NCBI RefSeq assembly: GCF_988242995.1
Contig: NZ_OZ547043.1
DNA length: 64,000 nucleotides
Strand: one strand, 5' to 3'
Shown here: positions 1 to 64,000 of the stretch, piece by piece
Layout of the letters: the number at the start of each line of letters is the position of its first letter
How positions within the stretch are numbered: position 1 is the stretch's first letter
Notes under the pieces: generated by a model
What the model was told of the DNA's origin: nothing
What the model saw: the letters and a program-made list of their open reading frames with translations, nothing else
Database searches by the model: none
Made by a program: the position numbers and the translations under genes

Positions 1-9800: not shown

Positions 9801-10993
9801 ATGCAGGTAGCCCAGTTCAACTCTCACTACCAGTATGATCCCAAGTTCGAGCGCGGAATGTATCTGTATGAGCATCGTCGCTGTTTCAATAACATCATCG
9901 ACTACTGTAACTCACTTTGCTATCACGGTAAGTTGCAGCCTAAAAGAGGGATGGAAAAAGGACGATTTTCCCCGCAATGGGATATTTACATATTGATGGT
10001 AGAGGCATGAAGCCAAATGGAGGGAGCCGTCATAACCCTCTTGAAGCTGAAACAATAGCAGCATGGCTGGTGGCACATAAGGATGATATAGAGCGCCATT
10101 ACGGGGAACCACTGTACAAAGTTGTTGGTGTTGTGACGCCATTTTCGGCGCAGGTTAATGCTATCAAAATGTCATTGCGTAAGCTGGAAATTAATGGCAA
10201 AGACGAGCAGGGTTTACTGACAGTGGGGACTGTGCACTCCTTGCAGGGGGCGGAAAGGGCGATTGTTCTCTTTTCTCCTGTCTACTCAAAACATGAAGAT
10301 GGCAGGTTTCTTGATAGCAACAGCACTATCCTCAATGTTGCTGTCTCACGCGCTAAAGATAGTTTTCTGGTATTTGGCGATATGGACCTTATCGAGATGC
10401 AGCCCGCATTTTCGCCGCGAGGGTTATTGGCAAAATATCTCTTTTCTTCAGATAATAATGCGTTGCAATTTGAGTTTCAGAAACGACAGGATTTAATTTC
10501 CGCACATACACAAATTTCAACGCTGCATGGTGTGGAGCAGCATGATGAATTTTTGAACAAGACTCTTGCCGGAGCTCAAAAGAAAATAACGATTATTTCC
10601 CCTTGGTTATCCTGGCAAAAAGTGGAGCAAACGGGATTTCTGGCATCAATGGCTTTGGCCCGTTCCCGGGGCATTGATATTACCGTGGTGACGGATAAAA
10701 ACTGCAATATAGCGCATGTCGATGATGATAAGCGTCAGGAGAAACAACATCTGCTGAATGATGCTGTTGAAAAGCTCAATAAGATGGGTATCGCTACGAA
10801 ATTGGTTAATCGTGTTCACAGCAAAATTGTGATTGAGGATGAAGAACTGCTGTGTGTCGGATCTTTTAACTGGTTCAGTGCTACACGGGAAGATAAGTAT
10901 CAACGATACGATACGTCTTTGGTGTACCGTGGTGAAGGCGTAAAAAATGAAATAAAGGCAATATATGGTAGTCTGGATCAACGTCAGCTTTAA
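9801..10993 (+). pseudogene. yjhR: remnant of SF1 helicase (C-terminal lobe) fused to PLD-family nuclease domain; frameshifted and 5'-truncated
   Basis: Two consecutive frames (9801-10010 and 9977-10993). Helicase motifs V/VI ([28 protein letters not shown]) and an HxKxxxxD motif (HSKIVIED at about 10816-10839). No room upstream for a Walker-A lobe. Confidence 0.65.
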
Positions 10994-11575
10994 ATGTGAT
11001 GAGCCGTTCATGATACAGGAGTAGTAAAGGGCATATTTTACCAATGTTAAGGCGACTTTCCGTTTTATTGCGAGTCGCCTTTCCTGATTATAAATCTTAT
11101 TGTTTACCTAATCATTTTCCTTTGCATAATGCGCCTGGGATTAATGGCGGGTGCTTTTAGGAATGAAAGAAAATGCAAGCAATAATATAATAATGGCCTA
11201 ATTTCTTTGAACATCATTAAGCATATCATCATCGTCTATTTGCCAGAATCCGTCGACTTATAATCGCCAGAACGGCATATCAGGACGGTGCTGCGAACGC
11301 TGTGGCCCAAAACGTTCCAGTAAACTGTGTAGATGTTCGTAGATTTCCGAGCCATAATCGAAAAGGCGCGGATGTCTATTAAGGCATCCGGCTAATCTGT
11401 AAGCAATAACAACGGTTTATGCGGTACGCGTTTTTCACCCTTGTGCCAGATTATTATATTGGCAATTGCCTGCTGTTCGAGCCCGCAAGTGAAGAGATAT
11501 TACCTTGATCTCATTTGTTTTTTGTTGTCTACTCTGAGAACGAACAAGGACATCCCCCATGAATAAACTCCCCGC

Positions 11576-12556
11576 TCACCTTTCGCGCCAAAACTGCAAA
11601 ATTGCTTCTACAAATCTGTCAGAAATAATCCCCCGACGGGCTGCAGTGCTGAAATGACTGCTTCGCAGTGCCGTCGTCCAGTTCTCCGGTGACCGGTACG
11701 CTGAACCGTAATATCCCGTGCTTAAATCGTCCGGGTCTTCATCAGGCGCGTTCGTCAGTCCTCTTTCACCTTGTTGCTGGAAGTCGACGAAAATAATATT
11801 GGCTAAAACATTATTTTGATAATTGCCATAAATAGCTTCATACGAATGCGGGAAATTTTCTTTCCAGTACCAGGTGGTATCGCCGCAAAACCACGGCGCG
11901 TCAGTAATATTATTAAGCTGAGAATGGTATTGTTTTAGATCCCTACGAAAGGCTTCAACCATATGATTAAAGTGTTGAGGGTGTGACGCGTAGTCACTGG
12001 TCATTAAGTCAAATTCGCCTTGCATCCAGCATGCGCCGAGGAATTTGTTCTGCGGATTTTTTGCCAGTGCGGCTCGCGTTCTGCTGACTAAATCCTGGTA
12101 CAGCGGAGTATCCGTTCCCCAACGACAAGCATCATGGCTGGCTCCGTGCCGTTCTGAATATGTCCCTTCGCTGCCCGCGGTAAAAGCCGATCCGCCACGG
12201 CAACACGGAACGATAAGAATCCCTGCATTATCAGGAATGAAGGGCAGTAATTTCCGTGCAATATGCAGTGCCTGGCCAACGGTGCCGTACTGTGTTTGAT
12301 GATTCGTTGCCAGAGGATGGTGATAACCCTGCATATCCTGAACATCGTGTGGGCAGTGAGTCAGTGGAATAATGTCGTTAAAGTGACATGGCGGGCCTCC
12401 GGGATGCGTATGCGCAAATCTCGCTAATTGTTTAATTCTGGGATGAGGCGCATCTTCCCTGTCCGGTAATGGCAGTCCTTCGCCATACGCCATGGCATTA
12501 GACTGACCAGCAACGGTAAGAACATAGTAATAATCGGGCGATATTATTGCGTTCAT
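11576..12556 (-). CDS. nanS: 9-O-acetyl-N-acetylneuraminate esterase
   Basis: 335-aa ORF; start placed at MNAIISPDYYY... for about 326 aa; recognised as NanS/YjhS. Confidence 0.8.
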   Translation of the reverse strand: MNAIISPDYYYVLTVAGQSNAMAYGEGLPLPDREDAPHPRIKQLARFAHTHPGGPPCHFNDIIPLTHCPHDVQDMQGYHHPLATNHQTQYGTVGQALHIARKLLPFIPDNAGILIVPCCRGGSAFTAGSEGTYSERHGASHDACRWGTDTPLYQDLVSRTRAALAKNPQNKFLGACWMQGEFDLMTSDYASHPQHFNHMVEAFRRDLKQYHSQLNNITDAPWFCGDTTWYWKENFPHSYEAIYGNYQNNVLANIIFVDFQQQGERGLTNAPDEDPDDLSTGYYGSAYRSPENWTTALRSSHFSTAARRGIISDRFVEAILQFWRER

Positions 12557-12620
12557 ATAAATTTCGCGTAATTGAAATGACAAATTGATAGCAGGGCCCC
12601 TTTACCGGGGCCCTGAAGCG

Positions 12621-13727
12621 TTAGTTTTGTACTGTGACTTTATTATCCTTCACAGTGATCAAAACTGAATCCGTCACCGCTTTGCCGCCTGCAGTTTCAC
12701 CGCCAATAATCAATAGACTATTATTCCAGGGCAATGATACTCCGTAGGCCCGACCTTGCGATAATTCACCCGATTTATCCCATTTCCCGTTATGCCAAAG
12801 ATGAATATCAGTGCTATATGATTTTTTCAGGCCTTCATGCGCATAGTTCTTACCGTTCTGGTAATTTTCTCGTGAACCTTTGAATCCGGCCCCTCCGGCA
12901 AATATAAGAGAATCATTGCTTATCCCCGCAAAACCGCCAGCTACGCCATCTGGTGATGAGACGGGAGCAAGCTTATTCCATTTTAAATTATTACCGGTGA
13001 AATCAAGTTCAAATACGGCATCCGTTCGCAATCCTGGTTTGGCTTCGCCATTAATAAGCCAGGTTTTATCACCTTTATTCACAACCGCCGCACCAGCCGT
13101 TCCGTACCAGGGCGATTCGCCAGCGTAACTCCATTGCTGTGTTGAGGGATCAAAAGACAACAGAAACTTATTGAAGAAATAATCTTCTGCTTTTTTGTCA
13201 AAATAGTGAGCATTGATTTTATCTATAGCGGTTGAATCTTTTCCAGCCTCGTTGAGATCTTCAAAATAGCCATTGAAGATATTCTGGTTAACACCACCAG
13301 TAACATAAGCCTTGCCGTTGTGTACAAAAGTCACATGGCCCGCCATGCCCATCGGCGCGTGCGACATCAATTTAACCCAACTATTGGTTTTGGGGTTGTA
13401 TTTGTGTACGTCATTAAATACCTGAGTCAAGCCCTCGCTGTTTTTGCCAATGCCGCCAAACACATACAGATTGCCATCAATAAATGCAGAGGTTGCTTGA
13501 TCTCTTGGTCCGCCAGGGAATGCAGCTAACGCTGTCCATTTTTTATCTTTGGCCTGTGTATCCAGCTTGTACCATGCCGTACCTGCGCTACCTAAACCAA
13601 TGTAGACAGTGTCGTTATCAATTGCTCCGGTACCACTTTTAAATGGCACAGGAGTTTCCGGTAATACAGACGCGTTTGCGGCAAATGAAGCCATCATGAT
13701 AGCAAGCGCCGTTATTGTTTTATTCAT
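12621..13727 (-). CDS. nanM: N-acetylneuraminate epimerase (Kelch-repeat, periplasmic)
   Basis: Start at MNKTITALAIMMASFAANA (signal peptide), ATG checked at 13725-13727; 368 aa; repeated Kelch-like motifs. Confidence 0.9.
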   Translation of the reverse strand: MNKTITALAIMMASFAANASVLPETPVPFKSGTGAIDNDTVYIGLGSAGTAWYKLDTQAKDKKWTALAAFPGGPRDQATSAFIDGNLYVFGGIGKNSEGLTQVFNDVHKYNPKTNSWVKLMSHAPMGMAGHVTFVHNGKAYVTGGVNQNIFNGYFEDLNEAGKDSTAIDKINAHYFDKKAEDYFFNKFLLSFDPSTQQWSYAGESPWYGTAGAAVVNKGDKTWLINGEAKPGLRTDAVFELDFTGNNLKWNKLAPVSSPDGVAGGFAGISNDSLIFAGGAGFKGSRENYQNGKNYAHEGLKKSYSTDIHLWHNGKWDKSGELSQGRAYGVSLPWNNSLLIIGGETAGGKAVTDSVLITVKDNKVTVQN

Positions 13728-13746
13728 TGTGACTGTCTCCTGTCTA

Positions 13747-14463
13747 CTACAGTTTAAATGACACACCAATGCGATAACTGTTTTCCGATAAATTATCTCT
13801 GCCGTTGTAAACACCCTGACGGTCAAGGTAGTCATATTCTATGTATGGCGTAATATCGGGCGTCATATGGTATTGTAGAACAAATGCATTTTCCGTCGCC
13901 CATTTCTTATGGTTTGCATAGCGATAATCGTTCTGTTTGCTGTATAGCGTCGTTTGCCATGCGAAGGTGAAATCACTATTAATATGGTAAGTGACATATC
14001 CATCCCAACGATGAACGTTATCACGAGACATATCACCGGATAAGTCTTGTTGTCGGTAAGCTTTCCAGTCGTAACGATAGCGAATGCCAAAATTAAGATC
14101 TTTTGTCGCGTCCCAGGACAGTTTTACGTAGGGTCCGTAGCGTGTGCCGTTGCTGCTAAAATGCGTTAACATTCCCGGGCGCACCGTCCATTGATCATCA
14201 AGTTTAATCGCGTAATTAACTTCAACCTGAACATCATTGAGTGCGGCATTTTCCTTTTTATTATCATGAATGGTATTCCAGGTATTACTTTCCATGCTTG
14301 CCCACCATCCATTTTGCCATCCCTCACTGACTTTGAGTCGAGTCTCATAGGCGTGGCTTCCACTACGATATCCACCACGTACGTCCAGTGTCGCAGCCTG
14401 AGAAATTAATGGGGACGAAAAGCACAGTAATAATACGCCAGAAAGTATTTTAGCCTTTTTCAT
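13747..14463 (-). CDS. nanC: N-acetylneuraminic acid outer-membrane channel (KdgM family)
   Basis: 238 aa from ATG at 14461-14463 (MKKAKILSGVLLLCFSSPLISQA signal peptide); beta-barrel-like alternation; C-terminal F-x-L. Confidence 0.9.
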   Translation of the reverse strand: MKKAKILSGVLLLCFSSPLISQAATLDVRGGYRSGSHAYETRLKVSEGWQNGWWASMESNTWNTIHDNKKENAALNDVQVEVNYAIKLDDQWTVRPGMLTHFSSNGTRYGPYVKLSWDATKDLNFGIRYRYDWKAYRQQDLSGDMSRDNVHRWDGYVTYHINSDFTFAWQTTLYSKQNDYRYANHKKWATENAFVLQYHMTPDITPYIEYDYLDRQGVYNGRDNLSENSYRIGVSFKL

Positions 14464-14880
14464 AAATTTCACTCATTTGTAGGATACAGAAAGCAATACA
14501 AAGCCCGCATAAACAATTAGCATTTATGTTGTGTAATATTTTTTTGCCAGGCTTATAGTGTCTTTGGCAACCGGTAGCTGTATTTTATATTTTTTTGTAT
14601 AAGGTCTCCTGTGAAAAATCTCTTTTCACATTATTTAAATAAACAGAGATCCAGATTAAATACCTGAGTATAAAATCTCTTCTGATGTTTAATTGATTTG
14701 AATGTTCGTAAGCTATATCACTTACTCAATCCATTTTACCCAGAGTCATAAAATAGAATGTCTGTTGATCTCATTTTCATATTCCTTTCAGACTGAAGTG
14801 CGTTTTCATCACCCGATGAGAAAGAACTGAAGTGATGTTTGCCATAGATTGCGAGATGCCCTGTCTCATTGACTATCTTG

Positions 14881-14904
14881 GTGCACCTTTATACCTGTTA
14901 TACC
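14881..14904 (-). promoter_or_regulatory. NanR-type operator (GGTATA hexamer repeats) upstream of nanC
   Basis: Minus strand reads GGTATAACAGGTATAAAGGTGCAC, two perfect GGTATA repeats plus a degenerate third, in the long nanC-fimB intergenic region. Confidence 0.45.
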
Positions 14905-15918
14905 AGATCAAAAATCACGCAATCCATACAACAAAACCAGATTTGCAATTCGTGTCACAAAATATGTCGATCTTTTTCTAAGAGGAAGATGCCATGTGAA
15001 GCCAGACGAACACTTGCGGTGGTCTTCAAAAACTAAAGATCTTAGTTTAACTATTTGTTTTATAAATAATTTGTTTAGAGTCTAAACAAGGGGAGCTTTG
15101 CAAGCTAACTCAGTGAGCTTGGTGAAAATCAGTGTTTACCCGCCATCAGGCTGAGCATAATTCTCATCATGAAATATGTTTCCTGGTTTGTGGCTTGTAA
15201 CTGGTCACTTCTGAAGTCGATCTGGAGAGGCTTGTTGATGTTGGTGTTTTCAGGATGATGTTTCACTTAGTTTGTTTGCCGTATCGCCCGGCGAATGGCT
15301 GTGATTGAGGAAGGTTTAAGTCGTAGTGACCAAAGCTATATTTACCAACGAATGTAGATGAAAAAATCATCTCCTGCGTTCCCCCATATCTCCAGGATAA
15401 AAAGGAATGTAACAATCTCATGGCGTAAGCTGACGAATCAGCAGGAATAATCGCTAGGGACCTAAGAATTAGCATGATAATAGCCACTAAGAAATTACTG
15501 CGCTCCATGAAATAGCCATTTTGTGGCAAATGGAGTTGACTAATAATGTCATATGTGAGACGGCTAGTTGAACGAATATTAAATTTTGCTGAATTTTTTA
15601 TGTTGATTTTACTTGTTACAGAACATATCACATGATATATAGATAAGATTAGTTGCATTAATGATGAGGGTTATTATTAGATTCGTATCCGATTGATAAA
15701 TATATAAAGGTACATAGCATGCAAGAGCATGGCGTTTGTATGGCAACGTTATTATAATTAACAGTTGCTACTCCATTTAAGTTCACTCAGAAGAACTGGT
15801 CCACTTACGTTAGTTATTAAGCAAACGTTCGCTTTTATAAACATAATCAGGATAAAAATGTTGGATTATTGCTAACCCAGCACAGCTAGTGCGCGTCTGT
15901 AATTATAAGGGAAAAACG

Positions 15919-16521
15919 ATGAAGAATAAGGCTGATAACAAAAAAAGGAACTTCCTGACCCATAGTGAAATCGAATCACTCCTTAAAGCAGCAAATACCG
16001 GGCCTCATGCAGCACGTAATTATTGTCTGACTTTGCTTTGTTTTATTCATGGTTTCCGGGCGAGTGAAATTTGTCGATTGAGGATTTCGGATATTGATCT
16101 TAAGGCAAAGTGTATATATATCCATCGATTAAAAAAAGGCTTTTCAACAACGCACCCGCTATTGAATAAAGAAGTTCAGGCTTTAAAAAACTGGTTGAGT
16201 ATCCGTACTTCGTACCCGCATGCTGAGAGCGAGTGGGTATTTTTATCACGTAAGGGGAATCCGCTTTCTCGGCAACAGTTTTACCATATTATCTCGACTT
16301 CCGGTGGTAATGCCGGGTTGTCACTGGAGATTCATCCGCACATGTTACGCCATTCGTGTGGTTTTGCTTTGGCGAATATGGGAATAGATACGCGACTTAT
16401 CCAGGATTATCTTGGGCATCGCAATATTCGTCATACTGTCTGGTATACCGCCAGCAATGCAGGGCGTTTTTACGGCATCTGGGATAGAGCCAGAGGACGA
16501 CAGCGTCACGCTGTTTTATAG
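15919..16521 (+). CDS. fimB: tyrosine recombinase FimB (fim switch ON/OFF bidirectional)
   Basis: ATG at 15919 (MKNKADNKKRNF...), 200 aa; tyrosine-recombinase motifs (HPHMLRHS...LGHRNIRHTVWYT). Confidence 0.95.
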   Translation: MKNKADNKKRNFLTHSEIESLLKAANTGPHAARNYCLTLLCFIHGFRASEICRLRISDIDLKAKCIYIHRLKKGFSTTHPLLNKEVQALKNWLSIRTSYPHAESEWVFLSRKGNPLSRQQFYHIISTSGGNAGLSLEIHPHMLRHSCGFALANMGIDTRLIQDYLGHRNIRHTVWYTASNAGRFYGIWDRARGRQRHAVL

Positions 16522-16998
16522 AGATAGTTGAGATACCAGGGATGGTGTTAAAAACTACATTATTCTTACGATATATCAAAAATGATTAACCATTTATTAA
16601 TTGATGTTATTGTAAGTGTGATTCTTAATTATCATAATAAACATTAAGTTAACCATATCCATACAAAATACAATGGTTTATGTTCTTCAAAATAAATAAA
16701 CAAAATCATTCATAAATTTACACATCACTTAAAATCTCCTGTTTCCGCACTTTTTTCTTTATTTTTTAAGCAACTGGAAGTTAATCCACTGCAATCTATT
16801 GTTATATTGAATCAAATCAATGAAAATAGATGTTGTCACATCAGTGATATTTTATTTTTGTATGATATTTAATGTAATTGACTGATAGCCACATCACTCC
16901 GTGTGTGGTTATCTTTTTATCTATTGGGCTAATTTTGACCGATTGAGGTTTCCTATAGGTATTCATTCAAATATATCTCAGTTAGGAGTACTACTATT

Positions 16999-17595
16999 GT
17001 GAGTAAACGTCGTTATCTTACCGGTAAAGAAGTTCAGGCCATGATGCAGGCGGTTTGTTACGGGGCAACGGGAGCCAGAGATTATTGTCTTATTCTGTTG
17101 GCATATCGGCATGGGATGCGTATTAGTGAACTGCTTGATCTGCATTATCAGGACCTTGACCTTAATGAAGGTAGAATAAATATTCGCCGACTGAAGAACG
17201 GATTTTCTACCGTTCACCCGTTACGTTTTGATGAGCGTGAAGCCGTGGAACGCTGGACCCAGGAACGTGCTAACTGGAAAGGCGCTGACCGGACTGACGC
17301 TATATTTATTTCTCGCCGCGGGAGTCGGCTTTCTCGCCAGCAGGCCTATCGCATTATTCGCGATGCCGGTATTGAAGCTGGAACCGTAACGCAGACTCAT
17401 CCTCATATGTTAAGGCATGCTTGCGGTTATGAATTGGCGGAGCGTGGTGCAGATACTCGTTTAATTCAGGATTATCTCGGGCATCGAAATATTCGCCATA
17501 CTGTGCGTTATACCGCCAGTAATGCTGCTCGTTTTGCCGGATTATGGGAAAGAAATAATCTCATAAACGAAAAATTAAAAAGAGAAGAGGTTTGA
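16999..17595 (+). CDS. fimE: tyrosine recombinase FimE (ON-to-OFF)
   Basis: 198-aa paralogue of FimB with the same R...HxxR...Y catalytic motifs. Confidence 0.95.
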   Translation: MSKRRYLTGKEVQAMMQAVCYGATGARDYCLILLAYRHGMRISELLDLHYQDLDLNEGRINIRRLKNGFSTVHPLRFDEREAVERWTQERANWKGADRTDAIFISRRGSRLSRQQAYRIIRDAGIEAGTVTQTHPHMLRHACGYELAERGADTRLIQDYLGHRNIRHTVRYTASNAARFAGLWERNNLINEKLKREEV

Positions 17596-17643
17596 TTTAA
17601 CTTATTGATAATAAAGTTAAAAAAACAAATAAATACAAGACAA

Positions 17644-17957
17644 TTGGGGCCAAACTGTCCATATCATAAATAAGTTACGTATTTTTTCTCAAGCATAAAA
17701 ATATTAAAAAACGACAAAAAGCATCTAACTGTTTGATATGTAAATTATTTCTATTGTAAATTAATTTCACATCACCTCCGCTATATGTAAAGCTAACGTT
17801 TCTGTGGCTCGACGCATCTTCCTCATTCTTCTCTCCAAAAACCACCTCATGCAATATAAACATCTATAAATAAAGATAACAATAGAATATTAAGCCAACA
17901 AATAAACTGAAAAAGTTTGTCCGCGATGCTTTCCTCTATGAGTCAAAATGGCCCCAA
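17644..17957. promoter_or_regulatory. fimS: fimS invertible element (314 bp) bounded by 9-bp inverted repeats
   Basis: TTGGGGCCA at 17644-17652 and its reverse complement TGGCCCCAA at 17949-17957, between fimE and fimA. Confidence 0.85.
17663..17692 (-). promoter_or_regulatory. sigma70-like promoter inside fimS, reading toward fimE (away from fimA)
   Basis: Minus strand TTGAGA (plus 17687-17692), 18-nt spacer, TATGAT (plus 17663-17668), a few bp inside the left inverted repeat. Confidence 0.5.
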
Positions 17958-18076
17958 ATGTTTCATCTTTTGGGGGAAAACTGTGCAGTGTTGGCAGTCA
18001 AACTCGTTGACAAAACAAAGTGTACAGAACGACTGCCCATGTCGATTTAGAAATAGTTTTTTGAAAGGAAAGCAGC

Positions 18077-18625
18077 ATGAAAATTAAAACTCTGGCAATC
18101 GTTGTTCTGTCGGCTCTGTCCCTCAGTTCTACAGCGGCTCTGGCCGCTGCCACGACGGTTAATGGTGGGACCGTTCACTTTAAAGGGGAAGTTGTTAACG
18201 CCGCTTGCGCAGTTGATGCAGGCTCTGTTGATCAAACCGTTCAGTTAGGACAGGTTCGTACCGCATCGCTGGCACAGGAAGGAGCAACCAGTTCTGCTGT
18301 CGGTTTTAACATTCAGCTGAATGATTGCGATACCAATGTTGCATCTAAAGCCGCTGTTGCCTTTTTAGGTACGGCGATTGATGCGGGTCATACCAACGTT
18401 CTGGCTCTGCAGAGTTCAGCTGCGGGTAGCGCAACAAACGTTGGTGTGCAGATCCTGGACAGAACGGGTGCTGCGCTGACGCTGGATGGTGCGACATTTA
18501 GTTCAGAAACAACCCTGAATAACGGAACCAATACCATTCCGTTCCAGGCGCGTTATTTTGCAACCGGGGCCGCAACCCCGGGTGCTGCTAATGCGGATGC
18601 GACCTTCAAGGTTCAGTATCAATAA
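18077..18625 (+). CDS. fimA: type 1 fimbrial major subunit
   Basis: 182-aa ORF with signal peptide and Ala/Thr-rich pilin sequence ending in a C-terminal beta-strand (FKVQYQ). Confidence 0.95.
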
Positions 18626-18689
18626 CCTACCCAGGTTCAGGGACGTCATTACGGGCAGGGATGCCCACCCTTGTGCGATAAAAATAACG

Positions 18690-19229
18690 ATGAAAAGGAA
18701 GAGATTATTTCTATTAGCGTCGTTGCTGCCAATGTTTGCTCTGGCCGGAAATAAATGGAATACCACGTTGCCCGGCGGAAATATGCAATTTCAGGGCGTC
18801 ATTATTGCGGAAACTTGCCGGATTGAAGCCGGTGATAAACAAATGACGGTCAATATGGGGCAAATCAGCAGTAACCGGTTTCATGCGGTTGGGGAAGATA
18901 GCGCACCGGTGCCTTTTGTTATTCATTTACGGGAATGTAGCACGGTGGTGAGTGAACGTGTAGGTGTGGCGTTTCACGGTGTCGCGGATGGTAAAAATCC
19001 GGATGTGCTTTCCGTGGGAGAGGGGCCAGGGATAGCCACCAATATTGGCGTAGCGTTGTTTGATGATGAAGGAAACCTCGTACCGATTAATCGTCCTCCA
19101 GCAAACTGGAAACGGCTTTATTCAGGCTCTACTTCGCTACATTTCATCGCCAAATATCGTGCTACCGGGCGTCGGGTTACTGGCGGCATCGCCAATGCCC
19201 AGGCCTGGTTCTCTTTAACCTATCAGTAA
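18690..19229 (+). CDS. fimI: fimbrial subunit FimI
   Basis: ATG at 18690 ([19 protein letters not shown]...), 179 aa, pilin-like with C-terminal SLTYQ. Confidence 0.9.
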
Positions 19230-19265
19230 TTGTTCAGCAGATAATGTGATAACAGGAACAGGACA

Positions 19266-19991
19266 GTGAGTAATAAAAACGTCAATGTAAGGAAATCGCA
19301 GGAAATAACATTCTGCTTGCTGGCAGGTATCCTGATGTTCATGGCAATGATGGTTGCCGGACGCGCTGAAGCGGGAGTGGCCTTAGGTGCGACTCGCGTA
19401 ATTTATCCGGCAGGGCAAAAACAAGTGCAACTTGCCGTGACAAATAATGATGAAAATAGTACCTATTTAATTCAATCATGGGTGGAAAATGCCGATGGTG
19501 TAAAGGATGGTCGTTTTATCGTGACGCCTCCTCTGTTTGCGATGAAGGGAAAAAAAGAGAATACCTTACGTATTCTTGATGCAACAAATAACCAATTGCC
19601 ACAGGACCGGGAAAGTTTATTCTGGATGAACGTTAAAGCGATTCCGTCAATGGATAAATCAAAATTGACTGAGAATACGCTACAGCTCGCAATTATCAGC
19701 CGCATTAAACTGTACTATCGCCCGGCTAAATTAGCGTTGCCACCCGATCAGGCCGCAGAAAAATTAAGATTTCGTCGTAGCGCGAATTCTCTGACGCTGA
19801 TTAACCCGACACCCTATTACCTGACGGTAACAGAGTTGAATGCCGGAACCCGGGTTCTTGAAAATGCATTGGTGCCTCCAATGGGCGAAAGCACGGTTAA
19901 ATTGCCTTCTGATGCAGGAAGCAATATTACTTACCGAACAATAAATGATTATGGCGCACTTACCCCCAAAATGACGGGCGTAATGGAATAA
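19266..19991 (+). CDS. fimC: periplasmic fimbrial chaperone
   Basis: 241-aa PapD-like chaperone. Confidence 0.95.
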   Translation: MSNKNVNVRKSQEITFCLLAGILMFMAMMVAGRAEAGVALGATRVIYPAGQKQVQLAVTNNDENSTYLIQSWVENADGVKDGRFIVTPPLFAMKGKKENTLRILDATNNQLPQDRESLFWMNVKAIPSMDKSKLTENTLQLAIISRIKLYYRPAKLALPPDQAAEKLRFRRSANSLTLINPTPYYLTVTELNAGTRVLENALVPPMGESTVKLPSDAGSNITYRTINDYGALTPKMTGVME

Positions 19992-20057
19992 CGCAGGGGG
20001 AATTTTTCGCCTGAATAAAAAGAATTGACTGCCGGGTGATTTTAAGCCGGAGGAATA

Positions 20058-22694
20058 ATGTCATATCTGAATTTAAGACTTTACCAGCGAAACACACAAT
20101 GCTTGCATATTCGTAAGCATCGTTTGGCTGGTTTTTTTGTCCGACTCGTTGTCGCCTGTGCTTTTGCCGCACAGGCACCTTTGTCATCTGCCGACCTCTA
20201 TTTTAATCCGCGCTTTTTAGCGGATGATCCCCAGGCTGTGGCCGATTTATCGCGTTTTGAAAATGGGCAAGAATTACCGCCAGGGACGTATCGCGTCGAT
20301 ATCTATTTGAATAATGGTTATATGGCAACGCGTGATGTCACATTTAATACGGGCGACAGTGAACAAGGGATTGTTCCCTGCCTGACACGCGCGCAACTCG
20401 CCAGTATGGGGCTGAATACGGCTTCTGTCGCCGGTATGAATCTGCTGGCGGATGATGCCTGTGTGCCATTAACCACAATGGTCCAGGACGCTACTGCGCA
20501 TCTGGATGTTGGTCAGCAGCGACTGAACCTGACGATCCCTCAGGCATTTATGAGTAATCGCGCGCGTGGTTATATTCCTCCTGAGTTATGGGATCCCGGT
20601 ATTAATGCCGGATTGCTCAATTATAATTTCAGCGGAAATAGTGTACAGAATCGGATTGGGGGTAACAGCCATTATGCATATTTAAACCTACAGAGTGGGT
20701 TAAATATTGGTGCGTGGCGTTTACGCGACAATACCACCTGGAGTTATAACAGTAGCGACAGATCATCAGGTAGCAAAAATAAATGGCAGCATATCAATAC
20801 CTGGCTTGAGCGAGACATAATACCGTTACGTTCCCGGCTGACGCTGGGTGATGGTTATACTCAGGGCGATATTTTCGATGGTATTAACTTTCGCGGCGCA
20901 CAATTGGCCTCAGATGACAATATGTTACCCGATAGTCAAAGAGGATTTGCCCCGGTGATCCACGGTATTGCTCGTGGTACTGCACAGGTCACTATTAAAC
21001 AAAATGGGTATGACATTTATAATAGTACGGTGCCACCGGGGCCTTTTACCATCAACGATATCTATGCCGCAGGTAATAGTGGTGACTTGCAGGTAACGAT
21101 CAAAGAGGCTGACGGCAGCACGCAGATTTTTACCGTACCCTATTCGTCAGTCCCGCTTTTGCAACGTGAAGGGCATACTCGTTATTCCATTACGGCAGGA
21201 GAATACCGTAGTGGAAATGCGCAGCAGGAAAAACCCCGCTTTTTCCAGAGTACATTACTCCACGGCCTTCCGGCTGGCTGGACAATATATGGTGGAACGC
21301 AACTGGCGGATCGTTATCGTGCTTTTAATTTCGGTATCGGGAAAAACATGGGGGCACTGGGCGCTCTGTCTGTGGATATGACGCAGGCTAATTCCACACT
21401 TCCCGATGACAGTCAGCATGACGGACAATCGGTGCGTTTTCTCTATAACAAATCGCTCAATGAATCAGGCACGAATATTCAGTTAGTGGGTTACCGTTAT
21501 TCGACCAGCGGATATTTTAATTTCGCTGATACAACATACAGTCGAATGAATGGCTACAACATCGAAACACAGGACGGAGTTATTCAGGTTAAGCCGAAAT
21601 TCACCGACTATTACAACCTCGCTTATAACAAACGCGGGAAATTACAACTCACCGTTACTCAGCAACTCGGGCGCACATCAACACTGTATTTGAGTGGTAG
21701 CCATCAAACTTATTGGGGAACGAGTAATGTCGATGAGCAATTCCAGGCTGGATTAAATACTGCGTTCGAAGATATCAACTGGACGCTCAGCTATAGCCTG
21801 ACGAAAAACGCCTGGCAAAAAGGACGGGATCAGATGTTAGCGCTTAACGTCAATATTCCTTTCAGCCACTGGCTGCGTTCTGACAGTAAATCTCAGTGGC
21901 GACATGCCAGTGCCAGCTACAGCATGTCACACGATCTCAACGGTCGGATGACCAATCTGGCTGGTGTATACGGTACGTTGCTGGAAGACAACAACCTCAG
22001 CTATAGCGTGCAAACCGGCTATGCCGGGGGAGGCGATGGAAATAGCGGAAGTACAGGCTACGCCACGCTGAATTATCGCGGTGGTTACGGCAATGCCAAT
22101 ATCGGTTACAGCCATAGCGATGATATTAAGCAGCTCTATTACGGAGTCAGCGGTGGGGTACTGGCTCATGCCAATGGCGTAACGCTGGGGCAGCCGTTAA
22201 ACGATACGGTGGTGCTTGTTAAAGCGCCTGGCGCAAAAGATGCAAAAGTCGAAAACCAGACGGGGGTGCGTACCGACTGGCGTGGTTATGCCGTGCTGCC
22301 TTATGCCACTGAATATCGGGAAAATAGAGTGGCGCTGGATACCAATACCCTGGCTGATAACGTCGATTTAGATAACGCGGTTGCTAACGTTGTTCCCACT
22401 CGTGGGGCGATCGTGCGAGCAGAGTTTAAAGCGCGCGTTGGGATAAAACTGCTCATGACGCTGACCCACAATAATAAGCCGCTGCCGTTTGGGGCGATGG
22501 TGACATCAGAGAGTAGCCAGAGTAGCGGCATTGTTGCGGATAATGGTCAGGTTTACCTCAGCGGAATGCCTTTAGCGGGAAAAGTTCAGGTGAAATGGGG
22601 AGAAGAGGAAAATGCTCACTGTGTCGCCAATTATCAACTGCCACCAGAGAGTCAGCAGCAGTTATTAACCCAGCTATCAGCTGAATGTCGTTAA
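20058..22694 (+). CDS. fimD: outer-membrane fimbrial usher
   Basis: 878-aa usher-family protein. Confidence 0.95.
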   Translation: MSYLNLRLYQRNTQCLHIRKHRLAGFFVRLVVACAFAAQAPLSSADLYFNPRFLADDPQAVADLSRFENGQELPPGTYRVDIYLNNGYMATRDVTFNTGDSEQGIVPCLTRAQLASMGLNTASVAGMNLLADDACVPLTTMVQDATAHLDVGQQRLNLTIPQAFMSNRARGYIPPELWDPGINAGLLNYNFSGNSVQNRIGGNSHYAYLNLQSGLNIGAWRLRDNTTWSYNSSDRSSGSKNKWQHINTWLERDIIPLRSRLTLGDGYTQGDIFDGINFRGAQLASDDNMLPDSQRGFAPVIHGIARGTAQVTIKQNGYDIYNSTVPPGPFTINDIYAAGNSGDLQVTIKEADGSTQIFTVPYSSVPLLQREGHTRYSITAGEYRSGNAQQEKPRFFQSTLLHGLPAGWTIYGGTQLADRYRAFNFGIGKNMGALGALSVDMTQANSTLPDDSQHDGQSVRFLYNKSLNESGTNIQLVGYRYSTSGYFNFADTTYSRMNGYNIETQDGVIQVKPKFTDYYNLAYNKRGKLQLTVTQQLGRTSTLYLSGSHQTYWGTSNVDEQFQAGLNTAFEDINWTLSYSLTKNAWQKGRDQMLALNVNIPFSHWLRSDSKSQWRHASASYSMSHDLNGRMTNLAGVYGTLLEDNNLSYSVQTGYAGGGDGNSGSTGYATLNYRGGYGNANIGYSHSDDIKQLYYGVSGGVLAHANGVTLGQPLNDTVVLVKAPGAKDAKVENQTGVRTDWRGYAVLPYATEYRENRVALDTNTLADNVDLDNAVANVVPTRGAIVRAEFKARVGIKLLMTLTHNNKPLPFGAMVTSESSQSSGIVADNGQVYLSGMPLAGKVQVKWGEEENAHCVANYQLPPESQQQLLTQLSAECR

Positions 22695-22700
22695 GGGGGC

Positions 22701-23234
22701 GTGATGAGAAACAAACCTTTTTATCTTCTGTGCGCTTTTTTGTGGCTGGCGGTGAGTCACGCTTTGGCTGCGGATAGCACGATTACTATCCGCGGCTATG
22801 TCAGGGATAACGGCTGTAGTGTGGCCGCTGAATCAACCAATTTTACTGTTGATCTGATGGAAAACGCGGCGAAGCAATTTAACAACATTGGCGCGACGAC
22901 TCCTGTTGTTCCATTTCGTATTTTGCTGTCACCCTGTGGTAATGCCGTTTCTGCCGTAAAGGTTGGGTTTACTGGCGTTGCAGATAGCCACAATGCCAAC
23001 CTGCTTGCACTTGAAAATACGGTGTCAGCGGCTTCGGGACTGGGAATACAGCTTCTGAATGAGCAGCAAAATCAAATACCCCTTAATGCTCCATCGTCCG
23101 CGCTTTCGTGGACGACCCTGACGCCGGGTAAACCAAATACGCTGAATTTTTACGCCCGGCTAATGGCGACACAGGTGCCTGTCACTGCGGGGCATATCAA
23201 TGCCACGGCTACCTTCACTCTTGAATATCAGTAA
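22701..23234 (+). CDS. fimF: minor fimbrial subunit FimF
   Basis: 177-aa pilin-like ORF (true start may be 22704). Confidence 0.9.
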
Positions 23235-23240
23235 CTGGAG

Positions 23241-23750
23241 ATGCTCATGAAATGGTGCAAACGTGGGTATGTATTGGCGGCAATATTGGCGCTCGCAAGT
23301 GCGACGATACAGGCAGCCGATGTCACCATCACGGTGAACGGTAAGGTCGTCGCCAAACCGTGTACGGTTTCCACCACCAATGCCACGGTTGATCTCGGCG
23401 ATCTTTATTCTTTCAGTCTTATGTCTGCCGGGGCGGCATCGGCCTGGCATGATGTTGCGCTTGAGTTGACTAATTGTCCGGTGGGAACGTCGAGGGTCAC
23501 TGCCAGCTTCAGCGGGGCAGCCGACAGTACCGGATATTATAAAAACCAGGGGACCGCGCAAAACATCCAGTTAGAGCTACAGGATGACAGTGGCAACACA
23601 TTGAATACTGGCGCAACCAAAACAGTTCAGGTGGATGATTCCTCACAATCAGCGCACTTCCCGTTACAGGTCAGAGCATTGACAGTAAATGGCGGAGCCA
23701 CTCAGGGAACCATTCAGGCAGTGATTAGCATCACCTATACCTACAGCTGA
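23241..23750 (+). CDS. fimG: minor fimbrial subunit FimG
   Basis: 169-aa pilin-like ORF. Confidence 0.9.
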   Translation: MLMKWCKRGYVLAAILALASATIQAADVTITVNGKVVAKPCTVSTTNATVDLGDLYSFSLMSAGAASAWHDVALELTNCPVGTSRVTASFSGAADSTGYYKNQGTAQNIQLELQDDSGNTLNTGATKTVQVDDSSQSAHFPLQVRALTVNGGATQGTIQAVISITYTYS

Positions 23751-23760
23751 ACCCGAAGAG

Positions 23761-24672
23761 ATGATTGTAATGAAACGAGTTATTACCCTGTTTGCTGTAC
23801 TGCTGATGGGCTGGTCGGTAAATGCCTGGTCATTCGCCTGTAAAACCGCCAATGGTACCGCTATCCCTATTGGCGGTGGCAGCGCCAATGTTTATGTAAA
23901 CCTTGCGCCCGTCGTGAATGTGGGGCAAAACCTGGTCGTGGATCTTTCGACGCAAATCTTTTGCCATAACGATTATCCGGAAACCATTACAGACTATGTC
24001 ACACTGCAACGAGGCTCGGCTTATGGCGGCGTGTTATCTAATTTTTCCGGGACCGTAAAATATAGTGGCAGTAGCTATCCATTTCCTACCACCAGCGAAA
24101 CGCCGCGCGTTGTTTATAATTCGAGAACGGATAAGCCGTGGCCGGTGGCGCTTTATTTGACGCCTGTGAGCAGTGCGGGCGGGGTGGCGATTAAAGCTGG
24201 CTCATTAATTGCCGTGCTTATTTTGCGACAGACCAACAACTATAACAGCGATGATTTCCAGTTTGTGTGGAATATTTACGCCAATAATGATGTGGTGGTG
24301 CCTACTGGCGGCTGCGATGTTTCTGCTCGTGATGTCACCGTTACTCTGCCGGACTACCCTGGTTCAGTGCCAATTCCTCTTACCGTTTATTGTGCGAAAA
24401 GCCAAAACCTGGGGTATTACCTCTCCGGCACAACCGCAGATGCGGGCAACTCGATTTTCACCAATACCGCGTCGTTTTCACCTGCACAGGGCGTCGGCGT
24501 ACAGTTGACGCGCAACGGTACGATTATTCCAGCGAATAACACGGTATCGTTAGGAGCAGTAGGGACTTCGGCGGTGAGTCTGGGATTAACGGCAAATTAT
24601 GCACGTACCGGAGGGCAGGTGACTGCAGGGAATGTGCAATCGATTATTGGCGTGACTTTTGTTTATCAATAA
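23761..24672 (+). CDS. fimH: mannose-binding fimbrial adhesin
   Basis: 303-aa ORF (start may be 23770); lectin domain followed by pilin domain ending VTFVYQ. Confidence 0.95.
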   Translation: MIVMKRVITLFAVLLMGWSVNAWSFACKTANGTAIPIGGGSANVYVNLAPVVNVGQNLVVDLSTQIFCHNDYPETITDYVTLQRGSAYGGVLSNFSGTVKYSGSSYPFPTTSETPRVVYNSRTDKPWPVALYLTPVSSAGGVAIKAGSLIAVLILRQTNNYNSDDFQFVWNIYANNDVVVPTGGCDVSARDVTVTLPDYPGSVPIPLTVYCAKSQNLGYYLSGTTADAGNSIFTNTASFSPAQGVGVQLTRNGTIIPANNTVSLGAVGTSAVSLGLTANYARTGGQVTAGNVQSIIGVTFVYQ

Positions 24673-24744
24673 AGAAATCACAGGACATTGCTAATGCTGG
24701 TACGCAATATTACCTGAAGCTAAAAACCTGCACGTTAGCCCTTT

Positions 24745-24850
24745 GTAGGCCAGATAAGACGCGTCAGCGTCGCATCTGGCATAAACAAAGCGCACTTTGC
24801 TGGTCTGTTCCCCTCACCCTAACCCTCTCCCCGGAGGGGCGAGGGGACTG
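24745..24850. repeat. REP-like palindromic units and a GC-rich palindrome in the fimH-gntP intergenic region
   Basis: gtaggccagataagacgcgtcagcgtcgcatctggc and ctccccggaggggcgagggga palindromes. Confidence 0.4.
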
Positions 24851-24914
24851 TCCGGGCACATTTTTAGACTTTGTCATCAGTCTGAGCCTGCCATTGGCAG
24901 GCTCTGGTGTCCTT

Positions 24915-26258
24915 TTACGCTACCATGCTAATAATCAGCACAATAATCAGCCCAACCACAGAGTTGACCAGCTCCAGCAGACCCCAGGTTTTCAACGTGT
25001 CTTTTACTGACAGGTCAAAGTAACCTTTGAACAACCAGAAAGATGCATCGTTAATGTGGGTGAGGGTGTTGGAACCCGCAGCCGTCGCCAGTACCAGCAG
25101 CGCCGGATTCACGCCAACCAGCTGACCAGTTGCTGGATCTAGGATTGCAGCACTGATAATCCCGGCGGCGGTCATCGCCGAAACGACACCCTGACCCGTC
25201 GCCAGACGAATTAGCACAGTGATCAGCCATGCCATGATGTAGGGCGAGATATTGCCGTGGGACATCAACATGCCGATGGTGTCGCCAATGCCGGTGTCGA
25301 TGATGGTCTGCTTCAGCACGCCACCCGCACCGATGATCAGAATCACCATTGCAATACTCTTCACCGCGCTTTCAAAAGCGTTCATCACCCACTGCATGTC
25401 ATGACCACGTGCGGTGCCAAAGAGTACGAATGCAACCACCATCGCAATAAACATTGCAATCGGCGAGGAACCGATAAAGTTAACCACTTCCCAGGCAGGG
25501 GTATCTTTTACCAGCCAGATATTGGCGATGGTGGTAGAGATCATAATGATCGCCGGGATCAGCGGCACCAGAATCGAAACGCCGAAAGAGGGCAGATTAT
25601 TCATATCTACCGGTTGATCTGCTTTCAGGAATGATGGCGTTGGGCGCTCAAGATTGCCGAGGAACTTCGGCAGGATCAGACCTGCGCAGATTACACTTGG
25701 GATCGTCACCAGTACGCCATAGATATAAACCATCCCCATATCCGCGCCATAAGCATTCACCAGCGCCACCGGACCCGGCTGCGGTGGGAACAGTGAATGT
25801 GCGGTAGTGGCAGCTGCTACTGCCGGGATCGCCAGTTTCAGGAACGGAATTTTAGCTTCGGCGGCAATAACAATAACCAGCGGCGCTAACATGATAAAGG
25901 CCACTTCATAGAACATCGCCAGACCAAAAATCAGGCCGATGATAATCACCGACAGCTGTACATAGCGCAGACCGAGACGCGCCAGCAGCGTATGCGCTAT
26001 CTGGTGAGCCGCGCCGGAGTCGACCATCAATTTACCGATGACCGCACCGAACACCACGATGATAGCCAGTTCCCCCAGCGTGTTGCCGAAGCCCGCTTTC
26101 ATAGTGTGCAGCAGCGACATCAAATCCATGCCCGCCAGCATCCCGACGGACAGCGCCGCCACCAACAAAGCCACCATTGAATTGATTTTGAACTTCAAAT
26201 TCAGTACCAGCATCAGACCAATGCCGAATACCACCCAGAGAATGTTAAGCACATGCAT
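24915..26258 (-). CDS. gntP: GntP-family gluconate/fructuronate transporter
   Basis: 447-aa polytopic membrane protein; divergent from uxuA. Confidence 0.9.
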
Positions 26259-26597
26259 AACGTTTTACCTTACCTGGTTGAACCGTTGTTATTTTGGGCG
26301 ATATGTTATGTAAATTGGTCAACCATTGTTGCGATGAATGTCACATCCTCTGATCAATAACCATCGATTACCCTTTGCTGCAATTTGCAGCAACAACCAT
26401 GAGAGTGAAATTCTTGTGATGTGGTTAACCAATTTCAGAATTCGGGTTGACATGTCTTACCAAAAGGTAGAACTTATACGCCATCTCATCCGATGCAACG
26501 CCACGGCTGCGGTCTGGTTGTTCATCCGGATACCTAAACAACTCCAGGGTTCCGCGTCTCTTTGCTGTGGAACCCACTATGTGAAAGAGGAAAAATC

Positions 26598-27782
26598 ATG
26601 GAACAGACCTGGCGCTGGTACGGCCCAAACGATCCGGTTTCTTTAGCTGATGTCCGTCAGGCGGGCGCAACTGGCGTGGTTACCGCGCTGCACCATATCC
26701 CGAACGGCGAAGTATGGTCCGTTGAAGAGATCCTCAAACGCAAGGCGATCATTGAAGACGCAGGCCTGGTGTGGTCTGTCGTAGAAAGCGTGCCAATTCA
26801 CGAAGATATCAAAACCCACACTGGCAACTATGAGCAGTGGATCGCTAACTATCAGCAGACTCTGCGCAACCTGGCGCAGTGTGGCATTCGCACCGTGTGC
26901 TACAACTTCATGCCGGTGCTCGACTGGACCCGTACTGACCTCGAATACGTGCTGCCAGACGGCTCCAAAGCTCTGCGCTTCGACCAGATCGAATTCGCTG
27001 CATTCGAAATGCATATCCTGAAACGCCCAGGCGCGGAAGCGGATTACACCGAAGAAGAAATTGCTCAGGCAGCTGAACGCTTCGCCACTATGAGCGATGA
27101 AGACAAAGCGCGTCTGACCCGTAACATCATTGCTGGTCTTCCGGGCGCGGAAGAAGGCTACACCCTCGACCAGTTCCGTAAACACCTGGAGCTGTACAAA
27201 GATATCGACAAAGCGAAGCTGCGCGAAAACTTTGCCGTCTTCCTGAAAGCGATTATTCCAGTTGCTGAAGAAGTCGGCGTGCGTATGGCTGTTCACCCGG
27301 ACGATCCGCCGCGCCCGATCCTCGGCCTGCCGCGCATTGTTTCCACCATTGAAGATATGCAGTGGATGGTTGATACCGTAAACAGCATGGCAAACGGTTT
27401 TACCATGTGCACCGGTTCCTACGGCGTGCGTGCTGACAACGATCTGGTTGATATGATCAAGCAGTTCGGTCCGCGTATTTACTTCACCCATCTGCGCTCC
27501 ACCATGCGTGAAGATAACCCGAAAACCTTCCACGAAGCGGCGCACCTGAACGGTGACGTTGATATGTACGAAGTGGTGAAAGCGATTGTTGAAGAAGAAC
27601 ACCGTCGTAAAGCGGAAGGCAAAGAAGACCTGATCCCGATGCGTCCGGACCACGGTCATCAGATGCTGGACGACCTGAAGAAGAAAACCAACCCAGGTTA
27701 CTCCGCAATTGGTCGTCTGAAAGGCCTGGCCGAAGTTCGCGGTGTCGAACTGGCGATCCAGCGCGCTTTCTTTAGCCGTTAA
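26598..27782 (+). CDS. uxuA: mannonate dehydratase
   Basis: ATG at 26598 ([16 protein letters not shown]...), 394 aa. Confidence 0.95.
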
Positions 27783-27862
27783 TATCCACCGGCATGGCTG
27801 CGCGCCGTGCCGGTTCCTTCTTCCTTGCCGTCACTCTTTGAAGACGGATTCTGGAGTTTACG

Positions 27863-29323
27863 ATGACTACTATTGTTGACAGCAATCTGCCGGTTGCCCG
27901 CCCGTCATGGGATCATTCTCGTCTGGAATCACGCATTGTGCATCTCGGTTGCGGGGCGTTTCACCGCGCGCACCAGGCGCTGTATACCCATCATCTGCTG
28001 GAAAGCACCGACAGCGACTGGGGCATCTGCGAAGTTAACCTGATGCCAGGCAACGACCGCGTGCTGATCGAAAACCTGAAAAAACAGCAACTGCTGTACA
28101 CCGTAGCGGAAAAAGGCGCAGAGAGCACCGAGCTGAAAATTATCGGTTCGATGAAAGAAGCGCTGCATCCGGAAATCGATGGCTGCGAAGGTATTCTCAA
28201 CGCGATGGCGCGTCCGCAAACGGCGATTGTCTCTCTAACGGTCACGGAAAAAGGCTACTGCGCTGATGCGGCAAGCGGTCAACTGGATCTCAATAACCCG
28301 CTGATCAAGCACGATCTGGAAAACCCGACTGCGCCGAAGTCCGCGATTGGTTACATCGTCGAAGCGTTGCGTCTGCGTCGTGAAAAAGGGTTGAAAGCGT
28401 TTACGGTGATGTCCTGCGATAACGTGCGTGAAAACGGTCATGTGGCGAAGGTCGCGGTACTGGGGCTGGCTCAGGCGCGTGACCCGCAGCTGGCGGCATG
28501 GATTGAAGAAAATGTCACCTTCCCGTGCACCATGGTTGACCGCATCGTTCCGGCGGCGACGCCAGAAACCATACAGGAAATTGCTGACCAGCTGGGTGTT
28601 TACGACCCGTGCGCCATTGCCTGCGAACCGTTCCGTCAGTGGGTGATTGAAGATAACTTCGTTAATGGTCGCCCGGATTGGGATAAAGTGGGCGCACAGT
28701 TCGTTGCAGACGTTGTGCCGTTCGAAATGATGAAGCTGCGTATGCTGAACGGCAGCCACTCTTTTCTGGCGTACCTCGGTTACCTCGGCGGCTATGAAAC
28801 CATTGCCGACACCGTGACTAACCCGGCTTATCGCAAAGCGGCCTTTGCCCTGATGATGCAGGAACAAGCGCCAACGCTGTCGATGCCGGAAGGTACAGAC
28901 CTGAACGCCTATGCGACGCTGCTGATCGAGCGTTTCAGCAACCCGTCTCTGCGTCACCGTACCTGGCAGATTGCGATGGACGGCAGCCAGAAGTTACCGC
29001 AGCGTCTGCTGGACCCGGTGCGTCTGCACCTGCAAAACGGCGGCAGCTGGCGTCACCTGGCGCTGGGCGTGGCTGGCTGGATGCGTTACACCCAGGGCGT
29101 GGATGAGCAGGGTAATGCCATTGACGTGGTCGACCCGATGCTGGCGGAGTTCCAGAAGATCAACGCGCAGTATCAGGGCGCAGACCGCGTGAAAGCGCTG
29201 CTGGGCCTGAGCGGTATTTTTGCCGATGATCTGCCGCAGAATGCCGACTTTGTTGGCGCAGTGACGGCGGCATATCAGCAGCTGTGCGAACGCGGTGCGC
29301 GCGAGTGTGTGGCTGCGCTGTAA
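27863..29323 (+). CDS. uxuB: D-mannonate oxidoreductase (fructuronate reductase)
   Basis: 486-aa ORF of the mannitol-dehydrogenase family. Confidence 0.95.
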   Translation: MTTIVDSNLPVARPSWDHSRLESRIVHLGCGAFHRAHQALYTHHLLESTDSDWGICEVNLMPGNDRVLIENLKKQQLLYTVAEKGAESTELKIIGSMKEALHPEIDGCEGILNAMARPQTAIVSLTVTEKGYCADAASGQLDLNNPLIKHDLENPTAPKSAIGYIVEALRLRREKGLKAFTVMSCDNVRENGHVAKVAVLGLAQARDPQLAAWIEENVTFPCTMVDRIVPAATPETIQEIADQLGVYDPCAIACEPFRQWVIEDNFVNGRPDWDKVGAQFVADVVPFEMMKLRMLNGSHSFLAYLGYLGGYETIADTVTNPAYRKAAFALMMQEQAPTLSMPEGTDLNAYATLLIERFSNPSLRHRTWQIAMDGSQKLPQRLLDPVRLHLQNGGSWRHLALGVAGWMRYTQGVDEQGNAIDVVDPMLAEFQKINAQYQGADRVKALLGLSGIFADDLPQNADFVGAVTAAYQQLCERGARECVAAL

Positions 29324-29347
29324 CTAACTGATTACCCTACAGACTTA

Positions 29348-29392
29348 CTGGTCAATCAAACTGATATTTGGTTGACCAGTTTTCGTTTTTTT
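29348..29392 (+). terminator. rho-independent terminator after uxuB
   Basis: Hairpin ctggtcaa...ttgaccag followed by ttttcgttttttt. Confidence 0.6.
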
Positions 29393-29460
29393 GCCCACCT
29401 GTACGTGCCAACTTCCAGTGCTAATGGTATAGTTTGAGATTAACGGGGGCCGTAAAATTG

Positions 29461-29510
29461 CCCGTTGTAGGCCGGATAAGGCGTTCACGCCGCATCCGGC
29501 AAAAATTTGA
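29461..29510. repeat. REP element
   Basis: cccgttgtaggccggataaggcgttcacgccgcatccggc, a canonical enterobacterial REP palindrome. Confidence 0.55.
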
Positions 29511-29537
29511 TTAACCGCACCTAACGGACACAACACC

Positions 29538-30311
29538 ATGAAATCTGCCACCTCTGCGCAAAGACCTTACCAGGAAGTCGGGGCGATGATCCGCGATCTG
29601 ATCATAAAGACGCCGTACAATCCTGGCGAACGGCTGCCGCCGGAGCGTGAAATTGCAGAAATGCTTGATGTCACGCGGACGGTGGTACGTGAAGCGCTGA
29701 TCATGCTGGAGATCAAAGGGCTGGTGGAAGTACGCCGGGGTGCCGGTATCTATGTTCTTGATAACTCAGGCAGCCAGAACACAGACAGTCCGGATGCCAA
29801 CGTCTGCAACGATGCCGGTCCTTTTGAGCTGTTACAGGCGCGGCAGTTATTGGAGAGCAACATCGCCGAGTTTGCCGCTTTGCAGGCTACCCGCGAAGAT
29901 ATCGTCAAAATGCGTCAGGCATTGCAACTGGAAGAGCGTGAACTGGCTTCCAGTGCGCCGGGCAGCAGCGAAAGCGGTGACATGCAGTTCCATCTCGCTA
30001 TTGCCGAAGCAACGCATAACAGCATGCTGGTGGAGCTGTTCCGTCAGTCCTGGCAGTGGCGGGAAAACAATCCAATGTGGATCCAGTTGCACAGCCATCT
30101 GGATGACAGCCTGTATCGCAAAGAGTGGTTGGGCGATCACAAACAGATCCTCGCCGCGTTAATCAAAAAAGATGCCCGAGCGGCGAAGCTGGCAATGTGG
30201 CAGCATCTGGAAAACGTTAAGCAACGTCTGCTGGAATTCTCGAACGTTGACGATATTTATTTTGATGGCTATCTGTTTGATTCATGGCCGCTGGATAAAG
30301 TCGACGCCTGA
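29538..30311 (+). CDS. uxuR: GntR/FadR-family repressor of hexuronate genes
   Basis: 257-aa ORF with N-terminal GntR HTH. Confidence 0.95.
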   Translation: MKSATSAQRPYQEVGAMIRDLIIKTPYNPGERLPPEREIAEMLDVTRTVVREALIMLEIKGLVEVRRGAGIYVLDNSGSQNTDSPDANVCNDAGPFELLQARQLLESNIAEFAALQATREDIVKMRQALQLEERELASSAPGSSESGDMQFHLAIAEATHNSMLVELFRQSWQWRENNPMWIQLHSHLDDSLYRKEWLGDHKQILAALIKKDARAAKLAMWQHLENVKQRLLEFSNVDDIYFDGYLFDSWPLDKVDA

Positions 30312-30451
30312 CTTATTATAATAAGCGCAAGGGTAAACGTTCCTTGCGCTTTCTTAAATTAAGAAGTCGCAATGAGTATTACTTTGTAAATTGCAGGGTA
30401 TTGTTTAGCTATCTGTATAACCTGAATGTTAGTACTCATTCTTCCTGGTAG

Positions 30452-31282
30452 TTATTTACCAATATAATTCCATTCACCATTTTTTAATTCAAACAGTTCT
30501 GGAAGAGATGACGGTTGCAGAGTCATACGTTTGAGTGGTGCATTTTCATCACCCGGGATAACTTTATATCCCATTTTTGCATGGATCTCCGCGGTACCGG
30601 GATAGGCTTCTATACCAATTATTGGGTCATTACCCAACTCAATATTAGCATTAAGTAATGCGGCAAGGGCGAATCCGGAAGAATTTGCTACCCCTGTTAC
30701 CGTCATTATCTGATCAATATAGATATCAATCCTTGGCTGCTCATTGGTCCATCTTTTTGCCTGAGAAGCTGGAAGGGTTGAAATATATCCTATCGTGGTT
30801 CCGGCATAACCAGGAACATTGCAACCAGGGCCTAATGTTATTTCATGAACTGTATAGTCCTCAACAGGATCGAAAGGGCTCTTCATAAATAAATTTAGCC
30901 GTAAACCTTCTGCTAACTCTGTGGTAGCATGCGCCTTTTTACATATGCCACCATATATTTCGTCTAAAGCTGAGGTGATTTTCAAGTTCCGATAGAGCAT
31001 ACGTCCTGTTGTTGTAATACCATCGGATTCTCTGCATGCTCCTGTCACATAATTAAATGGCCAAGGCTCTTTACTAATATCAAGTTTTCTAATTTCGACA
31101 ACGCTTTTTCCATCGTAATTATGGTTATTGCCACGAGTAAGAGGCGGAAGATAGATGTTTTCCGAATCCATGCGTGCATATTTTAATTTACGTGTAAACT
31201 CACTGTCGACTATTGGGTGATGAAGGAAGTGAGCATCTGTAATAATTTGACTCTGAAGGGCATTGCTTAATGGCATAGACAT
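30452..31282 (-). CDS. yjiC: uncharacterised protein YjiC
   Basis: 276-aa ORF in the expected position; no motif recognised. Confidence 0.75.
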   Translation of the reverse strand: MSMPLSNALQSQIITDAHFLHHPIVDSEFTRKLKYARMDSENIYLPPLTRGNNHNYDGKSVVEIRKLDISKEPWPFNYVTGACRESDGITTTGRMLYRNLKITSALDEIYGGICKKAHATTELAEGLRLNLFMKSPFDPVEDYTVHEITLGPGCNVPGYAGTTIGYISTLPASQAKRWTNEQPRIDIYIDQIMTVTGVANSSGFALAALLNANIELGNDPIIGIEAYPGTAEIHAKMGYKVIPGDENAPLKRMTLQPSSLPELFELKNGEWNYIGK

Positions 31283-31954
31283 AATAGTTACCTTTTATGA
31301 GTATTTCACTGATGTTTAGAAAAATAGATAAATTTTTCTGTAGTAAAAAGAGAAGTAAACAAATGACATGCATGTTTCTGTTGTAGTGATATCAACTCTA
31401 CACGGTGATATTAAAGGGTAGGAAACACTCTAAAGTATCAAAAAACGCTCATTTAAAATTACTTGCATGCAATTTAAAAGCATATCTTATTACTAATTGG
31501 AATTTGATGTTGCTATATTGAGGTCTATATTAATAATGCCTGTGAATGGTATTTTTGATGTATTTGATATGTTATCAATTTATATTATTTACAAACTAAT
31601 TGTTTCAAATAATACATGGCTGATTATGCGGAAATAAATAATTTCCCACCGGAATTAAGTAGCAGCGGTGACAAGTATTTTCATCTACGTAACTATTCGG
31701 AATATTCAGAATATACTAGCGGTTTTTTTTTGAGTTTGATGATTTTTATCAAATCATGACTTTTTTCCTGAAAAGTCAGTAGATATTCATAGGCAAGTAA
31801 GGTTTTATACTTTGCTGACAGGATTCAGGCCTGTCTCAGACTGACATGGATGTAATGAACAAAAGGGAATGGCTATGGAAAATGAGCATCAATACAGTGG
31901 TGCCCGGTGTTCAGGGCAAGCCGCATATGTTGCTAAACGTCAGGAGTGCGCAAA

Positions 31955-32347
31955 ATGATGCGACAATCACTTCAGGCTGTTTTACCTGAAATTTCAGGCA
32001 ATAAAACGTCATCGCTGCGTAAATCGGTATGCAGCGATCTCCTCACTCTTTTTAATTCTCCTCATTCGGCATTACCGTCATTACTTGTTTCAGGCATGCC
32101 CGAGTGGCAAGTGCATAACCCGAGCGACAAACATCTCCAGAGCTGGTATTGCCGTCAGCTGCGTTCTGCACTGTTATTTCATGAGCCACGGATTGCGGCG
32201 TTGCAGGTTAATTTGAAAGAAGCGTACTGCCACACTCTGGCGATCAGCCTTGAGATAATGCTGTACCACGACGATGAACCGCTAACGTTTGATCTGGTCT
32301 GGGATAATGGCGGTTGGCGCAGTGCGACGCTGGAGAATGTCAGCTAA
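31955..32347 (+). CDS. iraD: anti-adaptor protein IraD (stabilises RpoS)
   Basis: 130 aa from [17 protein letters not shown]...; recognised from memory. Confidence 0.8.
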
Positions 32348-33251
32348 GCACAATCTCCAGCTCGCGCAGTTCACGCCAGAAGCGTTCGGCAACGGGATTC
32401 ATGCGGGTATTCATCCGGTATGCATAGGCCTGAATCGGGATCACCAGTTCGTCCCGATTCAGTACAACGAGCTTCCCGCTGCGAATTTCTTGTTGGATGG
32501 CGTACTCCGGCAGCCAGGCAATCCCACAGCCGTCGAGGGCAACCTGCTTTAAAAGCTCGCTCATCGAAGAGACAAAAAAGGTGCTGAAACTTAACTCACT
32601 GTGGCGCGTCAGGGTGCGATTAATCAATCGCCCCATGTAGGAGTTGCGGCTGTAATTCAGTAACGGAAAGTGTGGCTGCGCGAGGTTAAAAAGTGCTTCT
32701 CCGTGTTCGTCACTGGCGCAGACAGGGAACAATTGAGATTCAAATAAGCGAATGTGGTCAAACGGCGCTTCCAGCAAATCTTCGTCGTGAAAGGAAAAAA
32801 TACAGTCACTTTGCCCTTCACGCAGTTTATCGACCGCTTCATCGACATCAATAGCTTCAATTGCCCAGGTAAAGAGCGGCGGCATCTGGCTGATAATGGA
32901 CGGTAACAGCCCGAGGGAAAGAGAGTGTGCAGCGGCTATCTTGATTTTTCGTTGCGCGTAATCGCTGCCGCCACGCAGCTCTGCCAGATTGCTCTCTAAC
33001 TGTTGCAACAGATGGCGGATCTGCGAATGGAAGATTTTCCCTTGTTCTGAGAGTTGCAGCGGCGTTACCTGGCGGTTAAACAATTCAACACCAATCGCCT
33101 GTTCCAGCGCACGGATGCGGCGGCTGAATGCCGGTTGCGAGACGTTGCGACTGACTGCCGCCTGGGAAAAATTGCGGCATTTTTCCAGGGTCAGAAAATC
33201 ATAAAGCCATTTGGTTTCAATATTATGCAAAATCGCACCACAGTCATCCAT
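32340..33251 (-). CDS. hypT: LysR-family transcriptional regulator (hypochlorite-responsive HypT)
   Basis: 303-aa ORF with LysR N-terminal HTH ([31 protein letters not shown]). Confidence 0.85.
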
Positions 33252-33315
33252 TACGTTTTACTCTGTCAGCCGCCCTTGCGGGCATTCTACGTCCATTCGG
33301 GCGGCTGACAACCGT

Positions 33316-34488
33316 TTAAGCCGTTTCAAACGTTCCTTTCACGCAGGCTTTGCCGTCTTTGACCATCAGTTTGCCGCGAGCGTATACCTGCTCAATGCGC
33401 AGTTCTGGCGTCATGACCAGCAAGTCAGCATCATTGCCTGGCAGAATTTCGCCTTTCCCGGTCAGGTTAAGGAAACCGGCTACGCTACTGGTGAGCGGGC
33501 GCAGGGCATCGCTGATACTGAAATCATAGTCTTTGACCAGCACCTGCACGGTTTCCAGCAACGTTTCAAAACCGGCAACACCGATATGGGTTAAATTCCC
33601 TTCGTCATCGAAGAACGGCTGGCTACCGTTGCCGTCGGAGCTGAGGGTGACGCGTGCCAGCGGAATACCCGCCTGAACGGCGCGGGCAATACCTTCGGCA
33701 GGGGCGACCGGTTCGTCAATGCTGCTGGTGATATCGATGGTGCCGCCTTTGCGCGCGAACTCCAGCGCCTGCTCAAACAACGGTACGTTGCGGTTAACGT
33801 GGGTCGGCAGCAGCTTGCTGATCGGCACATCGCAGTTTTCCAGCAGGTCATAAATAGGCTGTAACGCCTTTTTACTGTCGCCCATGTGGAACACGGTGAC
33901 GCCAGGTTTACCGCCGAGCAAACCGCCAACGCGGGATTCTGCCGCCATATTGGCCAGGCGATAAACGTCCGGTGCGGCAGAACGGTGATCAGAGATGGCG
34001 CATTTCACGCCAATCACACGATCGATAATCGCCACGTCTTTTTCCACGGAACCCGTAATGGTGCGGGAAGGGACATGATAAGCGCCGGTCAGCATCCAGG
34101 CGCTGATGCCTTCTTCATTGAGCGCACGGGTCTTGGCGAGCAGGGATTCCGGGTGGCGAGAGATAGAGTCGGTGCCCAGCAGACCAACCACTGACGTGAC
34201 GCCCGCTTCCGTCAGGCGACTTAGCGCCACTTCCGGCGTGCGCGTCGTGGGACCTGCTTCGCCGCCACCGCCAATCAAATGGACGTGTTGATCAATAAAA
34301 CCTGGGCAGAGGATCTGCCCACTGAGATCGACAACCGTGCAGTTCGGTACAATGTCAGAAGGGATATTGCTGGCAACGGCGATAATTTTGCCGTTAGCGA
34401 CGAGGACATCGCAAATTCCCCGATCTTCCGGCGCATACAAATGCGCTCCCTGCAGCAGGGTAAAACCGGCTGCGGTATAATCAATCAT
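33316..34488 (-). CDS. iadA: isoaspartyl dipeptidase (amidohydrolase superfamily)
   Basis: 390-aa ORF with metal-binding HxH near the N-terminus (DQHVHLIGG). Confidence 0.9.
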   Translation of the reverse strand: MIDYTAAGFTLLQGAHLYAPEDRGICDVLVANGKIIAVASNIPSDIVPNCTVVDLSGQILCPGFIDQHVHLIGGGGEAGPTTRTPEVALSRLTEAGVTSVVGLLGTDSISRHPESLLAKTRALNEEGISAWMLTGAYHVPSRTITGSVEKDVAIIDRVIGVKCAISDHRSAAPDVYRLANMAAESRVGGLLGGKPGVTVFHMGDSKKALQPIYDLLENCDVPISKLLPTHVNRNVPLFEQALEFARKGGTIDITSSIDEPVAPAEGIARAVQAGIPLARVTLSSDGNGSQPFFDDEGNLTHIGVAGFETLLETVQVLVKDYDFSISDALRPLTSSVAGFLNLTGKGEILPGNDADLLVMTPELRIEQVYARGKLMVKDGKACVKGTFETA

Positions 34489-34500
34489 GGTAACTCCTTG

Positions 34501-34962
34501 TTAAACAATAAGCTGCATAACCCAGATCGACAGCAATGCGTTAATCACGCAGACCGTAATGATATGCGGGTAATATTTGGCATTCACTTCGGCTGTCCCC
34601 AGGCAGCGACCGACATTTTGCACCGGGTTGCCCATTAAATACATCGCGGGCAGTAAAACGGTGACATCGTGACCGGTTAATGCGCCAGCGGTTGCCAGAC
34701 TGGCGGCAACACCGACTGCGCCACCCATACTCATTAATGCGGCTAAAAGGACGGTTGCCGCTTCACCGGGTAATCCCCACAGCGCCATTACGGGTTCACA
34801 GATATGCCCCACCCAGTCGAGCAGGCCGGTAATTTTCAGCGCCTGAATGATGACAAACGCCATCACCACGTTTGGCAGCAGGTTGGTCGTGGCGATAGTA
34901 AAGCCACGGCGCGCGCCATCGATAAACATATCCATGACGTTTTTGCGGACCTGAGTTGTCAT
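34501..34962 (-). CDS. yjiG: SpmB-like inner-membrane protein
   Basis: 153-aa hydrophobic ORF; overlaps yjiH stop. Confidence 0.8.
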   Translation of the reverse strand: MTTQVRKNVMDMFIDGARRGFTIATTNLLPNVVMAFVIIQALKITGLLDWVGHICEPVMALWGLPGEAATVLLAALMSMGGAVGVAASLATAGALTGHDVTVLLPAMYLMGNPVQNVGRCLGTAEVNAKYYPHIITVCVINALLSIWVMQLIV

Positions 34963-35642
34963 GCTTGCGCTCCTTGCGTTGGGTTGCGACGTTCTTCGAA
35001 GTTAAGCCAGACGCGCAAAATGTTGGCTCCGACAAATTTAAACACCAGGATGACGGCTAAAGGTACGATTACGGACGTGCCCAGAAAGGCAAACACCGCG
35101 ACGCCGGAAGAGAAGTAGTTGGTGATGATGGCGCTACCGCTGGTTTGATATGCGGCGAAAATCACTTTATCGCGTTCGGTAATTTCACCTTCCTGCGCCA
35201 GCTCTTTGGTCATACCGGCGGCGGCATCGGTGTTTTGCAGGTTAGCGATCAGCGCCAGCGAGCAGATCCCAGGAATGCCCAACAACGGTTTTAGCACAGG
35301 TGTCATTAACTGCTGCGCGGCGCGTAATCCACCAAGACCATCGGTAATTGAAATAATCCCCAGAGAGAGAATGACTGACGGTGCCAGCTCCAGCGCAAAG
35401 AGAAAGCCATCTTTAGCCCCCGCGCCACCCGCGCCGCGAAATGAGGTGGTGGCTCCGTTCGCACCAGGCAGTTGCCCAAACGATCCGTTCAGAACGGAAA
35501 AATCAAAAACGCGCCACCAGCTGTCTGTTCCGGAAAAAACACCGGAAAAAAAGATTATGGTGAGAAAAAAGGCCAGATACCCTTTAATGCCCACTTTTTC
35601 TGTCGCCAGCTCCCCGGCTACAGCATCCCCTTGTTGTGTCAT
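34959..35642 (-). CDS. yjiH: nucleoside-recognition (GATE) domain inner-membrane protein
   Basis: 231-aa ORF, start placed at internal Met for about 227 aa. Confidence 0.8.
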   Translation of the reverse strand: MTQQGDAVAGELATEKVGIKGYLAFFLTIIFFSGVFSGTDSWWRVFDFSVLNGSFGQLPGANGATTSFRGAGGAGAKDGFLFALELAPSVILSLGIISITDGLGGLRAAQQLMTPVLKPLLGIPGICSLALIANLQNTDAAAGMTKELAQEGEITERDKVIFAAYQTSGSAIITNYFSSGVAVFAFLGTSVIVPLAVILVFKFVGANILRVWLNFEERRNPTQGAQA

Positions 35643-35891
35643 AACAATCCCCATTGTTTTTTTGTGTTTGTGTGTTGCTTGAGCCAGGAAAATTCCTGGA
35701 ACTGAAAAACCTTATCAGCCATGTGGGTATGGGGAAAATGCAAGTATGTTTCTGGCTATGCGTTTTTTGCATAGCGGAAAAATTACGCTGTGTGGAAAAG
35801 GCTCTGCGCAGGATTGAGTTGCAGAAAATTCATAAACCAAGTGACAATGACATCAGTAAATAAAAACAGAAAATCCAGGGACGAAAACGAG

Positions 35892-36446
35892 ATGGCAAAG
35901 TACAACGAAAAAGAGCTGGCGGATACGAGCAAGTTTTTAAGTTTTGTCCTCCGACACAAACCGGAGGCGATTGGTATCGTACTGGACCGTGAAGGATGGG
36001 CGGATATCGATAAGCTCATACTTTGTGCCCAAAAAGCGGGCAAGCGGTTAACCCGTGCATTGCTGGATACTGTGGTTGCCACCAGCGATAAAAAGCGTTT
36101 TAGTTATTCCAGTGATGGTAGGTGCATCCGCGCGGTTCAGGGGCATTCGACTTCGCAGGTCGCTATTTCCTTTGCCGAAAAAACACCGCCACAGTTTCTC
36201 TACCACGGTACGGCAAGCCGTTTCCTTGACGAGATAAAAAAACAGGGGCTGATTGCAGGTGAGCGTCACTACGTACATCTCTCTGCTGATGAAGCAACGG
36301 CACGCAAAGTGGGAGCAAGACACGGATCGCCGGTTATTTTAACCGTCAAAGCACAGGAAATGGCGAAACGAGGCCTCCCTTTCTGGCAAGCGGAAAACGG
36401 GGTCTGGCTGACATCAACGGTTGCGGTTGAGTTTCTTGAGTGGTAA
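35892..36446 (+). CDS. kptA: RNA 2'-phosphotransferase (Tpt1/KptA family)
   Basis: ATG at 35892 ([25 protein letters not shown]...), 184 aa. Confidence 0.9.
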
Positions 36447-36458
36447 GGGAAACTTCCC

Positions 36459-37637
36459 TCATGAAGTGACCACTTGTAGCTTAAATAATTGCACTGTGCT
36501 GATAAGCGCAGCAATAAACAACGCCGCCGCGCCGCAGAGAGTGGCGCTGGCAAGCGCCGATGTTCCATTGCTGAGCATACTGGTCAGCGCCGGGCCGAGG
36601 ATTTGCCCAATGCCGTAAATGAGCGTCACAAAGCCTAAAAGATTGAGATTTCCCGGTACGCTCAGTTGGCGGGCGATAGTCATCACCAGAGATGTCGTGC
36701 CCATAAAGGTACCGCCAAAACCAAGACTGCTGATGATAAGCAAGAGAGGCGAGTCGCTGGCGAGAGTAAGCAGCACACAGATAGCCTGCACCAGCAAATT
36801 CGCCGTCAGGCAGGGCAAAGCCCCCCAACGTTTTGCTGCCCATAGCCAGCCAAAGCAACCAGGCACAATTGATAAGCCGACTAACGTCCAGAGATGGGCG
36901 GTTAACAATGGTGAGCCTGCATCTTTCGCCATGAGCGGCAGGTAAGTCGCGACGATGATATAACCAAATCCCGCCAGGCCGTACAGAATAGCCAGTAACC
37001 ACCAGCTCATTATCTGTTGCTCCGTTTTTGCCAATGGCATTGGTGTGATGGCGTGTTTTTTCGAGGGCATTAAAAGCGTAAGTGCAATCAGCATCATGCC
37101 AGAAAGCGCCCCGGCGCCTTGCCATAACGTTTGCGAGGAGAGGTCAAAATGCAGGCCTGCCAGAACATATTCATTGCCCAGTGCGATGCCAATGCCAACG
37201 CCAGAAAACAAAGCTGCCAGCACAAAAGGATGGCGCGTGTGCTGCATAATCAGCGTCGAACCAAAAATCAGCATACCGGCGCTGGCGACACCCGCCAGGA
37301 CGCGAATCAATAACACCAGAATAAATGGCGGCAACCATGCCATTGCGAGGATCAACAACCCGCTCGCCAGGGCAGAAGCCAACAGAAATGGGCGCAGGCG
37401 CGATGGCTGGTGAAATGCGCCAAAAGAAAATAGCAGACTGCCAGCCAGATACCCCGCATAGTTGCCGCTGGCAATCCACGAGAGCTGGCTAAATGAAAAC
37501 GATCCTTCCGCCATCATGACGGGCAACATAGGCGTATAAAGGAAGCGGCCTAAACCCATACCTAAGGTCAGAACCAGCATCCCGAAAAGCGCGGTGCTGA
37601 AAGAAAAGCGTTCTACGGGATGCGTGGACGAAGGCAT
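36459..37637 (-). CDS. yjiJ: MFS-type transporter
   Basis: 392-aa polytopic membrane protein. Confidence 0.8.
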
Positions 37638-37704
37638 GTTTAACCTTGTTTGTCATTTTTGTTGTTAACAAGTTAATAACAAAAAGGTGAAGCATGCCAG
37701 CCTG

Positions 37705-39657
<1,953 letters not shown>

Positions 39658-39660
39658 TCC

Positions 39661-40812
39661 TTACAGCATCTCAATAAAGGCCGCGACACGGGTACTGAGC
39701 TGCCCGACATCCGAGGTGGAGTAGTCTGTTTCAATAGCGATATAAGGAATGTTGTGCTGCTGGCGCACATGACGTTTAATCGCCAGCGATTCCACCGCGT
39801 AGGTATGGCACGCCTGCAAAATCACATCAACTACGCCATCGACCTGATATTCCTCCACCATCTGGCTGAGCATTTTCAGGCGCTGATCGTTCGGCGAAAC
39901 ACAGGAGCAGCCAATCGCCAGATATTTATCCGCCAGCGCGTCGTAGACATCGCCCGTTTCTGCCACGCATTGCTCGGTCGCTTTCGCCCCGGTGCAGTTT
40001 TCATAACCGACAACCCAGCCGCCATTCTCTTCAATCGCGCGCACCACTTTTTCTGCTGCGCCGCCAATCGGGCAGCCGGTGATTAAAATGCGCGGACGCG
40101 GGTCCAGTCGCTGGCCTTCTTCCCACTGCTGACGAACGCGGGCGGTCATTGCATCCAGTTCATTGATCAACGCCTCTTTATCGAACCGGAAGGTTGCGCC
40201 GTAAACCACTTTCAGAATGTCGCTGCCGCTAAGCGCCGGAGGATTTAACTGCCCAAGATGATAAAAATTAGCCAGTGCGCGACGTTCGCGGTTTTTCAGC
40301 GCAATGGCATCGCGCAGAGCATCTTCGCTAATCTCGTGCCCAAAACGTTCTTCTACCGTTTTTTGCAAGCGCAGCATCTCGGCTTTCCATAACGCACGCG
40401 AGGCATCGTCCTTAACGCTGTTGGGCAATTGCATCACATGAACAGGCTTAAACTCCGCCATGTATTCATACATTTTCTTTTTGCCGTCGCAGGTGGTTTC
40501 ACCGACCACCAGATCCGAAAAGTAGAAGTAGGGGCATTTATCGGTTTTGCCGAAGCCGTAGCTGCTTTTAATCAGCGGGCAGAGGTTGCGCGGCAGATCT
40601 TTCTCCGCTTCTTCAATGGTTTCATCAGAGGTGGAACAGAGCGAAACCACAACCGCACCGGCTGCCATCGGGATCTCTTGCGGCATAAAGGTGCAGTAAG
40701 TGCCAACCAGCGGAATGCCGCGCTCCTTGAGATCCATGACGGTGAGAAAGCCTGTCTGGCGAGCTTCAGAGAACTGATCGAAAATGGCGGGTAGATCGGT
40801 GACAAGTGACAT
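39661..40812 (-). CDS. yjiM: 2-hydroxyacyl-CoA dehydratase-family protein
   Basis: 390-aa ORF, start placed at MSLVTDL; 3 nt upstream of yjiL. Confidence 0.8.
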   Translation of the reverse strand: MSLVTDLPAIFDQFSEARQTGFLTVMDLKERGIPLVGTYCTFMPQEIPMAAGAVVVSLCSTSDETIEEAEKDLPRNLCPLIKSSYGFGKTDKCPYFYFSDLVVGETTCDGKKKMYEYMAEFKPVHVMQLPNSVKDDASRALWKAEMLRLQKTVEERFGHEISEDALRDAIALKNRERRALANFYHLGQLNPPALSGSDILKVVYGATFRFDKEALINELDAMTARVRQQWEEGQRLDPRPRILITGCPIGGAAEKVVRAIEENGGWVVGYENCTGAKATEQCVAETGDVYDALADKYLAIGCSCVSPNDQRLKMLSQMVEEYQVDGVVDVILQACHTYAVESLAIKRHVRQQHNIPYIAIETDYSTSDVGQLSTRVAAFIEML

Positions 40813-40927
40813 GATTTTCCTTCCCCGTACCACGGGAGATAATGAAAAGAGGCCACATTATTACCATTCTTTTAGTATGGTTTATTTGATCTCTCTCGCG
40901 GTTAGCCACTTAGTTTTTCATGGATTT

Positions 40928-42208
40928 CTAAAAATTGCCGAGGGGGAACAAGGCCGGGAGCTGCGACAGCAAATATAAAATTAGCCCAATACAACCGCCA
41001 ACCAGCGTACCGTTGACACGAATAAACTGCAGATCTTTGCCGATATTTAACTCTATTTGCCGCGACATATCCCGCGCATCCCAGCTTTTTACCGTATCGC
41101 TGATGTGGCGCGTCAGGAATGCGGAAAACTCAGGCGCGACGCGGTGCGCGGCTTGTTCAAGATGACCATTTAACGACGCCCGCAAGGCATCATCGGCAAT
41201 TAACGTTTCGCCAAACCATTGACCCGCTCGTGCGATGCGTTCTTTCACACGAGAATCTTCACTGTTGATATCCACTTTCAGCCATTCCCGTAAATCCCCC
41301 CACAATTCACTGAGATAGCGATTAAAAGCTTCATCTTCTTTCAGATAGCTTTTTACGGCATCGGCTCGCGCTGCCATTTCCGGATCGTTTTTCAGCTTGT
41401 CGATCAGGGCGAAGGTGGCGCGATCAAACGCATGGCGGATCTGATGCGCACGATCGCGACTAATATCATCAAGCAAAGAATTCACCGCGTCAGAAACCAA
41501 CTCCGCGCTATGTTCGCCCAACCATTCGGTGGGGAGAATTTTGGCTTTCAGTGGATGCTCGCTCTCCAGCCAGCGAACAATTTGCTGGGCGATAAACTTG
41601 CGCGATTTATCGCGCTGGAGAAGGGCGATCAACTGTGCGATCAGCGTATCCAGCAGCACCTGATGACGATCGTTTTTGGTCATACTCTCCAGCATCAACG
41701 CACTGGTGCCGGAAAGATCGACCTTATCAATCGCCCGATGGACCGCGCGCTTAAGCAGGCGCTGAATACGCGCATCATCGGTAAGTTCGAGAAAACCGCT
41801 CATGATCTGCAACAGATGCTGACCAACGCGGCGGGCGTTTTCTGGCTGGCTAAACCAGTTGCCAATCAGCAACGCCGGTTCGTGGCGTCGAATCAATGCC
41901 ACCAGGGATTGAGTATCAAGAAATTTTTCCTGCACGAACTGGCCGAGATTTTCGCCAATCCGGTCTTTATTACGCGGGATAATCGCCGTATGGCGAGAAA
42001 TGATCGGAATCGGCACGCGGCGAAACAGCGCCACCACCGCAAACCAGTCCGCCAGCGCGCCGACCATCGCCGCTTCAGCAATCGCCTTCACGCCGCTCAC
42101 CCAAAAATTGGGCGGCAAAAACAGCGTAACGACAAAGGTAGCAGCGGCGATAAGCAGTAAAGAGAGCGCCAACCTTTTGGCGCGTCTGAGTTCGATGAGT
42201 TTATTCAT
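40928..42208 (-). CDS. yjiN: DUF445-family inner-membrane protein
   Basis: 426-aa ORF with N-terminal TM helices. Confidence 0.8.
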
Positions 42209-42248
42209 AACGTTAAGAATAGAGCCTGACGGCAGGATCGCGCAAAAA

Positions 42249-43481
42249 TCACTGCTCCTCCACTAGCTCGGCTGCCTGATGCTGGCGCACGCGATTGAGC
42301 AATCCCGCCAGGGTGAAAACGACGATAACGCCCGCCACAACGGCTAACAGATGAAACGGCAAGCGACCGCCGTTAAACCATAGCCAGCGGCCGATTTCGA
42401 CCGAGACCGACATCACCATCAGGATCACCATATTTAGCGATGCGGAGACGGTCCCTTTCGGTAACTTATTGGAAAACAGCGTAAAGCGGAATAAGGTCGG
42501 GAAAATCAAACCAATCCCGAAAGCATACAGACTGGTGCCCAGCACCGACCACAGCCAGACGTGCGGCGACAGCAGATTGCCGACAATCAACAGCGAGAGG
42601 CCGACCAGTTGAATGGGTACGGCACGCCAGATAAACCGCGGTTCGGTCGGATCTTTAACAAAACGCGCCACGATGGCATTCGCAACAATCACCGCGCCGA
42701 ACACCGGAACCTGTGTCCAGGCGAACTGCGAAGTTGTTAAGCTGCCTGCATCGATAAGGATCACCGGCGAGACAGCCACCCAGCTCATCATCGGGATATA
42801 GCTTAAAGAGATGGTTGCTGCGCCAAAGAGGAACAGCCGATTGCAAAAGACATTACGAAAATCGCGCAAGACGCTTTTGGCGCTAAACGGAACCGCGCCG
42901 CGCTTCACCGTCTCTGGCATCGCCAACAGTAAGCCAACAAATGAGATAAAACCCATAACCGCAATGATGGCAAAAAGGACTTTCCAGTGCATAAAGTGCA
43001 TCAGAGCTGCGCCGGAAAGCGGGCCGATAATCGGCGCAATCAGTACGATGGAGGTGATAATCGCCATCAACTTGATCCCTTTTGTCTGTCCGAACGCCTC
43101 CTGCACCGTGACATAACCAACGGTGGCAATAAAACAGATACTGGTGCCCTGAATTGCACGCGCGATAAGAAACTGTGTCATAGACGTTGTGAACATTGTC
43201 GCGGCGCAGGCAAGGGTAAAAATTAGCGCCCCGGTAATCAGCACCGGCCTGCGGCCAATTCTGTCGGAAAGCGGCCCCAGCAGCCACTGTAACGCCATAC
43301 CGCCAGCAAGATAGAGACTGACGGCAGCAGGGGCCAGACTGACATCGGCATTAAAATCACGTACCACATTAATGATCCCAGGCTGGATCAGATCCGTCGA
43401 CAGATACGCAGCAAAGTCATACAAAATCAACGCCATCGGGAAAAACAGCGTGGCGGCATGGCGGGTAAAAAAACGTGGCAT
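42249..43481 (-). CDS. mdtM: MFS multidrug efflux transporter
   Basis: Start at [14 protein letters not shown] (ATG 43479-43481) for 410 aa; 12-TM MFS. Confidence 0.9.
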
Positions 43482-43959
43482 AACAAACAACTCCTTGTCC
43501 GGAGAACCCCAACGGGGAAAACGAAATTCAATACCGTCGGTAATGACGAAAGGCAGGTGAGAAGGGCAACGAGACTGCAAATGTACTGAATTTCATGTAA
43601 TCAACCACACTGCCTGTGAACACACAGACAGAGAAATACTTTCTGACTTAGGGTCAGAATGTATAACGATTACAAATAGTCATCAGCACATTACACCTCT
43701 TGAATTGATGGGTTGCATAGAAAATATACACCTTAAGTGTAATTAAAATTTGCGGTTAATCAAAAGAGCGCGGTGGAAAGGGGAATATCTGCCGGGTACA
43801 GGACATGTAAAACGCGAGCTTGTTTCCGGAAAAATGTATCGTTTGCAGAAGAATAAAAATAGCCTGGAAAGCGCCTCGGGGAATGGGAAATTGCCGGGTG
43901 AGAATGGTTTTGTTAGTCGCTAAAGTCAGGCCATCTTTTTCAACAGGTGATGGATCGCC

Positions 43960-44874
43960 ATGACAAACTTCACGACCAGCACGCCGCATGATGCATTATT
44001 TAAAACCTTTCTCACGCACCCTGACACTGCGCGGGATTTTATGGAGATTCACTTACCTAAAGATTTACGTGAACTGTGCGATCTCGATAGCTTAAAACTG
44101 GAATCCGCCAGCTTTGTCGATGAAAAATTGCGGGCGCTACACTCCGATATTTTATGGTCGGTAAAGACCCGCGAAGGCGATGGCTATATCTATGTGGTGA
44201 TTGAACATCAGAGCCGCGAGGACATTCATATGGCCTTTCGCCTGATGCGCTATTCCATGGCGGTGATGCAGCGCCATATAGAGCATGATAAACGCCAGCC
44301 GCTACCGTTGGTCATCCCGATGCTATTTTATCACGGTAGCCGTAGTCCTTACCCCTGGTCCCTGTGCTGGCTGGACGAATTTGCCGACCCGACTACCGCA
44401 CGGAAGCTTTATAACGCCGCGTTCCCGCTGGTGGATGTTACTGTCGTGCCAGACGACGAGATTGTGCAGCATCGCAGAGTCGCCCTGTTGGAGTTGATCC
44501 AAAAGCATATTCGCCAGCGCGATCTGATGGGGCTTATCGATCAACTGGTAGTATTACTGGTTACAGAGTGTGCTAATGACAGCCAGATAACTGCGCTGTT
44601 AAATTACATTTTACTGACTGGCGATGAAGCGCGTTTTAATGAGTTTATCAGTGAACTTACCCGTCGAATGCCACAACACAGGGAGCGAATAATGACGATT
44701 GCAGAGCGAATTCATAATGATGGATATATAAAAGGGGAGCAGCGCATTCTTCGATTGTTGTTGCAGAATGGGGCGGATCCTGAATGGATACAAAAGATTA
44801 CCGGACTTTCGGCAGAGCAAATGCAGGCATTAAGGCAGCCCTTGCCTGAGCGCTATTCATGGCTCAAGAGCTAA
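43960..44874 (+). CDS. rpnD: Rpn-family (YhgA-like, PD-(D/E)xK) recombination-promoting nuclease, intact
   Basis: 304-aa ORF with D...E-x-Q nuclease core (DILWSV...YVVIEHQS). Confidence 0.7.
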
Positions 44875-45117
44875 TCAGAGACGGATGACAAACGCAAAGC
44901 AGCCTGATGCGCTATGCTTATCAGGTCTACATAACCCATTAAATATATTGAACTTTAAAGATTTTTGTAGACCTGGTCAGGCGTTCACATGGCATCCGGC
45001 ATGAACAAAGCGTACTTTGCTTAATTCAGGCTGGAACGTGGCGATGACCCAGCAAAGATAAAACGAGTCACAGGTTATGCATGAGAGGAAATCAGGCGCT
45101 TCGCCGCTATTTCGAAT

Positions 45118-46530
45118 TTATTCCATTGCCCGATACACGGCCTCGCCAATTTGCTTCAGTGCTTCGCGATAGGTTTCGCTGAGCGGCAAAGCGCAGTTGA
45201 TGCGCAGACAATTACGGTATTTGCCGGAAGCTGAGAAAATCGAGCCTGCCGCCACCTGGATTTTCATGCGGCACAGCTGCCGCGCGACGCAGACCATATC
45301 GACCTGTTCAGGCAATTCTATCCACAGTAAAAATCCGCCTTTCGGGCGCGTAATACAGATTTCGCAGGGAAAATATTCCCGTATCCAGCAGGTATAAAGC
45401 GCCAAATTGCGCTGATAGATCTGCCGCATCCGCCGGATATGGCGATGATAGTGACCTTCCAGCACAAACGTTGCCGCCGCCATTTGCGTGGACGGCACAT
45501 TAAAGCTGCTGATGGCGTATTTCATATGCATCAGTTTATCGTGATAACGCCCCGGTGCGACCCAACCCACGCGCAGGCCTGGTGCAATACTTTTACTGAA
45601 CGAGCTGCACAACAGCACTCGCCCGTCGATATCCCAGGAATGAATGGTCCGCGGGCGCGGATACTCCGTCGCCAGTTCGCCATAGACATCATCTTCAAAA
45701 ATCACAATATCATGACGCTGAGCGAGAGAGAGAACGGCCCGTTTGCGCGCGTCCGGCATAATAAATCCCAGCGGATTATTACAGTTTGGCACCAGAATGA
45801 TGCCTTTAATCGGCCACTGTTCCAGCGCCAGTTCCAGCGCTTCAACGCTGATGCCAGTTTCTGGATCGGTTGGGATTTCAATCACTTTCACGCCCATGCC
45901 GCGCAGCATCTGCATCGAACCGTAATAACAGGGGGATTCGACCGCGACAATATCGCCCGGTTTACACACTGCCATTAACGCCAGCGACATCGAGTTATGG
46001 CAGCCGCTGGTGATGATGATGTCATCGGCGGTGACCACCGAGCCGCTGTCGAGCATCAGGCGGGCAATCTGCTCTCGCAATACTCGCTGACCGGCTAACA
46101 AGTCATAACCGAGAACGGTTTGCAGATTATGCTGCACCACCCGGCTTAGCTCCCGCCAAAGCGGTTTCAGGCTGGGCGCTTCGACATCCGGTGTGCTTTT
46201 GCTTAACGGAACAATGGAACTGTCGCTATGCGCCTCCAGCATATCCAGCACCTGATCCCACTGGGTAATTTCCACCGGGCGCTGCACCGGACGCGTCATC
46301 GGCGGTACTGGCGGCTGGGCTTTACGTTGTGCGACAAAATAACCCGAACGCGGCTGCGGAGTGATGAGCTTCATCGTCTCCAGCGTCTGATACGCCTGCT
46401 GCACGGTGCTGATACTGACGCCGTGCTCCTGACTTAAGCTGCGCACCGACGGCAATTTCTCCCCGTGACGATACAGCCCTTGCTCAATCCGCTCGGCAAG
46501 CAGAGTTGCCAGATGTTGATAACGCGTCAT
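45118..46530 (-). CDS. yjiR: MocR-family regulator (GntR HTH fused to PLP-aminotransferase domain)
   Basis: 470-aa ORF with N-terminal HTH and aminotransferase-like remainder. Confidence 0.85.
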   Translation of the reverse strand: MTRYQHLATLLAERIEQGLYRHGEKLPSVRSLSQEHGVSISTVQQAYQTLETMKLITPQPRSGYFVAQRKAQPPVPPMTRPVQRPVEITQWDQVLDMLEAHSDSSIVPLSKSTPDVEAPSLKPLWRELSRVVQHNLQTVLGYDLLAGQRVLREQIARLMLDSGSVVTADDIIITSGCHNSMSLALMAVCKPGDIVAVESPCYYGSMQMLRGMGVKVIEIPTDPETGISVEALELALEQWPIKGIILVPNCNNPLGFIMPDARKRAVLSLAQRHDIVIFEDDVYGELATEYPRPRTIHSWDIDGRVLLCSSFSKSIAPGLRVGWVAPGRYHDKLMHMKYAISSFNVPSTQMAAATFVLEGHYHRHIRRMRQIYQRNLALYTCWIREYFPCEICITRPKGGFLLWIELPEQVDMVCVARQLCRMKIQVAAGSIFSASGKYRNCLRINCALPLSETYREALKQIGEAVYRAME

Positions 46531-46706
46531 GCTGTATTCCTTATTTGGACCATACAGAGAGAAAAACCGGTACAGATGAGGCTAAAAAACCGGATGCAGA
46601 TGCTGTTTTAACCTGTCTGTATGTTAAATAAAACTAATATTTGCATCTGTATTGTGAACTGCCTGAAGGTGGATGATGAAGCCTCTGAAAGATGAGGAGG
46701 CAGCAG

Positions 46707-46871
46707 ATGGAATTTTACGAAAACAAAGCCAAAACGCCGTTTATCAGACTTGTGCAACTCTGGCAGGCGGTGAGGCGTTGGCGGCGGCAAATGCAGACCC
46801 GACGAGTGTTACAGCAGATGAGTGATGAGCGGTTGAGGGATATCGGGTTACGCAGGGAGGATGTGGAGTGA
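46707..46871 (+). CDS. yjiS: DUF1127-family small protein
   Basis: Found by hand (below ORF-track size cutoff): GAGGAGG RBS, ATG at 46707, MEFYENKAKTPFIRLVQLWQAVRRWRRQMQTRRVLQQMSDERLRDIGLRREDVE, 54 aa. Confidence 0.8.
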   Translation: MEFYENKAKTPFIRLVQLWQAVRRWRRQMQTRRVLQQMSDERLRDIGLRREDVE

Positions 46872-47320
46872 GGGGGATATAGATTTATATATAATAAAAC
46901 GTTTTTATGTTGTTAAATTAAGTTATAAAAATTTTCCCGAGACAATTCATCAATAGGTATGGAGTGTACAGGAATATCTTCTTCACTAACCTCTTTAAAC
47001 TCATACTGATAACGGTCAAAAAACGCACAGTGATTACTTGTGTTTTTTGACTGACTTTACAACTCTCATTATTCGCTATTGTGCAGTTTCTCTAATTGTT
47101 TTATATCCTGGAATGTTAAATGTCAGCTACTGAATACTTTTTGATTGTTTGAGATTTATTTTCATTTGAAATTATAAAATCAGGTGATAAATGAGTTGTG
47201 ATTAATAGATGGTTGATATCATTTTTATCAAAAATTGATTTCTAGTATCGACCTTAAAAAATAGTTGTTGCCGCTTGGTTAATTATACGATATTTTGAAA
47301 AGTTTTCTTTCAAATTAGAA

Positions 47321-50300
47321 ATGTTGTGGGGTTTTGTTTTTGTATCTTTTATCTCTAAGGAGCTTGCTTTGGGTCAATCAGAATACATTTCATGGGTAAA
47401 ATGTACTTCCTGGCTAAGTAACTTTGTGAATCTTAGAGGGTTGAGACAACCGGATGGACGTCCTCTTTATGAATATCATGCAACCAATGCTGAATATAAC
47501 CAATTAACGCAGCTACTCTGTGCTGTTGGTCAATCACAATCTAATATATGTAATAGAGACTTTGCTGCCTGTTTTGTTCTTTTTTGCTCTGAGTGGTACC
47601 GCAGGGATTATGAACGGCAATGCGGATGGACGTGGGACCCTATATATAAAAAAATAGGGATTTCATTCACCGCCACAGAGCTTGGTACTATCGTACCGAA
47701 AGGGATGGAAGATTACTGGCTGCGCCCAATTCGATTTTATGAATCTGAACGACGTAATTTTCTCGGAACATTATTCAGTGAAGGTGGTTTACCTTTCCGG
47801 CTACTCAAAGAATCAGACAGTCGCTTTCTGGCTGTTTTCTCCAGGATCCTTGGACAATATGAGCAAGCAAAGCAGTCAGGTTTTTCTGCCCTTTCGCTGG
47901 CAAGAGCTGTCATAGAAAAATCAGCGCTGCCAACTGTTTTTAGCGAAGATACCTCTGTAGAACTTATCAGTCATATGGCTGATAACCTCAATTCCTTAGT
48001 ACTTACTCACAACCTAACAAATCACAAAGAACCAGTACAACAGCTTGATAAGGTTCACCCTACCTGGCGAAGCGAGTTTCCAATACCGTTAGATGATGAA
48101 ACAGGAACGCATTTTTTGAATGGACTGCTATGCGCAGCCTCTGTAGAGGCTAAGCCTCGACTACAAAAAAATAAGAGTACGCGTTGCCAATTCTATTGGT
48201 CAGAAAAGCATCCAGATGAGCTTAGGGTGATAGTATCTCTTCCTGACGAAGTTTCCTTTCCTGTAACTAGCGAGCCGTCAACTACGCGCTTTGAACTTGC
48301 CATTTATGAAGATGGTGAGGAAGTCTCTGGCCTTGGGCCAGCCTATGCTTCCCTGGAAAACAGACAGGCAACAGTTCGATTACGTAAAAGCGAAGTGAGA
48401 TTTGTCAGGCAAAATCCATCTGCAGGTTTGTCGTTAGTGGCTCGTGCTGGAGGGATGATTGTTGGGAGCATTAAACTTGATGACAGTGAAATTGCCATTG
48501 GTGAGGTGCCGTTAACCTTCATCGTTGATGCAGATCAATGGCTGTTACAGGGACAGGCCTCCTGCAGTGTGCGAAGCAGCGATGTTCTGATTGTGCTCCC
48601 TCGGGACAATAGCACTGTTGCTGGTTTTGATGGCCAATCGAGTGCAGTAAACGTATTAGGACTTAAAGCGCTACCTGTTAAGGGATGTCAGGACGTTACA
48701 GTTACAGCAAATGAAACTTATCGGATTCGCACCGGAAGAGAACAAATCAGCATCGGAAGGTTTGCTCTAAATGGAAAGCGTGCAAGCTGGGTTTGTCATC
48801 CAGATGAGACATTTATTGGTGTACCAAAAGTCATTTCTACACTACCAGATATTCAAAGCATTGATGTAACGCGTTACCTGAGCGGAATTTCAATTGAGCA
48901 ATGTCATATACAAGAGATGCTAGGGGCTCAATATCTTTCTATCCGTAATAGTAATAATGAAACGCTCTTGCGTCGCAAAATCGGTATCTTGCCTGCTGAT
49001 TTCAGTATTGAGATAAAAGGTGGAATGCACGCAAATGAAGGCACTATCGTAATCACCACACAGCATCCTTGTGTAGCAACACTTAAAGATAAAACATTGG
49101 AGGCTACACGTAAGCGTACTGAGGGGCGAACAGAGATACAACTCAAAGCGGAAGGGGTACCTCCGGCATTTATTACATTACAAGTTCTGCCTAATTTGGC
49201 GGCTGATACCATCGACATTGAGTTACCTTTCCCAGCTAAAGGCTGCCTTGCTCTTGATGTAAACGGACGTCCTCTGGATAAAAACATTACGCTGCATGAT
49301 CTGCTGGGTTCCAGAGCATTCCTGTTCTCCAGAAATGGTGAGCCGACAAAATATACATTGCAGTTGCATTTGCGCTCCATTAGTGGATTACAGGCATGGC
49401 ACGAATGGAGTTATACGGCATTGAGCGAGCGTCCTGTTGAATTGAATCTCTATAGTCTACGTGAACACATTGAAAATCTGATTTCACTTGAGGCAGGTAT
49501 TGATCAGGTTGTTGAGATGCGTATTACGGGGGCGGGTGTGGTCATGGCCTGGCAAATTCGTCGCTATAAATACAGCCTGCGCTATGATTATGAAAAAGAA
49601 CTATTACTCAGCCAGTCAGTGAACCATCGTGCTGGACAGATTCCTTCCCCCGTTATCATGCTGTTAAGTGAACCCGAGAGGAAATCCATTCCCTTAGCAT
49701 CAAGAATGAGCGAGGGAGTGCCTGTCGGTGAATATGAGTTGAGCTCAATCGTTAACAAAAACGGACCATGGTTGGTTGTTCCTAAACCGGGTGAAGAGAT
49801 GGCTTTTCGCCCCTGCTTCATTCGTGGCGAATCTTCGTTACCGGTAGAAGAAAGCAACATCCGCTCATTGCAGAAAGCGACCCAGCTTTTTAATCCACAG
49901 GCAGAAGTTAATACCATCACACGGGTTCTCGGACAGATGGCTAACGATCCTGCCCATTCCGGCTGGCAATTTATGCGTAGCCTGTACGATCAATTTGGTT
50001 ATTTACCGCTGGCAACCTTTGAAGTATGGCGTGCACTAGTGCAGCATCCGCAGGCATTGGCGATGTCGCTCTTCAAATTCGAAATGTCAGCAGAGTATCT
50101 GAGTCGTATTGAGAATGAGTTCCCTATTTTATGGGAGTTTTTCCCCATCTTTGAGATCAAAGCTGCATCTGAGCGTTTCAAATTGTTCCTGAGCCAAAAA
50201 GGTGCACCGGAGGAAACCCAGAAATTACTGGTTACCAATATGTTTCAACGGCTGGGGCTCGTGTTCCCGACATATGCCGATGAAATTGAGAAATGGTTAA

Positions 50301-50659
50301 GTAATGGATATCTCCCCCCGTCTATTCCTGAATCTTGTGTCCACGGGTGGTATCAGGAGCTCTTACGTGAGCACAGTGAAGCTCGCTGGCCTGAATACGG
50401 CTGCAAGCGTCTGTATAAATGGATGATGTCACAAAAAAATCCAGTGATTGGTATTAATCCTGACGCAAATCACCGCTATTCCGTGGCCTGGTTACCCGTC
50501 TTCGCCGCAGCGGTGGCAAGCGGAAATGCTTCTTTTGAATCTGTATTTGACCGTAAACCCGGTGCCGTATTTTTCCTGAGGCAAGTCAGGGATTTCGATT
50601 CCCGCTGGTTTAAGGCCATCTTCCAGTTCAGCCTGTTGCGTTATGTTGCTAAAAAATAA
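47321..50659 (+). CDS. large protein (1112 aa) of unknown function, first gene of candidate defence operon
   Basis: Uninterrupted 3.3-kb ORF. No nucleotide-binding or nuclease motif recognised by eye. An in-frame TTG at 47369 preceded by AAGGAG may be the true start. Stop lies 12 nt before the helicase gene. Confidence 0.8.
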   Translation: MLWGFVFVSFISKELALGQSEYISWVKCTSWLSNFVNLRGLRQPDGRPLYEYHATNAEYNQLTQLLCAVGQSQSNICNRDFAACFVLFCSEWYRRDYERQCGWTWDPIYKKIGISFTATELGTIVPKGMEDYWLRPIRFYESERRNFLGTLFSEGGLPFRLLKESDSRFLAVFSRILGQYEQAKQSGFSALSLARAVIEKSALPTVFSEDTSVELISHMADNLNSLVLTHNLTNHKEPVQQLDKVHPTWRSEFPIPLDDETGTHFLNGLLCAASVEAKPRLQKNKSTRCQFYWSEKHPDELRVIVSLPDEVSFPVTSEPSTTRFELAIYEDGEEVSGLGPAYASLENRQATVRLRKSEVRFVRQNPSAGLSLVARAGGMIVGSIKLDDSEIAIGEVPLTFIVDADQWLLQGQASCSVRSSDVLIVLPRDNSTVAGFDGQSSAVNVLGLKALPVKGCQDVTVTANETYRIRTGREQISIGRFALNGKRASWVCHPDETFIGVPKVISTLPDIQSIDVTRYLSGISIEQCHIQEMLGAQYLSIRNSNNETLLRRKIGILPADFSIEIKGGMHANEGTIVITTQHPCVATLKDKTLEATRKRTEGRTEIQLKAEGVPPAFITLQVLPNLAADTIDIELPFPAKGCLALDVNGRPLDKNITLHDLLGSRAFLFSRNGEPTKYTLQLHLRSISGLQAWHEWSYTALSERPVELNLYSLREHIENLISLEAGIDQVVEMRITGAGVVMAWQIRRYKYSLRYDYEKELLLSQSVNHRAGQIPSPVIMLLSEPERKSIPLASRMSEGVPVGEYELSSIVNKNGPWLVVPKPGEEMAFRPCFIRGESSLPVEESNIRSLQKATQLFNPQAEVNTITRVLGQMANDPAHSGWQFMRSLYDQFGYLPLATFEVWRALVQHPQALAMSLFKFEMSAEYLSRIENEFPILWEFFPIFEIKAASERFKLFLSQKGAPEETQKLLVTNMFQRLGLVFPTYADEIEKWLSNGYLPPSIPESCVHGWYQELLREHSEARWPEYGCKRLYKWMMSQKNPVIGINPDANHRYSVAWLPVFAAAVASGNASFESVFDRKPGAVFFLRQVRDFDSRWFKAIFQFSLLRYVAKK

Positions 50660-50671
50660 AAAGGAATAAGG

Positions 50672-53600
50672 ATGACTACACGCTATTTTTCGTCACTTAT
50701 TGAACAATCGTTGTCTCGTTCAACTGAAGCAACGCTCAGTATCATGGGCGTTACAAACCCGCAGTTGCGTGAACATCTCGCGCAGCAAATGGGGGCTGAT
50801 TGTGGGAAACCGGGCTCATTCCTTGCTTCTCCGGTATTCCAGCAAATGTTTGGCTGGAAGGAGTCAAACCACACGATGCGCAGTCTGACGGAAGGCAACG
50901 CATTGTTGAGCAAAGCAGTGGTTGATTCACTGGATGATCAGAGTAATGGCCGGTACCGATTTGGTGCTGACTGGAAGCCTTTTACACACCAGTTAGCCAG
51001 TTGGAAAGCTTTGCTGGAAAAGAAACATTCAGTGGTGGTAACCAGTGGTACGGGTTCAGGTAAAACGGAATGTTTTATGGTACCGGTGCTGGAAGATCTT
51101 TACCGGGAACTGCATGAAAATGGCAACAATCCGTTGGTCGGTGTCCGAGCCCTTTTTCTCTATCCATTGAACGCCTTGATTAATTCACAGCGCGAGCGTC
51201 TGGATGCCTGGACGCGTGGTTTTGGTACTGGGATCCGCTACTGCTTGTATAACGGAAATACAGAAGAGCTCCACGCAAAAATGAAAACAGTGCAGGATAA
51301 TAGACCAAATGAAGTCTTATCCCGTGAAAAGATGCGTCTGGAGCCAGCCCCGATTCTGGTGACCAACGGCACGATGCTGGAATATATGATGGTTCGCCAG
51401 GTCGACGCCCCGATTATCCAGCAATCCAAAGCACAAAAATCACTACGCTGGATTGTACTGGATGAAGCGCATACCTATGTCGGGTCGCAGGCCGCTGAAC
51501 TGGCACTCCAGCTGCGTCGTGTGATGACAGCGTTTGGCGTGACGCCAGATGATGTGCGCTTTGTAGCGACCTCTGCGACCATTGCCTGCAGCGACGCCGA
51601 AAAGCAGCTGAAAAAATTTCTCTCTGAATTATCCGGTATCCCGCAGGAGCGCATCGATGTTCTGGACGGAAGTCGGGTGATTCCTGAACTGGAACCATCC
51701 AAAAACGTTTCTGTTCCGTTAGACGAAATAGAGCAAATACCTGATCTGGATCTAAAAGATAAAAATGATAATAAAATTAAAGGGATAAGCCCTGAGCGCT
51801 TTTATGCGCTTACGCACTCCCCCGAAGCGCGTTACATACGTGAAATGTTGGTTAGCCAACCCAATCCAATGAAACTGGATGAGATGACGCAGCGGTTAAA
51901 TGCGCTGACAAAACAGCATTACAGCCAGCAGGAAGTACTGCGTTGGATCGATGTCTGTTCAGGGACTCAACCTAATGCAAAGGATCCCGCATTTCTTAAA
52001 GTCAGGGCGCATATCTTCCAGCGTAATACCCAAGGAATATGGGCTTGTGTTGATAAAGATTGCAGATTAAAGCACGGTACACCGCTCGAAAAAGGCTGGC
52101 CCTTTGGCTATGTGTATGTGAACCAGCGACAAAATTGTGACTGTGGAAGCCCTGTATACGAAGTTGCATTCTGTAATGATTGTAATGAGCCTCATCTTCT
52201 GGCGCAGGACAAAAAGGGCAAACTTGTCCAATGGGAAAATAAAGGTGGCGATGAGTTCTCCTTGCAGGATGAAGTACCTGTTGAACATGACACTACAGAG
52301 GAAAAAGTCGAAAAAGAGAACGGTTTCCTGCCTCCGTTGATTATTGCCGCAGGAGAGACCAGCGAGACAGGCTATACCCTACAACGCCTCGACCACCAGA
52401 CGCGCCGTATTGGCGTTATTAACAATGACAGCATTCCGCTGATTATTAATGATGTTGAACAGGTTTGTAGCGCCAGTGGCTGTGGCTACAGAGGCATGAG
52501 TGGGAAACAGCCCTTCCGGCGTGCACTATTAGGTGGGCCATTTTACGTTACTAATATCGTGCCCACCGTTCTTGAGTATTGTCAGGACTTTACCAGTGAT
52601 GAAGGCAAAGAGGGCGTCGGACCAGATTCGTTGCCAGGGCGAGGACGTCGACTCATTACCTTTACGGACAGTCGACAAGGTACAGCTCGAATGGCGGTGC
52701 GTATGCAGCAAGAAGCAGAACGCAGTCTCTTACGCGGAAGCGTAGTCGAAATTCTGAGCTGGCATCAACGGACGCAAACGTCCACGGCGCCGAATGCCAA
52801 TGCCGATCTGGAAAAATTAGCGGCCAGGGCAAAGCAAGCCCGTGAGCAGGCAGAAGAATATCGAAGCTGGGGAATGCCAGACCAGGCGAAATTGTCACAA
52901 GCACAGGCTGAACAGCTTGAACAGGCTTATCAGGCTGCAACCGGTGGAAAAGCAGCAACTACCCTGGTATCCCGCACCTGGACAGAAATGGTTAACGAGC
53001 TTAAAGATAAAGCCGATATCCGTGGCCCGGTACTGAAATATAACCACTATTTGCAGCCTGAAGTGTTTAATAAAAACGGCGGGCCACTAAAGCTTTCGGA
53101 AATGTTGTTGTTCCGGGAATTCATGCGTCGCCCTAAACGGACTAACAGCCTGGAAACACAGGGGCTGGTTCAGGTTGGTTACCAGGGGCTGGAGAAAATA
53201 CATAAGAGCCCCTTGCACTGGCAGGAAAAAGGATTAACGCTGGATGACTGGCGCGATTTTCTCAAGGTTACGTTGGATCTTTATGTTCGCGAAAGCAACT
53301 TCACACAGCTGGATGATGAGCTGAAAAACTGGATTGGTAGCCGTTTTTCATCAAAATTCGTCCGTAACCCGGAATCAAAAGATCCTGAAGATAATCAGAA
53401 CAGACGCTGGCCTCAAATTCGTAATGGCAACGTATCCCATCGTTTAGCGAAGTTACTGATGCTGGGGGCTGGATTCAAAACCGTCAATACGGCGACTATT
53501 GATATTATCAATACATGGCTGAAAGAAGCATGGGCCCAACTTACCGGACCACTTGCAGTACTGAAACCCGATGGCAACCGTTTTTATTTACCGAAAGAGC

Positions 53601-56600
53601 ATATGACTTTTTCTTTAATCACGGATGCCTGGATTTGCCCGGTAACCAATAAAATCCTGGATACGGCTTTTAAAGGCTTAACCCCTTATCTGCCCACCCA
53701 TATTTCGTTCGAGCATCTTACCCAGGCGCAATATGACACTTTTGTCGCGCAGAAAGTCACCATGCCGGAAATCTGGAAGCTGGATCGTTCACAGGAAGAC
53801 TACGCAGAGGGTCTGGCAAAAGCACGAGACTGGGTCAACAATGATCCGCTGATCGCACAATTGCGGTCGGAAAACGTCTGGACAGACATCAACGATCGTG
53901 TAGTGGAAGGCGGTTTCTACTATCGCACTGCCGAGCACTCTGCCCAGCAGTCGTCAGAACGCCTGCAAAGCTATGAAAAGATGTTCAAGAACGGGCAACT
54001 AAATGTTCTCAACTGTTCCACCACCATGGAAATGGGGGTTGATATTGGGGGCATTACTGCGGTGGTAATGAACAACGTTCCGCCACATCCGGCCAACTAT
54101 TTACAGCGCGCCGGGCGAGCCGGGCGTAGTAAAGAATCACGCGCGATCTCTTATACCCTATGCAAAGGTAACCCACACGACCAGCAGGTTTTTGCCAACC
54201 CACTCTGGCCATTTGAAACCATGATCCCGGCACCCATGGTCGCGATGAACTCCGCCCGACTGGTGCAACGTCACGTCAATGCATTATTACTGTCTGACTT
54301 TTTATGTAACGTTATTGGCGAAACCGATAAAGAGAAAACCAGCCTCGATAGCCTCTGGTTTTTCGGTGAAGATGACGGGCAGTCAAAATGCGAACGCTTT
54401 AAAGTCTGGCTGGAACGCCCGGTTCTTGATATCGACATGGCGCTGGAACGGCTGGTGAAAGGTACGGCGTTGCATGGCGCAAGAGCCGAACATCTGCGGG
54501 ATAAAACAATCAATGCGATCACCTTCCTGCAACAGCGGTGGCTCTCCGTTTATCGCGATCTCGTGACCCAGGAGCGTGAGTCGCAGCCGCAAACGCCTTA
54601 TCGTAAGCGCATAGAGCTGGAGAAGAAACGGCACTGTGGCGAGTATCTGCTGCGCGATCTGGCTGCCAGAACCTTCCTGCCGGGATACGGTTTCCCGACA
54701 GATGTAGTGACGTTTGATAACTTCACGATGGAAGATTATATCCGCGAAAAATCGCAGAAAAGTCGTGATAAAAAGGACCGTGAAGATAACGTCTCCCGTT
54801 ATAAAGGATTACCTTCCCGTAACCTCGGTGTTGCCATTCGTGAATATGCACCGGGAGCAGAGATCATTCTTGATGGTCGTGTCTTCCGCTCTGCCGGTGT
54901 CTCACTGCACTGGCACAACATTAATGCTGATACCAATGAAGCCCAGCGTCTGGATTGCGCCTGGCGCTGTCACAAATGCGGGACCATTGGCTATGAAGAG
55001 GGGATGAGCAGTTCCGGGATGCTCTTTTGCTCCAACAGCGCCTGCGGCGAAAAAATAACCATGGATAATCGCCGTCAGGTGTTGCAGCCTGCCGGGTTTG
55101 TCACCGATGCACACGCTCCGGTAACGAACAATATTGAAACCATGAAATTCGTCCCGGTTGTCCCCGCGTGGGTCTTTGTTAAAGCAGAGCCTGTACCGTT
55201 GCCTAACCCGCTAATGGGTTATATGGCTTCTGGGGCTGATGGGCATGTTTTCCAGCAAAGTTTGGGGGAAGGTGGACACGGTTATGCATTGTGTCTGAGC
55301 TGTGGCCGTGCGGAGTCGATGCTGAATGAAAATGATGCACCGAAAAGTATGGAAGCTCACTATCCACCGCGTCCGGGTAAAGCGGACCGCGACAGCCAGA
55401 ATCATCGTCTGATTTGCCCCGGTTCGACGGCACTCATGAAGAACGTCACCCTGGGCGCACTGGCGCGCACCGATGTCTTTGAAATGGTTCTGCGCAAACC
55501 GCAAAACGGCGAGTATCTGCCAGATAACACAGAAGAGGGGCGGATTGTCGCTATGACTCTGGCGGTTGCTCTGCGTCAGGCGCTGGCAGGCGTTCTGGGT
55601 ATCTCCGCCGCAGAACTCGGCTATTCTGTACGTCCGGTCAGACTGGAGGATGGGCAATCGGTATTAGCCGTTCAGCTTTATGATGTGATCAGCGGTGGTG
55701 CTGGTTTTGCCTCCAGCGCACCGGTACATATTGAAGCTATATTGCAGGGAATGGTGAAACAGTTAGGCTGCCGCCATTGTGATACTGCATGCAGTGAATG
55801 TCTGCTTGATTCCCAGACTCGCCACGATCACGATTTGCTGGATCGCAAAGTGGCGCTGGCTTGGCTTGGCGATGACTTCACGTATTACATCGGTTTACCG
55901 GATGAAGAGACATTCTCGCTGCCGGATGCCCGCTACTGCCCTGGCGCTATTGGCGATACGATTCGCCGGGCGATTAACGAAGGCGCTGAAAAGCTCACCC
56001 TGTGGATGACTGGCGCGCCCAATGAGTGGGATTTATACGGCCGTCAGTTCCGCGCGGCTATTCAGAGCTATCGGCTAAAAGACAACGTCGAGGTCGATCT
56101 TGTTATTCCTGCGGGAGTGGATGACCCAGACCTGTTGCATGAACTATCGCAATTTACTGCGCTGGGTGTGCGGTTGTGCCATGTTGAGCAGGAGCTGCAA
56201 TTACCGATTGTTGCCCAGGTCACCTTTGCCGATCGCGTGATGACGCTGGCCTCTCGCAGTCAGCAGGCAACGATTCCGGGGCCGGAGTGGCACCTGAATG
56301 ACGAACTGGTGGTGCGTAGTCTCGGTTATCAAACGGTAGAACTGAACGAGTTTATTCTGCCCGCTAAAGCCGCCAACGCTGTCGAGCGGGTCAAAGACAT
56401 TCAGATCCACAAACAGTTGAATGGACCACTTTCGCAGTTTGGGCAACGCTTCTGGGACGTGCTGTTTAACGACCATGAAGAAGCGCAGTCACTGATGAAA
56501 AACACGCGAATTACCGGCGTTCACTATACCGATCGCTATCTGCAAAACCCGGTTGCGCTGGCGTTGTTGGGATCAATTCTGAAACCGCTAAAAACAAAGC

Positions 56601-57016
56601 TGACCGATGGCGCTGAAGTGGCGCTGGATACGCTGTTTAAAGATAAAGATCGCCCCGGTAACCGGCCTTTCCATGACTGGATGAGCATAGCGGATTTTCA
56701 GGATTTCGCTGATCAGTGGTTTGCTGCTGCGCTGGGCAGGCCGATAGAACTGACGGTGTTCGATTCGCCGCGCGATATCCCTCACCATCGTAAACTGACG
56801 GTGACTTTTGAGGATGGTCAGGTATTGAAGATCCGCTTCGATCAGGGGATGGGCTACTGGCGCATCAACTTTGCATCGCAATGGCATTACTTTGATTTCC
56901 GCGATGACGTTTCTTTCCAGTTAGTCAAAATGGCTCAGGCCTGCAAGGAAGGGAATGTGGCCAACAGCGAAGAGAGCTGGGCAACGGATGTGCTGGTGGA
57001 GGTGATCGCCTCCTGA
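50672..57016 (+). CDS. giant SF2 (DEAH-type) helicase, 2114 aa, with Cys-rich zinc-ribbon clusters (DUF1998/MrfA-like); DruE-like candidate
   Basis: Walker [11 protein letters not shown] (51041-51070); DEAH box VLDEAH (51455-51472); FVATSAT; motif [10 protein letters not shown] (54104-54127); Cys clusters at 52046-52183, 54956-55045, 55292-55303 and 55769-55801; AAGGA RBS before the ATG. Confidence 0.85.
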
Positions 57017-57023
57017 TGATGTG

Positions 57024-57050
57024 CCGCTCCCGACGTCGTGTCGGGAGCGG
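57024..57050. terminator. bidirectional hairpin terminator between the convergent helicase gene and mcrC
   Basis: Perfect inverted repeat ccgctcccgac-gtcgt-gtcgggagcgg 8 nt after the helicase stop, followed by tattgtct. Confidence 0.55.
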
Positions 57051-57072
57051 TATTGTCTATAAAACTTACCGC

Positions 57073-58119
57073 TTATTTGAGATATTCATCGAAAATGGCG
57101 AGTAATTCTTGATGTATACACGGCCATTCCTGACCTAAATTGACGGTACACAGGCCAATATCGAAGCCATTAATTTTATAACGATGTTTCACTGCGGTGT
57201 CTACGTGGGGGTATATTAATAAACCCCCTATGTTTTCGCCATTTTCAGGTTTTAACGACCATAAGTAATTCATCAGTTGATAAAGATTTTGAGAGTGAAA
57301 TTTTTCTGAGCCCATTCGTCGTGAAAAAATGCTCTTATAGTATTTGGCGTCAACGATAAGTATTTTTTCTGATGAGCGAATGGTGATGTCAGTTTCCATT
57401 CGAGGTAACAAATTAAGTGACTGATCCGATATGCTCGATGCATCCCATTTTAAATAAGAGCGGGTTGTATTTGCAGACGTTAATTCACGGCGGCAAAATT
57501 CAAAAAGAAACTTTTGATAAAGTAATGACATCTCTTTTTCGTTTCTTTCAAAATCATAGAAACGGTAGTGTCCTTTGTTTTGACCTGGGATAGAATTATT
57601 GACGATGAACTTACAGACGCTGATAACAAATTTATAATAACGCGTGTTCTTTCCGCCATTCAGATAGCTGAAATGCTGCGGAGTTAAATGAAGAGTGCTA
57701 ATGCCCGGTAATTTTCTATAAAGTGAACGAGCTTCATCTCTGATGGTTGAGTTTAACTTTTCATGCTTAATTAACATGGCTAATGTGCTTTTTATAATTC
57801 GGTTAGCCAGCGTATCTTCATTAAGCAGATCAAAAGTACTGACGGTTTTCCCATGATTAAGATGGAAGCCGCGTATTGTTTTAGCAAACTCTATTCGCCC
57901 TTTGATGCCAGGAATGATCTCGGTATTAGGATTGTAATCAAGCTCAAGCCCTCGGCGTGAAAGCTGTAAAACCCCTTTATTTAATACATACCCCAGGATA
58001 TCAAGAAGATTGTTACCGGGAATGGCTTCAAGGTCGGCCTGCTTAATTTCCTGTAAATAACCCCATGCATAGGTAAGCATGTAATAGATATTACGGACAG
58101 GTATCACGGGCTGTTCCAC
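57073..58119 (-). CDS. mcrC: McrBC restriction endonuclease, nuclease subunit
   Basis: 348-aa ORF whose start overlaps the mcrB stop; recognised as McrC. Confidence 0.9.
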   Translation of the reverse strand: MEQPVIPVRNIYYMLTYAWGYLQEIKQADLEAIPGNNLLDILGYVLNKGVLQLSRRGLELDYNPNTEIIPGIKGRIEFAKTIRGFHLNHGKTVSTFDLLNEDTLANRIIKSTLAMLIKHEKLNSTIRDEARSLYRKLPGISTLHLTPQHFSYLNGGKNTRYYKFVISVCKFIVNNSIPGQNKGHYRFYDFERNEKEMSLLYQKFLFEFCRRELTSANTTRSYLKWDASSISDQSLNLLPRMETDITIRSSEKILIVDAKYYKSIFSRRMGSEKFHSQNLYQLMNYLWSLKPENGENIGGLLIYPHVDTAVKHRYKINGFDIGLCTVNLGQEWPCIHQELLAIFDEYLK

Positions 58120-59498
58120 TATGAGTCACCTAATAATTTGTCGGCCCATATCTGTTGTTTATAGGGGTCATCAAAGAAATATTCTTCGAGTAAAGGGGCG
58201 ATATCCGTCATCACAATTTCCTTAAGCCATTGCGTATCAGGAGAGGTGCCATCTTCCAACCCGGAGCAGAAGTAACTATGCCCAATGCGGAATCCTTTCC
58301 CAAGGATAGTGGCCTCTTTGCTGATTTCCTGGTTTAACTCATTCATTTTTTGGCATAAAGACTCAACAAATGAAGGTTCTGCTTTTTTATTCAGTAAAAA
58401 ATTACGGAACTGTGGTGTATCAAAACCAGGCTCAATATCTATGAAAGAAAATCGTCTGCGCAGGGCATAATCAACAACGGCCAGAGAGCGATCGGCAGTA
58501 TTCATTAAACCGATAATATAAACATTCTCCGGGACATAGAATCGTTCTTCATCGTTTTCGGAATAGGTTAAGGGAACAGACCAGTTTTCACCTCGTTTAT
58601 CATGTTCCATTAACATCATCACTTCGCCAAATACTTTACTGAGATTGGCACGATTGATTTCATCTATAATAAAAACATACTTTTTCTCTGGCTGCTCTTT
58701 AGCTTGCTGACAAAAATTGTAAAATATGCCGTCTTTACGTCGGAAGCCGACGCCATTCGGACGATAGCCCTGTATAAAATCCTCATAGCTATAAGATTGA
58801 TGGAACTGAACCATATTGACGCGTTGCGGAGCCTTTTCTCCTGTCAGCAGGTAAGCCAGACGGCGTGCAACAAAGGTTTTTCCAACGCCGGGCGGCCCCT
58901 GGAGGATAATATTTTTTTTGATGGTTAATCGTTTGAGTATCGTCTCTATCGTGGTTTCAGGGATAAACAAATCATTTAACGCATCTTCCAGACAGTATGA
59001 TTCAGTTTTTGACATAGGTGGAATAACACTCTTGCCAGAATTAAATATTAATTTATAGTCGTTGATTATGTTGTCCAGCATGGAGGCAAACCGGGTATAA
59101 TCAAGACCCTGTGAGACTTTTTGGGAACAGGCGTAATAGGACTGTCCGTATTTTTTAGGATAAACACCTGAAGTTGTCTGGAAATACTCTGCGATTGTTT
59201 TAGGTATGTCTGAAGAGAACTGCCATTGGGCATGTGGTTTATTCGTGTCGCTTATACCATAAGCCAAAACCAACTCATCAAAATCTTTATAATAGAGAAT
59301 AACGGGATATATACCGTTAGAAACTTCCTGACCTTCTCCCAGAAATGCAAACCAGGGAATAGATGTAAAATTGCCATAACCGAAACTCACTTTTACTCGC
59401 AGGTTACGGTAAGACGTTGGATAATCTTTGGTGGATTGTGAACTTTTTTGCTGTGCTTGCTCAATAAATTTTTCAATCCAGGCTTGAATTGATTCCAT
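58119..59498 (-). CDS. mcrB: McrBC 5-methylcytosine-specific restriction enzyme, GTPase/DNA-binding subunit
   Basis: AAA+ Walker A GPPGVGKT and Walker B FIIDEINRAN; start placed at MESIQAWIEKF for about 459 aa (ORF track begins 6 codons earlier). Confidence 0.9.
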   Translation of the reverse strand: MESIQAWIEKFIEQAQQKSSQSTKDYPTSYRNLRVKVSFGYGNFTSIPWFAFLGEGQEVSNGIYPVILYYKDFDELVLAYGISDTNKPHAQWQFSSDIPKTIAEYFQTTSGVYPKKYGQSYYACSQKVSQGLDYTRFASMLDNIINDYKLIFNSGKSVIPPMSKTESYCLEDALNDLFIPETTIETILKRLTIKKNIILQGPPGVGKTFVARRLAYLLTGEKAPQRVNMVQFHQSYSYEDFIQGYRPNGVGFRRKDGIFYNFCQQAKEQPEKKYVFIIDEINRANLSKVFGEVMMLMEHDKRGENWSVPLTYSENDEERFYVPENVYIIGLMNTADRSLAVVDYALRRRFSFIDIEPGFDTPQFRNFLLNKKAEPSFVESLCQKMNELNQEISKEATILGKGFRIGHSYFCSGLEDGTSPDTQWLKEIVMTDIAPLLEEYFFDDPYKQQIWADKLLGDS

Positions 59499-59659
59499 AA
59501 GATGTGCCTTCCTCATTGCTAAGCCTCTATTATCGCTTTCGCAACGTACTGAAACAATAGATTTTTACTGCAAAAGGTGGTGGGTAAATATTTACTGAGG
59601 GGGAAAGTTTCTATTGAGTCAGTGGAAGGCTCCCGGTGGTTAACCGGGAGTAAACGCTG

Positions 59660-60001
59660 TTACGCGACTTTCTGTTTACCGGCAATCACTCCAATAAACG
59701 CCTGCACCTGCTTTTGTTTACGTGCCGACAGCTTGCACACCTGGCGCAGCGACTGCATCAGTTCGCTCTCTTCGACGGCGAGTGGTTGGGCGGTGAGGAC
59801 AATACAGCCTTCCATCACTTTGACATCTACCGCCGTGCCGGTGGTAAAACCGGCGGCTTCCAGCCACTGACCTTTCAGGGTGATGGCGGGAATACGGCTG
59901 TAATCCGGGTAGCGACTCGCATAACTCACGGTTAATTGACGGTTATTTGCCGGGGAGACTTCTGCTTCGAACGGTTGTGCAATAGAATGCATGTCAGTCA
60001 T
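59660..60001 (-). CDS. symE: SOS-induced toxin SymE (AbrB-fold RNA endonuclease-like)
   Basis: 113-aa [55 protein letters not shown]...; upstream LexA box. Confidence 0.85.
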
Positions 60002-60072
60002 GATTACTATTCCTTAGAAATAGGGATTGTGATTAGCGGTGCGGGTGTGTTGGCGCACATCCGCACCGCGCT
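59996..60072 (+). ncRNA. symR: cis-antisense sRNA SymR (antitoxin RNA of symE), approximate
   Basis: Plus-strand TAGAAT -10 at 59983-59988 inside the symE 5' codons; GC-rich hairpin at 60036-60069 would end a roughly 77-nt transcript antisense to the symE RBS and start codon. Boundaries inferred. Confidence 0.35.
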
Positions 60073-60078
60073 AAATAC

Positions 60079-60094
60079 CTGGATATATCATCAG
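60079..60094. promoter_or_regulatory. LexA box (SOS operator) upstream of symE
   Basis: CTGGATATATCATCAG fits CTGT-N8-ACAG with one mismatch in each half; about 80 bp upstream of the symE start. Confidence 0.5.
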
Positions 60095-60228
60095 TAAATA
60101 CCGGGAAAGTCCAGCTAAAAATAGAATAAAATGGGCAATTTCCGGAATGATTTAAATATATTTATGTGAGTTATGATTGGCGAGAAATAATAAAAAGCGC
60201 ACCGGAAAGGTGCGCCAGAAAATAATGA

Positions 60229-61653
60229 TCAGAACTTTTTACGCGAGGCTTTTTTACCCCCGCTGGCTGCGCGCTCAGCTTTGATTTTCTCCAGCAACGC
60301 AGCGGCGCTGTTTTCTCCGCTGATTAAATCCGGGTTTTCGGCCCGCCACTGGGCGGTGAGTTCACCACGGAACGCTTTTGCCAGGATGGATTGCGTCAGG
60401 TTGTTGACGCGGGCTAAGGCGTTGTTGACCTGTTTTTCTATGGAGTCGGCGTAGGCGAAGAGTTGCTCGACGCGGCGAACGATTTCGTGTTGTTCTTCTA
60501 TAGACGGTAAAGGGACAAATGCATTTTTAAGATCTTTTAAATTTAATGTCTTTCTGGCGACCTCCTTAGATGACTGAACTAGCCATGTTTGCATAACTGG
60601 TGAACTTAACCATATATGGAGAAACATAGGAACAATAATCTTATATTCAGGAGATATTCTGGCAACGGCACGAGCGATATTAACATTTATATCTTCTCTA
60701 ACAATACCTATTCTACCTATAGCCCCAACAATTGTTACAAGAATGTCATTCTTTCGTACTTTGGAACGCTTATATTGTAAATCTATTTCCTTTGAAATTT
60801 TACGAAGATGATTTAAATCTACTTCACCATCGTTAATATCACAAACACGAATTAATTCTATACCGTCTTTTATATCATCTCCAGGTTGCACCACACCATA
60901 ACATAATGGTCTTTGTGTATTGATAATGTTATTCAAAATTGTTTCACTCCAGTCTTCTGGAATAAGGATTTTGTAGTTATCTAATTCAACTTTTTTTGTT
61001 ATAAAATCTTTATCTTCTTTGGTCAACCTACCAGTTACTGCCGCAGCCAACACCGCCTGACGAAAACGTTTCAGGATTTGTGGGATTTGCTCAAGGCGTG
61101 CTTTGGTGCTGTCTACCTGCGCCAGCAGCGTATCGAGTTTTTCAGCGATGATTTTTTGCTCGGCAAGTGGTGGCAACGGAAGTAGGGTATCTTGAAGTGT
61201 CCTGGAAGAAAGATGCTTTACAGTAACCGAGGACGTATTTGCATTGATTGCGGATAAATATCCTGGTAAGGCGTGATAGAAAAACCTTTTATTGTATTTG
61301 TCTTCCTGAACTTCAATTTTACATACTCGTTGATTTAACAGAGCTGGTTCTGAGCACCATATAGTTGCATTAAAATCACCATCCATTCCCACGATTAAGT
61401 CTTCGGGATATACCCAATATCCCTCAGGAATTTGACCCGAGTAATAAGTCGATGTATTACCTTTTAGAACATCACGAATTCTAATTAATGGTACACCATC
61501 TTTACGATTATTAAATTCTGACGACTTAAAAGCAAAACCGTTTGTGATGTTTGCTACGGAATCCATTGAAATACGTAACCAGCTATCATGGATTGAAAGT
61601 AACCCATTGATATTTTGCTCAATTAATTCTTTTGATGTTGAGTTGAAACTCAT
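60229..61653 (-). CDS. hsdS: type I restriction-modification specificity subunit
   Basis: 474-aa ORF with two variable target-recognition regions separated by a conserved central repeat (LPPLAEQKIIAEKLDTLLAQVDSTKARLEQIPQILKRFRQAVL) and a similar C-terminal repeat (LPSIEEQHEIVRRVEQLFAYADSIEKQVNN); 4-nt overlap with hsdM. Confidence 0.9.
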   Translation of the reverse strand: MSFNSTSKELIEQNINGLLSIHDSWLRISMDSVANITNGFAFKSSEFNNRKDGVPLIRIRDVLKGNTSTYYSGQIPEGYWVYPEDLIVGMDGDFNATIWCSEPALLNQRVCKIEVQEDKYNKRFFYHALPGYLSAINANTSSVTVKHLSSRTLQDTLLPLPPLAEQKIIAEKLDTLLAQVDSTKARLEQIPQILKRFRQAVLAAAVTGRLTKEDKDFITKKVELDNYKILIPEDWSETILNNIINTQRPLCYGVVQPGDDIKDGIELIRVCDINDGEVDLNHLRKISKEIDLQYKRSKVRKNDILVTIVGAIGRIGIVREDINVNIARAVARISPEYKIIVPMFLHIWLSSPVMQTWLVQSSKEVARKTLNLKDLKNAFVPLPSIEEQHEIVRRVEQLFAYADSIEKQVNNALARVNNLTQSILAKAFRGELTAQWRAENPDLISGENSAAALLEKIKAERAASGGKKASRKKF

Positions 61654-63239
61654 TCCTTCACCCCACCAAACGCTTCTTCCAGCAACTGACGCTGTGCATC
61701 CGCCTCATCGCTCGCTCCCAGTTCACGTATCAGCGCATCCAGTTCGCCCAGCGCCTGTACCAGCTCGCCCATCGCTTCTGCCGCTAATACATCCGGCTCC
61801 GGCAGGTTGTCGGCATCAATGCTATCTTTATCTTTCAGCCAGGAGATATCCAGCGAATCGGATTTCGTGGTGCGGATCCACTCGCGGGTGAACTTACGCC
61901 AGCGGCTGGTAGCCAGGTGCTGGTCGGTGTTTTTGTTCTCTTCGCTGTCGGCAACTTCCGTCTCTTCGGCGTTAAAACTCCATTCCCCTTCGCTACGCGG
62001 GCTTAAACCGTGCGGATCTTCGCCATACACGCGCTCAAACGGCTGCAGATGCTCGTCGGTAAACGGCGTGCGTTTGCCGAAGCTCGGCATATTGGTACGC
62101 AGGTCGTACACCCACACATCATCGGTACAGTTCTTATCCTGATGCGGGTTCGCCACCGTCCCTTTGGTAAAGAACAGCACGTTCGCCTTCACGCCCTGCG
62201 CGTAAAAAATACCGGTCGGCAGACGCAGAATAGTGTGCAGATGACACTTATCCATCAGGTCACGACGGATGTCCGTGCCTTTGCCGCCTTCAAACAGCAC
62301 GTTATCCGGCACCACCACCGCCGCACGACCGCCGGGGTGCAGTGTTTCGATAATATGCTGCATAAAGCACAATTGTTTGTTGCTGGTCGGGTGAACAAAG
62401 GTACGGGTAATGTTGGTGCCTGCGGCGCTACCAAACGGCGGGTTAGTGGCGACAATATGCGCCTTCGGCAGGTTTTCACCGTCGCTACCCAGGGTGTTGC
62501 CCAGACGGATTGCGCCACCGTGGTCGAGGTTGCCTTCGATATCGTGCAGCAGGCAGTTCATTAGCGCCAGACGACGGGTGCCGGGTACCAGTTCGAGGCC
62601 GATAAACGCGCGGTGGATCTGGAAATCCTGCGTGTCGCCATCAAGGTCGTCCAGATCGTTAGTCTGCGACTTAACGTAGCGGTCAGCTTCAATCAAAAAG
62701 CCCGCTGTACCTGCTGCCGGGTCCTGCACCACTTCACGCGGCTGCGGTTTCAGCAGATGAATAATGGTTTTAATCAGCGGACGTGGGGTGAAGTACTGGC
62801 CCGCGCCAGACTTGGTTTCGTTGGCGTTTTTCTGCAACAGCCCTTCGTACATATCGCCGAAGTCATCGCGTGACTTACCGTGCGCGCCGTTGTACCAGTC
62901 CAGTGAATCCATATTGCTGACCAGTTCGGTCAACTGTTTCGGCTGGGTAATGGTGGTGTTGACGTTCTGGAACACCGCCTGCACCAGCTTTTGATTGTCG
63001 GCGCCCAGATGCACCAGCAGGTTACGGTAGAACTGCAACTGCTCCTGGCCGATGCGGGATTTCAGGTCATCCCAGCGGTAGCCTTCCGGCAGGTATTCCG
63101 CTTCCTGTCCGGTTTCTTTACACATTTTCAAAAACAGCAGCGAGGCGAGTTCATTGACGTAGTTTTGATAGGAAACGCCGCCATCGCGCAGGTTGTCGCA
63201 CAGTTTCCACAGCTTCGCGACCAGATCGTTATTGTTCAT
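61650..63239 (-). CDS. hsdM: type I restriction-modification N6-adenine DNA methyltransferase subunit
   Basis: 529-aa ORF with the catalytic NPPF motif (IVATNPPFGSAAG) and SAM-binding region. Confidence 0.95.
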   Translation of the reverse strand: MNNNDLVAKLWKLCDNLRDGGVSYQNYVNELASLLFLKMCKETGQEAEYLPEGYRWDDLKSRIGQEQLQFYRNLLVHLGADNQKLVQAVFQNVNTTITQPKQLTELVSNMDSLDWYNGAHGKSRDDFGDMYEGLLQKNANETKSGAGQYFTPRPLIKTIIHLLKPQPREVVQDPAAGTAGFLIEADRYVKSQTNDLDDLDGDTQDFQIHRAFIGLELVPGTRRLALMNCLLHDIEGNLDHGGAIRLGNTLGSDGENLPKAHIVATNPPFGSAAGTNITRTFVHPTSNKQLCFMQHIIETLHPGGRAAVVVPDNVLFEGGKGTDIRRDLMDKCHLHTILRLPTGIFYAQGVKANVLFFTKGTVANPHQDKNCTDDVWVYDLRTNMPSFGKRTPFTDEHLQPFERVYGEDPHGLSPRSEGEWSFNAEETEVADSEENKNTDQHLATSRWRKFTREWIRTTKSDSLDISWLKDKDSIDADNLPEPDVLAAEAMGELVQALGELDALIRELGASDEADAQRQLLEEAFGGVKE

Positions 63240-63439
63240 TGTAAGTTCCGTAAATTAAGCAGCGGCCCGCATGTTCGGGGCCGCAGAAGAAGAAATTGCC
63301 GAGGGTAATATACACAAAATCATTCAGATTGCATCAAGGCGGCAAGTGAGCGAATCCCCGGGAGCGTACAGAAGTACTTGACCGGGGTAAACGAGCGCAG
63401 CCAACGCAGAGGCAGCCTGAAGGATGAAGTGTATACGTG

Positions 63440-64000
63440 TCAGGCCAGCTCGTCCCAAATGTAATCGCTGAATTTATCGAGCAGGTTGTCGAGATTATCG
63501 TCAAAGGTTCTTTGCAGCATCGCCTTCCCGCCGCGACGGTGGAAGTTGCCGGTTTTGAAGACATCGTCGTCGAGCACCACTTTCTCTTTCAGCGCCTGCG
63601 CTAAACGATCGAGCCAGCTTAATTGCTCGCTGCTCCAGTCATTTTCGCCCTTAATGCGCGTCAGCGCGTGATCGACACGTTCCTCAAACGGTTTCAGCGC
63701 ATCGCCCACCGCAGCGCGGCGAATATGTCCAATCAGCCGGGCGGCGATATCTTCATTGCGCGTCTCTTGCCATGCTTTGCGCAGGGAAGATTCCTCAAAG
63801 TGCTGGCGGTCAAACCACTCCTGTAGCTCGACCAGCCCTTTACGGGTGAGATCGCGCGGGCGATTAATCACCGCCTGCAATGCCGGCTGTGCATTCGGGG
63901 AACGTTGCACCAGCGAGTCAAAGGCTTCGAGGAAATCCTGCGGCGTGTCGTAATCACCGTACAGCGATTTTACGCTCACCACTTCATCGTCGATATCGAG
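63440..64000 (-). CDS. hsdR: type I restriction enzyme R subunit, C-terminal 187 codons only (gene continues beyond window)
   Basis: Minus-strand ORF ending ...DYIWDELA with stop at 63440; position upstream of hsdM as in hsdRMS operons. Confidence 0.85.
   Translation of the reverse strand, partial: LDIDDEVVSVKSLYGDYDTPQDFLEAFDSLVQRSPNAQPALQAVINRPRDLTRKGLVELQEWFDRQHFEESSLRKAWQETRNEDIAARLIGHIRRAAVGDALKPFEERVDHALTRIKGENDWSSEQLSWLDRLAQALKEKVVLDDDVFKTGNFHRRGGKAMLQRTFDDNLDNLLDKFSDYIWDELA

Follow-up and report, generated by a model that had tools for sequence, protein, structure and literature searches.

The yjhR pseudogene of Escherichia coli K-12 is very probably the 3′ third of mkoC, a single-gene type II Mokosh anti-phage system

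The yjhR locus of Escherichia coli K-12 very probably holds the 3′ third of mkoC, the one gene that makes up the type II Mokosh system of anti-phage defence. In the window, the 64,000-nucleotide stretch of contig NZ_OZ547043.1 (assembly GCF_988242995.1) that was analysed, the remnant, yjhR′, lies on the + strand at 9767–10993 and corresponds to codons 764–1171 of a 1171-aa type II Mokosh protein. The 338-aa open reading frame (ORF) that makes up most of it reaches only positions 812–1135 of the 1136-position MkoC profile of PADLOC (E=4e-139), and therefore descends from this family as an incomplete member. End-to-end similarity to MkoC is thus absent from the K-12 copy, while intact orthologues have full coverage: the AF16 protein aligns over residues 1–1169 with profile positions 1–1135 of 1136 (1471 bits), and a variant from B1S11 likewise covers 1–1135 (1689 bits). 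Much weaker PADLOC matches were to MkoA in the helicase part (E=2e-18), MkoB in the phospholipase D (PLD) part (E=1e-14) and DrmC (E=4e-5). The first-pass annotation, made from the letters of the sequence, had taken the region for the corpse of an older defence gene, a view that the PADLOC matches support and make precise.

K-12 records match positions 9000–11300 of the window at 100% identity. The order of genes annotated by PGAP in K-12 DH10B is yjhP, yjhQ, topAI, a small hypothetical ORF and helicase YjhR, followed on the 3′ side of YjhR by a pseudogene fragment of a phosphorothioated DNA-binding restriction endonuclease, ythB, nanS, nanM and nanC. PGAP places the yjhR pseudogene at 9753–10993 and flags it as “frameshifted; incomplete; missing N-terminus”. 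Two ORFs on the + strand, in different frames, share the remnant. The upstream one, of 69 aa (9801–10010), encodes the start of the RecA2 lobe including helicase motif IV, which is of the Upf1-like type (YEHRRC, 9867–9884), and the 338-aa ORF (9977–10993) encodes the remaining RecA2 helicase lobe and the PLD domain. Motif V (TVHSLQGAE, 10229–10255), motif VI (NVAVSRAK, 10334–10357) and a single HKD motif (HSKIVIED-x6-GSFN, 10817–10870) all lie in the 338-aa ORF, which matches the Pfam families AAA_12, over profile positions 81–194 of 195 only (E=7e-19), and PLDc_2 (E=3e-11), as well as the PLDc active-site motif (E=7e-7). The HxK(x)4D motif of a C-terminal PLD-family nuclease is therefore present in K-12, as the PLDc_2 and PLDc matches indicate. 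No RecA1 or Walker A lobe is encoded upstream of the remnant, homology to the intact gene starting only at 9767–9769. A GSGKS sequence at 9768–9782 was considered as a Walker A motif and rejected: it corresponds to conserved residues 764–768 of the intact proteins, a Pseudomonas homologue reads GRS at this site, and the true P-loop of the intact protein is at residue 294. What the first-pass annotation had described is borne out by these results, namely a partial helicase lobe joined to an HKD motif (AAA_12 and PLDc_2 matches and motif positions), a split over two frames (a 1-bp deletion relative to three full-length genes), the want of a Walker A lobe upstream, where 9691–9766 is instead an insertion sequence (IS) stub, and topAI-yjhQ as a neighbour, ~750 bp to the left of the remnant. 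Its start coordinate of 9801 needs correction, for the remnant begins at ~9767, ~34 bp earlier.

The extent of the loss is defined by intact orthologues. Searches with the repaired yjhR translation found many longer E. coli proteins, including 96%-identical “DNA helicase, partial” entries that reach far toward the N-terminus, and a distant-mode search found yjhR-like DNA in 2253 of the 5426 complete E. coli genomes. AF16 carries an unflagged 3516-bp “helicase YjhR” gene, encoding 1171 aa, directly upstream of nanS-nanM-nanC-fimB. This gene and yjhR of K-12 occupy the same locus, the intact AF16 gene lying between leuX and nanS-nanM-nanC-fim, and 2017-02-2CC also has an intact 1171-aa yjhR between these markers. 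A comparison with intact strains, the check that had been proposed along with the first-pass annotation, thus recovered, at this one chromosomal locus, orthologues in which the N-terminal helicase lobe is complete. The window is collinear with 2017-02-2CC from 9767 to at least 16000, that is, from codon 764 through fim. The alignment with the remnant begins at 12289 in the 2017-02-2CC locus (L005) and at 9001 in the AF16 locus (L004), and across the retained 1227 bp K-12 and 2017-02-2CC show 21 differences (98.3% DNA identity). Because K-12 aligns with the intact genes only from 9767, it retains codons 764–1171 and has lost codons 1–763. In the intact protein, Walker A (GPPGTGKT) is found at 294, motif II (VDEAGQ) at 696, motif III (GDTEQ) at 721 and motifs IV–VI at residues 797–960, and Pfam assigns AAA_11/AAA_30 to residues 270–344, AAA_12 to 795–969 and PLDc_2 to 1028–1141. 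The K-12 break at codon 764 lies downstream of both the ATP-binding Walker A motif and motif II, which hence are missing. The intact protein passed no NCBIfam model, all matches being below cut-off, and a sequence search of solved structures gave no close relative, only marginal matches to DNA2, an RNA helicase-like protein and IGHMBP2/SMUBP-2.

Intact alleles are rare. The 5′ 2290 bp of the AF16 gene are kept in 13 of the 5426 complete genomes, six of them AF16-like and seven in a second allele group; intactness was confirmed for AF16 and for 2017-02-2CC, which represents the second group, so that 13 of 5426 is an upper limit for intact alleles. A second intact MkoC variant, also of 1171 aa and with 68% amino acid identity, adjoins leuX in B1S11, and in 556 genomes the best yjhR match falls, as this variant does, within the 60–80% identity band. 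The B1S11 variant lies in a defence island (L003 5156–19221) that also contains genes for an HNH endonuclease and for a restriction endonuclease, as well as a cluster of four genes: DUF499, DUF3780, DUF1156 and PLD-like “anti-phage”.

Other lineages have broken the gene in other ways. Independently of the K-12 event, yjhR of E. coli has suffered an IS3-family truncation at the equivalent of 9892, an IS66/ISEc23 insertion in AVS0655, with the same split match (query 1–745) in an ST131 genome, and further independent insertions of IS1 and ISEc52. Homologues of 380–450 aa in Klebsiella and Kosakonia were considered as a stand-alone family and rejected, as they are IS3-interrupted, IS3-truncated or cut by contig ends: a 397-aa Klebsiella ORF represents the 3′ half of an mkoC gene that IS3 has interrupted and whose 5′ half, of 705–780 aa, remains, mkoC of Kosakonia is truncated beside an IS3 element, and a 453-aa Klebsiella entry starts 115 bp from a contig end. 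An IS3-family insertion close to residue 770 interrupts mkoC of Klebsiella quasipneumoniae. The first-pass annotation had allowed that homologues might reveal the 338-aa product to be a complete, stand-alone protein; this idea fails, since the short homologues are broken genes and intact 1171-aa orthologues exist.

The sequence that adjoins the break in K-12 is a 76-bp terminal stub (9691–9766) of an IS256-family, ISEc39-like element, 88% identical to the ISEc39 end in LF82. Its outer inverted repeat, at 9691, adjoins a fragment of a GNAT acetyltransferase gene, and its broken inner end adjoins yjhR codon 764, which falls within the central part of the helicase core, after motif III and before motif IV. 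A general repeat search detected no inverted repeat for ISEc39; pairwise alignment revealed an imperfect terminal inverted repeat at the other ISEc39 end, matching the stub. The simplest reading of the junction is a deletion that would have extended from within the neighbouring IS256-family element to codon 763, and that would have taken the promoter together with codons 1–763, the start codon and the whole RecA1 lobe among them. Copies ~92% identical to the stub lie beside djlA in numerous E. coli genomes (eight or more among the matches listed), and solo ends of ISEc39-like elements are therefore scattered through E. coli.

The same deletion probably had a second consequence. The two intact strains each have, ~310 bp upstream of the yjhR start (L005 9679–9699 in 2017-02-2CC, L004 6400–6420 in AF16), a duplicate of the 3′ end of the tRNA-Leu gene leuX, GCGAGTCCGGCCTTCGCACCA, which is the distal att repeat of whatever element sits integrated at leuX. 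Since a search of the first 16 kb of the window gave no leuX att repeat, it would have been removed by the deletion that truncated yjhR. The leuX island of K-12, KpLE2, seems in this way to be without its distal boundary, and its excision would be prevented. The elements found at leuX in the intact strains are diverse. In 2017-02-2CC a P4-like satellite (L005 1–9326) with integrase, psu, sid, delta and primase genes takes up the interval from leuX to yjhR, and in it a 961-aa reverse-transcriptase gene and a partner gene lie beside the integrase gene; in AF16 the element is a methyltransferase island riddled with IS elements. The K-12 architecture over 9000–11300 is common to 1475 genomes, which fits one old event followed by vertical inheritance.

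Loss of the reading frame came later. At 9961–9962 on the + strand, K-12 has lost one G (GGG to GG), so that DNA alignment with three full-length genes gives GGAAAAA-GGACG in K-12 versus GGAAAAAGGGACG in the intact orthologues, which read GAA AAA GGG ACG. Importantly, ACN001 has the same left junction as K-12 and an uninterrupted frame: its retained part is translated without an internal stop, and PGAP flags it only as “incomplete”. Because ACN001 shares the break and does not have the frameshift, truncation preceded the frameshift. Both states are represented among protein clusters, one of 397 aa with 695 member sequences and one of 338 aa with 1335. The later 1-bp deletion split the remainder into the 69-aa and 338-aa ORFs, and in K-12 helicase and nuclease are consequently not part of one uninterrupted polypeptide.

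Deletions have also reshaped the neighbourhood of the remnant. On its left, yjhQ (8201–8746, − strand) and topAI (8758–9015, − strand) are neighbours that lie outside the Mokosh remnant and are separated from it by the IS stub and the GNAT acetyltransferase fragment (9393–9692, − strand), whose 5′ end adjoins the IS terminus. A 99-aa coding sequence is annotated for this fragment at the collinear position in AVS0655, and K-12 has only a 43-aa ORF. According to the annotation, yjhQ, the antitoxin gene of the pair, is frameshifted in AVS0655 (L002 8200–8747) and in ACN001 (L010 1–493), with the toxin gene topAI intact, an unexpected state of a toxin-antitoxin pair provided that TopAI is active. 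On the right, the two neighbouring restriction genes of the mkoC cassette are reduced to stubs. The first, a type IV restriction gene for a phosphorothioated-DNA-binding endonuclease with a sulfur-binding domain and an HNH domain (SBD-HNH), survives as a 5′ stub (11230–11476, − strand; PGAP pseudogene coordinates 11261–11466) that aligns with L004 11142–11389 of AF16; a 667-bp deletion took the HNH part, L004 10475–11141 being missing from K-12. The intact 290-aa SBD-HNH protein matches the NCBIfam model PT-DNA_restrict with 437 bits. K-12 is not known to phosphorothioate its DNA, and loss of SBD-HNH would thus have carried no obvious cost. From the second gene, which combines ScoMcrA_N and HNH domains, K-12 lacks ~626 bp relative to AF16. 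The small ORF ythB (11559–11657, + strand) joins the first five codons of this HNH gene to a small ORF that lies 3′ of it in AF16: the MNKLP of YthB is the start of the HNH gene that is intact in AF16, and the rest matches a 29-aa ORF there (L004 11546–12285). The annotated small protein YthB thus appears, from this comparison of sequences, to be a by-product of the deletion.

The substitutions in the remnant indicate that selection no longer maintains it. When the K-12 differences were polarised with the two intact alleles, the terminal K-12 branch carried six nonsynonymous changes (G808D, Y852H, T898M, S913L, S950T and A1136T) and one unambiguous synonymous change. The dN/dS ratio between the intact alleles is 0.11–0.15, such that ~30% of changes are expected to be nonsynonymous, and six of seven departs from the ratio expected at dN/dS ~0.12 (binomial p=0.004). 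Between K-12 and its nearest intact allele dN/dS is 0.45, and the nonsynonymous and synonymous counts for K-12 differ from those of the intact-intact comparison (Fisher p=0.012). The counts are small, with seven polarised changes on the K-12 branch, and all tests point in the same direction. Based on the 6:1 ratio on this branch versus the dN/dS of 0.11–0.15 among intact alleles, the remnant is under relaxed constraint and drifting. Truncated relative to orthologues at the same locus, disrupted in frame and released from constraint, it has the properties by which a pseudogene is recognised, and it is predicted to be inactive. A simple consensus scan for promoter-like sites found none on the + strand between 9300 and 10426, a promoter and terminator scan upstream of the remnant gave nothing useful, and an Rfam scan of 8000–13000 returned no matches.

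HKD enzymes, Nuc and Zucchini for example, work as homodimers, and one may ask whether the truncated polypeptide of RecA2 and PLD domains (338 aa in K-12, 397 aa where the frameshift is absent) might still be expressed, whether as an HKD nuclease in its own right or to modulate intact Mokosh proteins or serve as their decoy. The HKD motif and PLD domain are intact, as are helicase motifs IV–VI at the level of sequence; open ORFs are very common, in the clusters of 1335 and 695 members; and the architecture has been kept in those 1475 genomes. However, vertical inheritance of one old deletion accounts for the wide occurrence, and the six nonsynonymous changes to one synonymous, together with the frameshift, are not what an expressed product would lead one to expect. 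In addition, other lineages show independent IS disruptions and further truncations, the upstream region has no promoter-like site, inspection of the sequence found no Shine-Dalgarno match before either ATG, and the short homologues elsewhere are IS-broken genes that form no conserved short family. We therefore consider an expressed stub quite improbable. The chance is likewise slim that the stub is translated and acts as a small HKD nuclease, or in dominant-negative fashion on an incoming intact Mokosh, or else that MkoC, the sulfur-binding-domain HNH protein and the ScoMcrA_N-HNH protein form a coupled cassette. In AF16 and Klebsiella, mkoC is followed by a convergent 289–290-aa sulfur-binding-domain plus HNH gene and then by a ~215-aa ScoMcrA_N plus HNH gene, a triad conserved in both; the three-gene arrangement of AF16 is also that of the two Klebsiella quasipneumoniae loci (L011, L012). 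If a coupled cassette were true, K-12 would hold the three-part relic of a composite system.

Programmed ribosomal frameshifting could in principle join both frames into a functional protein of ~400 aa, and the shift does adjoin a run of five A residues (GGAAAAAGG); an old label of yjhR, “frameshift suppressor”, hints at something of this kind. Such recoding is nevertheless hardly credible, because ACN001, a close allele with the same truncation, has the extra G and a single frame, which makes the shift a recent mutation and not a conserved recoding site, and because the joined product would still be without an ATPase lobe. Almost no weight can be given to the idea that the gene was originally short and that the 1171-aa proteins arose secondarily, by fusion with an unrelated helicase gene upstream: no point was found in its favour, and it is refuted by the full-length variants and by collinearity, the full-length architecture being conserved in the leuX-adjoining variant (68% identity, 1171 aa), longer homologues in Pseudomonas, Xylella and others extending N-terminally, the MkoC profile matching end to end, and the K-12 break falling between motifs III and IV of the helicase core, next to an IS fragment.

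With yjhR′ read as the 3′ third of a decayed mkoC, part of the picture is already known, namely its status as a pseudogene, from the RefSeq annotation, and its relationship to Mokosh, from a 2022 preprint in which YjhR was called a fused MkoA-MkoB Mokosh (Cury et al. 2022, bioRxiv 10.1101/2022.12.12.520048). The present analysis adds to this: it locates the exact break point with the IS stub beside it, establishes that truncation came ahead of the frameshift, shows how rare intact alleles are, and cautions that what is called the “YjhR protein” in K-12 amounts to no more than the last 29% of MkoC; none of these points should surprise a specialist. The caution matters for the use of the gene, as K-12 YjhR has served in print as the example of a fused Mokosh to be compared with human MOV10L1 and PLD6, although it is without the ATPase lobe. 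Studies and defence-system detectors would be better served by an intact allele, e.g. WP_338387444.1 or WP_024009495.1. More broadly, the locus illustrates the decay of defence cassettes at the leuX hotspot, where one deletion from an IS stub would have killed mkoC and erased the att repeat, and two further small deletions cut the adjacent restriction genes to stubs, one of them apparently yielding ythB.

Type II Mokosh has been described as a PLD nuclease preceded by an RNA-helicase-like COG1112 domain (Millman et al. 2022, bioRxiv 10.1101/2022.05.11.491447), and Mokosh defence is abolished by mutations of the helicase ATP-binding site or of the PLD active site (bioRxiv 10.1101/2022.05.11.491447). 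By these published criteria the K-12 copy, as judged from its coding content, cannot be a working Mokosh, because it fails the requirement for an ATP-binding site. In intact MkoC, the N-terminal region and the Upf1-like superfamily 1 (SF1) helicase would feed the C-terminal HKD nuclease of the PLD family. The Mokosh II protein of E. coli is a monomer of ~132 kDa, and its activity is narrow, directed at the “ssDNA phage SEC 17” (bioRxiv 10.1101/2025.07.10.664194). By our own estimate, this mass fits a protein of ~1171 aa.

Among known systems, the resemblance to DrmC of DISARM and other single-HKD defence nucleases is confined to a weak match of the PLD domain to DrmC (E=4e-5), whereas yjhR has no DISARM gene context and the DrmC score is far below that for MkoC. 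The likeness to Upf1, MOV10L1, DNA2 and IGHMBP2 on the helicase side and to Zucchini/PLD6 on the nuclease side is distant and at the level of domains only, with no evidence for common substrates, even though published structural comparisons pair YjhR with MOV10L1 and PLD6 (bioRxiv 10.1101/2022.12.12.520048). Type I Mokosh is closer, in that the C-terminal lobe of the helicase matches MkoA and the PLD domain matches MkoB, but it consists of two genes and carries a serine-threonine kinase domain, whereas the ancestor of yjhR was one fused gene, and no kinase-domain family is among the Pfam matches listed for the intact protein. Type II Mokosh is the system from which the K-12 copy descends, and the copy differs from it in having only profile positions ~812–1135 and a short out-of-frame stretch, in lacking Walker A and RecA1, and in being frameshifted, while its intact orthologue has the very architecture of that system, with a Upf1-like SF1 helicase and, C-terminal to it, a PLD nuclease on a single polypeptide chain.

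What the first reader, a model, noticed from the sequence alone, without database searches (positions are those of the whole stretch)
14464..15918. 1.45-kb AT-rich non-coding region between nanC and fimB with a NanR-type operator
An unusually long intergenic interval holds GGTATA-repeat operator sequence (14881-14904) and many A/T tracts, and no credible ORF (the 131-aa ORF at 15263-15658 is low-complexity). It likely integrates sialic-acid/GlcNAc signals (NanR, NagC) into both nanC expression and fimB-driven phase switching.
Basis: partly seen in the sequence, partly recalled or inferred. Interest (0 to 1): 0.3.

Follow-up and report, generated by a model that had tools for sequence, protein, structure and literature searches.

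The report
Known nanC–fimB regulatory intergenic region

Summary
Window 14464-15918 is a 1455-bp gap between nanC (13747-14463, minus) and fimB (15919-16521, plus). It has 36% G+C against 48% for the window, and is three times longer than any other gap in the 50 kb that I checked against an annotated record.

The minus strand at 14904-14882 reads GGTATA-ACA-GGTATA-AA-GGTGCA. This is the NanR operator, followed by a GATC. Its 20-base core is expected 0.01 times by chance.

The window is E. coli, 99.8% identical to K-12 here. Every published K-12 landmark that I could check maps exactly:
- the fimB transcription start (15648, 271-nt leader)
- the two SlyA sites
- the restriction sites used to build published deletions

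Two sites fitting the NagC rule lie 212 bp apart, with IHF-like motifs midway. In 11 diverse genomes the operator blocks and the fimB promoter never vary. The spacer between the NagC sites is hypervariable.

The 131-aa ORF is broken in K-12 and other strains and is not a gene.

The only mildly new item is the strongly elevated diversity of the spacer at 15014-15135.

The parts
14464..15918 (.). nanC-fimB intergenic regulatory region, 1455 bp, 36% G+C
   Evidence: Present in 5109 of 5426 complete E. coli genomes. Nothing is annotated inside it.
13747..14463 (-). nanC, the N-acetylneuraminate outer-membrane channel (flanking gene; first gene of nanCMS)
   Evidence: RefSeq annotation WP_001295734.1. 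Related to KdgM/OmpL-family porins.
15919..16521 (+). fimB, the tyrosine-type DNA invertase of the type 1 fimbrial switch (flanking gene)
   Evidence: RefSeq annotation. NCBIfam NF007370 scores 458 bits against a cutoff of 221.
14882..14904 (-). NanR operator (ONR): GGTATA-ACA-GGTATA-AA-GGTGCA, two perfect repeats and one degenerate repeat; -766 to -744 from the fimB start
   Evidence: The same 20-base core sits at the nanA and nanX operators. Invariant in 11 genomes. Literature.
14906..14909 (.). GATC (Dam site) one base from the NanR operator
   Evidence: A GATC in the same position occurs at most nanA-type operators across Enterobacteriaceae. PMC5155068 reports NanR binding within 5 bp of GATC sites at nanA, nanC and yjhB.
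14885..14937 (-). 53-bp promoter-operator block with a paralogue upstream of nanXY (yjhBC)
   Evidence: A second BLAST place at 90.6% identity lies upstream of nanX.
14897..14902 (-). Putative nanC -10 hexamer TATAAC inside the first NanR repeat (inferred start near 14890, giving a leader of about 425 nt)
   Evidence: Inference from paralogy with the nanA and nanX promoter-operators and from the CRP-like site centred 61.5 bp upstream. Not mapped here.
14464..14890 (-). Inferred long nanC 5' leader, more conserved than the neutral proxy, with no unusual RNA structure
   Evidence: 6.5% variable columns against 11.7% at four-fold sites, P=2.5e-4. Folding z-score -0.10. No Rfam hit.
14944..14966 (.). 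NagC-type site, candidate ONC1: TGCAATTCGTGTCACAAAATATG (centre 14955). It overlaps the best CRP-like site of the region, TGTGACACGAATTGCA (14944-14959)
   Evidence: Fits the NagC rule of TT at -6/-5 and AA at +5/+6 (PMC4288165; scan). Invariant in 11 genomes.
14969..14972 (.). GATC next to candidate ONC1; reads GATA in some lineages
15014..15135 (.). Hypervariable spacer between the two NagC-type sites
   Evidence: 34% variable columns against 11.7% at four-fold sites, P=5e-11. Population-level contrast.
15048..15073 (.). Two adjacent IHF-consensus matches (one mismatch each) at the midpoint between the NagC-type sites
   Evidence: The midpoint is (14955+15167)/2 = 15061. That IHF binds midway between the sites comes from my memory of Sohanpal 2007, a paper not held in the library.
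15156..15178 (.). NagC-type site, candidate ONC2: CATAATTCTCATCATGAAATATG (centre 15167, C/G at both +/-11 positions; right edge is -470)
   Evidence: Invariant in 11 genomes, within invariant block 15156-15182. Its position matches.
15454..15480 (+). SlyA operators OSA2 (CTAGGGACCTAA, 15454-15465) and OSA1 (TTAGCATGATAA, 15469-15480), overlapping H-NS sites
   Evidence: Exact matches to the sequences in PMC3173223. They lie at -194 to -168.
15613..15648 (+). fimB sigma-70 promoter: -35 TTGTTA (15613-15618), 17-nt spacer, -10 TATATA (15636-15641), start at 15648
   Evidence: The 271-nt 5' UTR and the deletion endpoint next to the -10 come from PMC3911127. Coordinates. The promoter lies in a 104-bp invariant block, 15575-15678.
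15648..15918 (+). fimB 5' UTR (271 nt), with SphI 15717-15722, the ops-like element 15730-15741 and Shine-Dalgarno AAGGGA 15907-15912; published target of the sRNA MicA
   Evidence: 5.2% variable columns, P=1.7e-4 against the neutral proxy.
15263..15658 (-). Spurious 131-aa ORF that overlaps the fimB promoter and SlyA/H-NS sites; not a gene

Best explanation
This is the divergent nanC-fimB control region of E. coli. It is a long, AT-rich, H-NS-bound spacer that carries two outward-facing promoters and a shared cluster of sugar-responsive operators.

Without sialic acid, NanR dimers bind cooperatively to the GGTATA repeats at 14882-14904. This site overlaps the inferred nanC -10 and start, so NanR represses nanCMS. 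From about 750 bp upstream the same bound NanR raises fimB transcription. NagC binds two 23-bp sites, 14944-14966 and 15156-15178, whose centres are 212 bp apart. It probably loops the DNA between them with help from IHF bound midway. NagC also raises fimB transcription and modulates nanC.

Neu5Ac releases NanR. GlcNAc-6-P, which is also the breakdown product of Neu5Ac, releases NagC. Host-derived amino sugars therefore turn nanCMS on and fimB down, which lowers FimB-mediated OFF-to-ON switching of type 1 fimbriae.

Closer to fimB, SlyA (15454-15480) counteracts H-NS silencing of the sigma-70 promoter (start at 15648). The 271-nt leader is a post-transcriptional control target for MicA.

Shown in the literature: binding of NanR, NagC, SlyA and H-NS; the fimB start; the effects of the two sugars.
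Shown here: every landmark I could check is present at the predicted coordinate, and the sites are conserved.
Inferred: the exact nanC -10 and start, the CRP site, the exact NagC and IHF site boundaries, and how activation works over 500-750 bp. The literature itself calls that last mechanism unresolved.
For: Identity of the locus: 100% identical to E. coli strain 7/2 and 99.8% to K-12. The flanking genes are annotated nanC and fimB.

Operator: the 20-base core is unique in the window, with 0.01 matches expected by chance. The same core sits at the nanA and nanX operators in E. coli and at about 90 loci across Enterobacteriaceae, usually preceded by GATC. A 53-bp paralogue lies upstream of nanXY.

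Published positions reproduce exactly. SlyA sites at -194 to -167 place the start at 15648, and the 271-nt UTR gives the same base. The Shine-Dalgarno, SphI, ops-like element and ApaLI (-1033) sites all fall where the papers place them. ONR to ONC2 'around 760 to 470 bp upstream' corresponds to 14888 to 15178.

NagC rule: of 15 TT-N9-AA 23-mers in the region, only 3 pass the arm and +/-11 filter. Two of these are the proposed sites, 212 bp apart.

Conservation: in 11 genomes, 14880-14937, 14939-14971, 15156-15182 and 15575-15678 never vary, while the neutral proxy is 11.7% variable. The 93-bp operator block is 100% identical in 3997 of 5099 genomes. A lineage only 88% identical across the aligned stretch (part of nanC and most of the spacer) keeps all three operators.

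Literature: NanR SELEX peak in this spacer. A two-repeat GGTATA operator binds NanR at 25 nM. Two RpoD holoenzyme peaks and H-NS binding are reported in this spacer. nanC is a Spot 42 target.
Against: None of this contradicts the model, but several steps are not demonstrated here. The primary papers (Sohanpal 2004 and 2007, El-Labany 2003, Condemine 2005, Kalivoda 2003 and 2013) were not in the library. The exact footprint boundaries of ONC1, ONC2 and IHF, and the nanC transcription start, are therefore my inference. It rests on motif rules, spacing, conservation and secondary citations. The third NanR repeat is degenerate (GGTGCA), so occupancy may be two dimers rather than three. The consensus promoter scan did not find either real promoter. 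The 11 genomes are related, so the binomial P values overstate independence. The mechanism of long-range activation of fimB is described as unclear in the literature.
Confidence: 0.93

Rival explanations
1. The NanR operator serves only nanC. It is the nanC promoter-operator, and its position 750 bp upstream of fimB is incidental. Under this reading the long spacer is mostly neutral or H-NS-coated filler with no role in phase switching.
For: The operator is a paralogue of the nanA and nanX promoter-operators. It lies far from the fimB start at 15648. The stretch between the operators and the fimB promoter evolves at or above the neutral rate (15179-15453 is 15.6% variable). Sequence alone cannot show action at a distance.
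Against: Published genetics state that NanR and NagC activate fimB from these operators, and that nanR or nagC deletion, or adding the sugars, lowers FimB-LacZ (PMC3173223; PMC5401889). The second NagC-type site at 15156-15178 is invariant, although it lies about 280 bp upstream of the inferred nanC start on the fimB side.
Confidence: 0.04
2. The region hides an unannotated gene: either the 131-aa ORF at 15263-15658 (minus strand) or a small RNA. That gene would explain the spacer's length.
For: A 131-aa ORF exists in this strain. The central part, 15100-15400, has higher G+C (0.44-0.455) than the flanks. Minor-sigma and RpoD holoenzyme SELEX peaks occur at several places in the spacer.
Against: The ORF has a stop in K-12, and frameshifts or stops in 4 of 9 other genomes. 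Its substitutions favour codon position 2. It has no Pfam or NCBIfam match. Rfam finds nothing at E<=1. PGAP and the K-12 curated annotation list nothing here. The ORF overlaps the mapped fimB promoter and SlyA sites.
Confidence: 0.02
3. The GGTATA repeats are a chance feature of AT-rich DNA.
For: Single GGTATA hexamers are no more frequent in the window than in shuffles (23 found, 18 expected).
Against: The spaced 20-mer is expected 0.01 times by chance. It is identical at three NanR-regulated operons and at 90 loci in other species. It is invariant in thousands of E. coli genomes.
Confidence: 0.01

Closest known systems
E. coli K-12 nanC-fimB intergenic region (NC_000913.3 4539502-4540956), as dissected by the Blomfield and Plumbridge laboratories: ONR, ONC1, ONC2, IHF, SlyA and H-NS sites, fimB promoter, 271-nt UTR
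   Same: Same locus. It is 1455 bp long and 99.8% identical, differing by 3 substitutions (15073, 15076, 15393). Every published landmark I could check is at the expected coordinate.
   Different: Nothing of substance. In this strain the spurious 131-aa ORF happens to be open, whereas K-12 has a stop in it.
nanA promoter-operator of the nanATEK-yhcH operon, the canonical (GGTATA)3 NanR operator (Kalivoda 2003; Horne 2021, PDB 6WFQ and 6WG7)
   Same: Identical 20-base core GGTATAACAGGTATAAAGGT. A GATC lies immediately upstream. An 'ATTGC' element sits at the -35 position.
   Different: The third repeat is GGTGCA here instead of GGTATA. The nanA start codon lies about 50 nt downstream of its operator (from memory; not measured here). 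nanC's lies about 420 nt downstream. Here the operator also acts positively on a second, divergent gene.
nanXY (yjhBC) promoter-operator
   Same: A 53-bp paralogous block at 90.6% identity, including the operator and the upstream promoter sequence.
   Different: nanX keeps a perfect third repeat. It has no associated NagC pair and no divergent recombinase gene.
Two-operator NagC loops with an architectural protein or CRP between the sites (nagE-nagBACD, chbBCARFG, glmUS)
   Same: Two 23-bp quasi-palindromic sites with conserved TT/AA. They are spaced to allow looping, and a CRP-like site overlaps one operator.
   Different: Here NagC acts as an activator of a promoter about 480-690 bp away rather than as a local repressor. 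The helper protein is IHF.

Membership tests
NanR (GntR/FadR-type) sialoregulon operator | Two or three GGTATA repeats separated by 2-3 nt (GGTATA-N3-GGTATA-N2-GGTATA) | tested here: met
   The minus strand at 14904-14882 reads GGTATA ACA GGTATA AA GGTGCA: two perfect repeats with correct spacing, and a third with 4 of 6 bases. A two-repeat operator binds NanR at 25 nM (PMC8012715).
NanR (GntR/FadR-type) sialoregulon operator | Located at the promoter of a sialic-acid utilisation operon | tested here: met
   It lies upstream of nanC-nanM-nanS on the same strand. It is paralogous to the nanA and nanX promoter-operators.
NanR (GntR/FadR-type) sialoregulon operator | Physical binding of NanR, relieved by Neu5Ac | not testable with these tools
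   Literature only: SELEX peak in the nanC/fimB spacer (PMC5934670); Sohanpal 2004 as cited.
NagC (ROK family) operator pair | 23-bp quasi-palindrome with TT at -6/-5 and AA at +5/+6; C or G at +/-11 in high-affinity sites | tested here: met
   14944-14966 has one C/G at +/-11. 15156-15178 has C/G at both positions. The rule is loose: 15 TT-N9-AA 23-mers occur in this AT-rich region. The assignment therefore also rests on conservation and on published distances.
NagC (ROK family) operator pair | Two cooperating sites at looping distance | tested here: met
   The centres are 212 bp apart. The literature says fimB needs two NagC sites.
NagC (ROK family) operator pair | NagC binding in vitro and release by GlcNAc-6-P | not testable with these tools
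   Literature only.
Published K-12 fimB promoter region | SlyA operators, sigma-70 promoter, 271-nt 5' UTR with SphI, ops-like element and Shine-Dalgarno at the published distances | tested here: met
   All are exact sequence matches at the published offsets.
Protein-coding gene (131-aa ORF) | Reading frame conserved among strains, with a coding substitution pattern or a family match | tested here: not met
   Stops and frameshifts in 5 of 10 other genomes; substitutions enriched at codon position 2; no Pfam or NCBIfam hit.
Known structured RNA (Rfam) | Covariance-model match | tested here: not met
   No hit at E<=1 over 13500-17500. The nanC leader folds no better than shuffled sequence, z = -0.10.

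The most novel reading that the evidence does not exclude
The 122-bp spacer between the two NagC operators (15014-15135) carries the IHF-like motifs. It is about three times more polymorphic than four-fold degenerate sites, and it occurs as several deeply diverged haplotypes, while the operators on either side are frozen. If this diversity is maintained by selection or recombination, and is not simply relaxed constraint in an AT-rich H-NS-bound tract, then different E. coli lineages may have tuned the bending or IHF occupancy of the NagC loop. That would change how strongly fimbrial phase switching responds to host amino sugars. The polymorphic loss of the Dam site beside ONC1 (GATC to GATA) would be a second lineage-specific tuning point.
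Probability: 0.15. Interest if true: 0.4.

Novelty: already known. Interest (0 to 1): 0.12.

Why it matters
The region links host-derived inflammation signals, sialic acid and GlcNAc, to expression of a major adhesin and virulence factor. It is a textbook example of a long bacterial spacer that integrates many regulators (NanR, NagC, IHF, SlyA, H-NS, CRP, ppGpp/DksA, MicA, Spot 42). The population-level contrast between frozen operators and a hypervariable spacer is a small addition. It could guide comparative work on strain-specific fimbrial regulation.

Tried and rejected
- Rfam scan of 13500-17500 at E<=1 found nothing.
- Folding the inferred nanC leader gave z = -0.10, so no special structure.
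- The consensus promoter scan returned 3 hits where shuffles give 6.6. None corresponds to the mapped fimB promoter. One of them, TTGGCA-16-TATATT at 14564-14591, is the same motif listed by a SELEX paper as a predicted promoter, but it lies 1.08 kb from the mapped fimB start.
- The 131-aa ORF and two smaller ORFs had no Pfam or NCBIfam hits and are not conserved.
- I tried to read the primary papers: Sohanpal 2004 (PMC526197), Kalivoda 2013 (PMC3807447), Condemine 2005 (PMC1064066) and Beisel 2011 (PMC3072601). None is held. Site boundaries therefore rest on secondary citations plus sequence analysis.
- The genome-contig scan for the 20-mer aimed to find nanC-fimB orthologues outside E. coli. 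It returned almost only nanA-type operators. The nanC-type context appeared only in E. coli sequences and in one divergent E. coli-labelled genome, E69.
- A direct position-by-position comparison of the window with strain 7/2 over 50 kb gave 23,913 mismatches. I read this as an indel offset somewhere and did not resolve it. The nanC and fimB coordinates themselves coincide.

Full report
**What is there**

Window 14464-15918 is the gap between nanC (13747-14463, minus strand) and fimB (15919-16521, plus strand). An early note of mine placed the fimB ATG at 15920. Re-reading the sequence and the RefSeq annotation shows it at 15919.

G+C is 0.36 against 0.484 for the window, and there are eleven A or T runs of five or more. 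In the 50 kb that I checked against the annotated strain 7/2 record, the next longest gap is 490 bp and the median is 70 bp.

The region is 100% identical to E. coli strain 7/2 and 99.8% identical to K-12. It is found in 5109 of 5426 complete E. coli genomes. Neither PGAP nor the curated K-12 record annotates anything inside it. Rfam finds nothing.

**The operator**

The minus strand at 14904-14882 reads GGTATA-ACA-GGTATA-AA-GGTGCA. A GATC follows at 14906-14909.

- The 20-base core occurs once in the window, where 0.01 matches are expected from shuffles. Single GGTATA hexamers are not enriched.
- A scan of one genome per bacterial species found the same 20-mer at 90 loci. Nearly all are nanA-type operators of Enterobacteriaceae, and most have a GATC in the same upstream position.
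- In E. coli, a 53-bp block (14885-14937) has a paralogue at 90.6% identity upstream of nanXY.
- NanR needs at least two repeats. A two-repeat operator binds as tightly as three repeats (25 nM) but forms only two complexes (PMC8012715). The nanC site, with two perfect repeats and one 4-of-6 repeat, is therefore a competent operator.

**Mapping the published K-12 landmarks**

McVicker et al. 2011 give the SlyA operator sequences and place them 194-167 bp upstream of the fimB start. Both occur exactly, at 15454-15465 and 15469-15480, which puts +1 at 15648. Moores et al. 2014 independently state a 271-nt 5' UTR, and 15919 minus 271 is 15648.

With that origin:

| Landmark | Window position | Relation to published value |
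|---|---|---|
| -35 TTGTTA | 15613-15618 | -35 region; 17-nt spacer to the -10 |
| -10 TATATA | 15636-15641 | ends next to the -277 deletion endpoint |
| SphI | 15717-15722 | site used in the published deletions |
| ops-like element | 15730-15741 | 8 bp after SphI, as published |
| Shine-Dalgarno AAGGGA | 15907-15912 | -12 to -7 |
| ApaLI (inside the third NanR repeat) | 14881-14886 | ends at -1033 from the ORF |

All of these are as published. [quoted passage not shown] That corresponds to 14888 through 15178.

**NagC, IHF and CRP sites (inferred)**

The only fully conserved features of NagC sites are TT at -6/-5 and AA at +5/+6 of a 23-bp quasi-palindrome. High-affinity sites also have C or G at +/-11 (PMC4288165). 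Of the 15 TT-N9-AA 23-mers in the region, three pass a filter on AT-rich arms and a +/-11 C/G:

- 14944-14966
- 15156-15178, with C/G at both ends and a right edge exactly at -470
- one at the fimB start

The first two have centres 212 bp apart. This matches my recollection of the Sohanpal 2007 abstract, a paper that is not held. Two IHF-consensus matches (one mismatch each) lie at 15048-15073, around the midpoint of 15061.

The best CRP-like site of the whole region, TGTGACACGAATTGCA (14944-14959), overlaps the first NagC site. It is centred 61.5 bp from a start at about 14890. That start is what TATAAC (14902-14897, inside the first NanR repeat) would give as a -10. This nanC promoter assignment is an inference. 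It implies a leader of about 425 nt. The leader is more conserved than the neutral proxy but has no unusual fold.

**Conservation**

I aligned the window with K-12 and nine E. coli genomes chosen across the identity range. Variable columns were:

| Segment | Variable columns |
|---|---|
| Four-fold degenerate sites of nanC and fimB (neutral proxy) | 11.7% |
| Whole spacer | 10.2% |
| Operator block 14880-14972 | 2.2% |
| NanR operator and each NagC-type site | 0 |
| fimB core promoter 15580-15660 (inside a 104-bp invariant run, 15575-15678) | 0 |
| fimB 5' UTR | 5.2% |
| nanC leader | 6.5% |
| 15014-15135, between the NagC sites | 34% (P=5e-11) |

The genomes are related, so the P values are indicative only.

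Population data agree. The 93-bp operator block is 100% identical in 3997 of 5099 genomes. The 122-bp spacer is detectable by megablast in only 3156 genomes, and 1598 of those are below 95% identity. A divergent E. coli-labelled genome (E69), 88% identical over the aligned stretch of part of nanC plus most of the spacer, keeps the operator (third repeat GGTACA) and both NagC-type sites. Its spacer is scrambled.

**No hidden gene**

The 131-aa ORF (15263-15658, minus strand) overlaps the fimB promoter and the SlyA and H-NS sites. It has a stop in K-12, and stops or frameshifts in four other genomes. Its substitutions favour codon position 2. It has no family match.

**Mechanism**

This combines the literature with the positions confirmed here.

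- NanR bound at the repeats represses nanCMS and, from about 750 bp away, stimulates fimB.
- NagC bound at two sites, looped with IHF, also stimulates fimB.
- Neu5Ac and GlcNAc-6-P release them. This induces nanCMS, lowers FimB and so lowers OFF-to-ON switching.
- SlyA counteracts H-NS near the promoter. MicA acts on the leader. Spot 42 acts on nanC.
- RpoD and RpoS holoenzyme and H-NS bind the spacer in SELEX.

How activation works over 500-750 bp remains unresolved in the literature.

**Verdict**

The feature is already known in detail. Interest is low, except for the modest observation of a hypervariable inter-operator spacer and a polymorphic Dam site.

Noticed in passing
window 15014-15135: The spacer between the two NagC-type sites is hypervariable. 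34% of its columns vary in 11 genomes, against 11.7% at four-fold sites. It falls into about four haplotype groups. Megablast finds it in only 3156 of the roughly 5100 genomes that carry the region, whereas the adjacent 93-bp operator block is identical in 3997 genomes.
   Followed up: partly
window 14969-14972: The GATC (Dam site) beside candidate ONC1 reads GATA in two of the nine other E. coli genomes (L097 and the O111:H8 strain L099) and in the divergent E69 genome. Hits trimmed at position 92 of 93 suggest this is common in the population.
   Followed up: partly
L094 (NZ_CM169490.1), breakpoint corresponding to window ~15655: In some strains (H28, H29) an IS1 sits just downstream of the fimB transcription start. 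Everything from fimB to most of fimH is deleted, joining the spacer to gntP. These strains keep nanCMS and the operators but lack type 1 fimbriae.
   Followed up: partly
L083 (CP089930.1, E. coli E69): A divergent lineage, 88% identical over the aligned part of nanC and the spacer, keeps the NanR operator (with third repeat GGTACA), both NagC-type sites and the nanC leader. It carries a 17-bp insertion near window 15220.
   Followed up: partly
L008 (contig of a 'Bacteroides' MAG) and L074 ('Methylobacterium mesophilicum', 265-bp contig): Both contigs carry E. coli nanC-type or nanX-type operator sequence, identical or nearly so over the stretch inspected. This most likely reflects contamination of those assemblies.
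   Followed up: no
window 17644-17957 (fimS): The invertible fim switch, bounded by 9-bp inverted repeats at 17644 and 17949, is in the same orientation as in the MG1655 reference. Its inner 296 bp are 100% identical to MG1655.
   Followed up: partly
window 11576-12583 (nanS): The window holds an uninterrupted 335-aa ORF for nanS (326 aa if counted from the internal Met where the sequence MNAIISPD begins). RefSeq annotates the corresponding gene of strain 7/2 as an incomplete pseudogene at 11942-12556, next to the small gene ythB. This may be an annotation artefact.
   Followed up: no
window 16522-16998 and 17596-18075: The fimB-fimE and fimE-fimA gaps (477 and 480 bp) are even more AT-rich (25-30% G+C) than the nanC-fimB spacer.
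   Followed up: no
window ~15697 and ~15105: Published RpoS-holoenzyme SELEX peaks lie in this spacer, with intensity 127.7 at old K-12 coordinate 4538758 and 5.5 at 4538166. Converted with an offset I supplied from memory, they fall near the fimB promoter/leader and in the hypervariable spacer.
   Followed up: no

Follow-up and report, generated by a model that had tools for sequence, protein, structure and literature searches.

The type 1 fimbriae phase-variation switch of an Escherichia coli genome and its evident OFF orientation

The window analysed here, a 64-kb stretch of contig NZ_OZ547043.1 (RefSeq assembly GCF_988242995.1), is closest to Escherichia coli strain CFS3313 and its relatives, from which its first 25 kb depart by 4 mismatches, and it is of a non-K-12 background. 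It contains the genes of the type 1 fimbriae system arrayed around a short element bounded by inverted repeats:

15919–16521, plus strand: fimB, tyrosine-type DNA invertase acting in both directions (200-aa ORF; NCBIfam NF007370, 458 bits against a cutoff of 221)
16999–17595, plus strand: fimE, tyrosine-type DNA invertase acting from ON to OFF (198-aa ORF with a GTG start; NCBIfam NF007371, 452 bits against a cutoff of 222)
17644–17957, unstranded: fimS, the invertible element, evidently in the phase-OFF orientation (314/314 identity to NC_000913.3 4542682–4542995, and four published OFF criteria)
17644–17652, plus strand: IRL, the left 9-bp inverted repeat TTGGGGCCA, a recombination site (repeat search; sequence as published)
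17949–17957, minus strand: IRR, the right 9-bp inverted repeat, exact reverse complement of TTGGGGCCA
18077–18625, plus strand: fimA, major fimbrial subunit, cut off from its promoter in the OFF state (ORF; NCBIfam NF011741, 182 bits against a cutoff of 140; annotation)
18690–24672, plus strand: fimI, fimC, fimD, fimF, fimG and fimH, remaining genes of the operon that the switch promoter serves (ORFs; annotation of near-identical DNA)

The preliminary description of this DNA had proposed a 314-bp element with 9-bp inverted repeats at this place, and this is borne out in full: the length is exactly that of fimS with both repeats included, the repeats are perfect, and their sequence, TTGGGGCCA, is the one published for fimS (PMC8777976, PMC9820224). 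The 9-mer and its reverse complement have no further copies in the window (n = 2), but the pair taken by itself is statistically weak, i.e., at least two copies turn up in 8 of 100 shuffles. The identity of the element is nevertheless secure because of its context—it lies between the intact fimE and fimA, with fimB further upstream, its repeat arms retain 77% complementarity when extended to 22 nt, and it is identical at all 314 positions to the switch of E. coli K-12 MG1655 (NC_000913.3 4542682–4542995), with which it also shares the orientation relative to fimE and fimA and the gene order fimB, fimE, switch, fimAICDFGH. Over the 4-kb stretch compared, MG1655 and the window are distinguished by two substitutions, both outside the AT-rich switch (G+C of 32%): 18009 T>G and 19426 A>T. 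There is no annotated fimS feature in the RefSeq records examined, and the Rfam and tRNA scans returned nothing in or near the switch.

To the right of the switch, the possibility that fimG is truncated, as its short annotation in CFS3313 might imply, was rejected: the full frame, starting MKWCKRG, is present in the window, and the short annotation is therefore a matter of start-codon choice only. On the plus strand, the G at 18009 (T in MG1655) completes TTGACA, a perfect -35 hexamer, at 18007–18012. The hexamer lies in what would be the fimA 5' leader of ON cells, with IRR 50 bp to its left and the fimA ATG 65 bp downstream. The G is the common allele of E. coli, found in an exact 71-bp match in 3796 of 4717 genomes, and it is thus K-12 that is the odd one out. 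A switch-independent promoter at this hexamer was considered and rejected, as there is no -10 partner at 15–19 nt and the G is the common allele. At 18636–18670 lies the small RNA FimR2 (b4838 in NC_000913.3, just after fimA), with a sequence identical to that of K-12.

Elsewhere in the window, the only Rfam match is the SymR antitoxin RNA (59996–60072; 93 bits, gathering score 61), which adjoins symE, with the restriction genes mcrBC and hsd on either side. Two long intact plus-strand ORFs at 47321–50659 (1112 aa) and 50672–57016 (2114 aa) are annotated in the near-identical CFS3313 DNA as YjiT and a DEAD/DEAH box helicase; their K-12 counterparts we take to be truncated pseudogenes. At about 44846, the hexamer TGAGCG is single in the window and repeated in tandem in CFS3313, a 6-bp in-frame difference near the 3' end of a 304-aa ORF (43960–44874) annotated as an Rpn-family recombination-promoting nuclease. 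Finally, in the region corresponding to 9753–12556, the CFS3313 record annotates several genes as pseudogenes, namely a yjhR helicase with a frameshift, a phosphorothioated-DNA restriction endonuclease present as a fragment, and a sialate O-acetylesterase that is truncated.

The orientation of the switch was assessed by applying to the window, in silico, four independent published criteria, with an inversion at 17644–17957 serving for comparison. The asymmetric markers used are the following:

17676–17681, unstranded: SnaBI site TACGTA, asymmetric diagnostic marker
17895–17902, unstranded: core of the LRP-2-overlapping Fis site, the bases replaced in published mutagenesis (primer FBSFOR2, PMC9993118)
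17922–17925, unstranded: BstUI site CGCG, asymmetric diagnostic marker

The outcomes, as computed and as published, are as follows:

OL20/OL4 amplicon cut with BstUI: window 540+188 bp, inverted form 434+294 bp; published OFF 539+187, ON 433+293 (PMC9993118)
601-bp amplicon cut with SnaBI: window 440+162 bp, inverted form 406+196 bp; published OFF 440+161, ON 403+198 (PMC11724981)
Orientation-specific PCR: window exactly 884 bp, inverted form 413 bp; published OFF 884 bp, ON 394 bp (PMC11968103)
Fis site overlapping LRP-2: window 47–54 bp from IRR; published OFF about 50 bp from the right-hand repeat (PMC9993118)

In the orientation-specific PCR, the OFF pair combines a switch primer with a fimI primer and the ON pair a switch primer with a fimE primer (PMC11968103); in the window, both primers of the ON-specific pair point in the same direction, such that no amplification is possible. 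The wild-type sequence under primer FBSFOR2 (PMC9993118) maps to 17880–17915. The computed fragment sizes are off from the published ones by 1–3 bp, and by 19 bp for the ON-specific PCR (413 versus 394), with the ON/OFF call unaffected. Thus, all four criteria agree with the earlier proposal that the switch is in the phase-OFF orientation, and in the three assays with published ON and OFF sizes the OFF patterns are those of the window, and the ON patterns are reproduced by the inverted form alone. We hold it to be nearly certain that this is the canonical E. coli type 1 fimbriae phase-variation switch, captured in its OFF orientation.

How this state compares with that of other genomes was surveyed across 5,426 complete E. 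coli genomes, of which 4726 have a megablast match to the fimE-fimS-fimA region and about 700 do not. In the first census, a 1101-bp query, either as is or with the switch inverted in silico, had to be covered to at least 80% by one collinear match; among the 4726 genomes with the locus, this placed 4452 in the orientation of the window and 251 in the inverse one. In a second census, run with 60-bp queries spanning the right junction and under an E-value limit by which half-matches are shut out, 4461 genomes were of the OFF type and 247 of the ON type. Hence, of roughly 4,700 complete genomes, about 95% are OFF and about 5% ON. Genomes of the ON type align to the in-silico inversion of 17644–17957 in one piece at 99.9% identity, which places the natural breakpoints at the repeats. 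In these phase-ON genomes (~250 assemblies, e.g., DH1 NC_017638.1 and MG1655 CP010444.1) the element, the repeats and the flanks are as in the window but, unlike in the window, the 296 bp enclosed by the repeats are in reverse complement, bringing the candidate promoter beside IRR to face fimA. That both orientations occur in sequenced E. coli thus holds for the element as a family, rather than for the window's own strain. An IS1 sits in fimE of some K-12 W3110-type assemblies, which are seen with either orientation of fimS.

These data also bear on the state of the culture. Assemblies labelled MG1655 occur in both states—OFF in NC_000913.3 and CP032667.1, and ON in CP010444.1, CP010439.1 and CP174267.1—and the orientation in an assembly therefore samples the state of a culture and is not a fixed property of a strain. 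That the sequenced culture was mostly OFF can reasonably be inferred from the consensus assembly. The alternative that survives best, unlikely as we consider it, is that an OFF assembly was drawn from a culture with a substantial ON/OFF mixture, or that the assembler or a reference-guided step picked a path arbitrarily; the occurrence of a single laboratory strain in both orientations speaks for it. Against it, both recombinases are intact, a situation for which published work leads one to expect a strong majority of OFF (PMC9993118, PMC2647292), and the roughly 95% of complete assemblies that are OFF are consistent with consensus calling on OFF-dominated cultures. A predominantly OFF culture is accordingly the reading that we prefer.

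The recombinases and the accessory sites bear in turn on whether such a switch can still move. The products of fimB and fimE are paralogous and both full length, and, with the positions of the catalytic residues taken from PMC9820224, the tetrads are present in FimB (R47, H141, R144, Y176) and in FimE (R41, H136, R139, Y171). The fimB DNA has zero mismatches to strain CFS3313, where the product is annotated as FimB under WP_000790583.1, and FimE is annotated in the near-identical CFS3313 DNA as WP_000044711.1; both are the MG1655 accessions, such that the window shares its FimB and FimE accessions with MG1655 via the annotation of near-identical DNA. Of the sites for the integration host factor, IHF-1 is described as adjoining IRL and IHF-2 as lying within fimS (PMC9993118), and matches to the IHF consensus, to be read as sequence matches only, occur at both expected places:

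17598–17610, minus strand: candidate IHF-1 site, outside the switch, 34 bp to the left of IRL (TATCAATAAGTTA, matching the IHF consensus WATCARNNNNTTR)
17726–17738, minus strand: candidate IHF-2 site, inside the switch (TATCAAACAGTTA, matching the IHF consensus)

As FimB and FimE are intact and retain their catalytic residues, the switch looks competent rather than locked, as far as can be judged from sequence, and, with fimE in this condition, a bias from ON to OFF is to be expected. A lock in the OFF state, caused by defective repeats, a defective element or defective recombinases, does have a precedent among some pathotypes, with EPEC E2348/69 described as being in this state (PMC9096935). 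For the present locus, such a lock is highly improbable: the 9-bp repeats are perfect, the element has its full length and matches the invertible K-12 one at every position, the recombinases are full-length proteins with K-12 accessions and conserved catalytic tetrads, and the IHF consensus sites are in place.

With an apparently competent switch in the OFF orientation, there remains the matter of the promoter that it carries. The best candidate is:

17663–17692, minus strand: candidate fimA promoter, pointing at fimE (-35 TTGAGA at 17692–17687, 18-nt spacer, -10 TATGAT at 17668–17663; consensus scan)

This is the site that had been singled out earlier as the top sigma70-like promoter of the element, and in a consensus scan of 17550–18100 it indeed ranks first of three sigma-70-like sites, agreeing with the consensus at 10 of 12 positions. 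Its predicted start, ~7 nt past the -10, falls at about 17656–17658, 3–5 bp inside IRL and directed toward fimE, in keeping with the earlier statement that transcription would begin a few bp inside the left repeat in that direction. Since the mapped fimA transcript start is stated to be an A (PMC9096935), it would fit 17656 or 17658. Inversion in silico puts the site beside IRR, where it faces fimA from about 132 nt upstream of the ATG. The primary mapping of the fimA transcript start is reportedly that of Olsen and Klemm 1994. A full-text literature search for the hexamers TTGAGA/TATGAT together with fimA returned nothing relevant. TTGAGA-18-TATGAT is hence a candidate for PfimA, an assignment that draws on the literature about fimS, which places the fim promoter inside the element and facing fimA only when ON (PMC2647292, PMC9993118).

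The three sites in 17550–18100 compare with 2.5 +/- 1.7 in shuffles, i.e., this AT-rich DNA is not enriched in them, and one other, TTGATA-18-TAAATT (17733–17762, plus strand, 9 of 12 positions), reads rightward. Because promoter-like sites occur at chance frequency, the pattern of the scan alone cannot identify the promoter, and it is for this reason that the experimentally calibrated orientation criteria were applied. That the arrangement is truly phase ON, with a rightward site such as TTGATA-18-TAAATT as the fimA promoter and the minus-strand site irrelevant, has next to no probability despite that plus-strand site, between which and its minus-strand counterpart the scan cannot choose, as three assays calibrated on fimbriate and afimbriate cells give OFF for the window and ON for its inversion, and the position of the Fis site also fits OFF.

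Taking the switch as OFF, its consequences can be framed by the known mechanism. The fim operon's promoter within fimS reaches fimA in the ON orientation only, and a Rho-dependent terminator of fimS truncates and destabilises the fimE transcript in the OFF orientation only; IHF, Lrp, Fis and H-NS shape the inversion reaction (all PMC9993118, PMC2647292, PMC11316696). FimB is unbiased, and FimE acts from ON to OFF and is dominant (PMC9993118, PMC2647292). Applied to the present locus, the candidate promoter TTGAGA-18-TATGAT would, in the OFF arrangement, fire toward fimE, leaving fimAICDFGH untranscribed and the cell without type 1 fimbriae. Transcripts of fimE entering the OFF switch would meet the Rho-dependent terminator of fimS and be shortened and destabilised; terminators of this kind are without a reliable sequence signature. 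A scan of 17550–18100 found no intrinsic terminator. From this state, FimB, aided by IHF and Lrp, would return the segment to ON at a low frequency, and FimE would efficiently turn ON switches to OFF, such that cultures with both recombinases would be mostly OFF. From the mechanism in the literature and the OFF orientation, we infer that fimAICDFGH is silent in the DNA molecule or molecules represented by the assembly.

A further idea is that the OFF-oriented fimA promoter would drive an antisense transcript from about 17656 leftward, through IRL and into the 3' end of fimE, and, together with the Rho-dependent terminator, help to keep FimE low in OFF cells. We consider this quite improbable; a search of the literature on antisense action by the OFF-oriented fimA promoter returned nothing relevant, and studies of the orientational control of fimE have already come close to the idea.

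A parallel may be drawn with the fim switch of Klebsiella pneumoniae (FimB/FimE/FimK), which works on a like principle, with a short invertible promoter, inverted repeats and adjoining recombinase genes, but differs from E. coli fimS in its sequences and accessory regulators. The element described here is an already known one in its usual state, and there is nothing new in it: its OFF orientation is ordinary, being common to the K-12 reference and about 95% of complete genomes. The record can be seen as that of an intact and apparently switchable type 1 fimbriae operon, silent in the DNA that was sequenced, a state that is normal for E. coli grown in broth or on plates when fimE works. Its import goes little beyond correct annotation. 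The practical point, which the census illustrates, is that the orientation of fimS in an assembly mirrors the culture as it was when sequenced, rather than being a trait of the strain.

Follow-up and report, generated by a model that had tools for sequence, protein, structure and literature searches.

The 8-bp overlap at the 3' ends of the convergent genes iraD and hypT is probably a passive fusion in which two unrelated genes meet tail to tail at the border of the structurally variable GimA segment of Escherichia coli, with no dedicated regulatory device. The overlap is already known through annotation and is of an ordinary kind for E. coli. The window analysed here is a stretch of 64,000 nucleotides (contig NZ_OZ547043.1 of NCBI RefSeq assembly GCF_988242995.1); it represents an E. 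coli K-12-like chromosome, positions 31800-33300 being 100% identical to MG1655.

The iraD-hypT junction

The two genes, iraD (K-12-type allele, 130 aa; 31955-32347, plus strand) and hypT (also yjiE or qseD, 303 aa; 32340-33251, minus strand), share the 8 bp TCAGCTAA at 32340-32347. Read in the iraD frame, 32333-32349 give GAG AAT GTC AGC TAA, with the iraD stop TAA at 32345-32347 (plus strand); the minus strand reads ATT GTG CTT AGC TGA, the hypT stop TGA being the reverse complement of 32340-32342. The shared bases hold part of V129, S130, and the stop of IraD, and part of L302, S303, and the stop of HypT. The octamer is unchanged in all five K-12-type E. coli genomes sampled, and the RefSeq/PGAP annotation of MG1655 carries the same overlap (L001: iraD 3156-3548, plus strand; hypT 3541-4452, minus strand); the convergent overlap described in an earlier sequence-only reading of the window is exact in both stop positions.

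IraD matches the NCBIfam equivalog NF010726 over positions 1-130 of 130 (303 bits; cut-off 198) and Pfam GPW_gp25 (PF04965, gp25/TssE-like fold) over residues 20-106 (51 bits); NCBIfam has three IraD equivalog models, with lengths of 130, 127, and 126 positions. HypT, a LysR-type regulator, matches NCBIfam equivalog NF007488 over positions 1-303 of 303 (696 bits; cut-off 301), with Pfam HTH_1 at residues 14-72 and LysR_substrate at residues 99-297. Stop codons define both ends and both proteins have been characterised, which rules out a gene-calling artefact; the overlap is that of a convergent overlapping gene pair, in which two genuine protein-coding genes on opposite strands share 3' bases. 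In the bovine isolate E. coli 7_26_9A (L081), hypT is annotated as a frameshifted pseudogene and iraD is intact.

The overlapped codons lie outside the Pfam domains, which end at residue 106 of IraD and residue 297 of HypT, and beyond the part of IraD that was built in the IraD-RssB crystal structure (residues 18-124 only; PMC6546054). The HypT tails vary by lineage (EIVLS, EIEPG, EIRLS, HTAP, QAAL), and in E. coli the polymorphisms of the IraD tail change the amino acid (R122C, T125M). Variation seems to be tolerated in both tails, and sharing 8 bases would for this reason cost little.

Nine junctions of the window are convergent, the genes lying -8, 12, 45, 56, 140, 242, 243, 267, and 332 bp apart, and iraD-hypT is the sole pair that overlaps. 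In MG1655 as a whole, 75 convergent overlapping gene pairs were counted by Huvet and Stumpf (PMC4161906), and Conway et al. found complementary 3' ends in 276 of 370 convergent E. coli operons, with a mean overlap of 286 nt (PMC4161252); in this species, therefore, neither a convergent gene overlap nor an overlap of transcripts is out of the ordinary. The window also holds the convergent pair kptA-yjiJ (36446-36459), with a 12-bp spacer and a weak best junction hairpin (-17.2 kcal/mol).

Variation at the junction within E. coli

The window shows the GimA-negative pattern: yjiD (iraD) is adjacent to yjiE (hypT), with no ptnI-to-ibeT sequence between them. The GimA locus reportedly goes back to Huang et al. 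in 2001. According to the accessible text of Homeier et al. (2010; PMC2878320), GimA is 'always located between yjiD and yjiE', the locus occurs in GimA-positive, remnant, and GimA-negative patterns (MG1655 being GimA-negative), and two successive deletions were proposed at this site.

A contiguous K-12-type junction was found in 4879-4880 of 5426 complete E. coli genomes (~90%); B2-type strains instead have the 20-kb GimA island, or its ptnI remnant, between iraD and hypT. Of the 5393 genomes that gave a match, about 514 show a break in homology at window position 32336 or 32351, and in ~10% of E. coli genomes iraD and hypT are 0.4-20 kb apart. In the GimA-positive strain S22EC (L077) the 20 kb between them comprise ptsP/ptnI, dhaLK, gcl, ibeA, and nhaC/ibeT; in the remnant strain 200177 (L076) the genes are separated by a 372-bp fragment of ptnI, a PEP-phosphotransferase gene. 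IraD of GimA-positive and remnant strains has 127 aa (...WHRTMPQ*) and its gene is followed by a hairpin with a 12-bp stem; the 86-nt hypT-ibeT spacer of the GimA-positive strain holds a 10-11-bp GC-rich hairpin past hypT. Both intergenic hairpins (z -4.8 to -5.9) are missing from K-12. They were considered as intrinsic terminators, but the consensus scan was negative and a canonical U tract is absent, and they are called stem-loops here.

When K-12 is aligned with B2 strains, homology in iraD stops at 32318 and resumes on the hypT side at 32336, four bases past the hypT stop. Between these points lies a junction segment of 17 nt (32319-32335) without a GimA-positive counterpart; it encodes the K-12-specific IraD tail, forms the left arm of the stem described below, and is collinear with the junctions of Escherichia sp. 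MOD1-EC7003 and E. whittamii. K-12 iraD ends at a TAA that is already present in GimA-positive strains, unused by iraD, as the complement of HypT Leu302-Ser303 (CTT AGC); the stop of K-12 iraD thus exists for a reason unconnected with iraD.

Between K-12 and B2 the flanks are ~96.5% identical and iraD is 77% identical (Blastn segments). B2 E. coli, E. whittamii, and Escherichia sp. E1V33 lack an AT-rich K-12-type block with yjiC and the iraD leader (30312-31690, GC 29-43%; Blastn segments). This block is the left part of a deeply divergent K-12-type haplotype whose right-hand end is the overlap. The haplotype spans window positions 30312-32335, and the absence of the block elsewhere, with the low identity of iraD between well-matched flanks, suggests an old allelic replacement or a horizontal origin. 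A simple microhomology deletion, between ...GCAG(T/AA)AAATG and ...GCAGAATAATG beside the GimA-positive breakpoints, was also considered and set aside, K-12 iraD being too divergent from B2 (77%) for the event to be reconstructed.

The hypT tail occurs as two alleles at 32340-32351, EIVLS* in K-12 and GimA-positive B2 strains and EIEPG* in remnant strains, E1V33, and E. whittamii (L076, L003, L004). They differ by a substitution cluster, and their distribution does not follow whether the junction is fused or unfused, which points to recombination or repeated events.

Junctions in related bacteria

HypT was followed through one genome per GTDB species (73 loci, with flanks of 4 kb). Among these loci, iraD adjoins hypT only in the genus Escherichia, and no iraD was found within the 4-kb hypT flank in Citrobacter, Salmonella, or the other genera scanned. 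In Salmonella (L007) hypT is 81% identical and converges with a 244-aa aspartate racemase-like gene 4 nt away. Within Escherichia, E. whittamii has a collinear fused junction in which a 1-nt indel and point changes lead to a 134-aa IraD and a 21-bp overlap; in Escherichia sp. E1V33 iraD and hypT are 426 bp apart, with a ~370-bp fragment of a PEP-phosphotransferase gene between them; and the junction of MOD1-EC7003 is again collinear and fused. The 8-bp overlap is not a conserved design, and the length of the overlap varies between lineages.

Only the last ~22 codons of K-12-type iraD are left beside hypT in MOD1-EC7003 (L002, ~4905-4980), the rest of the gene being replaced by AT-rich sequence, and the 8-bp overlap sequence is retained. 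A 605-bp contig assigned to 'Bacillus coahuilensis m4-4' (NZ_ABFU01000118.1; L073) has 100% protein identity to the E. coli iraD-hypT junction and is almost certainly a contaminant from E. coli.

Transcript ends

The earlier reading had concluded that the junction leaves no space for separate terminators and that the two transcripts must overlap. The latter is confirmed: a full-length iraD or hypT mRNA includes the complement of the last codons of its partner. With no spacer, and no match to an intrinsic terminator within ~1 kb, the complementarity of full-length mRNAs amounts to 8 nt as a minimum and in practice exceeds it; termination of both transcripts before the overlap is untenable for functional messages, since such mRNAs would lack stop codons. 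The former is right in that there is zero intergenic DNA and no intrinsic terminator, but it overlooked a strong stem-loop within the coding ends (32317-32372).

A consensus scan of 31300-33800 found no intrinsic-terminator-like site on either strand. At the junction itself the combination of a GC-rich stem and a directly following U tract that defines an intrinsic (Rho-independent) terminator is absent: the stem is followed by GCAGUUCAC on the plus strand and CUGCGCC on the minus strand, with no U tract on either. Directly downstream of the hypT stop, in the hypT transcript, lies a C-rich, G-poor tract (32262-32339, minus strand; 35% C, 21% G), a candidate Rho loading region by a composition heuristic. 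Its C/G ratio of 1.69 falls in the 90th-95th percentile on the scale of the whole window (median 1.0, 90th percentile 1.55). In its 3' region the iraD message has a moderate C/G ratio of ~1.0-1.3 over 200 nt.

Upstream of hypT, the best sigma-70-like promoter match (33284-33311, minus strand; TTGTCA, 16-nt spacer, TAGAAT; 10/12, a consensus match only) overlaps a strong hairpin in the 64-bp iadA-hypT spacer (33253-33311, -31 kcal/mol, stem GTCAGCCGCCC / GGGCGGCTGAC, without a U tract), with the -10 element in the loop. Upstream of iraD, the MG1655 annotation places idlP, a 27-aa leader peptide (31875-31958, plus strand; PMC5574718), whose stop overlaps the iraD start (ATGA) at a known point of translational coupling and CsrA control; in wild-type exponential cells iraD mRNA was below Northern detection (PMC5574718).

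Within the hypT CDS, ~85-115 nt past the iraD stop, there is a perfect 11-bp inverted repeat (32430-32462; CTGAATCGGGA / TCCCGATTCAG, 11-nt spacer). The minus-strand segment 32425-32483 that contains it folds to -27.3 kcal/mol, and the repeat might pause or end iraD read-through transcripts. A permissive Rfam scan of 30300-34600 returned only a chance snoRNA-like match (31368-31438, E = 0.12, far under the gathering score). The five most stable 59-nt hairpins of the window (56998-57056, 42007-42065, 7810-7868, 24736-24794, and 60022-60080; -32 to -37 kcal/mol) are probably terminators or REP-like elements; that at 24736-24794 sits in the gntP-fimH convergent spacer.

The stem-loop around the stop codons

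A quasi-palindrome at 32317-32372 is predicted to fold into a stem of ~17-19 bp with both stops in the loop. Its core arms, 32329-32340 (GCTGGAGAATGT) and 32350-32361 (ACAATCTCCAGC), are complementary at 11 of 12 positions and are extended by the outer arms 32322-32327 and 32362-32367 (GUGCGA / UCGCGC). The RNA minimum free energy is -27.1 kcal/mol on the plus strand (z -3.9) and -26.0 kcal/mol on the minus strand (z -3.1); the structure is in the top 0.03-0.2% of 59-nt windows over the 64 kb and is second in strength of the hairpins at the nine convergent junctions. Between the IraD tail GCGACGCTGGAGAATGT and the reverse complement of the hypT tail GCGAGCTGGAGATTGT, 15 of 17 positions agree, and as a result of this quasi-palindrome IraD (...LENVS*) and HypT (...LEIVLS*) end alike.

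The palindrome may be a mutational by-product without function, the complement of the hypT tail having been copied into the iraD tail by a template switch (quasi-palindrome correction) or by snap-back repair, either when the junction formed or in its later evolution. This we regard as possible, though somewhat doubtful. It would agree with the match between the tails and the similar protein ends, with the lack of a homologue of 32319-32335 in GimA-positive strains, and with the clustering of left-arm substitutions relative to E. whittamii (9/22, against 23% for iraD overall). However, the junction is collinear with the non-palindromic E. whittamii sequence, so that no single copying event is visible, and with the few lineages available a by-product is indistinguishable from selection.

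A functional RNA element common to both mRNAs is unlikely, although its length and stability, its position centred on the two stops, and its rank as an outlier among windows and junctions all speak in its favour. Such an element could be a coding-embedded bidirectional terminator working by pausing or collision, or a 3' stem that shields the messages once Rho has ended transcription and exonucleases have trimmed the transcripts. In the left arm, at least two E. coli-specific substitutions add pairing (32330 C>T and 32339 T>G, relative to MOD1-EC7003 and E. whittamii) and strengthen the stem; together with a stem-loop far stronger than expected by chance, they could reflect selection on RNA or DNA structure, which speaks against a purely passive fusion. 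All four sites that are polymorphic within E. coli are unpaired positions or keep a G-U pair, but four compatible sites out of four are expected by chance ~24% of the time (estimate); covariation was dropped as support for the stem, the variation being too small. The overlapping bidirectional terminators detected by SEnd-seq need a stem-loop and do not resemble intrinsic terminators (Ju et al. 2019, as presented in the accessible text of bioRxiv 10.1101/2022.10.23.513370), and iraD-hypT likewise has a stem-loop at the boundary of a convergent pair. The same text holds that collision-driven termination is inefficient at weakly expressed pairs. Further arguments against the element are the absence of a U tract on both sides and the translation of both arms, so that terminating ribosomes would melt the stem. 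A conserved junction hairpin was ruled out: the structure is absent in E. whittamii (z 0.06) and at the tight junctions of Salmonella and Citrobacter, and degraded in MOD1-EC7003 (z -0.2). We find it improbable that in GimA-negative E. coli the last ~7 codons of iraD and hypT co-evolved into one shared stem-loop that would serve both mRNAs in pausing or termination, or in protecting their 3' ends, and would have replaced the two GimA-positive hairpins.

Antisense transcription

Antisense interference between iraD and hypT, the consequence that the sequence-only reading drew from the overlap, is possible but unsupported: the pair is missing from three published transcriptome data sets, and no paper was found that links the two genes through antisense RNA. 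Literature searches combining iraD with hypT/yjiE, or iraD with antisense RNA or Term-seq, likewise found nothing relevant. The fullest form of the idea would be a convergent excludon, a concept reportedly due to Sesto et al. in 2013. DNA damage or stationary phase would induce iraD and with it antisense transcription through hypT, or transcription of the hypT/iadA operon would run on through iraD; either would lower expression of the partner, through colliding RNA polymerases or through cleavage of the duplex by RNase III, and RpoS stabilisation would thereby be coupled to the hypochlorite response.

Full-length transcript overlap is unavoidable, as set out above, with no intrinsic terminator predicted nearby on either strand; the moderate C/G ratio of the iraD 3' region makes read-through of several hundred nt into hypT plausible, and E. 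coli excludons correlate mainly with short intergenic distance (PMC12288877). Yet the MG1655 core excludome, with its 165 convergent pairs, includes the neighbouring kptA-yjiJ but not iraD-hypT (PMC12288877). The accessible supplements on p19-captured dsRNA have no entry for iraD, hypT, yjiE, or iadA, which low expression could explain, and the accessible Term-seq supplements of Adams et al. have no 3' end of iraD or hypT; absence from such lists may merely reflect low expression under standard conditions. The iraD transcript is in any case very scarce (PMC5574718). The arrangement is moreover broken in ~10% of E. coli genomes, and among the loci scanned it is confined to Escherichia. Oxidation of methionines controls HypT at the level of the finished protein, and given this control, tuning at the transcript level is not obviously needed. 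Taken with these points, an excludon at iraD-hypT is very unlikely.

Origin and meaning of the overlap

In the passive fusion that we prefer, the iraD frame of the GimA-negative haplotype has no stop of its own before hypT, continues into the antisense of the last hypT codons, and ends at the TAA that complements HypT Leu302-Ser303. Each mRNA would then extend into the partner gene. Rho probably terminates hypT transcription at the C-rich tract that follows the hypT stop, judging by base composition only, whereas iraD transcription probably ends deeper within hypT, by Rho or by collision; exonucleases may then shorten the 3' ends as far as the stem-loop at 32317-32372. Mutual interference would be small, since both genes are weakly transcribed.

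The overlap as such matters little for regulation; its most informative aspect is historical, as it marks the GimA-negative joint. It also gives reason for caution, in that a striking overlap of two stress genes can be the by-product of a structural polymorphism. As IraD C-termini differ between the K-12-type (130 aa) and the B2/GimA-type (127 aa), results obtained with K-12 IraD may not transfer exactly to ExPEC. In K-12, deletion or tagging of the 3' end of iraD or hypT alters the last codons of the partner as well as the shared stem-loop, and the interpretation of iraD or hypT knock-outs in this background should consider the altered 3' end of the partner. The stem-loop around the stops is a new point and a minor lead; should it have a function, it would illustrate in compact form how a terminator-like element can be embedded in two reading frames.

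Comparison with known systems

The chromosomal site is the same as that of the GimA locus in its GimA-negative pattern (PMC2878320), and the GimA-positive and remnant forms were recovered here from complete genomes. The accessible text of that paper makes no mention of the iraD/hypT overlap, of the C-terminus of IraD (130 versus 127 aa), or of the loss of the two hairpins.

With overlapping bidirectional terminators, as described in the accessible text of bioRxiv 10.1101/2022.10.23.513370, the junction shares a symmetric stem-loop at a convergent boundary without the sequence features of a classical intrinsic terminator. It differs from them in that the predicted stem of iraD-hypT consists of translated codons and the loop contains both stops; expression of iraD and hypT is also probably too low for efficient collision-driven termination.

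Convergent excludons and overlapping 3' UTRs (PMC12288877; PMC4161252) likewise have complementary 3' ends and a very short (here negative) intergenic distance. Unlike them, iraD-hypT stands outside the published MG1655 core excludome and consists of two weakly expressed genes.

The junction also resembles convergent tail-to-tail overlapping pairs, in which the genes of opposite strands have a few bases in common, both stops among them, and the extent is set by stop placement. There is no essential difference from such pairs in general; the iraD-hypT overlap is distinguished by being traceable to a specific structural polymorphism.

Follow-up and report, generated by a model that had tools for sequence, protein, structure and literature searches.

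The rpnD locus and its surroundings

Within the 64,000-nucleotide stretch of contig NZ_OZ547043.1 (assembly GCF_988242995.1) that we analyzed, hereafter the window, positions 43960–44874 (+) hold an ATG-started open reading frame of 304 codons followed by TAA, as found both in the ORF list and in the sequence, which encodes an intact protein of 304 aa and 35.6 kDa that we refer to as RpnD-L. This protein matched the Pfam family PF04754 (Transposase_31/YhgA-like) over aa 8–210 (E 4.5e-87, 291.3 bits against a cut-off of 21) and the NCBIfam Rpn subfamily TIGR01784 (160.6 bits, cut-off 52.1), while its score with the RpnA equivalog model (392.6 bits) fell under the cut-off of 583, as expected because rpnD is a paralogue of rpnA. 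The gene is flanked by mdtM (42249–43481, −) and yjiR (45118–46530, −), and the order mdtM, rpnD, yjiR is common to the window and to K-12 MG1655, where rpnD (b4584, synonyms yjiP and yjiQ) carries a pseudogene annotation. The first-pass annotation of this DNA had described a single 304-aa ORF at the K-12 rpnD position, and both parts of that description held: the coordinates and length were as claimed, with the Pfam and NCBIfam matches supporting a real gene, and the flanking mdtM and yjiR genes are those of MG1655. The ORF at 43960–44874 is an intact orthologue of E. coli rpnD, as Pfam and the MG1655 alignment both indicate. A putative Shine-Dalgarno-like AGGTGA (43945–43950, +) was read from the sequence 9 nt 5′ of the rpnD-L ATG, and a consensus scan of the region found no upstream rpnD promoter above chance. 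The 478-bp divergent intergenic region between mdtM and rpnD also retains ytiE (43654–43689, −; b4823 in MG1655), a small ORF of 11 codons with a GTG start that reads VLMTICNRYTF.

Alignment of the window with MG1655 across 1 kb around rpnD revealed only two differing sites at this shared mdtM-yjiR locus. Position 44269 is C in the window and T in K-12, such that codon 104 (44269–44271, +) is CAG (Gln) in the window and reads TAG when the K-12 allele is translated. It is because of this TAG that K-12 carries the split yjiP and yjiQ named in the first-pass annotation, and K-12 does not share the intact ORF; with CAG in its place, RpnD-L can be made from the window allele. K-12 rpnD further differs in having two TGAGCG units, and its products are 306 and 62 aa where those of the window are 304 and 60 aa. 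VR50 and CFS3313 are among the wild strains annotated with a 306-aa protein (WP_000181202.1) that is the K-12 product with Gln in place of the codon-104 stop, and a 61-mer carrying CAG was found exactly in 258 complete genomes, the one-mismatch matches listed being K-12 laboratory strains. Amber-suppressor laboratory strains (supE44/glnV44) put Gln at TAG, and strains of this kind would make some full-length RpnD that is exactly wild-type. A complete YjiP in most E. coli, with the stop in K-12 only, was reported by Kingston 2015 (PMC4498929), so that intact rpnD as the normal state of the species, with K-12 as the exception, is already known.

Downstream, between the convergent rpnD and yjiR, lie two repetitive extragenic palindromes that form a BIME-like pair, the REP-like palindromes mentioned in the first-pass annotation having been confirmed by a consensus match and an inverted degenerate copy. 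REP1 (44902–44931, +) is canonical, aligns to the canonical REP at 29460–29503 and carries a match to the REP-consensus pattern, of which the 64-kb window has only two where 0 are expected by chance; REP2 (44965–45001, −) is inverted and degenerate, being identical to a canonical REP at 30 of 37 positions (inverted repeat I1). As RNA, the pair folds at −41 kcal/mol (z = −3.76). The IHF site WATCAANNNNTTR, allowing up to one mismatch, was not found in the linker between REP1 and REP2, and we do not call the pair a RIP-type BIME. Pairs of REPs are a common intergenic element of E. coli and, from what is generally known of REPs, this one most likely serves as a 3′-end stabiliser or terminator for both genes.

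Two further features of this stretch were observed. In the A/T-rich REP linker is a sub-threshold Rfam match to the sRNA family ES036 (CssrF) at 44923–44965 (−; 30.3 bits against a gathering threshold of 37.6, E 0.0016). The 14-nt sequence GCCTGATGCGCTAT occurs identically at 44240–44253, within codons 94–98 of the conserved FRLMRY motif, and at 44902–44915 in the left half of REP1; the copies are 662 nt apart, and an exact 14-mer repeat within 1.6 kb is unlikely to arise by chance.

From 47321 on, the window enters the Immigration Control Region, with type III Druantia, McrBC, SymE, HsdSMR (type I R-M) and Mrr. The Druantia genes DruH (47321–50659, +; 1112 aa, PADLOC 1830 bits) and DruE (50672–57016, +; 2114 aa, 2692 bits) together form a full-length, intact type III system. 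The first-pass annotation had placed the gene near a variable defence island, and its position at the edge, beside Druantia III, McrBC, SymE, type I R-M and Mrr, agrees with this; as a sign that rpnD itself has a defence role, the company of Druantia III, McrBC, Hsd and Mrr is circumstantial. In MG1655, yjiT is much shorter than its counterpart in the window and yjiV is a pseudogene, and K-12 is therefore degraded at this Druantia neighbour too.

The nuclease core and the internal RpnD-S frame

The Transposase_31/YhgA-like domain of RpnD-L (aa 8–210, 43981–44589, +), as delimited by Pfam and evaluated by alignments and dN/dS, has a predicted PD-(D/E)xK-type nuclease core. In a six-sequence alignment of the window protein, K-12 RpnA, RpnB, RpnC and RpnE, and the 306-aa allele, the residues D11, D63, E82, Q84, R94 and D165 (PDDEI motif) were invariant and had the same numbering as in RpnA, and they were kept in 66 to 75 of 75 homologues in an alignment reaching down to about 30% identity. 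Mutating these same six residues altered the activity of RpnA (Kingston 2017, PMC5350276). With D63, E82 and Q84 present, as well as D11, R94 and D165, the catalytic D/E/Q residues of the core named in the first-pass annotation are thus unsubstituted. Biochemically, the Mg-dependent, Ca-stimulated non-specific DNA endonuclease activity has been shown for RpnA only (PMC5350276). Among eleven intact rpnD alleles, dN/dS was 0.07 for codons 1–210, 0.49 for the linker and 0.32 after M245, with values of 0.34–0.86 when the window allele was compared with the others in the region after M245. The nuclease core is hence under strong purifying selection and the C-terminal part evolves several times faster, and a dN/dS of 0.07 among intact alleles shows long-term selection for the protein.

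That faster-evolving part coincides with a second, in-frame ORF, rpnD-S (44692–44874, +; M245–S304), which would yield a predicted antitoxin of 60 aa and 7.0 kDa (62 aa in K-12). A Shine-Dalgarno sequence, AGGGAG, lies at 44680–44685 (+), 6 nt 5′ of the internal ATG at 44692, and (A/G)GGAG stands exactly 6 nt before the internal ATG in all five K-12 rpn genes; M245 itself did not vary among the paralogues, and 66 of 75 homologues have it too. The same geometry applied to RpnA predicts an RpnA-S (M244, 49 aa) that equals the published one. A promoter-like site with an extended −10 (44576–44605, +; ATGACA, 18-nt spacer, TG-n-TAAATT), in a stretch where window and K-12 do not differ, came out of the consensus scan as a candidate for the rpnD-S transcript, and as a candidate only, since the scan of the region gave 3 sites where 2.5 were expected, which is not above chance.

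Structural comparisons place a compact domain in this frame. The AlphaFold model (mean pLDDT 90) has an alpha/beta core followed by helices at 238–269, 274–281 and 285–291, with confidence falling after about residue 292, and residues 245–292 align to residues 1–48 of the RpnA-S crystal chain 7TH0 (E 0.016), a weak match for a domain that is short and variable. The precomputed Pfam annotation likewise holds a weak hit to PF27070 (HTH_Rpn_C).

Published work bears directly on whether the internal frame is used. Ribo-RET peaks were reported at the internal start of each of the five rpn genes of K-12, rpnD included, and Zhong 2023 (PMC10400941) detected SPA-tagged small proteins for all five, found internal transcription starts for all K-12 rpn genes and showed that the internal site and M244 drive RpnA-S synthesis. 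Because the window equals K-12 in the stretch around the internal start, the K-12 Ribo-RET and SPA data transfer directly to it. On the gene-within-gene view, which went unmentioned in the first-pass annotation, the gene would encode both RpnD-L and RpnD-S.

For the family, the same study described RpnS as the variable C-terminal domain, for whose synthesis an internal transcript and an in-frame start within the gene are used; by binding RpnL, RpnS prevents toxicity, SOS induction and DNA cleavage. Blocking of RpnL by RpnS was seen for A, B, C and P2, the only pairs examined, four-residue repeats in the first RpnS helix differ between strains and set the specificity of pairing, and the plasmid-borne RpnP2 defends against T-even phages (Zhong 2023, PMC10400941). 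As to rpnD itself, the repaired K-12 allele, yjiPc, was synthesised and overexpressed by Kingston 2015 (PMC4498929), the result being cell death and a roughly 5-fold rise in RecA-independent recombination. The overexpression experiment that the first-pass annotation had proposed for rpnD has in this way already been published, on the repaired allele (Kingston 2015, 2017). Toxicity, SOS induction and recombination from repaired K-12 RpnD, as well as the K-12 small protein, are thus shown by others on near-identical sequence.

Together, these lines lead us to propose a mechanism in which RpnD-L (304 aa) would act through its N-terminal PD-(D/E)xK-type core as a metal-dependent DNA endonuclease that is toxic when active, its C-terminus forming a predicted three-helix oligomerisation domain. 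A shorter transcript, with translation starting at M245, would give RpnD-S, the same C-terminal domain alone, which would bind RpnD-L via the common domain and keep it inactive. Disturbance of the complex, as by phage infection or alkaline pH, would let the nuclease cut DNA with little sequence specificity, and this cutting by released RpnD-L may limit the spread of the phage; SOS induction and cell death on overexpression would follow from the same activity, with increased RecA-independent recombination as a side effect. We consider it probable that this explanation holds as a whole, namely that rpnD is a gene-within-gene nuclease toxin-antitoxin with an anti-phage role. Within it, neutralisation of RpnD-L by RpnD-S and defence of the pair against phage are what we infer from RpnA, RpnB, RpnC and RpnP2.

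Two relatives frame this proposal. RpnA (YhgA) is a paralogue that is 59% identical to the window RpnD and has the same catalytic numbering, its internal Met being M244 rather than M245 with the same spacing to the ribosome-binding site, and its C-terminal domain being alignable to 7TH0; RpnD differs in an extra tail of 12–14 residues beyond the end of RpnA. RpnP2, from a plasmid of ECOR13, belongs to the same family and has the same gene-within-gene organisation according to Zhong 2023 (PMC10400941), a likeness we draw by description. Phage defence has been shown within the family for RpnP2 only, and a similar role for the chromosomal RpnD is suggested by analogy; RpnD had no match in PADLOC 2.0.

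Natural variation of rpnD among E. coli

Besides codon 104, the window allele is set apart by its tail, where a single TGAGCG unit (44847–44852, +; Glu297-Arg298) aligns to two tandem units (ERER) in K-12 and in the common wild allele, so that the protein reads PLPERY in the window and PLPERERY in K-12. The single-unit form was found in none of the 823 complete genomes that matched a 66-nt junction probe, and the 304-aa variant is absent from 5,426 complete genomes and present in public draft assemblies: the exact protein occurs on 39 draft contigs (75 indexed blocks), always in the context of mdtM, rpnD, yjiR, yjiS and yjiT. An assembly artefact or an edit as the source of the 6-bp deletion was ruled out by the occurrence of the exact protein in independent public assemblies in the same context. 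Over the 25 kb from 32000 to 56999 the window is identical to wild strains such as CFS3313 and ETEC4091 but for a length difference of 6 bases, which is the missing TGAGCG unit. The 304-aa form is a rare natural allele. Since the two-unit K-12-type tail can be aligned with the majority tail PLPESKRDPWIEY (PLPE-SK-RDPWIEY) at every position, the length of 306 aa is ancestral and that of 304 aa a derived slippage deletion.

The Glu-Arg deletion falls in the flexible RpnD-specific tail, past the end of the other paralogues and in a low-confidence part of the model. Because the same DNA encodes toxin and antitoxin, both carry the loss and the pair stays matched. The deletion is most likely neutral. 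We regard it as quite improbable that the loss may alter the grip of RpnD-S on RpnD-L or block cross-neutralisation by the antitoxins of other alleles, and so act as a second switch, of specificity or of length, next to the known four-residue repeats.

Larger differences in length arise elsewhere in the C-terminal part. The rpnD classes of 306, 310, 314, 318 and 322 aa are set apart by the number of four-residue units that follow G255, variation in a four-residue repeat after M245 thus explaining the series, and the window allele, of the K-12 lineage, is the zero-repeat form. This variation agrees with the description of hypervariable four-residue repeats that start 8–20 residues after the internal Met and vary among strains (Zhong 2023, PMC10400941). 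The majority alleles (314 and 318 aa; WP_000181113.1, WP_000181180.1) share the locus and the nuclease core with the window allele (dN about 0.01) and possess two to three four-residue repeats (such as EKGK/EEGE) after M245 and the tail SKRDPWIEY, whereas the window allele has no repeats and ends RYSWLKS.

The gene was found in 4,242 of 5,426 complete E. coli genomes, with a median of one place per genome. Among 16 genomes picked at regular intervals along the similarity ranking, rpnD was intact in 12 and broken in 4, each time by a different lesion. The first is the K-12 amber at codon 104. The second is an IS1A inserted at about codon 255–258, inside the RpnS region, in APEC E12049 (locus L004, 2266–3040). 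In E. coli strain 112 (L012, 1089–1138; about 44689–44713 of the window) a 25-nt tandem duplication lies at the internal start, and in E. coli AHB3 (L015, about 752–757; about 44356–44358 of the window) a 1-nt deletion of G at codon 133 (W133) breaks the nuclease core and keeps the RpnS frame, an exact 65-mer with this deletion being present in 62 of 5,426 complete genomes.

Further details of these alleles were recorded. The IS1A insertion at codon 255–258 is also found in MSB1_9I and NZ_LR778151.1, and all three alleles are otherwise K-12-like. The strain 112 duplication consists of ATAATGACGATTGCAGAGCGAATTC twice and originated between a natural pair of ATAATGA direct repeats. It puts the long protein out of frame beyond residue 254 and supplies an intact RpnS with an additional in-frame ATG, one that is now far from the ribosome-binding site, which reads AGAGAG in that allele. 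A probe across this duplication matched genomes with and without it at at least 99%, and its count was discarded.

The idea that inactivated alleles preferentially preserve the RpnS frame was rejected as unsupported: retention is clear for two of the four lesions only (the K-12 amber and the AHB3 deletion), while in the other two the IS1 sits inside RpnS and the 25-nt duplication separates the start from its ribosome-binding site. With about 80% of rpnD lying upstream of M245, lesions that spare the RpnS frame are what chance would give.

Other variants were rarer or larger in scale. In ABWA45 (L010), an IS1 remnant and a brnT/brnA toxin-antitoxin pair have taken the place of the whole rpnD-to-mrr segment between mdtM and yjiA, with the left break near window position 43752; the swapped part of the island thus includes rpnD in some lineages. 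Two proteins from public metagenome or draft data (P0016 and P0053) have in-frame deletions within window residues 72–88 that remove the catalytic E82-H-Q84 strand, the missing segment being IEHQSRED or a 15-residue stretch, and two more (P0038 and P0024) have in-frame duplications of 7–8 residues. These rare indel variants each form their own cluster of one to three members at 90% identity, and could be toxin-inactivating mutations or assembly errors.

The rpnD gene has also diverged more among E. coli than its surroundings, being only 90–95% identical in 3,390 of 4,242 genomes where the 25-kb region around it is 95–99% identical in 4,325 of 5,401 matching records; dS in the rpnD core is 0.15. 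This higher divergence suggests old allele classes or exchange at the border of the island.

Alternative readings and significance

One alternative is that RpnD serves physiologically to promote gene exchange, as a nuclease that starts the RecA-independent replacement of chromosomal segments and notably the swapping of the adjacent Immigration Control Region, and is no toxin-antitoxin defence module. The first-pass annotation had noted that an Rpn protein can promote RecA-independent recombination, which is correct insofar as the repaired K-12 allele gave the 5-fold rise on overexpression (PMC4498929, PMC5350276), and the reading draws further on the place of rpnD at the proximal border of a variable island and on the replacement of the whole rpnD-to-mrr segment in ABWA45. 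The description as a recombination-promoting nuclease dates from 2017 and is based on overexpression, the gene-within-gene toxin-antitoxin and anti-phage view being the current one. The effect needs overexpression: the basal recombination frequency was the same after rpnA-D had been deleted, and toxicity and recombination did not go hand in hand (Kingston 2017, PMC5350276); the overexpression constructs, moreover, unknowingly co-expressed RpnS (Zhong 2023, PMC10400941). It is the toxin-antitoxin model, and not gene exchange, that accounts for the internal antitoxin and for the hypervariability of the C-terminal domain, and we consider gene exchange unlikely as the role of RpnD.

A further alternative is that the gene, though intact as an ORF, is functionally silent and drifting to loss as in K-12, its intactness in this strain then being of no consequence. 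Independent lesions in 4 of the 16 sampled genomes and the lack of an upstream promoter above chance would fit such decay, as would the failure to detect full-length RpnA and RpnD in K-12 laboratory growth (PMC10400941), where the absence of RpnD is expected from the amber codon. Set against this are a dN/dS of 0.07 across the nuclease core, the retention of all tested catalytic residues and the intact gene in 12 of 16 sampled genomes, leaving silence very improbable.

Lastly, the database labels "putative transposase" and "ISNCY family transposase" suggest that rpnD could belong to a small mobile element as its transposase, and the Pfam name Transposase_31, an NCBIfam ISNCY score of 386.9 bits and the absence of the gene from some genomes speak for this. 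The reading is effectively refuted: that score, to the equivalog NF007418, does not reach the cut-off of 583, the rpnD ORF is bracketed neither by terminal inverted repeats nor by flanking direct repeats, the gene is present as one copy per genome and always between mdtM and yjiR, and rpn genes are described as having no inverted repeats, target-site duplications or defined ends (Zhong 2023, PMC10400941).

The gene-within-gene nuclease toxin-antitoxin thus remains the reading we prefer for rpnD. Its intact state, the recombination and the gene-within-gene facts were published in 2015, 2017 and 2023, and only the rare two-residue length variant is new here. For annotation, 43960–44874 should be recorded as intact rpnD, encoding RpnD-L and RpnD-S, and not as a putative transposase, and K-12 should be seen as an atypical strain at this locus. 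Surveys of defence and toxin-antitoxin systems in wild E. coli should include rpnD, a module that is likely active next to the Immigration Control Region, and the natural pair of 304-aa and 306-aa alleles offers a ready minimal test of the effect of the RpnD tail on toxin-antitoxin pairing.

What the first reader, a model, noticed from the sequence alone, without database searches (positions are those of the whole stretch)
46872..47368. AT-rich 450-bp leader upstream of the candidate defence operon
The yjiS-to-ORF interval is markedly AT-rich (runs such as atagatttatatataataaaacgtttttatgttgttaaattaagttataaaaatttt), typical of horizontally acquired, H-NS-silenced promoter regions and in contrast to the flanking coding DNA. 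It probably holds the operon promoter and its regulation.
Basis: seen in the sequence. Interest (0 to 1): 0.3.

Follow-up and report, generated by a model that had tools for sequence, protein, structure and literature searches.

The report
AT-rich promoter region of Druantia III
The AT-rich 497-base gap between yjiS and the next gene is the regulatory region of a horizontally acquired two-gene anti-phage system (Druantia type III), holding a weak but evolutionarily conserved promoter: real, but an ordinary kind of feature.

Summary
Window 46872-47368 is a 497-bp gene-free spacer of 28.6% G+C, against 48% for the window, as low as the fim regulatory regions in the same window.

The genes downstream are druH (yjiT) and druE, a full-length Druantia type III defence system in the E. 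coli immigration control region. The spacer belongs to the acquired DNA. Homology with E. coli strains that lack the system stops 6 bases after the yjiS stop codon.

Only the proximal ~330 bp travels with druHE in other enterobacterial genera, which have different neighbours. That part holds an invariant TTG-17-TAnnnT sigma-70-type promoter: -35 at 47268-47273, -10 at 47291-47296, inferred start near 47302. An unstructured 5' UTR of about 66 nt follows, then AAGGAG and a conserved TTG start codon. Conserved blocks upstream include an inverted repeat; what binds them is unknown.

Published in vitro work on the K-12 orthologue places both RNA polymerase holoenzyme and H-NS in this spacer. H-NS silencing is not shown, and some data argue against complete silencing.

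No start-site data could be retrieved. No RNA element, hidden gene or terminal repeat was found.

The parts
46707..46871 (+). yjiS, a DUF1127 protein of 54 aa. It is the last core-genome gene before the variable segment.
   Evidence: RefSeq annotation of the identical strain CFS3313. Pfam DUF1127, E = 2e-13. Present in 3738 of 5426 genomes.
46872..47368 (.). The AT-rich spacer between yjiS and druH: 497 bp, 28.6% G+C.
46878..59683 (.). Variable (horizontally acquired) segment of the immigration control region: spacer, druH, druE, mcrC, mcrB and the 3' end of symE.
   Evidence: Homology with strains that lack Druantia ends at 46877/46878 and resumes at 59684. Annotation.
46878..47040 (.). Distal part of the spacer, found only in Escherichia (E. 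coli, and E. whittamii at 81%). No function identified.
   Evidence: No similarity to any other Druantia III locus. It is not alignable across genera. A protein-like reading on the minus strand has stop codons in E. whittamii and no homologues.
47044..47075 (+). Outermost block conserved across genera (TTTTTTGACTGACTTTACAAC...), the approximate left limit of the portable upstream region.
   Evidence: Alignments A2 and A4. In Citrobacter portucalensis the host tRNA-Leu flank reaches to about 290 bp upstream of druH.
47147..47180 (.). Conserved block A. It contains an inverted repeat with arms at 47147-47154 and 47160-47167 (consensus AAGTRAAA-N5-TTTYAYTT) and TTTCA-TT-TGAAA. It is a candidate protein-binding site. 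It overlaps the published predicted promoter TTGAGA (47149-47154)-18-TATAAA (47173-47178).
   Evidence: Highest non-coding conservation, 0.69-0.74 pairwise identity. The repeat is kept, with one compensated position, in 7 sequences, and its RNA folding energy is negligible. The published prediction is in PMC3946193. The hexamers are not conserved outside Escherichia.
47186..47223 (.). Conserved GATAAAT (47186-47192) and block B (47200-47223, GATTAATAGATGGTTGATATCATT; in other genera ATCAA-N3-TTGAT). Candidate protein-binding sites.
   Evidence: Invariant within Escherichia.
47253..47267 (+). Conserved A-rich block AAAAA(A/T)TAG just upstream of the -35 element, in the position of an UP element.
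   Evidence: Nearly invariant A..A.TAG in 10 sequences.
47268..47273 (+). -35 hexamer TTGCCG of the inferred druHE promoter P1.
   Evidence: TTG is invariant in 7 sequences and invariant or nearly invariant in 10. Best position-weight-matrix (PWM) site in the spacer.
47291..47296 (+). -10 hexamer TATTTT of P1, with a 17-bp spacer from the -35 element.
   Evidence: T1, A2 and T6 are invariant across genera. The invariant pattern arises in 1-2 of 20000 column shuffles. The aligned site ranks first in 6 and in the top three in 10 of 14 orthologous upstream regions.
47302..47306 (+). Conserved GTTTT, the inferred transcription start region (start at about 47302-47303).
   Evidence: G273, T275 and T277 are invariant in A4. 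The position relative to the -10 element is inference.
47303..47368 (+). Inferred 5' UTR of about 66 nt, U-rich and unstructured.
   Evidence: Fold z-score +0.84. No Rfam match.
47357..47362 (+). Shine-Dalgarno sequence AAGGAG, 6 nt before the start codon.
   Evidence: Seen in the sequence. Conserved in all enterobacterial orthologues.
47369..50659 (+). druH (yjiT), 1096 aa, with a TTG start codon conserved across genera (GTG in Proteus and Pantoea sp. C3).
   Evidence: PADLOC DruH3, 1831 bits, full length. RefSeq start. Alignments.
50672..57016 (+). druE, 2114 aa, a DEAD/DEAH helicase with an MZB domain.
   Evidence: PADLOC DruE3, 2692 bits. Pfam DEAD, Helicase_C and MZB.
57023..57050 (.). 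GC-rich hairpin (GCCGCTCCCGAC ... GTCGGGAGCGG) between the convergent druE and mcrC genes, the likely end of the operon.
   Evidence: Seen in the sequence. Not tested further.

Best explanation
The spacer is the upstream regulatory region of a horizontally acquired Druantia type III operon (druH/yjiT and druE), inserted between yjiS and symE in the E. coli immigration control region. It has two parts.

The distal ~165 bp (46878-47040) is AT-rich DNA found only in Escherichia, with no recognisable function.

The proximal ~330 bp (about 47040-47368) is a portable module that accompanies druHE in several enterobacterial genera with different neighbours. It contains these elements:

- a weak sigma-70-type promoter, with TTGCCG at 47268-47273, a 17-bp spacer and TATTTT at 47291-47296
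- an A-rich block in front of the promoter
- an inferred start near 47302
- a short, unstructured, U-rich 5' UTR of about 66 nt
- a strong Shine-Dalgarno sequence and a conserved weak TTG start codon.

Together these are expected to give low-level expression of a large and potentially self-harmful helicase-nuclease system.

Conserved blocks 80-155 bp upstream of the start include a 21-bp inverted repeat. They are most likely binding sites for conserved host proteins, because the cassette encodes no regulator. H-NS is expected to coat the AT-rich DNA and damp the promoter rather than shut it off.

What is shown: the base composition, the acquisition boundary, the Druantia III identity and the cross-genus conservation of the promoter pattern. 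What comes from published work on the K-12 orthologue: in vitro binding of RNA polymerase and H-NS in the spacer. What is inferred: the exact start site, the strength of the promoter, and what binds the upstream blocks.
For: - **Composition.**
- **Identity of the operon.** Full-length DruH3 and DruE3 matches. druE follows druH directly in all 43 related loci that extend past druH.
- **Acquisition.** The junction lies at 46877/46878 and 59684. 629-631 genomes carry the spacer, against 3738 with yjiS.
- **Portability.** AT-rich, gene-free upstream regions of about 210-1370 bp or more occur in all 13 enterobacterial loci, only one of which (E. whittamii) has yjiS upstream. Pseudomonas-type loci have no AT-rich upstream region and mostly have an ORF 39-163 bp upstream.
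- **Promoter.** It is the best PWM site in the spacer. TTG-17-TAnnnT is invariant in 7 sequences, which arises in 1-2 of 20000 column shuffles. It is kept in a 10-sequence alignment that adds Kalamiella, Pantoea and Cronobacter. The aligned site ranks in the top three in 10 of 14 orthologues and is kept in all E. coli haplotypes examined.
- **Start codon and ribosome-binding site.** Both are conserved.
- **Literature.** An RpoD holoenzyme SELEX peak, flagged for H-NS, lies in the K-12 yjiS>yjiT spacer (PMC3946193). yjiT transcript changes were measured in K-12 (PMC2270276). RNA polymerase ChIP signal at yjiT is reported in PMC5811629.
Against: - No experimental transcription start site could be retrieved. 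The supplements of four start-site or transcript-mapping papers were truncated, silent or not held.
- The promoter's PWM score (7.7) is no better than the best site in shuffled sequence (mean 8.1). The case therefore rests on conservation.
- The strict consensus scan found no promoter at all.
- The published prediction for K-12 names a different hexamer pair (TTGAGA-18-TATAAA).
- No terminator follows yjiS, so read-through may contribute.
- The alignments are in AT-rich DNA, where alignment is less certain. The most distant orthologues (Proteus, Pantoea sp. C3) keep the site poorly.
- H-NS evidence is in vitro only. The published high-affinity H-NS 10-mer is not enriched in the spacer, and A-tracts are not helically phased.
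Confidence: 0.62

Rival explanations
1. The main promoter is the one predicted in the literature, TTGAGA (47149-47154)-18-TATAAA (47173-47178). It would start near 47185 and give a 5' UTR of about 184 nt. The conserved block A would then be that promoter.
For: The genomic SELEX peak of RpoD holoenzyme in the K-12 spacer was assigned to these hexamers (PMC3946193). The same hexamers are present in the window. They lie in the most conserved non-coding block.
Against: The hexamers were chosen by best match near a low-resolution peak. The PWM score is lower than for P1 (4.7 against 7.7). Outside Escherichia the aligned site loses the -35 TTG and the final T of the -10 element, and it ranks 11th to 171st among candidate sites. 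Conservation of block A fits a protein-binding inverted repeat better.
Confidence: 0.2
2. druHE has no effective promoter of its own in this strain and is transcribed by read-through from the yjiS promoter across the spacer.
For: No terminator-like hairpin follows yjiS here. Strains in which yjiS abuts symE have a GC-rich hairpin at that position. An RpoD site upstream of yjiS is reported. The + strand of the spacer is poor in C, at 12%, which by general knowledge is unfavourable for Rho loading.
Against: The same upstream module with the same promoter pattern accompanies druHE in genera where yjiS is absent and the neighbours differ, for example tRNA-Leu, Mrr-like and DUF2569 genes. It would also require nearly 500 nt of untranslated RNA in a region that binds H-NS.
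Confidence: 0.12
3. The spacer is fully silenced by H-NS, so the operon is off under ordinary conditions and needs an anti-silencer or loss of H-NS.
For: G+C is 28.6% and TpA density is doubled. The DNA is horizontally acquired. H-NS binds the K-12 spacer in genomic SELEX. The composition equals that of the fim regulatory regions in the same window; that those are classical H-NS targets is general knowledge.
Against: K-12 yjiT mRNA is measurable and changes with acid shift. RNA polymerase ChIP signal is reported at yjiT in wild type. In other strains, Druantia III systems defend at native expression levels, and deleting hns reduced defence, although that is a different allele and locus. There is no strong H-NS nucleation motif and no A-tract phasing.
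Confidence: 0.3
4. The spacer hides something other than a promoter: a decayed gene, a small protein gene, a small RNA or riboswitch-type leader, or the terminal repeat of a mobile element.
For: The minus strand at 46913-47056 reads as a protein-like C-terminal fragment (...FFDRYQYEFKEVSEEDIPVHSIPIDELSRENFYNLI*). The spacer is unusually long.
Against: - Fragment: it has no start codon, has stop codons in E. whittamii, and has no homologue in 1.84 billion representative proteins, apart from two tiny ORFs of about 92% identity, or in plasmids and phages.
- RNA: no Rfam match reaches threshold, there is no stable fold, and the consensus structure has negligible energy.
- Repeats: no repeat of 9 bases or more is shared with the druE-mcrC or mcrB-symE junctions.
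Confidence: 0.04

Closest known systems
AT-rich regulatory regions of horizontally acquired genes bound by H-NS (xenogeneic silencing), such as the fimB-fimE and nanC-fimB regions in this same window
   Same: G+C is very low relative to the genome. The DNA has an acquired origin. It sits upstream of an operon. In vitro H-NS and RNA polymerase binding is reported for the K-12 orthologue.
   Different: Silencing itself is not demonstrated. No high-affinity H-NS motif or curvature signal was found. Evidence from related systems points to expression at native levels.
The K-12 yjiS-yjiT spacer, listed as a 'constitutive promoter' (type-B spacer) in the genomic SELEX catalogue of Shimada et al. 2014 (PMC3946193)
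   Same: It is the orthologous sequence, 96.8% identical, with the same hexamers.
   Different: In K-12 the operon behind it is decayed: yjiT is truncated and yjiV is a pseudogene. Here it drives an intact Druantia III. The catalogue's predicted hexamers differ from the promoter that is conserved across genera.
Druantia type III (III-A) druHE operons of E. coli ATCC 8739, EDL933 and ECOR19, studied in two 2026 preprints (10.64898/2026.05.13.724758 and 10.64898/2026.05.12.724681)
   Same: The same two-gene architecture and protein families. One study used a 'native putative promoter' upstream of druH that sufficed for defence in MG1655.
   Different: Those systems sit in a different locus, a satellite-type island flanked by Zorya II and ARMADA II. 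They are too diverged to be detected by DNA search with this allele. Neither preprint, as far as searched, maps or describes the promoter.

Membership tests
Sigma-70-dependent bacterial promoter | -35 and -10 hexamers resembling TTGACA and TATAAT, separated by 17 +/- 1 bp | tested here: met
   TTGCCG-17-TATTTT matches 4 of 6 positions in each hexamer and is the best PWM site in the spacer. It fails the stricter 9-of-12 consensus scan.
Sigma-70-dependent bacterial promoter | Conservation of the critical positions (TTG; T1, A2 and T6 of the -10 element) in orthologous regions | tested here: met
   Invariant in alignment A2 and nearly so in A4. The pattern arises in 1-2 of 20000 column shuffles. 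The aligned site ranks in the top three in 10 of 14 orthologues.
Sigma-70-dependent bacterial promoter | Experimentally mapped transcription start and RNA polymerase binding | not testable with these tools
   Only spacer-level in vitro binding of RpoD holoenzyme in K-12 is available (PMC3946193). No start-site data could be retrieved.
H-NS-silenced xenogeneic regulatory region | G+C content well below the genome average, in horizontally acquired DNA | tested here: met
   G+C is 28.6% against 48.4%. Presence/absence varies among strains, with the junction at 46877/46878.
H-NS-silenced xenogeneic regulatory region | H-NS occupancy | not testable with these tools
   Published genomic SELEX (in vitro) marks the K-12 spacer as H-NS-bound. 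No in vivo ChIP data were retrieved, because the cap on papers was reached.
H-NS-silenced xenogeneic regulatory region | High-affinity nucleation motif (TCGATAAATT-like; consensus recalled from the literature) or intrinsic curvature | tested here: not met
   Only two matches with 2 mismatches fall in the spacer, and the window overall has 96 matches against 77 expected by chance. AA/TT dinucleotides show no 10-11 bp periodicity.
H-NS-silenced xenogeneic regulatory region | Derepression when H-NS is removed | not tested
   No data exist for this allele. In ATCC 8739, which has a different allele, deleting hns lowered Druantia defence.
Druantia type III defence system (the operon served by the spacer) | Adjacent DruH and DruE genes matching the type III profiles over their full length | tested here: met
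   PADLOC gives DruH3 at 1831 bits (residues 1-1096) and DruE3 at 2692 bits (residues 1-2110). The gene order is conserved in all 43 related loci that extend past druH.
Cis-regulatory RNA leader (riboswitch, attenuator or thermosensor) | A conserved, stable RNA secondary structure or a match to a known family | tested here: not met
   No Rfam match near the gathering score. The 5' UTR fold has z = +0.84. The consensus structure energy is -0.25 kcal/mol.

The most novel reading that the evidence does not exclude
The enterobacterial Druantia III cassette may carry a portable, conserved cis-regulatory module that plugs into a regulator present in every host, so that the defence is regulated rather than constitutive. 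The module consists of the inverted repeat AAGTRAAA-N5-TTTYAYTT and the ATCAA-N3-TTGAT block, 80-155 bp upstream of a weak promoter. The -10 element of that promoter is TAnnCT in 10 of 13 orthologous sequences. By general knowledge, the C at -8 is typical of the sigma-S-preferred TATACT.

Candidate inputs:

- Sigma-S or stress: K-12 yjiT rises after an acid shift together with dps, gadAB, hdeD, osmC and elaB.
- The LysR-type factor YiaU: ChIP-exo binding and differential expression at yjiT.
- Counter-silencing of H-NS.
Probability: 0.25. Interest if true: 0.45.

Novelty: new member of a known kind. Interest (0 to 1): 0.22.

Why it matters
Little is known about how constitutively carried anti-phage systems are expressed. 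The recent mechanistic work on Druantia III used an inducible promoter in one study and an unmapped 'native putative promoter' in the other.

Three results are practical. They give a defined core promoter, show that the upstream module moves with the genes, and place the acquisition boundary exactly at the yjiS stop codon. Together they say which ~330 bp to clone for native-level expression and which bases to mutate.

The conserved upstream blocks give a concrete handle for asking whether a host factor tunes the defence. Otherwise this is a typical AT-rich promoter region of foreign DNA.

Tried and rejected
- **Known RNA families.** An Rfam scan of 46400-47700 at E <= 10 gave only chance snoRNA-type hits far below their thresholds.
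- **RNA structure.** The inferred 5' UTR folds no better than shuffles. The region after yjiS has z = -1.95 and no terminator features. RNAalifold on the conserved blocks found only the DNA-level inverted repeat.
- **Simple promoter and terminator scan.** It found nothing in 46400-47600, against 3.5 promoters expected from shuffles. That is uninformative rather than negative.
- **Hidden gene.** The minus-strand fragment was searched in plasmids, in phages and against 1.84 billion representative proteins, with no real homologue. It is interrupted in E. whittamii.
- **H-NS motif and curvature.** The 10-mer is not enriched, and A-tracts are not phased.
- **Terminal repeats.** No repeat of 9 bases or more links the spacer to the right-hand junctions of the island.
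- **Start-site data.** The supplements of two Cappable-seq papers and of Kim 2012 held nothing for this locus, and the two Cappable-seq supplements may be cut. Conway 2014 has no supplement held as text, and Thomason 2015 is not held at all.
- **In vivo H-NS and YiaU site coordinates.** None were retrievable.
- **Finding the ATCC 8739/EDL933-type druHE in E. coli genomes by DNA similarity.** This failed because the allele is too diverged. The search instead showed that the C. portucalensis cassette abuts a tRNA-Leu gene.
- **Matching block A by eye to CRP, TyrR, IHF and FNR consensus sequences recalled from the literature.** Nothing fitted, and no claim is made.
Full report
**Observation.** The interval between the stop codon of yjiS (46871) and the annotated TTG start of the next gene (47369) is 497 bp.
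- Its G+C content is 0.286. The whole window has 0.484, yjiS and yjiR have 0.53-0.55, and the two downstream genes have 0.45 and 0.51.
- Only 0.25% of all 497-bp windows in the 64 kb are as AT-rich.
- The quoted run is present at 46880-46935.
- The other troughs of this depth are the nanC-fimB, fimB-fimE, fimE-fimA and iraD-yjiC intergenic regions.

**Context.** The window is the E. coli immigration control region and is 100% identical to strain CFS3313.
- The 'candidate defence operon' is a full-length Druantia type III system. The 1096-aa product (yjiT) matches the PADLOC DruH3 profile end to end (1831 bits). The 2114-aa helicase matches DruE3 (2692 bits; Pfam DEAD, Helicase_C, MZB).
- K-12 has the same spacer at 96.8% identity, but behind it only a truncated yjiT and the yjiV pseudogene.
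- About 630 of 5426 complete genomes carry the spacer. Only 223 of them keep at least 80% of the first 2.4 kb of druH. IS insertions and truncations are common.

**The spacer is acquired DNA.** yjiS is present in 3738 genomes. In those without druH, similarity stops at window 46871-46878.
- Direct comparison puts the left junction at 46877/46878 and the right junction at 59684, inside the 3' end of symE.
- The whole spacer therefore belongs to a ~12.8-kb variable segment: spacer, druHE and mcrBC.
- Where the segment is absent, yjiS is followed within 42 bp by the convergent symE, with a GC-rich hairpin between them, or within 96 bp by GmrSD-type genes.
- That hairpin is missing here, and no terminator-like site follows yjiS.

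**Only part of the spacer travels with the genes.** I collected 45 DruH loci from one genome per species and four more by exact-protein look-up.
- druE follows druH directly in all 43 of the 45 loci that extend past druH.
- All 13 enterobacterial loci (DruH 62-95% identical) have an AT-rich, gene-free upstream region of roughly 210-1370 bp or more. Only E. whittamii shares the yjiS context.
- In the Pseudomonas-type clade (about 45% identical) the upstream DNA has the same G+C as the gene, and a mechanically called ORF mostly lies 39-163 bp upstream.
- Alignment shows that window ~47040-47368 is homologous across Citrobacter, Pseudenterobacter, Serratia, Enterobacter, Pantoea, Kalamiella and Cronobacter. 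The distal 46878-47040 is found only in Escherichia.
- In Citrobacter portucalensis the host tRNA-Leu flank reaches to about 290 bp from druH. That sets the same limit for the portable part.

**The promoter.** Conservation along the proximal part is uneven, and one pattern stands out.
- TTG at 47268-47270, and T, A and T at 47291, 47292 and 47296, are invariant in seven sequences. This is TTGCCG-17-TATTTT, conserved at exactly the positions that matter most in sigma-70 promoters.
- Shuffling the alignment columns produced such an invariant TTG-(16-18)-TAnnnT in only 1-2 of 20000 trials.
- The pattern persists when Kalamiella, two Pantoea and Cronobacter are added.
- It is kept in four E. coli haplotypes and in E. 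whittamii.
- A simple position weight matrix ranks it first in the spacer of the window. The aligned site ranks first in 6 and in the top three in 10 of 14 orthologous upstream regions.
- On sequence alone it is weak. Its score is no better than the best site in shuffled DNA, and the stricter consensus scan missed it.
- A conserved AAAAA(A/T)TAG sits just upstream of the -35 element, and a conserved GTTTT sits where transcription should start (about 47302-47303).

**From the inferred start to the start codon.** The resulting 5' UTR of about 66 nt is U-rich and unstructured. It ends in AAGGAG, 6 nt before a TTG start codon. The TTG is conserved in the alignable enterobacterial orthologues; Proteus and Pantoea sp. 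C3 have GTG instead.

**Upstream blocks.** Between 80 and 155 bp upstream of the inferred start lie the best conserved non-coding blocks.
- Block A is 47147-47180. It contains an inverted repeat (AAGTRAAA-N5-TTTYAYTT) whose arms are kept in seven sequences, with one compensated position, but which has negligible RNA folding energy.
- GATAAAT lies at 47186-47192.
- Block B is 47200-47223. In other genera it reads ATCAA-N3-TTGAT.
- The cassette encodes no regulator, so these are most simply sites for host proteins conserved across Enterobacterales. I could not identify which proteins.

**Published evidence (K-12 orthologue).**
- Genomic SELEX found an RpoD holoenzyme peak in the yjiS>yjiT spacer, flagged as also holding an H-NS site. 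The authors predicted TTGAGA-18-TATAAA (PMC3946193).
- Those hexamers are present here (47149-47154 and 47173-47178), inside block A. They are not conserved as a promoter outside Escherichia, and the method does not resolve positions within a spacer.
- A sigma-32 ChIP-chip site about 265 bp upstream of yjiT was reported by Wade et al. 2006 and not reproduced (PMC2996942).
- YiaU, a LysR-type factor, is reported to bind at yjiT and to affect its expression.
- yjiT mRNA rose after a rapid acid shift, alongside many stress genes (PMC2270276).
- RNA polymerase ChIP signal at yjiT fell in an rpoZ mutant (PMC5811629).
- Two 2026 preprints on Druantia III used pBAD or a 'native putative promoter'. 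In the searches made, neither was seen to map a promoter. In the second, the ATCC 8739 system, which has a different allele and locus, protected MG1655 from its native upstream region, and deleting hns lowered defence.

**Interpretation.**
- Two parts of its reading need correcting. It is mostly not a 'leader', because only about 66 nt are predicted to be transcribed with the operon. And 'H-NS-silenced' goes beyond the evidence.
- H-NS binding is plausible and is reported in vitro. The known high-affinity 10-mer is not enriched, A-tracts are not phased, and the indirect expression data argue against a complete shut-off.
- Read-through from yjiS cannot be excluded, because no terminator intervenes. 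The cross-genus conservation shows that the cassette brings its own promoter.

**Alternatives examined and set aside.** No Rfam family matched and no conserved RNA structure was found.
- A protein-like reading on the minus strand of the distal part has no start codon. It is interrupted in E. whittamii and has no homologue in any collection searched.
- No terminal repeats link the spacer to the other end of the island.

**Limits.** No transcription start data, no in vivo H-NS occupancy and no site coordinates for YiaU could be retrieved. The start site, the promoter strength and the identity of the proteins binding the upstream blocks are inferences. Alignments in AT-rich DNA carry some uncertainty, and the most distant orthologues keep the promoter poorly.

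**Verdict.** This is a real and ordinary feature: the AT-rich regulatory region of a horizontally acquired Druantia III operon. It has a conserved weak promoter and conserved upstream blocks that move with the genes. It is a new, more precisely described member of a well-known kind. Interest is low, with a modest chance that the upstream blocks reveal regulated rather than constitutive expression of the defence.

Noticed in passing
window 47369-57016; L002 8415-12856 (K-12): K-12 yjiT (505 aa) and the yjiV pseudogene are the decayed remains of this intact Druantia III operon. Of about 630 genomes with the locus, only 223 keep at least 80% of the first 2.4 kb of druH. Many of the truncated ones are K-12 laboratory derivatives.
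   Followed up: partly
L056, L057, L058 (E. coli Z1323CEC0008, TC24, AMSCJX03): The divergent haplotypes of the spacer tend to sit in front of damaged operons. One has a partial druH, one has an IS3 element in druH, and one has an IS1 element inserted at spacer position ~294 with a deletion reaching hsdS.
   Followed up: partly
L004 9223-9265, compared with window 46872-46915: Strains in which yjiS abuts symE have a GC-rich hairpin (CCCCTTCCC-GTGT-GGGGAAGGGG) between the two convergent genes. It is absent from the window, so yjiS has no evident terminator here.
   Followed up: partly
window 57023-57050: A strong GC-rich hairpin (GCCGCTCCCGAC / GTCGGGAGCGG) lies between the convergent druE and mcrC genes. 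It is probably a bidirectional terminator.
   Followed up: no
L037 3500-3710 (Citrobacter portucalensis): The Druantia III cassette there lies about 290 bp from a tRNA-Leu gene flank that is conserved in nearly all E. coli genomes. tRNA-Leu genes are typical island integration sites.
   Followed up: partly
window 47291-47296 and aligned sites in L006-L054: The conserved -10 hexamer reads TAnnCT in 10 of 13 orthologous sequences, including K-12 (TATTCT). The window's own allele has TATTTT. From general knowledge, a C at -8 is the hallmark of the sigma-S-preferred TATACT. No -13 C is present.
   Followed up: partly
window 47369 and orthologues: druH starts with TTG in the alignable enterobacterial orthologues (GTG in Proteus and Pantoea sp. 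C3), behind a strong AAGGAG. A conserved weak start codon suggests that low translation is selected.
   Followed up: partly
window 14248-18140 and 30935-32025: The other deep AT-rich troughs of the window are the nanC-fimB, fimB-fimE and fimE-fimA (fim switch) regions and the iraD/ytiD-yjiC region.
   Followed up: partly
L011-L029 and related loci (Pseudomonas-type Druantia III): In many of the loci about 45% identical, druH is closely preceded (39-163 bp) by a same-strand ORF, in several cases of 500-1100 aa. The operon may be longer there. The ORFs were called mechanically and were not identified.
   Followed up: no
window 43960-44874: An Rpn-family recombination-promoting nuclease gene (rpnD; a pseudogene in K-12, yjiP in older papers) lies just outside the proximal border of the variable region. 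A published study links it to recA-independent replacement of this region (PMC4498929).
   Followed up: no

Follow-up and report, generated by a model that had tools for sequence, protein, structure and literature searches.

A probable intact Druantia type III operon in the immigration control region of Escherichia coli

Organization of the gene pair

There are two long open reading frames (ORFs) on the + strand of the window, a 64,000-nucleotide stretch of contig NZ_OZ547043.1 (assembly GCF_988242995.1). They occupy positions 47321..50659 (1112 amino acids as the longest ORF) and 50672..57016 (2114 amino acids), and both are unbroken across 9.6 kb. The gap between them is 12 bp (50660-50671), and the arrangement is thus as the original prediction, made from the DNA letters, had described it. 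That prediction also proposed a ribosome binding site (RBS) overlapping the first stop codon. The RBS is present as a Shine-Dalgarno sequence, AAAGGA, read within the gap (50660..50665, + strand), but it does not overlap the stop and instead begins immediately after the TAA at 50657-50659.

The longest version of the first ORF, which corresponds to an intact yjiT and is called druH here, starts at ATG 47321. Its likely start, however, is TTG 47369, which would yield a protein of 1096 amino acids (47369..50659, + strand). A Shine-Dalgarno sequence, AAGGAG (47357..47362, + strand), is located six bases 5' of this codon. The RefSeq entry WP_001556397.1 ('protein YjiT') begins at the same TTG, homologous DruH proteins of 1094-1117 amino acids start at the same place, and the PADLOC profile alignment on the long ORF starts at residue 19. 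Several antisense ORFs of 83-150 amino acids inside druH and druE were treated as chance occurrences, since conservation of the sense frames extends over the whole of both genes.

The AT-rich intergenic region from the yjiS stop to the druH start (46872..47368, + strand) is the presumed promoter region. It has a GC content of 0.37 versus approximately 0.50 in the flanks. A scan of 46872..47368 for sigma-70 consensus sequences found no site, and this result is counted against the main interpretation presented below. A search for repeats in this leader yielded just short AT-rich inverted repeats (for example, 47015-47027 / 47039-47051) whose meaning is doubtful. At the other end of the pair, a GC-rich, terminator-like hairpin with an 11-bp stem and a 5-nt loop (57024..57050, not assigned to a strand) lies between the convergent stop codons of druE and mcrC. 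The terminator scan passed over this hairpin, whose T run is weak.

The helicase DruE

The second gene, druE (50672..57016, + strand; RefSeq WP_001472887.1), encodes a YprA/MrfA-like SF2 helicase. Residues 1-2110 align with positions 1-2053 of the 2055 positions in the PADLOC profile for DruE3 (PDLC00037; 2692.5 bits), and residues 5-2089 align with the 'DEAD/DEAH box helicase' of PDB entry 9tu7 (1018 bits). The RecA1 domain is recognized by Pfam DEAD (PF00270) at residues 106-310 (50987..51601, + strand; E = 2e-22) and includes both the Walker A sequence GSGKT at residues 128-132, with K131 (nucleotides 51053-51067), and the DEAH sequence at residues 264-267 (nucleotides 51461-51472). The RecA2 core matches Pfam Helicase_C (PF00271) at residues 1085-1153 (53924..54130, + strand; E = 1e-11) and contains motif VI at residues 1145-1152 (nucleotides 54104-54127). 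The positions originally given for Walker A, DEAH and motif VI are exact. Among four DruE sequences, K131, D264, E265 and H267 are invariant, as are Q1145, R1146, R1149 and R1152 of motif VI and the SAT motif.

The cysteine clusters of DUF1998/MrfA type that had been noticed in this protein are also borne out. DruE has 35 cysteines, and 23 of them do not vary in a comparison of four DruE sequences sharing 35-60% identity with it. The MZB/DUF1998 zinc-binding domain (Pfam PF09369) is matched at residues 1631-1711 (55562..55804, + strand; E = 7.9e-9). Within this match is a CxxCxxxCxxC sequence at 1700-1710, and all four of its cysteines (C1700, C1703, C1707 and C1710) are invariant. The MZB cysteines align with C1681/C1683/C1687 of the E. 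coli protein EcDruE, whose mutation abolishes defence (10.64898/2026.05.13.724758). Residues for which EcDruE mutants lose defence are intact here, namely G128/G130/K131, D264/E265, R1149/R1152 and C1700/C1703/C1707, and those checked do not vary among the four DruE sequences.

Alignment places a putative tandem PLD-like region at the C terminus, spanning approximately residues 1760-2114 (55949..57013, + strand), with the start being approximate. In an alignment with DruE proteins from O157, Pseudomonas and Methylotuvimicrobium, D1787, D1954-R1955-Y1956, K1990 and H2038-x-R2040 are invariant. The DRY and HxR sequences match the pocket residues D1917-R1918-Y1919 and H1999-R2001 of the P. aeruginosa protein PaDruE (10.64898/2026.05.13.724313). 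A Pfam scan of the DruE C terminus identified no PLDc domain, and this region lacks the canonical HxK(x)4D motif. The alignment with 9tu7, a type III-A protein, extends through this region up to residue 2089, and the pair has a putative III-A architecture. P. aeruginosa P0155 was tried as a numbering guide for the PaDruE and PaDruH mutants and was rejected, since its numbering does not fit and points to a different P. aeruginosa DruE. Through P0155 the DRY and HxR motifs alone could be matched, and R22, K28 and E64 of PaDruH were not placed.

The partner protein DruH

The product of druH matches the PADLOC DruH3 profile PDLC00049 over its full length (1829.8 bits) and the NCBIfam model NF038336 (YjiT_fam) with 1276.9 bits (cut-off, 150 bits). 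A Pfam scan of DruH gave no match even at E = 10; the library used is older than the YjiT_N and YjiT_2nd models, and both of these domains are present in precomputed Pfam annotations of DruH homologues. An AlphaFold2 model (mean pLDDT of 83) has helical domains at the N terminus (residues 1-269) and C terminus (834-1095) with a beta-rich region in between (272-820), and the predicted fold thus shows the published helical/Ig-like/helical layout. When this model was compared by Foldseek with PDB entries up to 2026-04-08, which included no DruH entries, the result was weak matches to multi-Ig proteins with TM-scores of no more than 0.27, which have no bearing on family membership. The solved DruH structure 9tud aligns with the DruH of the window with E = 1.7e-21.

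The relationship between this protein and the tested EcDruH is distant. The DruH of O157 has 1119 amino acids, as does EcDruH, and both come from the same Zorya-Druantia-ARMADA island; PDLC00049, the profile of the window clade, matches it over residues 11-964 (E = 2.7e-54). A profile built from one alignment, A1, matched 9tud among PDB sequences with 825 bits. This match was set aside as circular, because one member of A1 is the O157 DruH, a protein of 1119 amino acids like 9tud and probably nearly identical to it. At approximately 20% identity A1 is also unreliable for residue comparisons, and it is with this reservation that Y670 of the EcDruH ssDNA/ATP pocket appears as Y/F in the clade while N672, R1031, H1062, R1064 and K1067 appear as non-conserved residues or gaps. 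The N-terminal part of DruH, by comparison, includes R23, D29, R31, E75, R78, R79 and E138-GGLP, which are invariant in 51 DruH sequences.

Genomic location and distribution

The gene order is yjiR, yjiS, druH-druE, mcrC, mcrB, symE, hsdS, hsdM, hsdR and mrr. The pair sits in the E. coli chromosomal immigration control region, and the neighbours are those given in the original prediction, which placed the pair between yjiS and mcrC and near mcrBC, symE and hsdRMS. The site of the Zorya II / ARMADA II island is in another part of the window, where it is empty. Whether yjhR derives from the last helicase of ARMADA was also considered, and no similarity was found.

The statement that K-12 carries remnants here, with the intact pair being variable among strains, proved accurate. 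Relative to the window, K-12 has two deletions, the first of which (48878-51894) takes the C-terminal half of DruH together with Walker A and DEAH of DruE, and the second of which (54045-56228) takes motif VI and the MZB domain. Because both deletions together remove every helicase motif, the yjiT/yjiV copy of K-12 is dead. BL21-type strains likewise carry deleted remnants. Among 5,426 complete E. coli genomes, approximately 231 have a copy of intact length, and these make up approximately 231 of the 675 genomes with any match if intactness is taken as at least 80% of the region being kept. The decayed form prevails among E. coli genomes that carry any of the locus, which is counted against the main interpretation.

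The pairing of the two genes extends to distant genomes. In three of three sampled (S. Typhi, P. schmalbachii and Methylotuvimicrobium), a gene for a DEAD/YjiV_N/Helicase_C/MZB helicase directly follows druH, although in one of two S. Typhi contigs (L005) no gene is called after druH. The P. schmalbachii and Methylotuvimicrobium loci (two of the three sampled) adjoin hsdRMS genes for type I restriction-modification (R-M). Co-occurrence had been proposed as a check of the original prediction, as had the profile searches described above, which recovered DruH3, DruE3, DEAD, Helicase_C and MZB/DUF1998. In the literature, the DruE and DruH trees agree with each other (PMC13192584).

Probable assignment to Druantia type III

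These observations lead us to conclude that the pair is very probably an anti-phage system of Druantia type III, intact and made up of two genes, with druH upstream, druE downstream on the same strand, and no other Druantia accessory genes beside them. For this copy, the conclusion is based on the unbroken ORFs, on the family and domains that the proteins match, and on the conservation of catalytic residues and of the gene pairing. It agrees with the DruH/DruE proposal made originally. The accompanying suggestion of a diverged or undescribed system finds no support, since the family is described and has its own models in PADLOC, NCBIfam and newer versions of Pfam (YjiT_N, YjiT_2nd and YjiV_N), although the clade is distinct from the tested E. 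coli one. PADLOC/DefenseFinder-type tools detect Druantia III automatically. The identity is already known and the discovery value is small, given that the type was first defined in 2018 and was the subject of mechanism studies in 2026.

Other assignments for the helicase were weighed against this one. The YprA-type helicases of DISARM, Dpd, ARMADA and Druantia types I, II and IV are related, and PADLOC profiles for DruE1 (541 bits), DruE2 (395), DruE4 (360), DpdJ (94) and DrmA (34.7) all give partial matches. These are confined to a shared region, approximately residues 1107-1732, whereas DruE3 spans the whole protein; helicase families other than the DruE types, including BrxH, remain below 95 bits in PADLOC, and NCBIfam NF041067 (DpdJ) reaches 88.3 bits against a cut-off of 800. 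There are also no DruA-D, DruM/F/G, DrmB/C, methylase or dpd genes at the locus, where the sole partner is the DruH3 protein, and membership in one of these other systems is thus highly improbable. We give even less credence to the idea that the protein serves in housekeeping DNA repair, as an enzyme of the MrfA/YprA or Lhr-like type, and has no defence role. There is distant similarity to B. subtilis YprA/MrfA (PDB 6znp, E = 1e-16) and to models TIGR03817 and TIGR04121, but the scores of 117.9 and 78 bits for these models fall far under the respective cut-offs of 874.1 and 850. DruE is also approximately three times the length of MrfA, has a DruH partner, resides in a restriction island, varies among strains and is deleted in K-12.

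A different concern is that the operon, while intact in sequence, is silent or non-functional in this strain, either because it is decaying or because nucleoid proteins repress it at the AT-rich leader. The minority of matching E. coli genomes that retain the region, the remnants in K-12 and BL21-type strains, the division of the S. Typhi DruE into 845 and 1281 amino acids, and the 37% GC leader lacking a consensus promoter in our scan all fit this explanation. We nevertheless consider it quite unlikely. Neither ORF is broken, and every catalytic residue checked is intact. At least 25 unrelated isolates, whose sources include turkey, chicken, cattle, pig, dog and human, share the 10.1-kb segment at 100% identity, and with 1866 and 3969 members both protein clusters are large. 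Judged from sequence, purifying selection would give this pattern of intactness, identity and cluster sizes.

Possible mechanism and significance

If the pair is a Druantia III system, its likely mode of action can be drawn from homologues that were dissected by several groups in 2026, and for which phage protection has been shown (E. coli ATCC 8739/EDL933, P. aeruginosa and M. smegmatis). By analogy, DruE, as a large SF2 helicase in the YprA/MrfA family, would form a dimer and load on exposed 3' single-stranded DNA (ssDNA) such as tails, forks, and phage replication or recombination intermediates. It would then translocate in the 3'-to-5' direction and unwind duplex, with the RecA core and the zinc-binding MZB domain presumably needed for defence. 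The C-terminal PLD-like module may degrade DNA, a point that is disputed between studies: the PLD-like domains are dispensable in EcDruIII and essential in PaDruantia (10.64898/2026.05.13.724313). DruH, the partner with many Ig domains, might bind ssDNA in competition with ATP, as reported, or alternatively trim 3' ssDNA or sense phage proteins. The studies differ in the role that they assign to DruH (sensor, ssDNA binder or exonuclease) and disagree on whether it binds DruE directly. Both proteins would be required, and the expected outcome in E. coli is that phage are cleared directly rather than by cell suicide.

Another possibility, which we view as unlikely, is that the clade in the immigration control region works unlike the studied cluster 11 system. 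Because DruH is approximately 21-24% identical and its ssDNA/ATP pocket is not evidently kept, this clade could respond to another trigger or regulatory input. It might also act together with its neighbours, McrBC and the type I R-M system. For instance, breaks made by restriction and processed to 3' tails could load DruE, and the island would be one cooperative unit. The adjacency to McrBC and type I R-M provides a natural setting for testing cooperation between Druantia and restriction. In addition, the K-12 pseudogenes yjiT/yjiV can now be viewed as remnants of an ancestor that was a complete Druantia III operon.

Comparison with known systems

One known relative is MrfA/YprA, the mitomycin repair helicase of B. 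subtilis (6znp), which shares the SF2 RecA core and the MZB/DUF1998 zinc domain. Published DruE structures have a related 3'-to-5' translocation core (10.64898/2026.05.13.724313). MrfA is a repair enzyme of 751 amino acids and, unlike DruE, has neither a DruH partner nor a PLD-like tail. The K-12 yjiT/yjiV remnant occupies the same locus between yjiS and mcrC and is 96-99% identical in nucleotides over its retained parts, differing by the absence of 48878-51894 and 54045-56228.

[quoted passage not shown] It has the same druH-druE order, with proteins of 1119 and 2104 amino acids there compared with 1096 and 2114 here. The DruE proteins align end to end, retain the helicase motifs, zinc cysteine clusters, MZB domain and putative C-terminal PLD-like region, and both best match PDLC00037. 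However, DruE is 33-35% identical and DruH 21-24%, and the DruH sub-profiles differ (PDLC00049 for the window, PDLC00041 for cluster 11). The residues of the EcDruH ssDNA/ATP pocket are not evidently conserved in the window clade, in an alignment that is unreliable at this distance. The spacing between the genes is 12 bp in the window versus a one-base overlap in O157, and the genomic home is beside mcrBC/hsd rather than on a tRNA-associated mobile island with Zorya II and ARMADA II. The window copy is a member of a clade distinct from the studied system. We found no report of functional testing for this clade, which is counted against the main interpretation and makes this copy worth noting as its representative.

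Other relatives are the pairs of Pseudomonas (P. schmalbachii and P. aeruginosa P0155), Methylotuvimicrobium and S. Typhi (STY4851), which belong to the same clade as the window copy. They reside in other hosts and islands, and the S. Typhi DruE is split. Their genes are adjacent and co-directional, with DruE approximately 60% identical and DruH approximately 45% identical (63% for S. Typhi).

Organization of the druH-druE operon

There are two co-directional ORFs on the plus strand, separated by 12 bp as in the original prediction. The longest ORF of the first gene, druH, spans 47321-50659 (+) and encodes 1112 amino acids, and the druE ORF spans 50672-57016 (+) and encodes 2114 amino acids. 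The ORF list includes no ORFs of comparable size on the opposite strand. The RBS for druE had been described as overlapping the first stop codon. Instead, AAAGGA at 50660-50665 (+) begins directly 3' of the TAA stop and is located six bases before the ATG. The most likely start codon for druH is the TTG at 47369, which is six bases 3' of an AAGGAG sequence. This codon is preferred because it is used by the RefSeq annotation, because homologues are 1094-1117 amino acids long, because the S. Typhi homologue starts at the same residue, and because the first residue of the longest ORF to align with the PADLOC profile is residue 19.

A GC-rich hairpin (57024-57050) lies between the convergent stop codons of druE and mcrC. 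Along the operon (47000-57000) there is a steady rise in GC content, from ~0.37 in the leader through 0.44-0.47 in druH to 0.53-0.55 over the last third of druE, beyond which it is down to 0.39-0.42 in mcrCB.

Assignment to Druantia type III

The suspected resemblance to Druantia III is supported by PADLOC, wherein the full-length top matches are DruH3 for the first protein (PDLC00049, 1829.8 bits) and DruE3 for the second (PDLC00037, 2692.5 bits). Matches of the second protein to DruE1, DruE2 and DruE4 are confined to a shared region at approximately residues 1107-1732 (360-541 bits), and DpdJ, BrxH, DrmA and Cas3 each score below 95 bits. Repair-helicase families in NCBIfam were also considered for DruE and rejected, with scores far under their cut-offs. 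This is an already known system that is annotated by standard defence-finding tools.

The helicase motifs of DruE, GSGKT (residues 128-132), DEAH (264-267) and QRAGRAGR (1145-1152), are exactly where they had been placed originally, and the anticipated domains are found by Pfam as DEAD (106-310), Helicase_C (1085-1153) and MZB/DUF1998 (~1631-1711). Among solved structures, 9tu7 (a 'DEAD/DEAH box helicase' of 2108 amino acids) aligns with residues 5-2089 at 1018 bits. Across an alignment of four DruE sequences with 35-60% identity to the window protein, 23 of its 35 Cys residues are invariant.

The first protein matches the NCBIfam model YjiT_fam ('STY4851/ECs_5259 family') with 1276.9 bits, where the cut-off is 150. 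A Pfam scan of DruH with a library older than YjiT_N and YjiT_2nd gave no match. The solved structure 9tud ('DruH') aligns with an E value of 1.7e-21, mostly over the N-terminal 266 residues. An AlphaFold2 model (mean pLDDT 83) has a helical region at 1-269, a beta-rich region at 272-820 and a second helical region at 834-1095, and this predicted layout is the same as that published for DruH. Invariant residues among 51 DruH sequences are grouped in the N-terminal domain (R23, D29, R31, E42, E75, R78, R79, R119 and E138-GGLP).

Possible mechanism

By analogy with its homologues, DruE would dimerise, use 3' ssDNA tails and forks as loading sites and unwind DNA in the 3'-to-5' direction. Mutations of homologous DruE proteins in Walker A, DExH, motif VI or the MZB Cys residues abolish defence, and all of these residues are present in the window DruE and invariant in the alignment. 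The role of the C-terminal PLD-like pair is disputed between studies. It is an active nuclease according to one E. coli study and work in P. aeruginosa (10.64898/2026.05.13.724313), but another E. coli study describes it as dispensable and lacking the canonical motif. Pocket residues D1787, D1954-R1955-Y1956, K1990 and H2038-x-R2040 are invariant in the alignment, and the position of H1874 is Gly in O157 DruE.

DruH has been described as a phage-protein sensor whose nuclease activity depends on dimerisation, as a 3'-5' exonuclease whose N-terminal cleft is conserved, and as an ssDNA binder that is inhibited by ATP. The ssDNA/ATP pocket residues of EcDruH, the protein of the tested E. coli system, have no evident conserved counterparts in the window clade, in a region where the alignment is unreliable.

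Genomic locus and distribution in E. coli

The gene order is yjiS, druH-druE, mcrC, mcrB, symE, hsdS, hsdM, hsdR and mrr, which agrees with the predicted placement between yjiS and mcrC and adjoining mcrBC, symE and hsdRMS. The pair thus resides in the immigration control region, defined in earlier work as extending from yjiT to mrr. The window is E. coli DNA, and the 10.1-kb segment is 100% identical in strain 789 and at least 24 further isolates. The complete E. coli genomes searched number 5,426, of which 675 contain some match to the segment and 231 retain 80% or more of it. A more sensitive search using the 5' 3.9 kb of druE as query yielded 235 genomes. The K-12 pseudogene remnants yjiT and yjiV named in the original prediction are twice-deleted copies of this pair. 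Relative to the window, one K-12 deletion (48878-51894) removes the C-terminal half of DruH plus the Walker A and DEAH motifs of DruE, and the other (54045-56228) takes out motif VI together with the MZB domain.

An Rpn-family recombination-promoting nuclease gene (yjiP/yjiQ, rpnD; 43954-44874, +) is intact here (WP_000181202.1), and its K-12 counterpart is a pseudogene with an internal stop according to RefSeq. The hsdS gene (60229-61653, -) has only patchy likeness to K-12 hsdS (a 127-base stretch at 61047-61173 and again from 61648), whereas hsdM and mcrBC are 94-97% identical. Because of this difference, the type I system probably has a DNA specificity other than that of EcoKI. The symE toxin gene (59660-60001, -) overlaps the antisense SymR RNA (59996-60072, +), which is the sole Rfam match in the window (RF01809; 93.1 bits, gathering threshold 61).

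A second Druantia III site

In the stretch at 11230-11600, a gene fragment for a 'phosphorothioated DNA-binding restriction endonuclease' (11230-11476) is located ~100 bp from a nanS fragment and the nanM, nanC and fimB genes that come after it (from 11573). The endonuclease and nanS landmarks flank the entire Zorya II - Druantia III - ARMADA II island in O157:H7 strain 1130, and therefore the site of this other E. coli Druantia III island, empty or scarred, is present in the window as well. Just upstream, the run at 8750-11458 comprises topAI (YjhX toxin), yjhQ, yjhP, a frameshifted helicase gene yjhR and the endonuclease fragment, which are genes and remnants related to defence or mobile elements. 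We considered yjhR as a remnant of the last O157 ARMADA helicase, but there is no similarity between them.

Homologous pairs and relation to tested systems

DruH homologues are found across Enterobacterales at 60-77% identity (63% in S. Typhi), and at ~41-48% in Pseudomonas, methanotrophs, Aeromonas and other Gammaproteobacteria. DruE homologues have the same taxonomic spread at higher identity (50-88%). A DEAD/YjiV_N/Helicase_C/MZB helicase gene is located directly 3' of druH in all three sampled loci (S. Typhi, P. schmalbachii and Methylotuvimicrobium), with that of S. Typhi split or uncalled. In P. schmalbachii and Methylotuvimicrobium, hsdRMS adjoins the pair. In the S. Typhi locus (L005 / L006, 13313-19637), DruE beside STY4851, the DruH homologue, is called as two ORFs of 845 and 1281 amino acids in one contig and no gene is called at this position in the second contig, which suggests that S. 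Typhi DruE is a pseudogene. An IS element lies just downstream of this position.

Druantia III has been tested from E. coli ATCC 8739 / EDL933 / ECOR19 (DruH 1119 and DruE 2104 amino acids), where Zorya II and ARMADA II are on the same island, and in P. aeruginosa and M. smegmatis backgrounds. We found no paper with a functional test of the window clade; one preprint locates the E. coli YjiT representative in the immigration control region. Published DruE/DruH trees have 15 clades (PMC13192584). Compared with the O157 copy of the tested E. coli system, the window DruE is 33-35% identical over its full length and DruH is 21-24% identical, whereas identities to the Pseudomonas and Methylotuvimicrobium pairs are ~60% for DruE and ~45% for DruH. 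The window and O157 DruE proteins share the same best PADLOC profile. The two DruH proteins have different best sub-profiles, although O157 DruH nonetheless matches the DruH profile of the window clade over residues 11-964. Because of these low identities to O157, the shared DruE profile and the different but cross-matching DruH sub-profiles, the window pair belongs, on sequence comparison, to the family of the tested E. coli system but to another clade within it.
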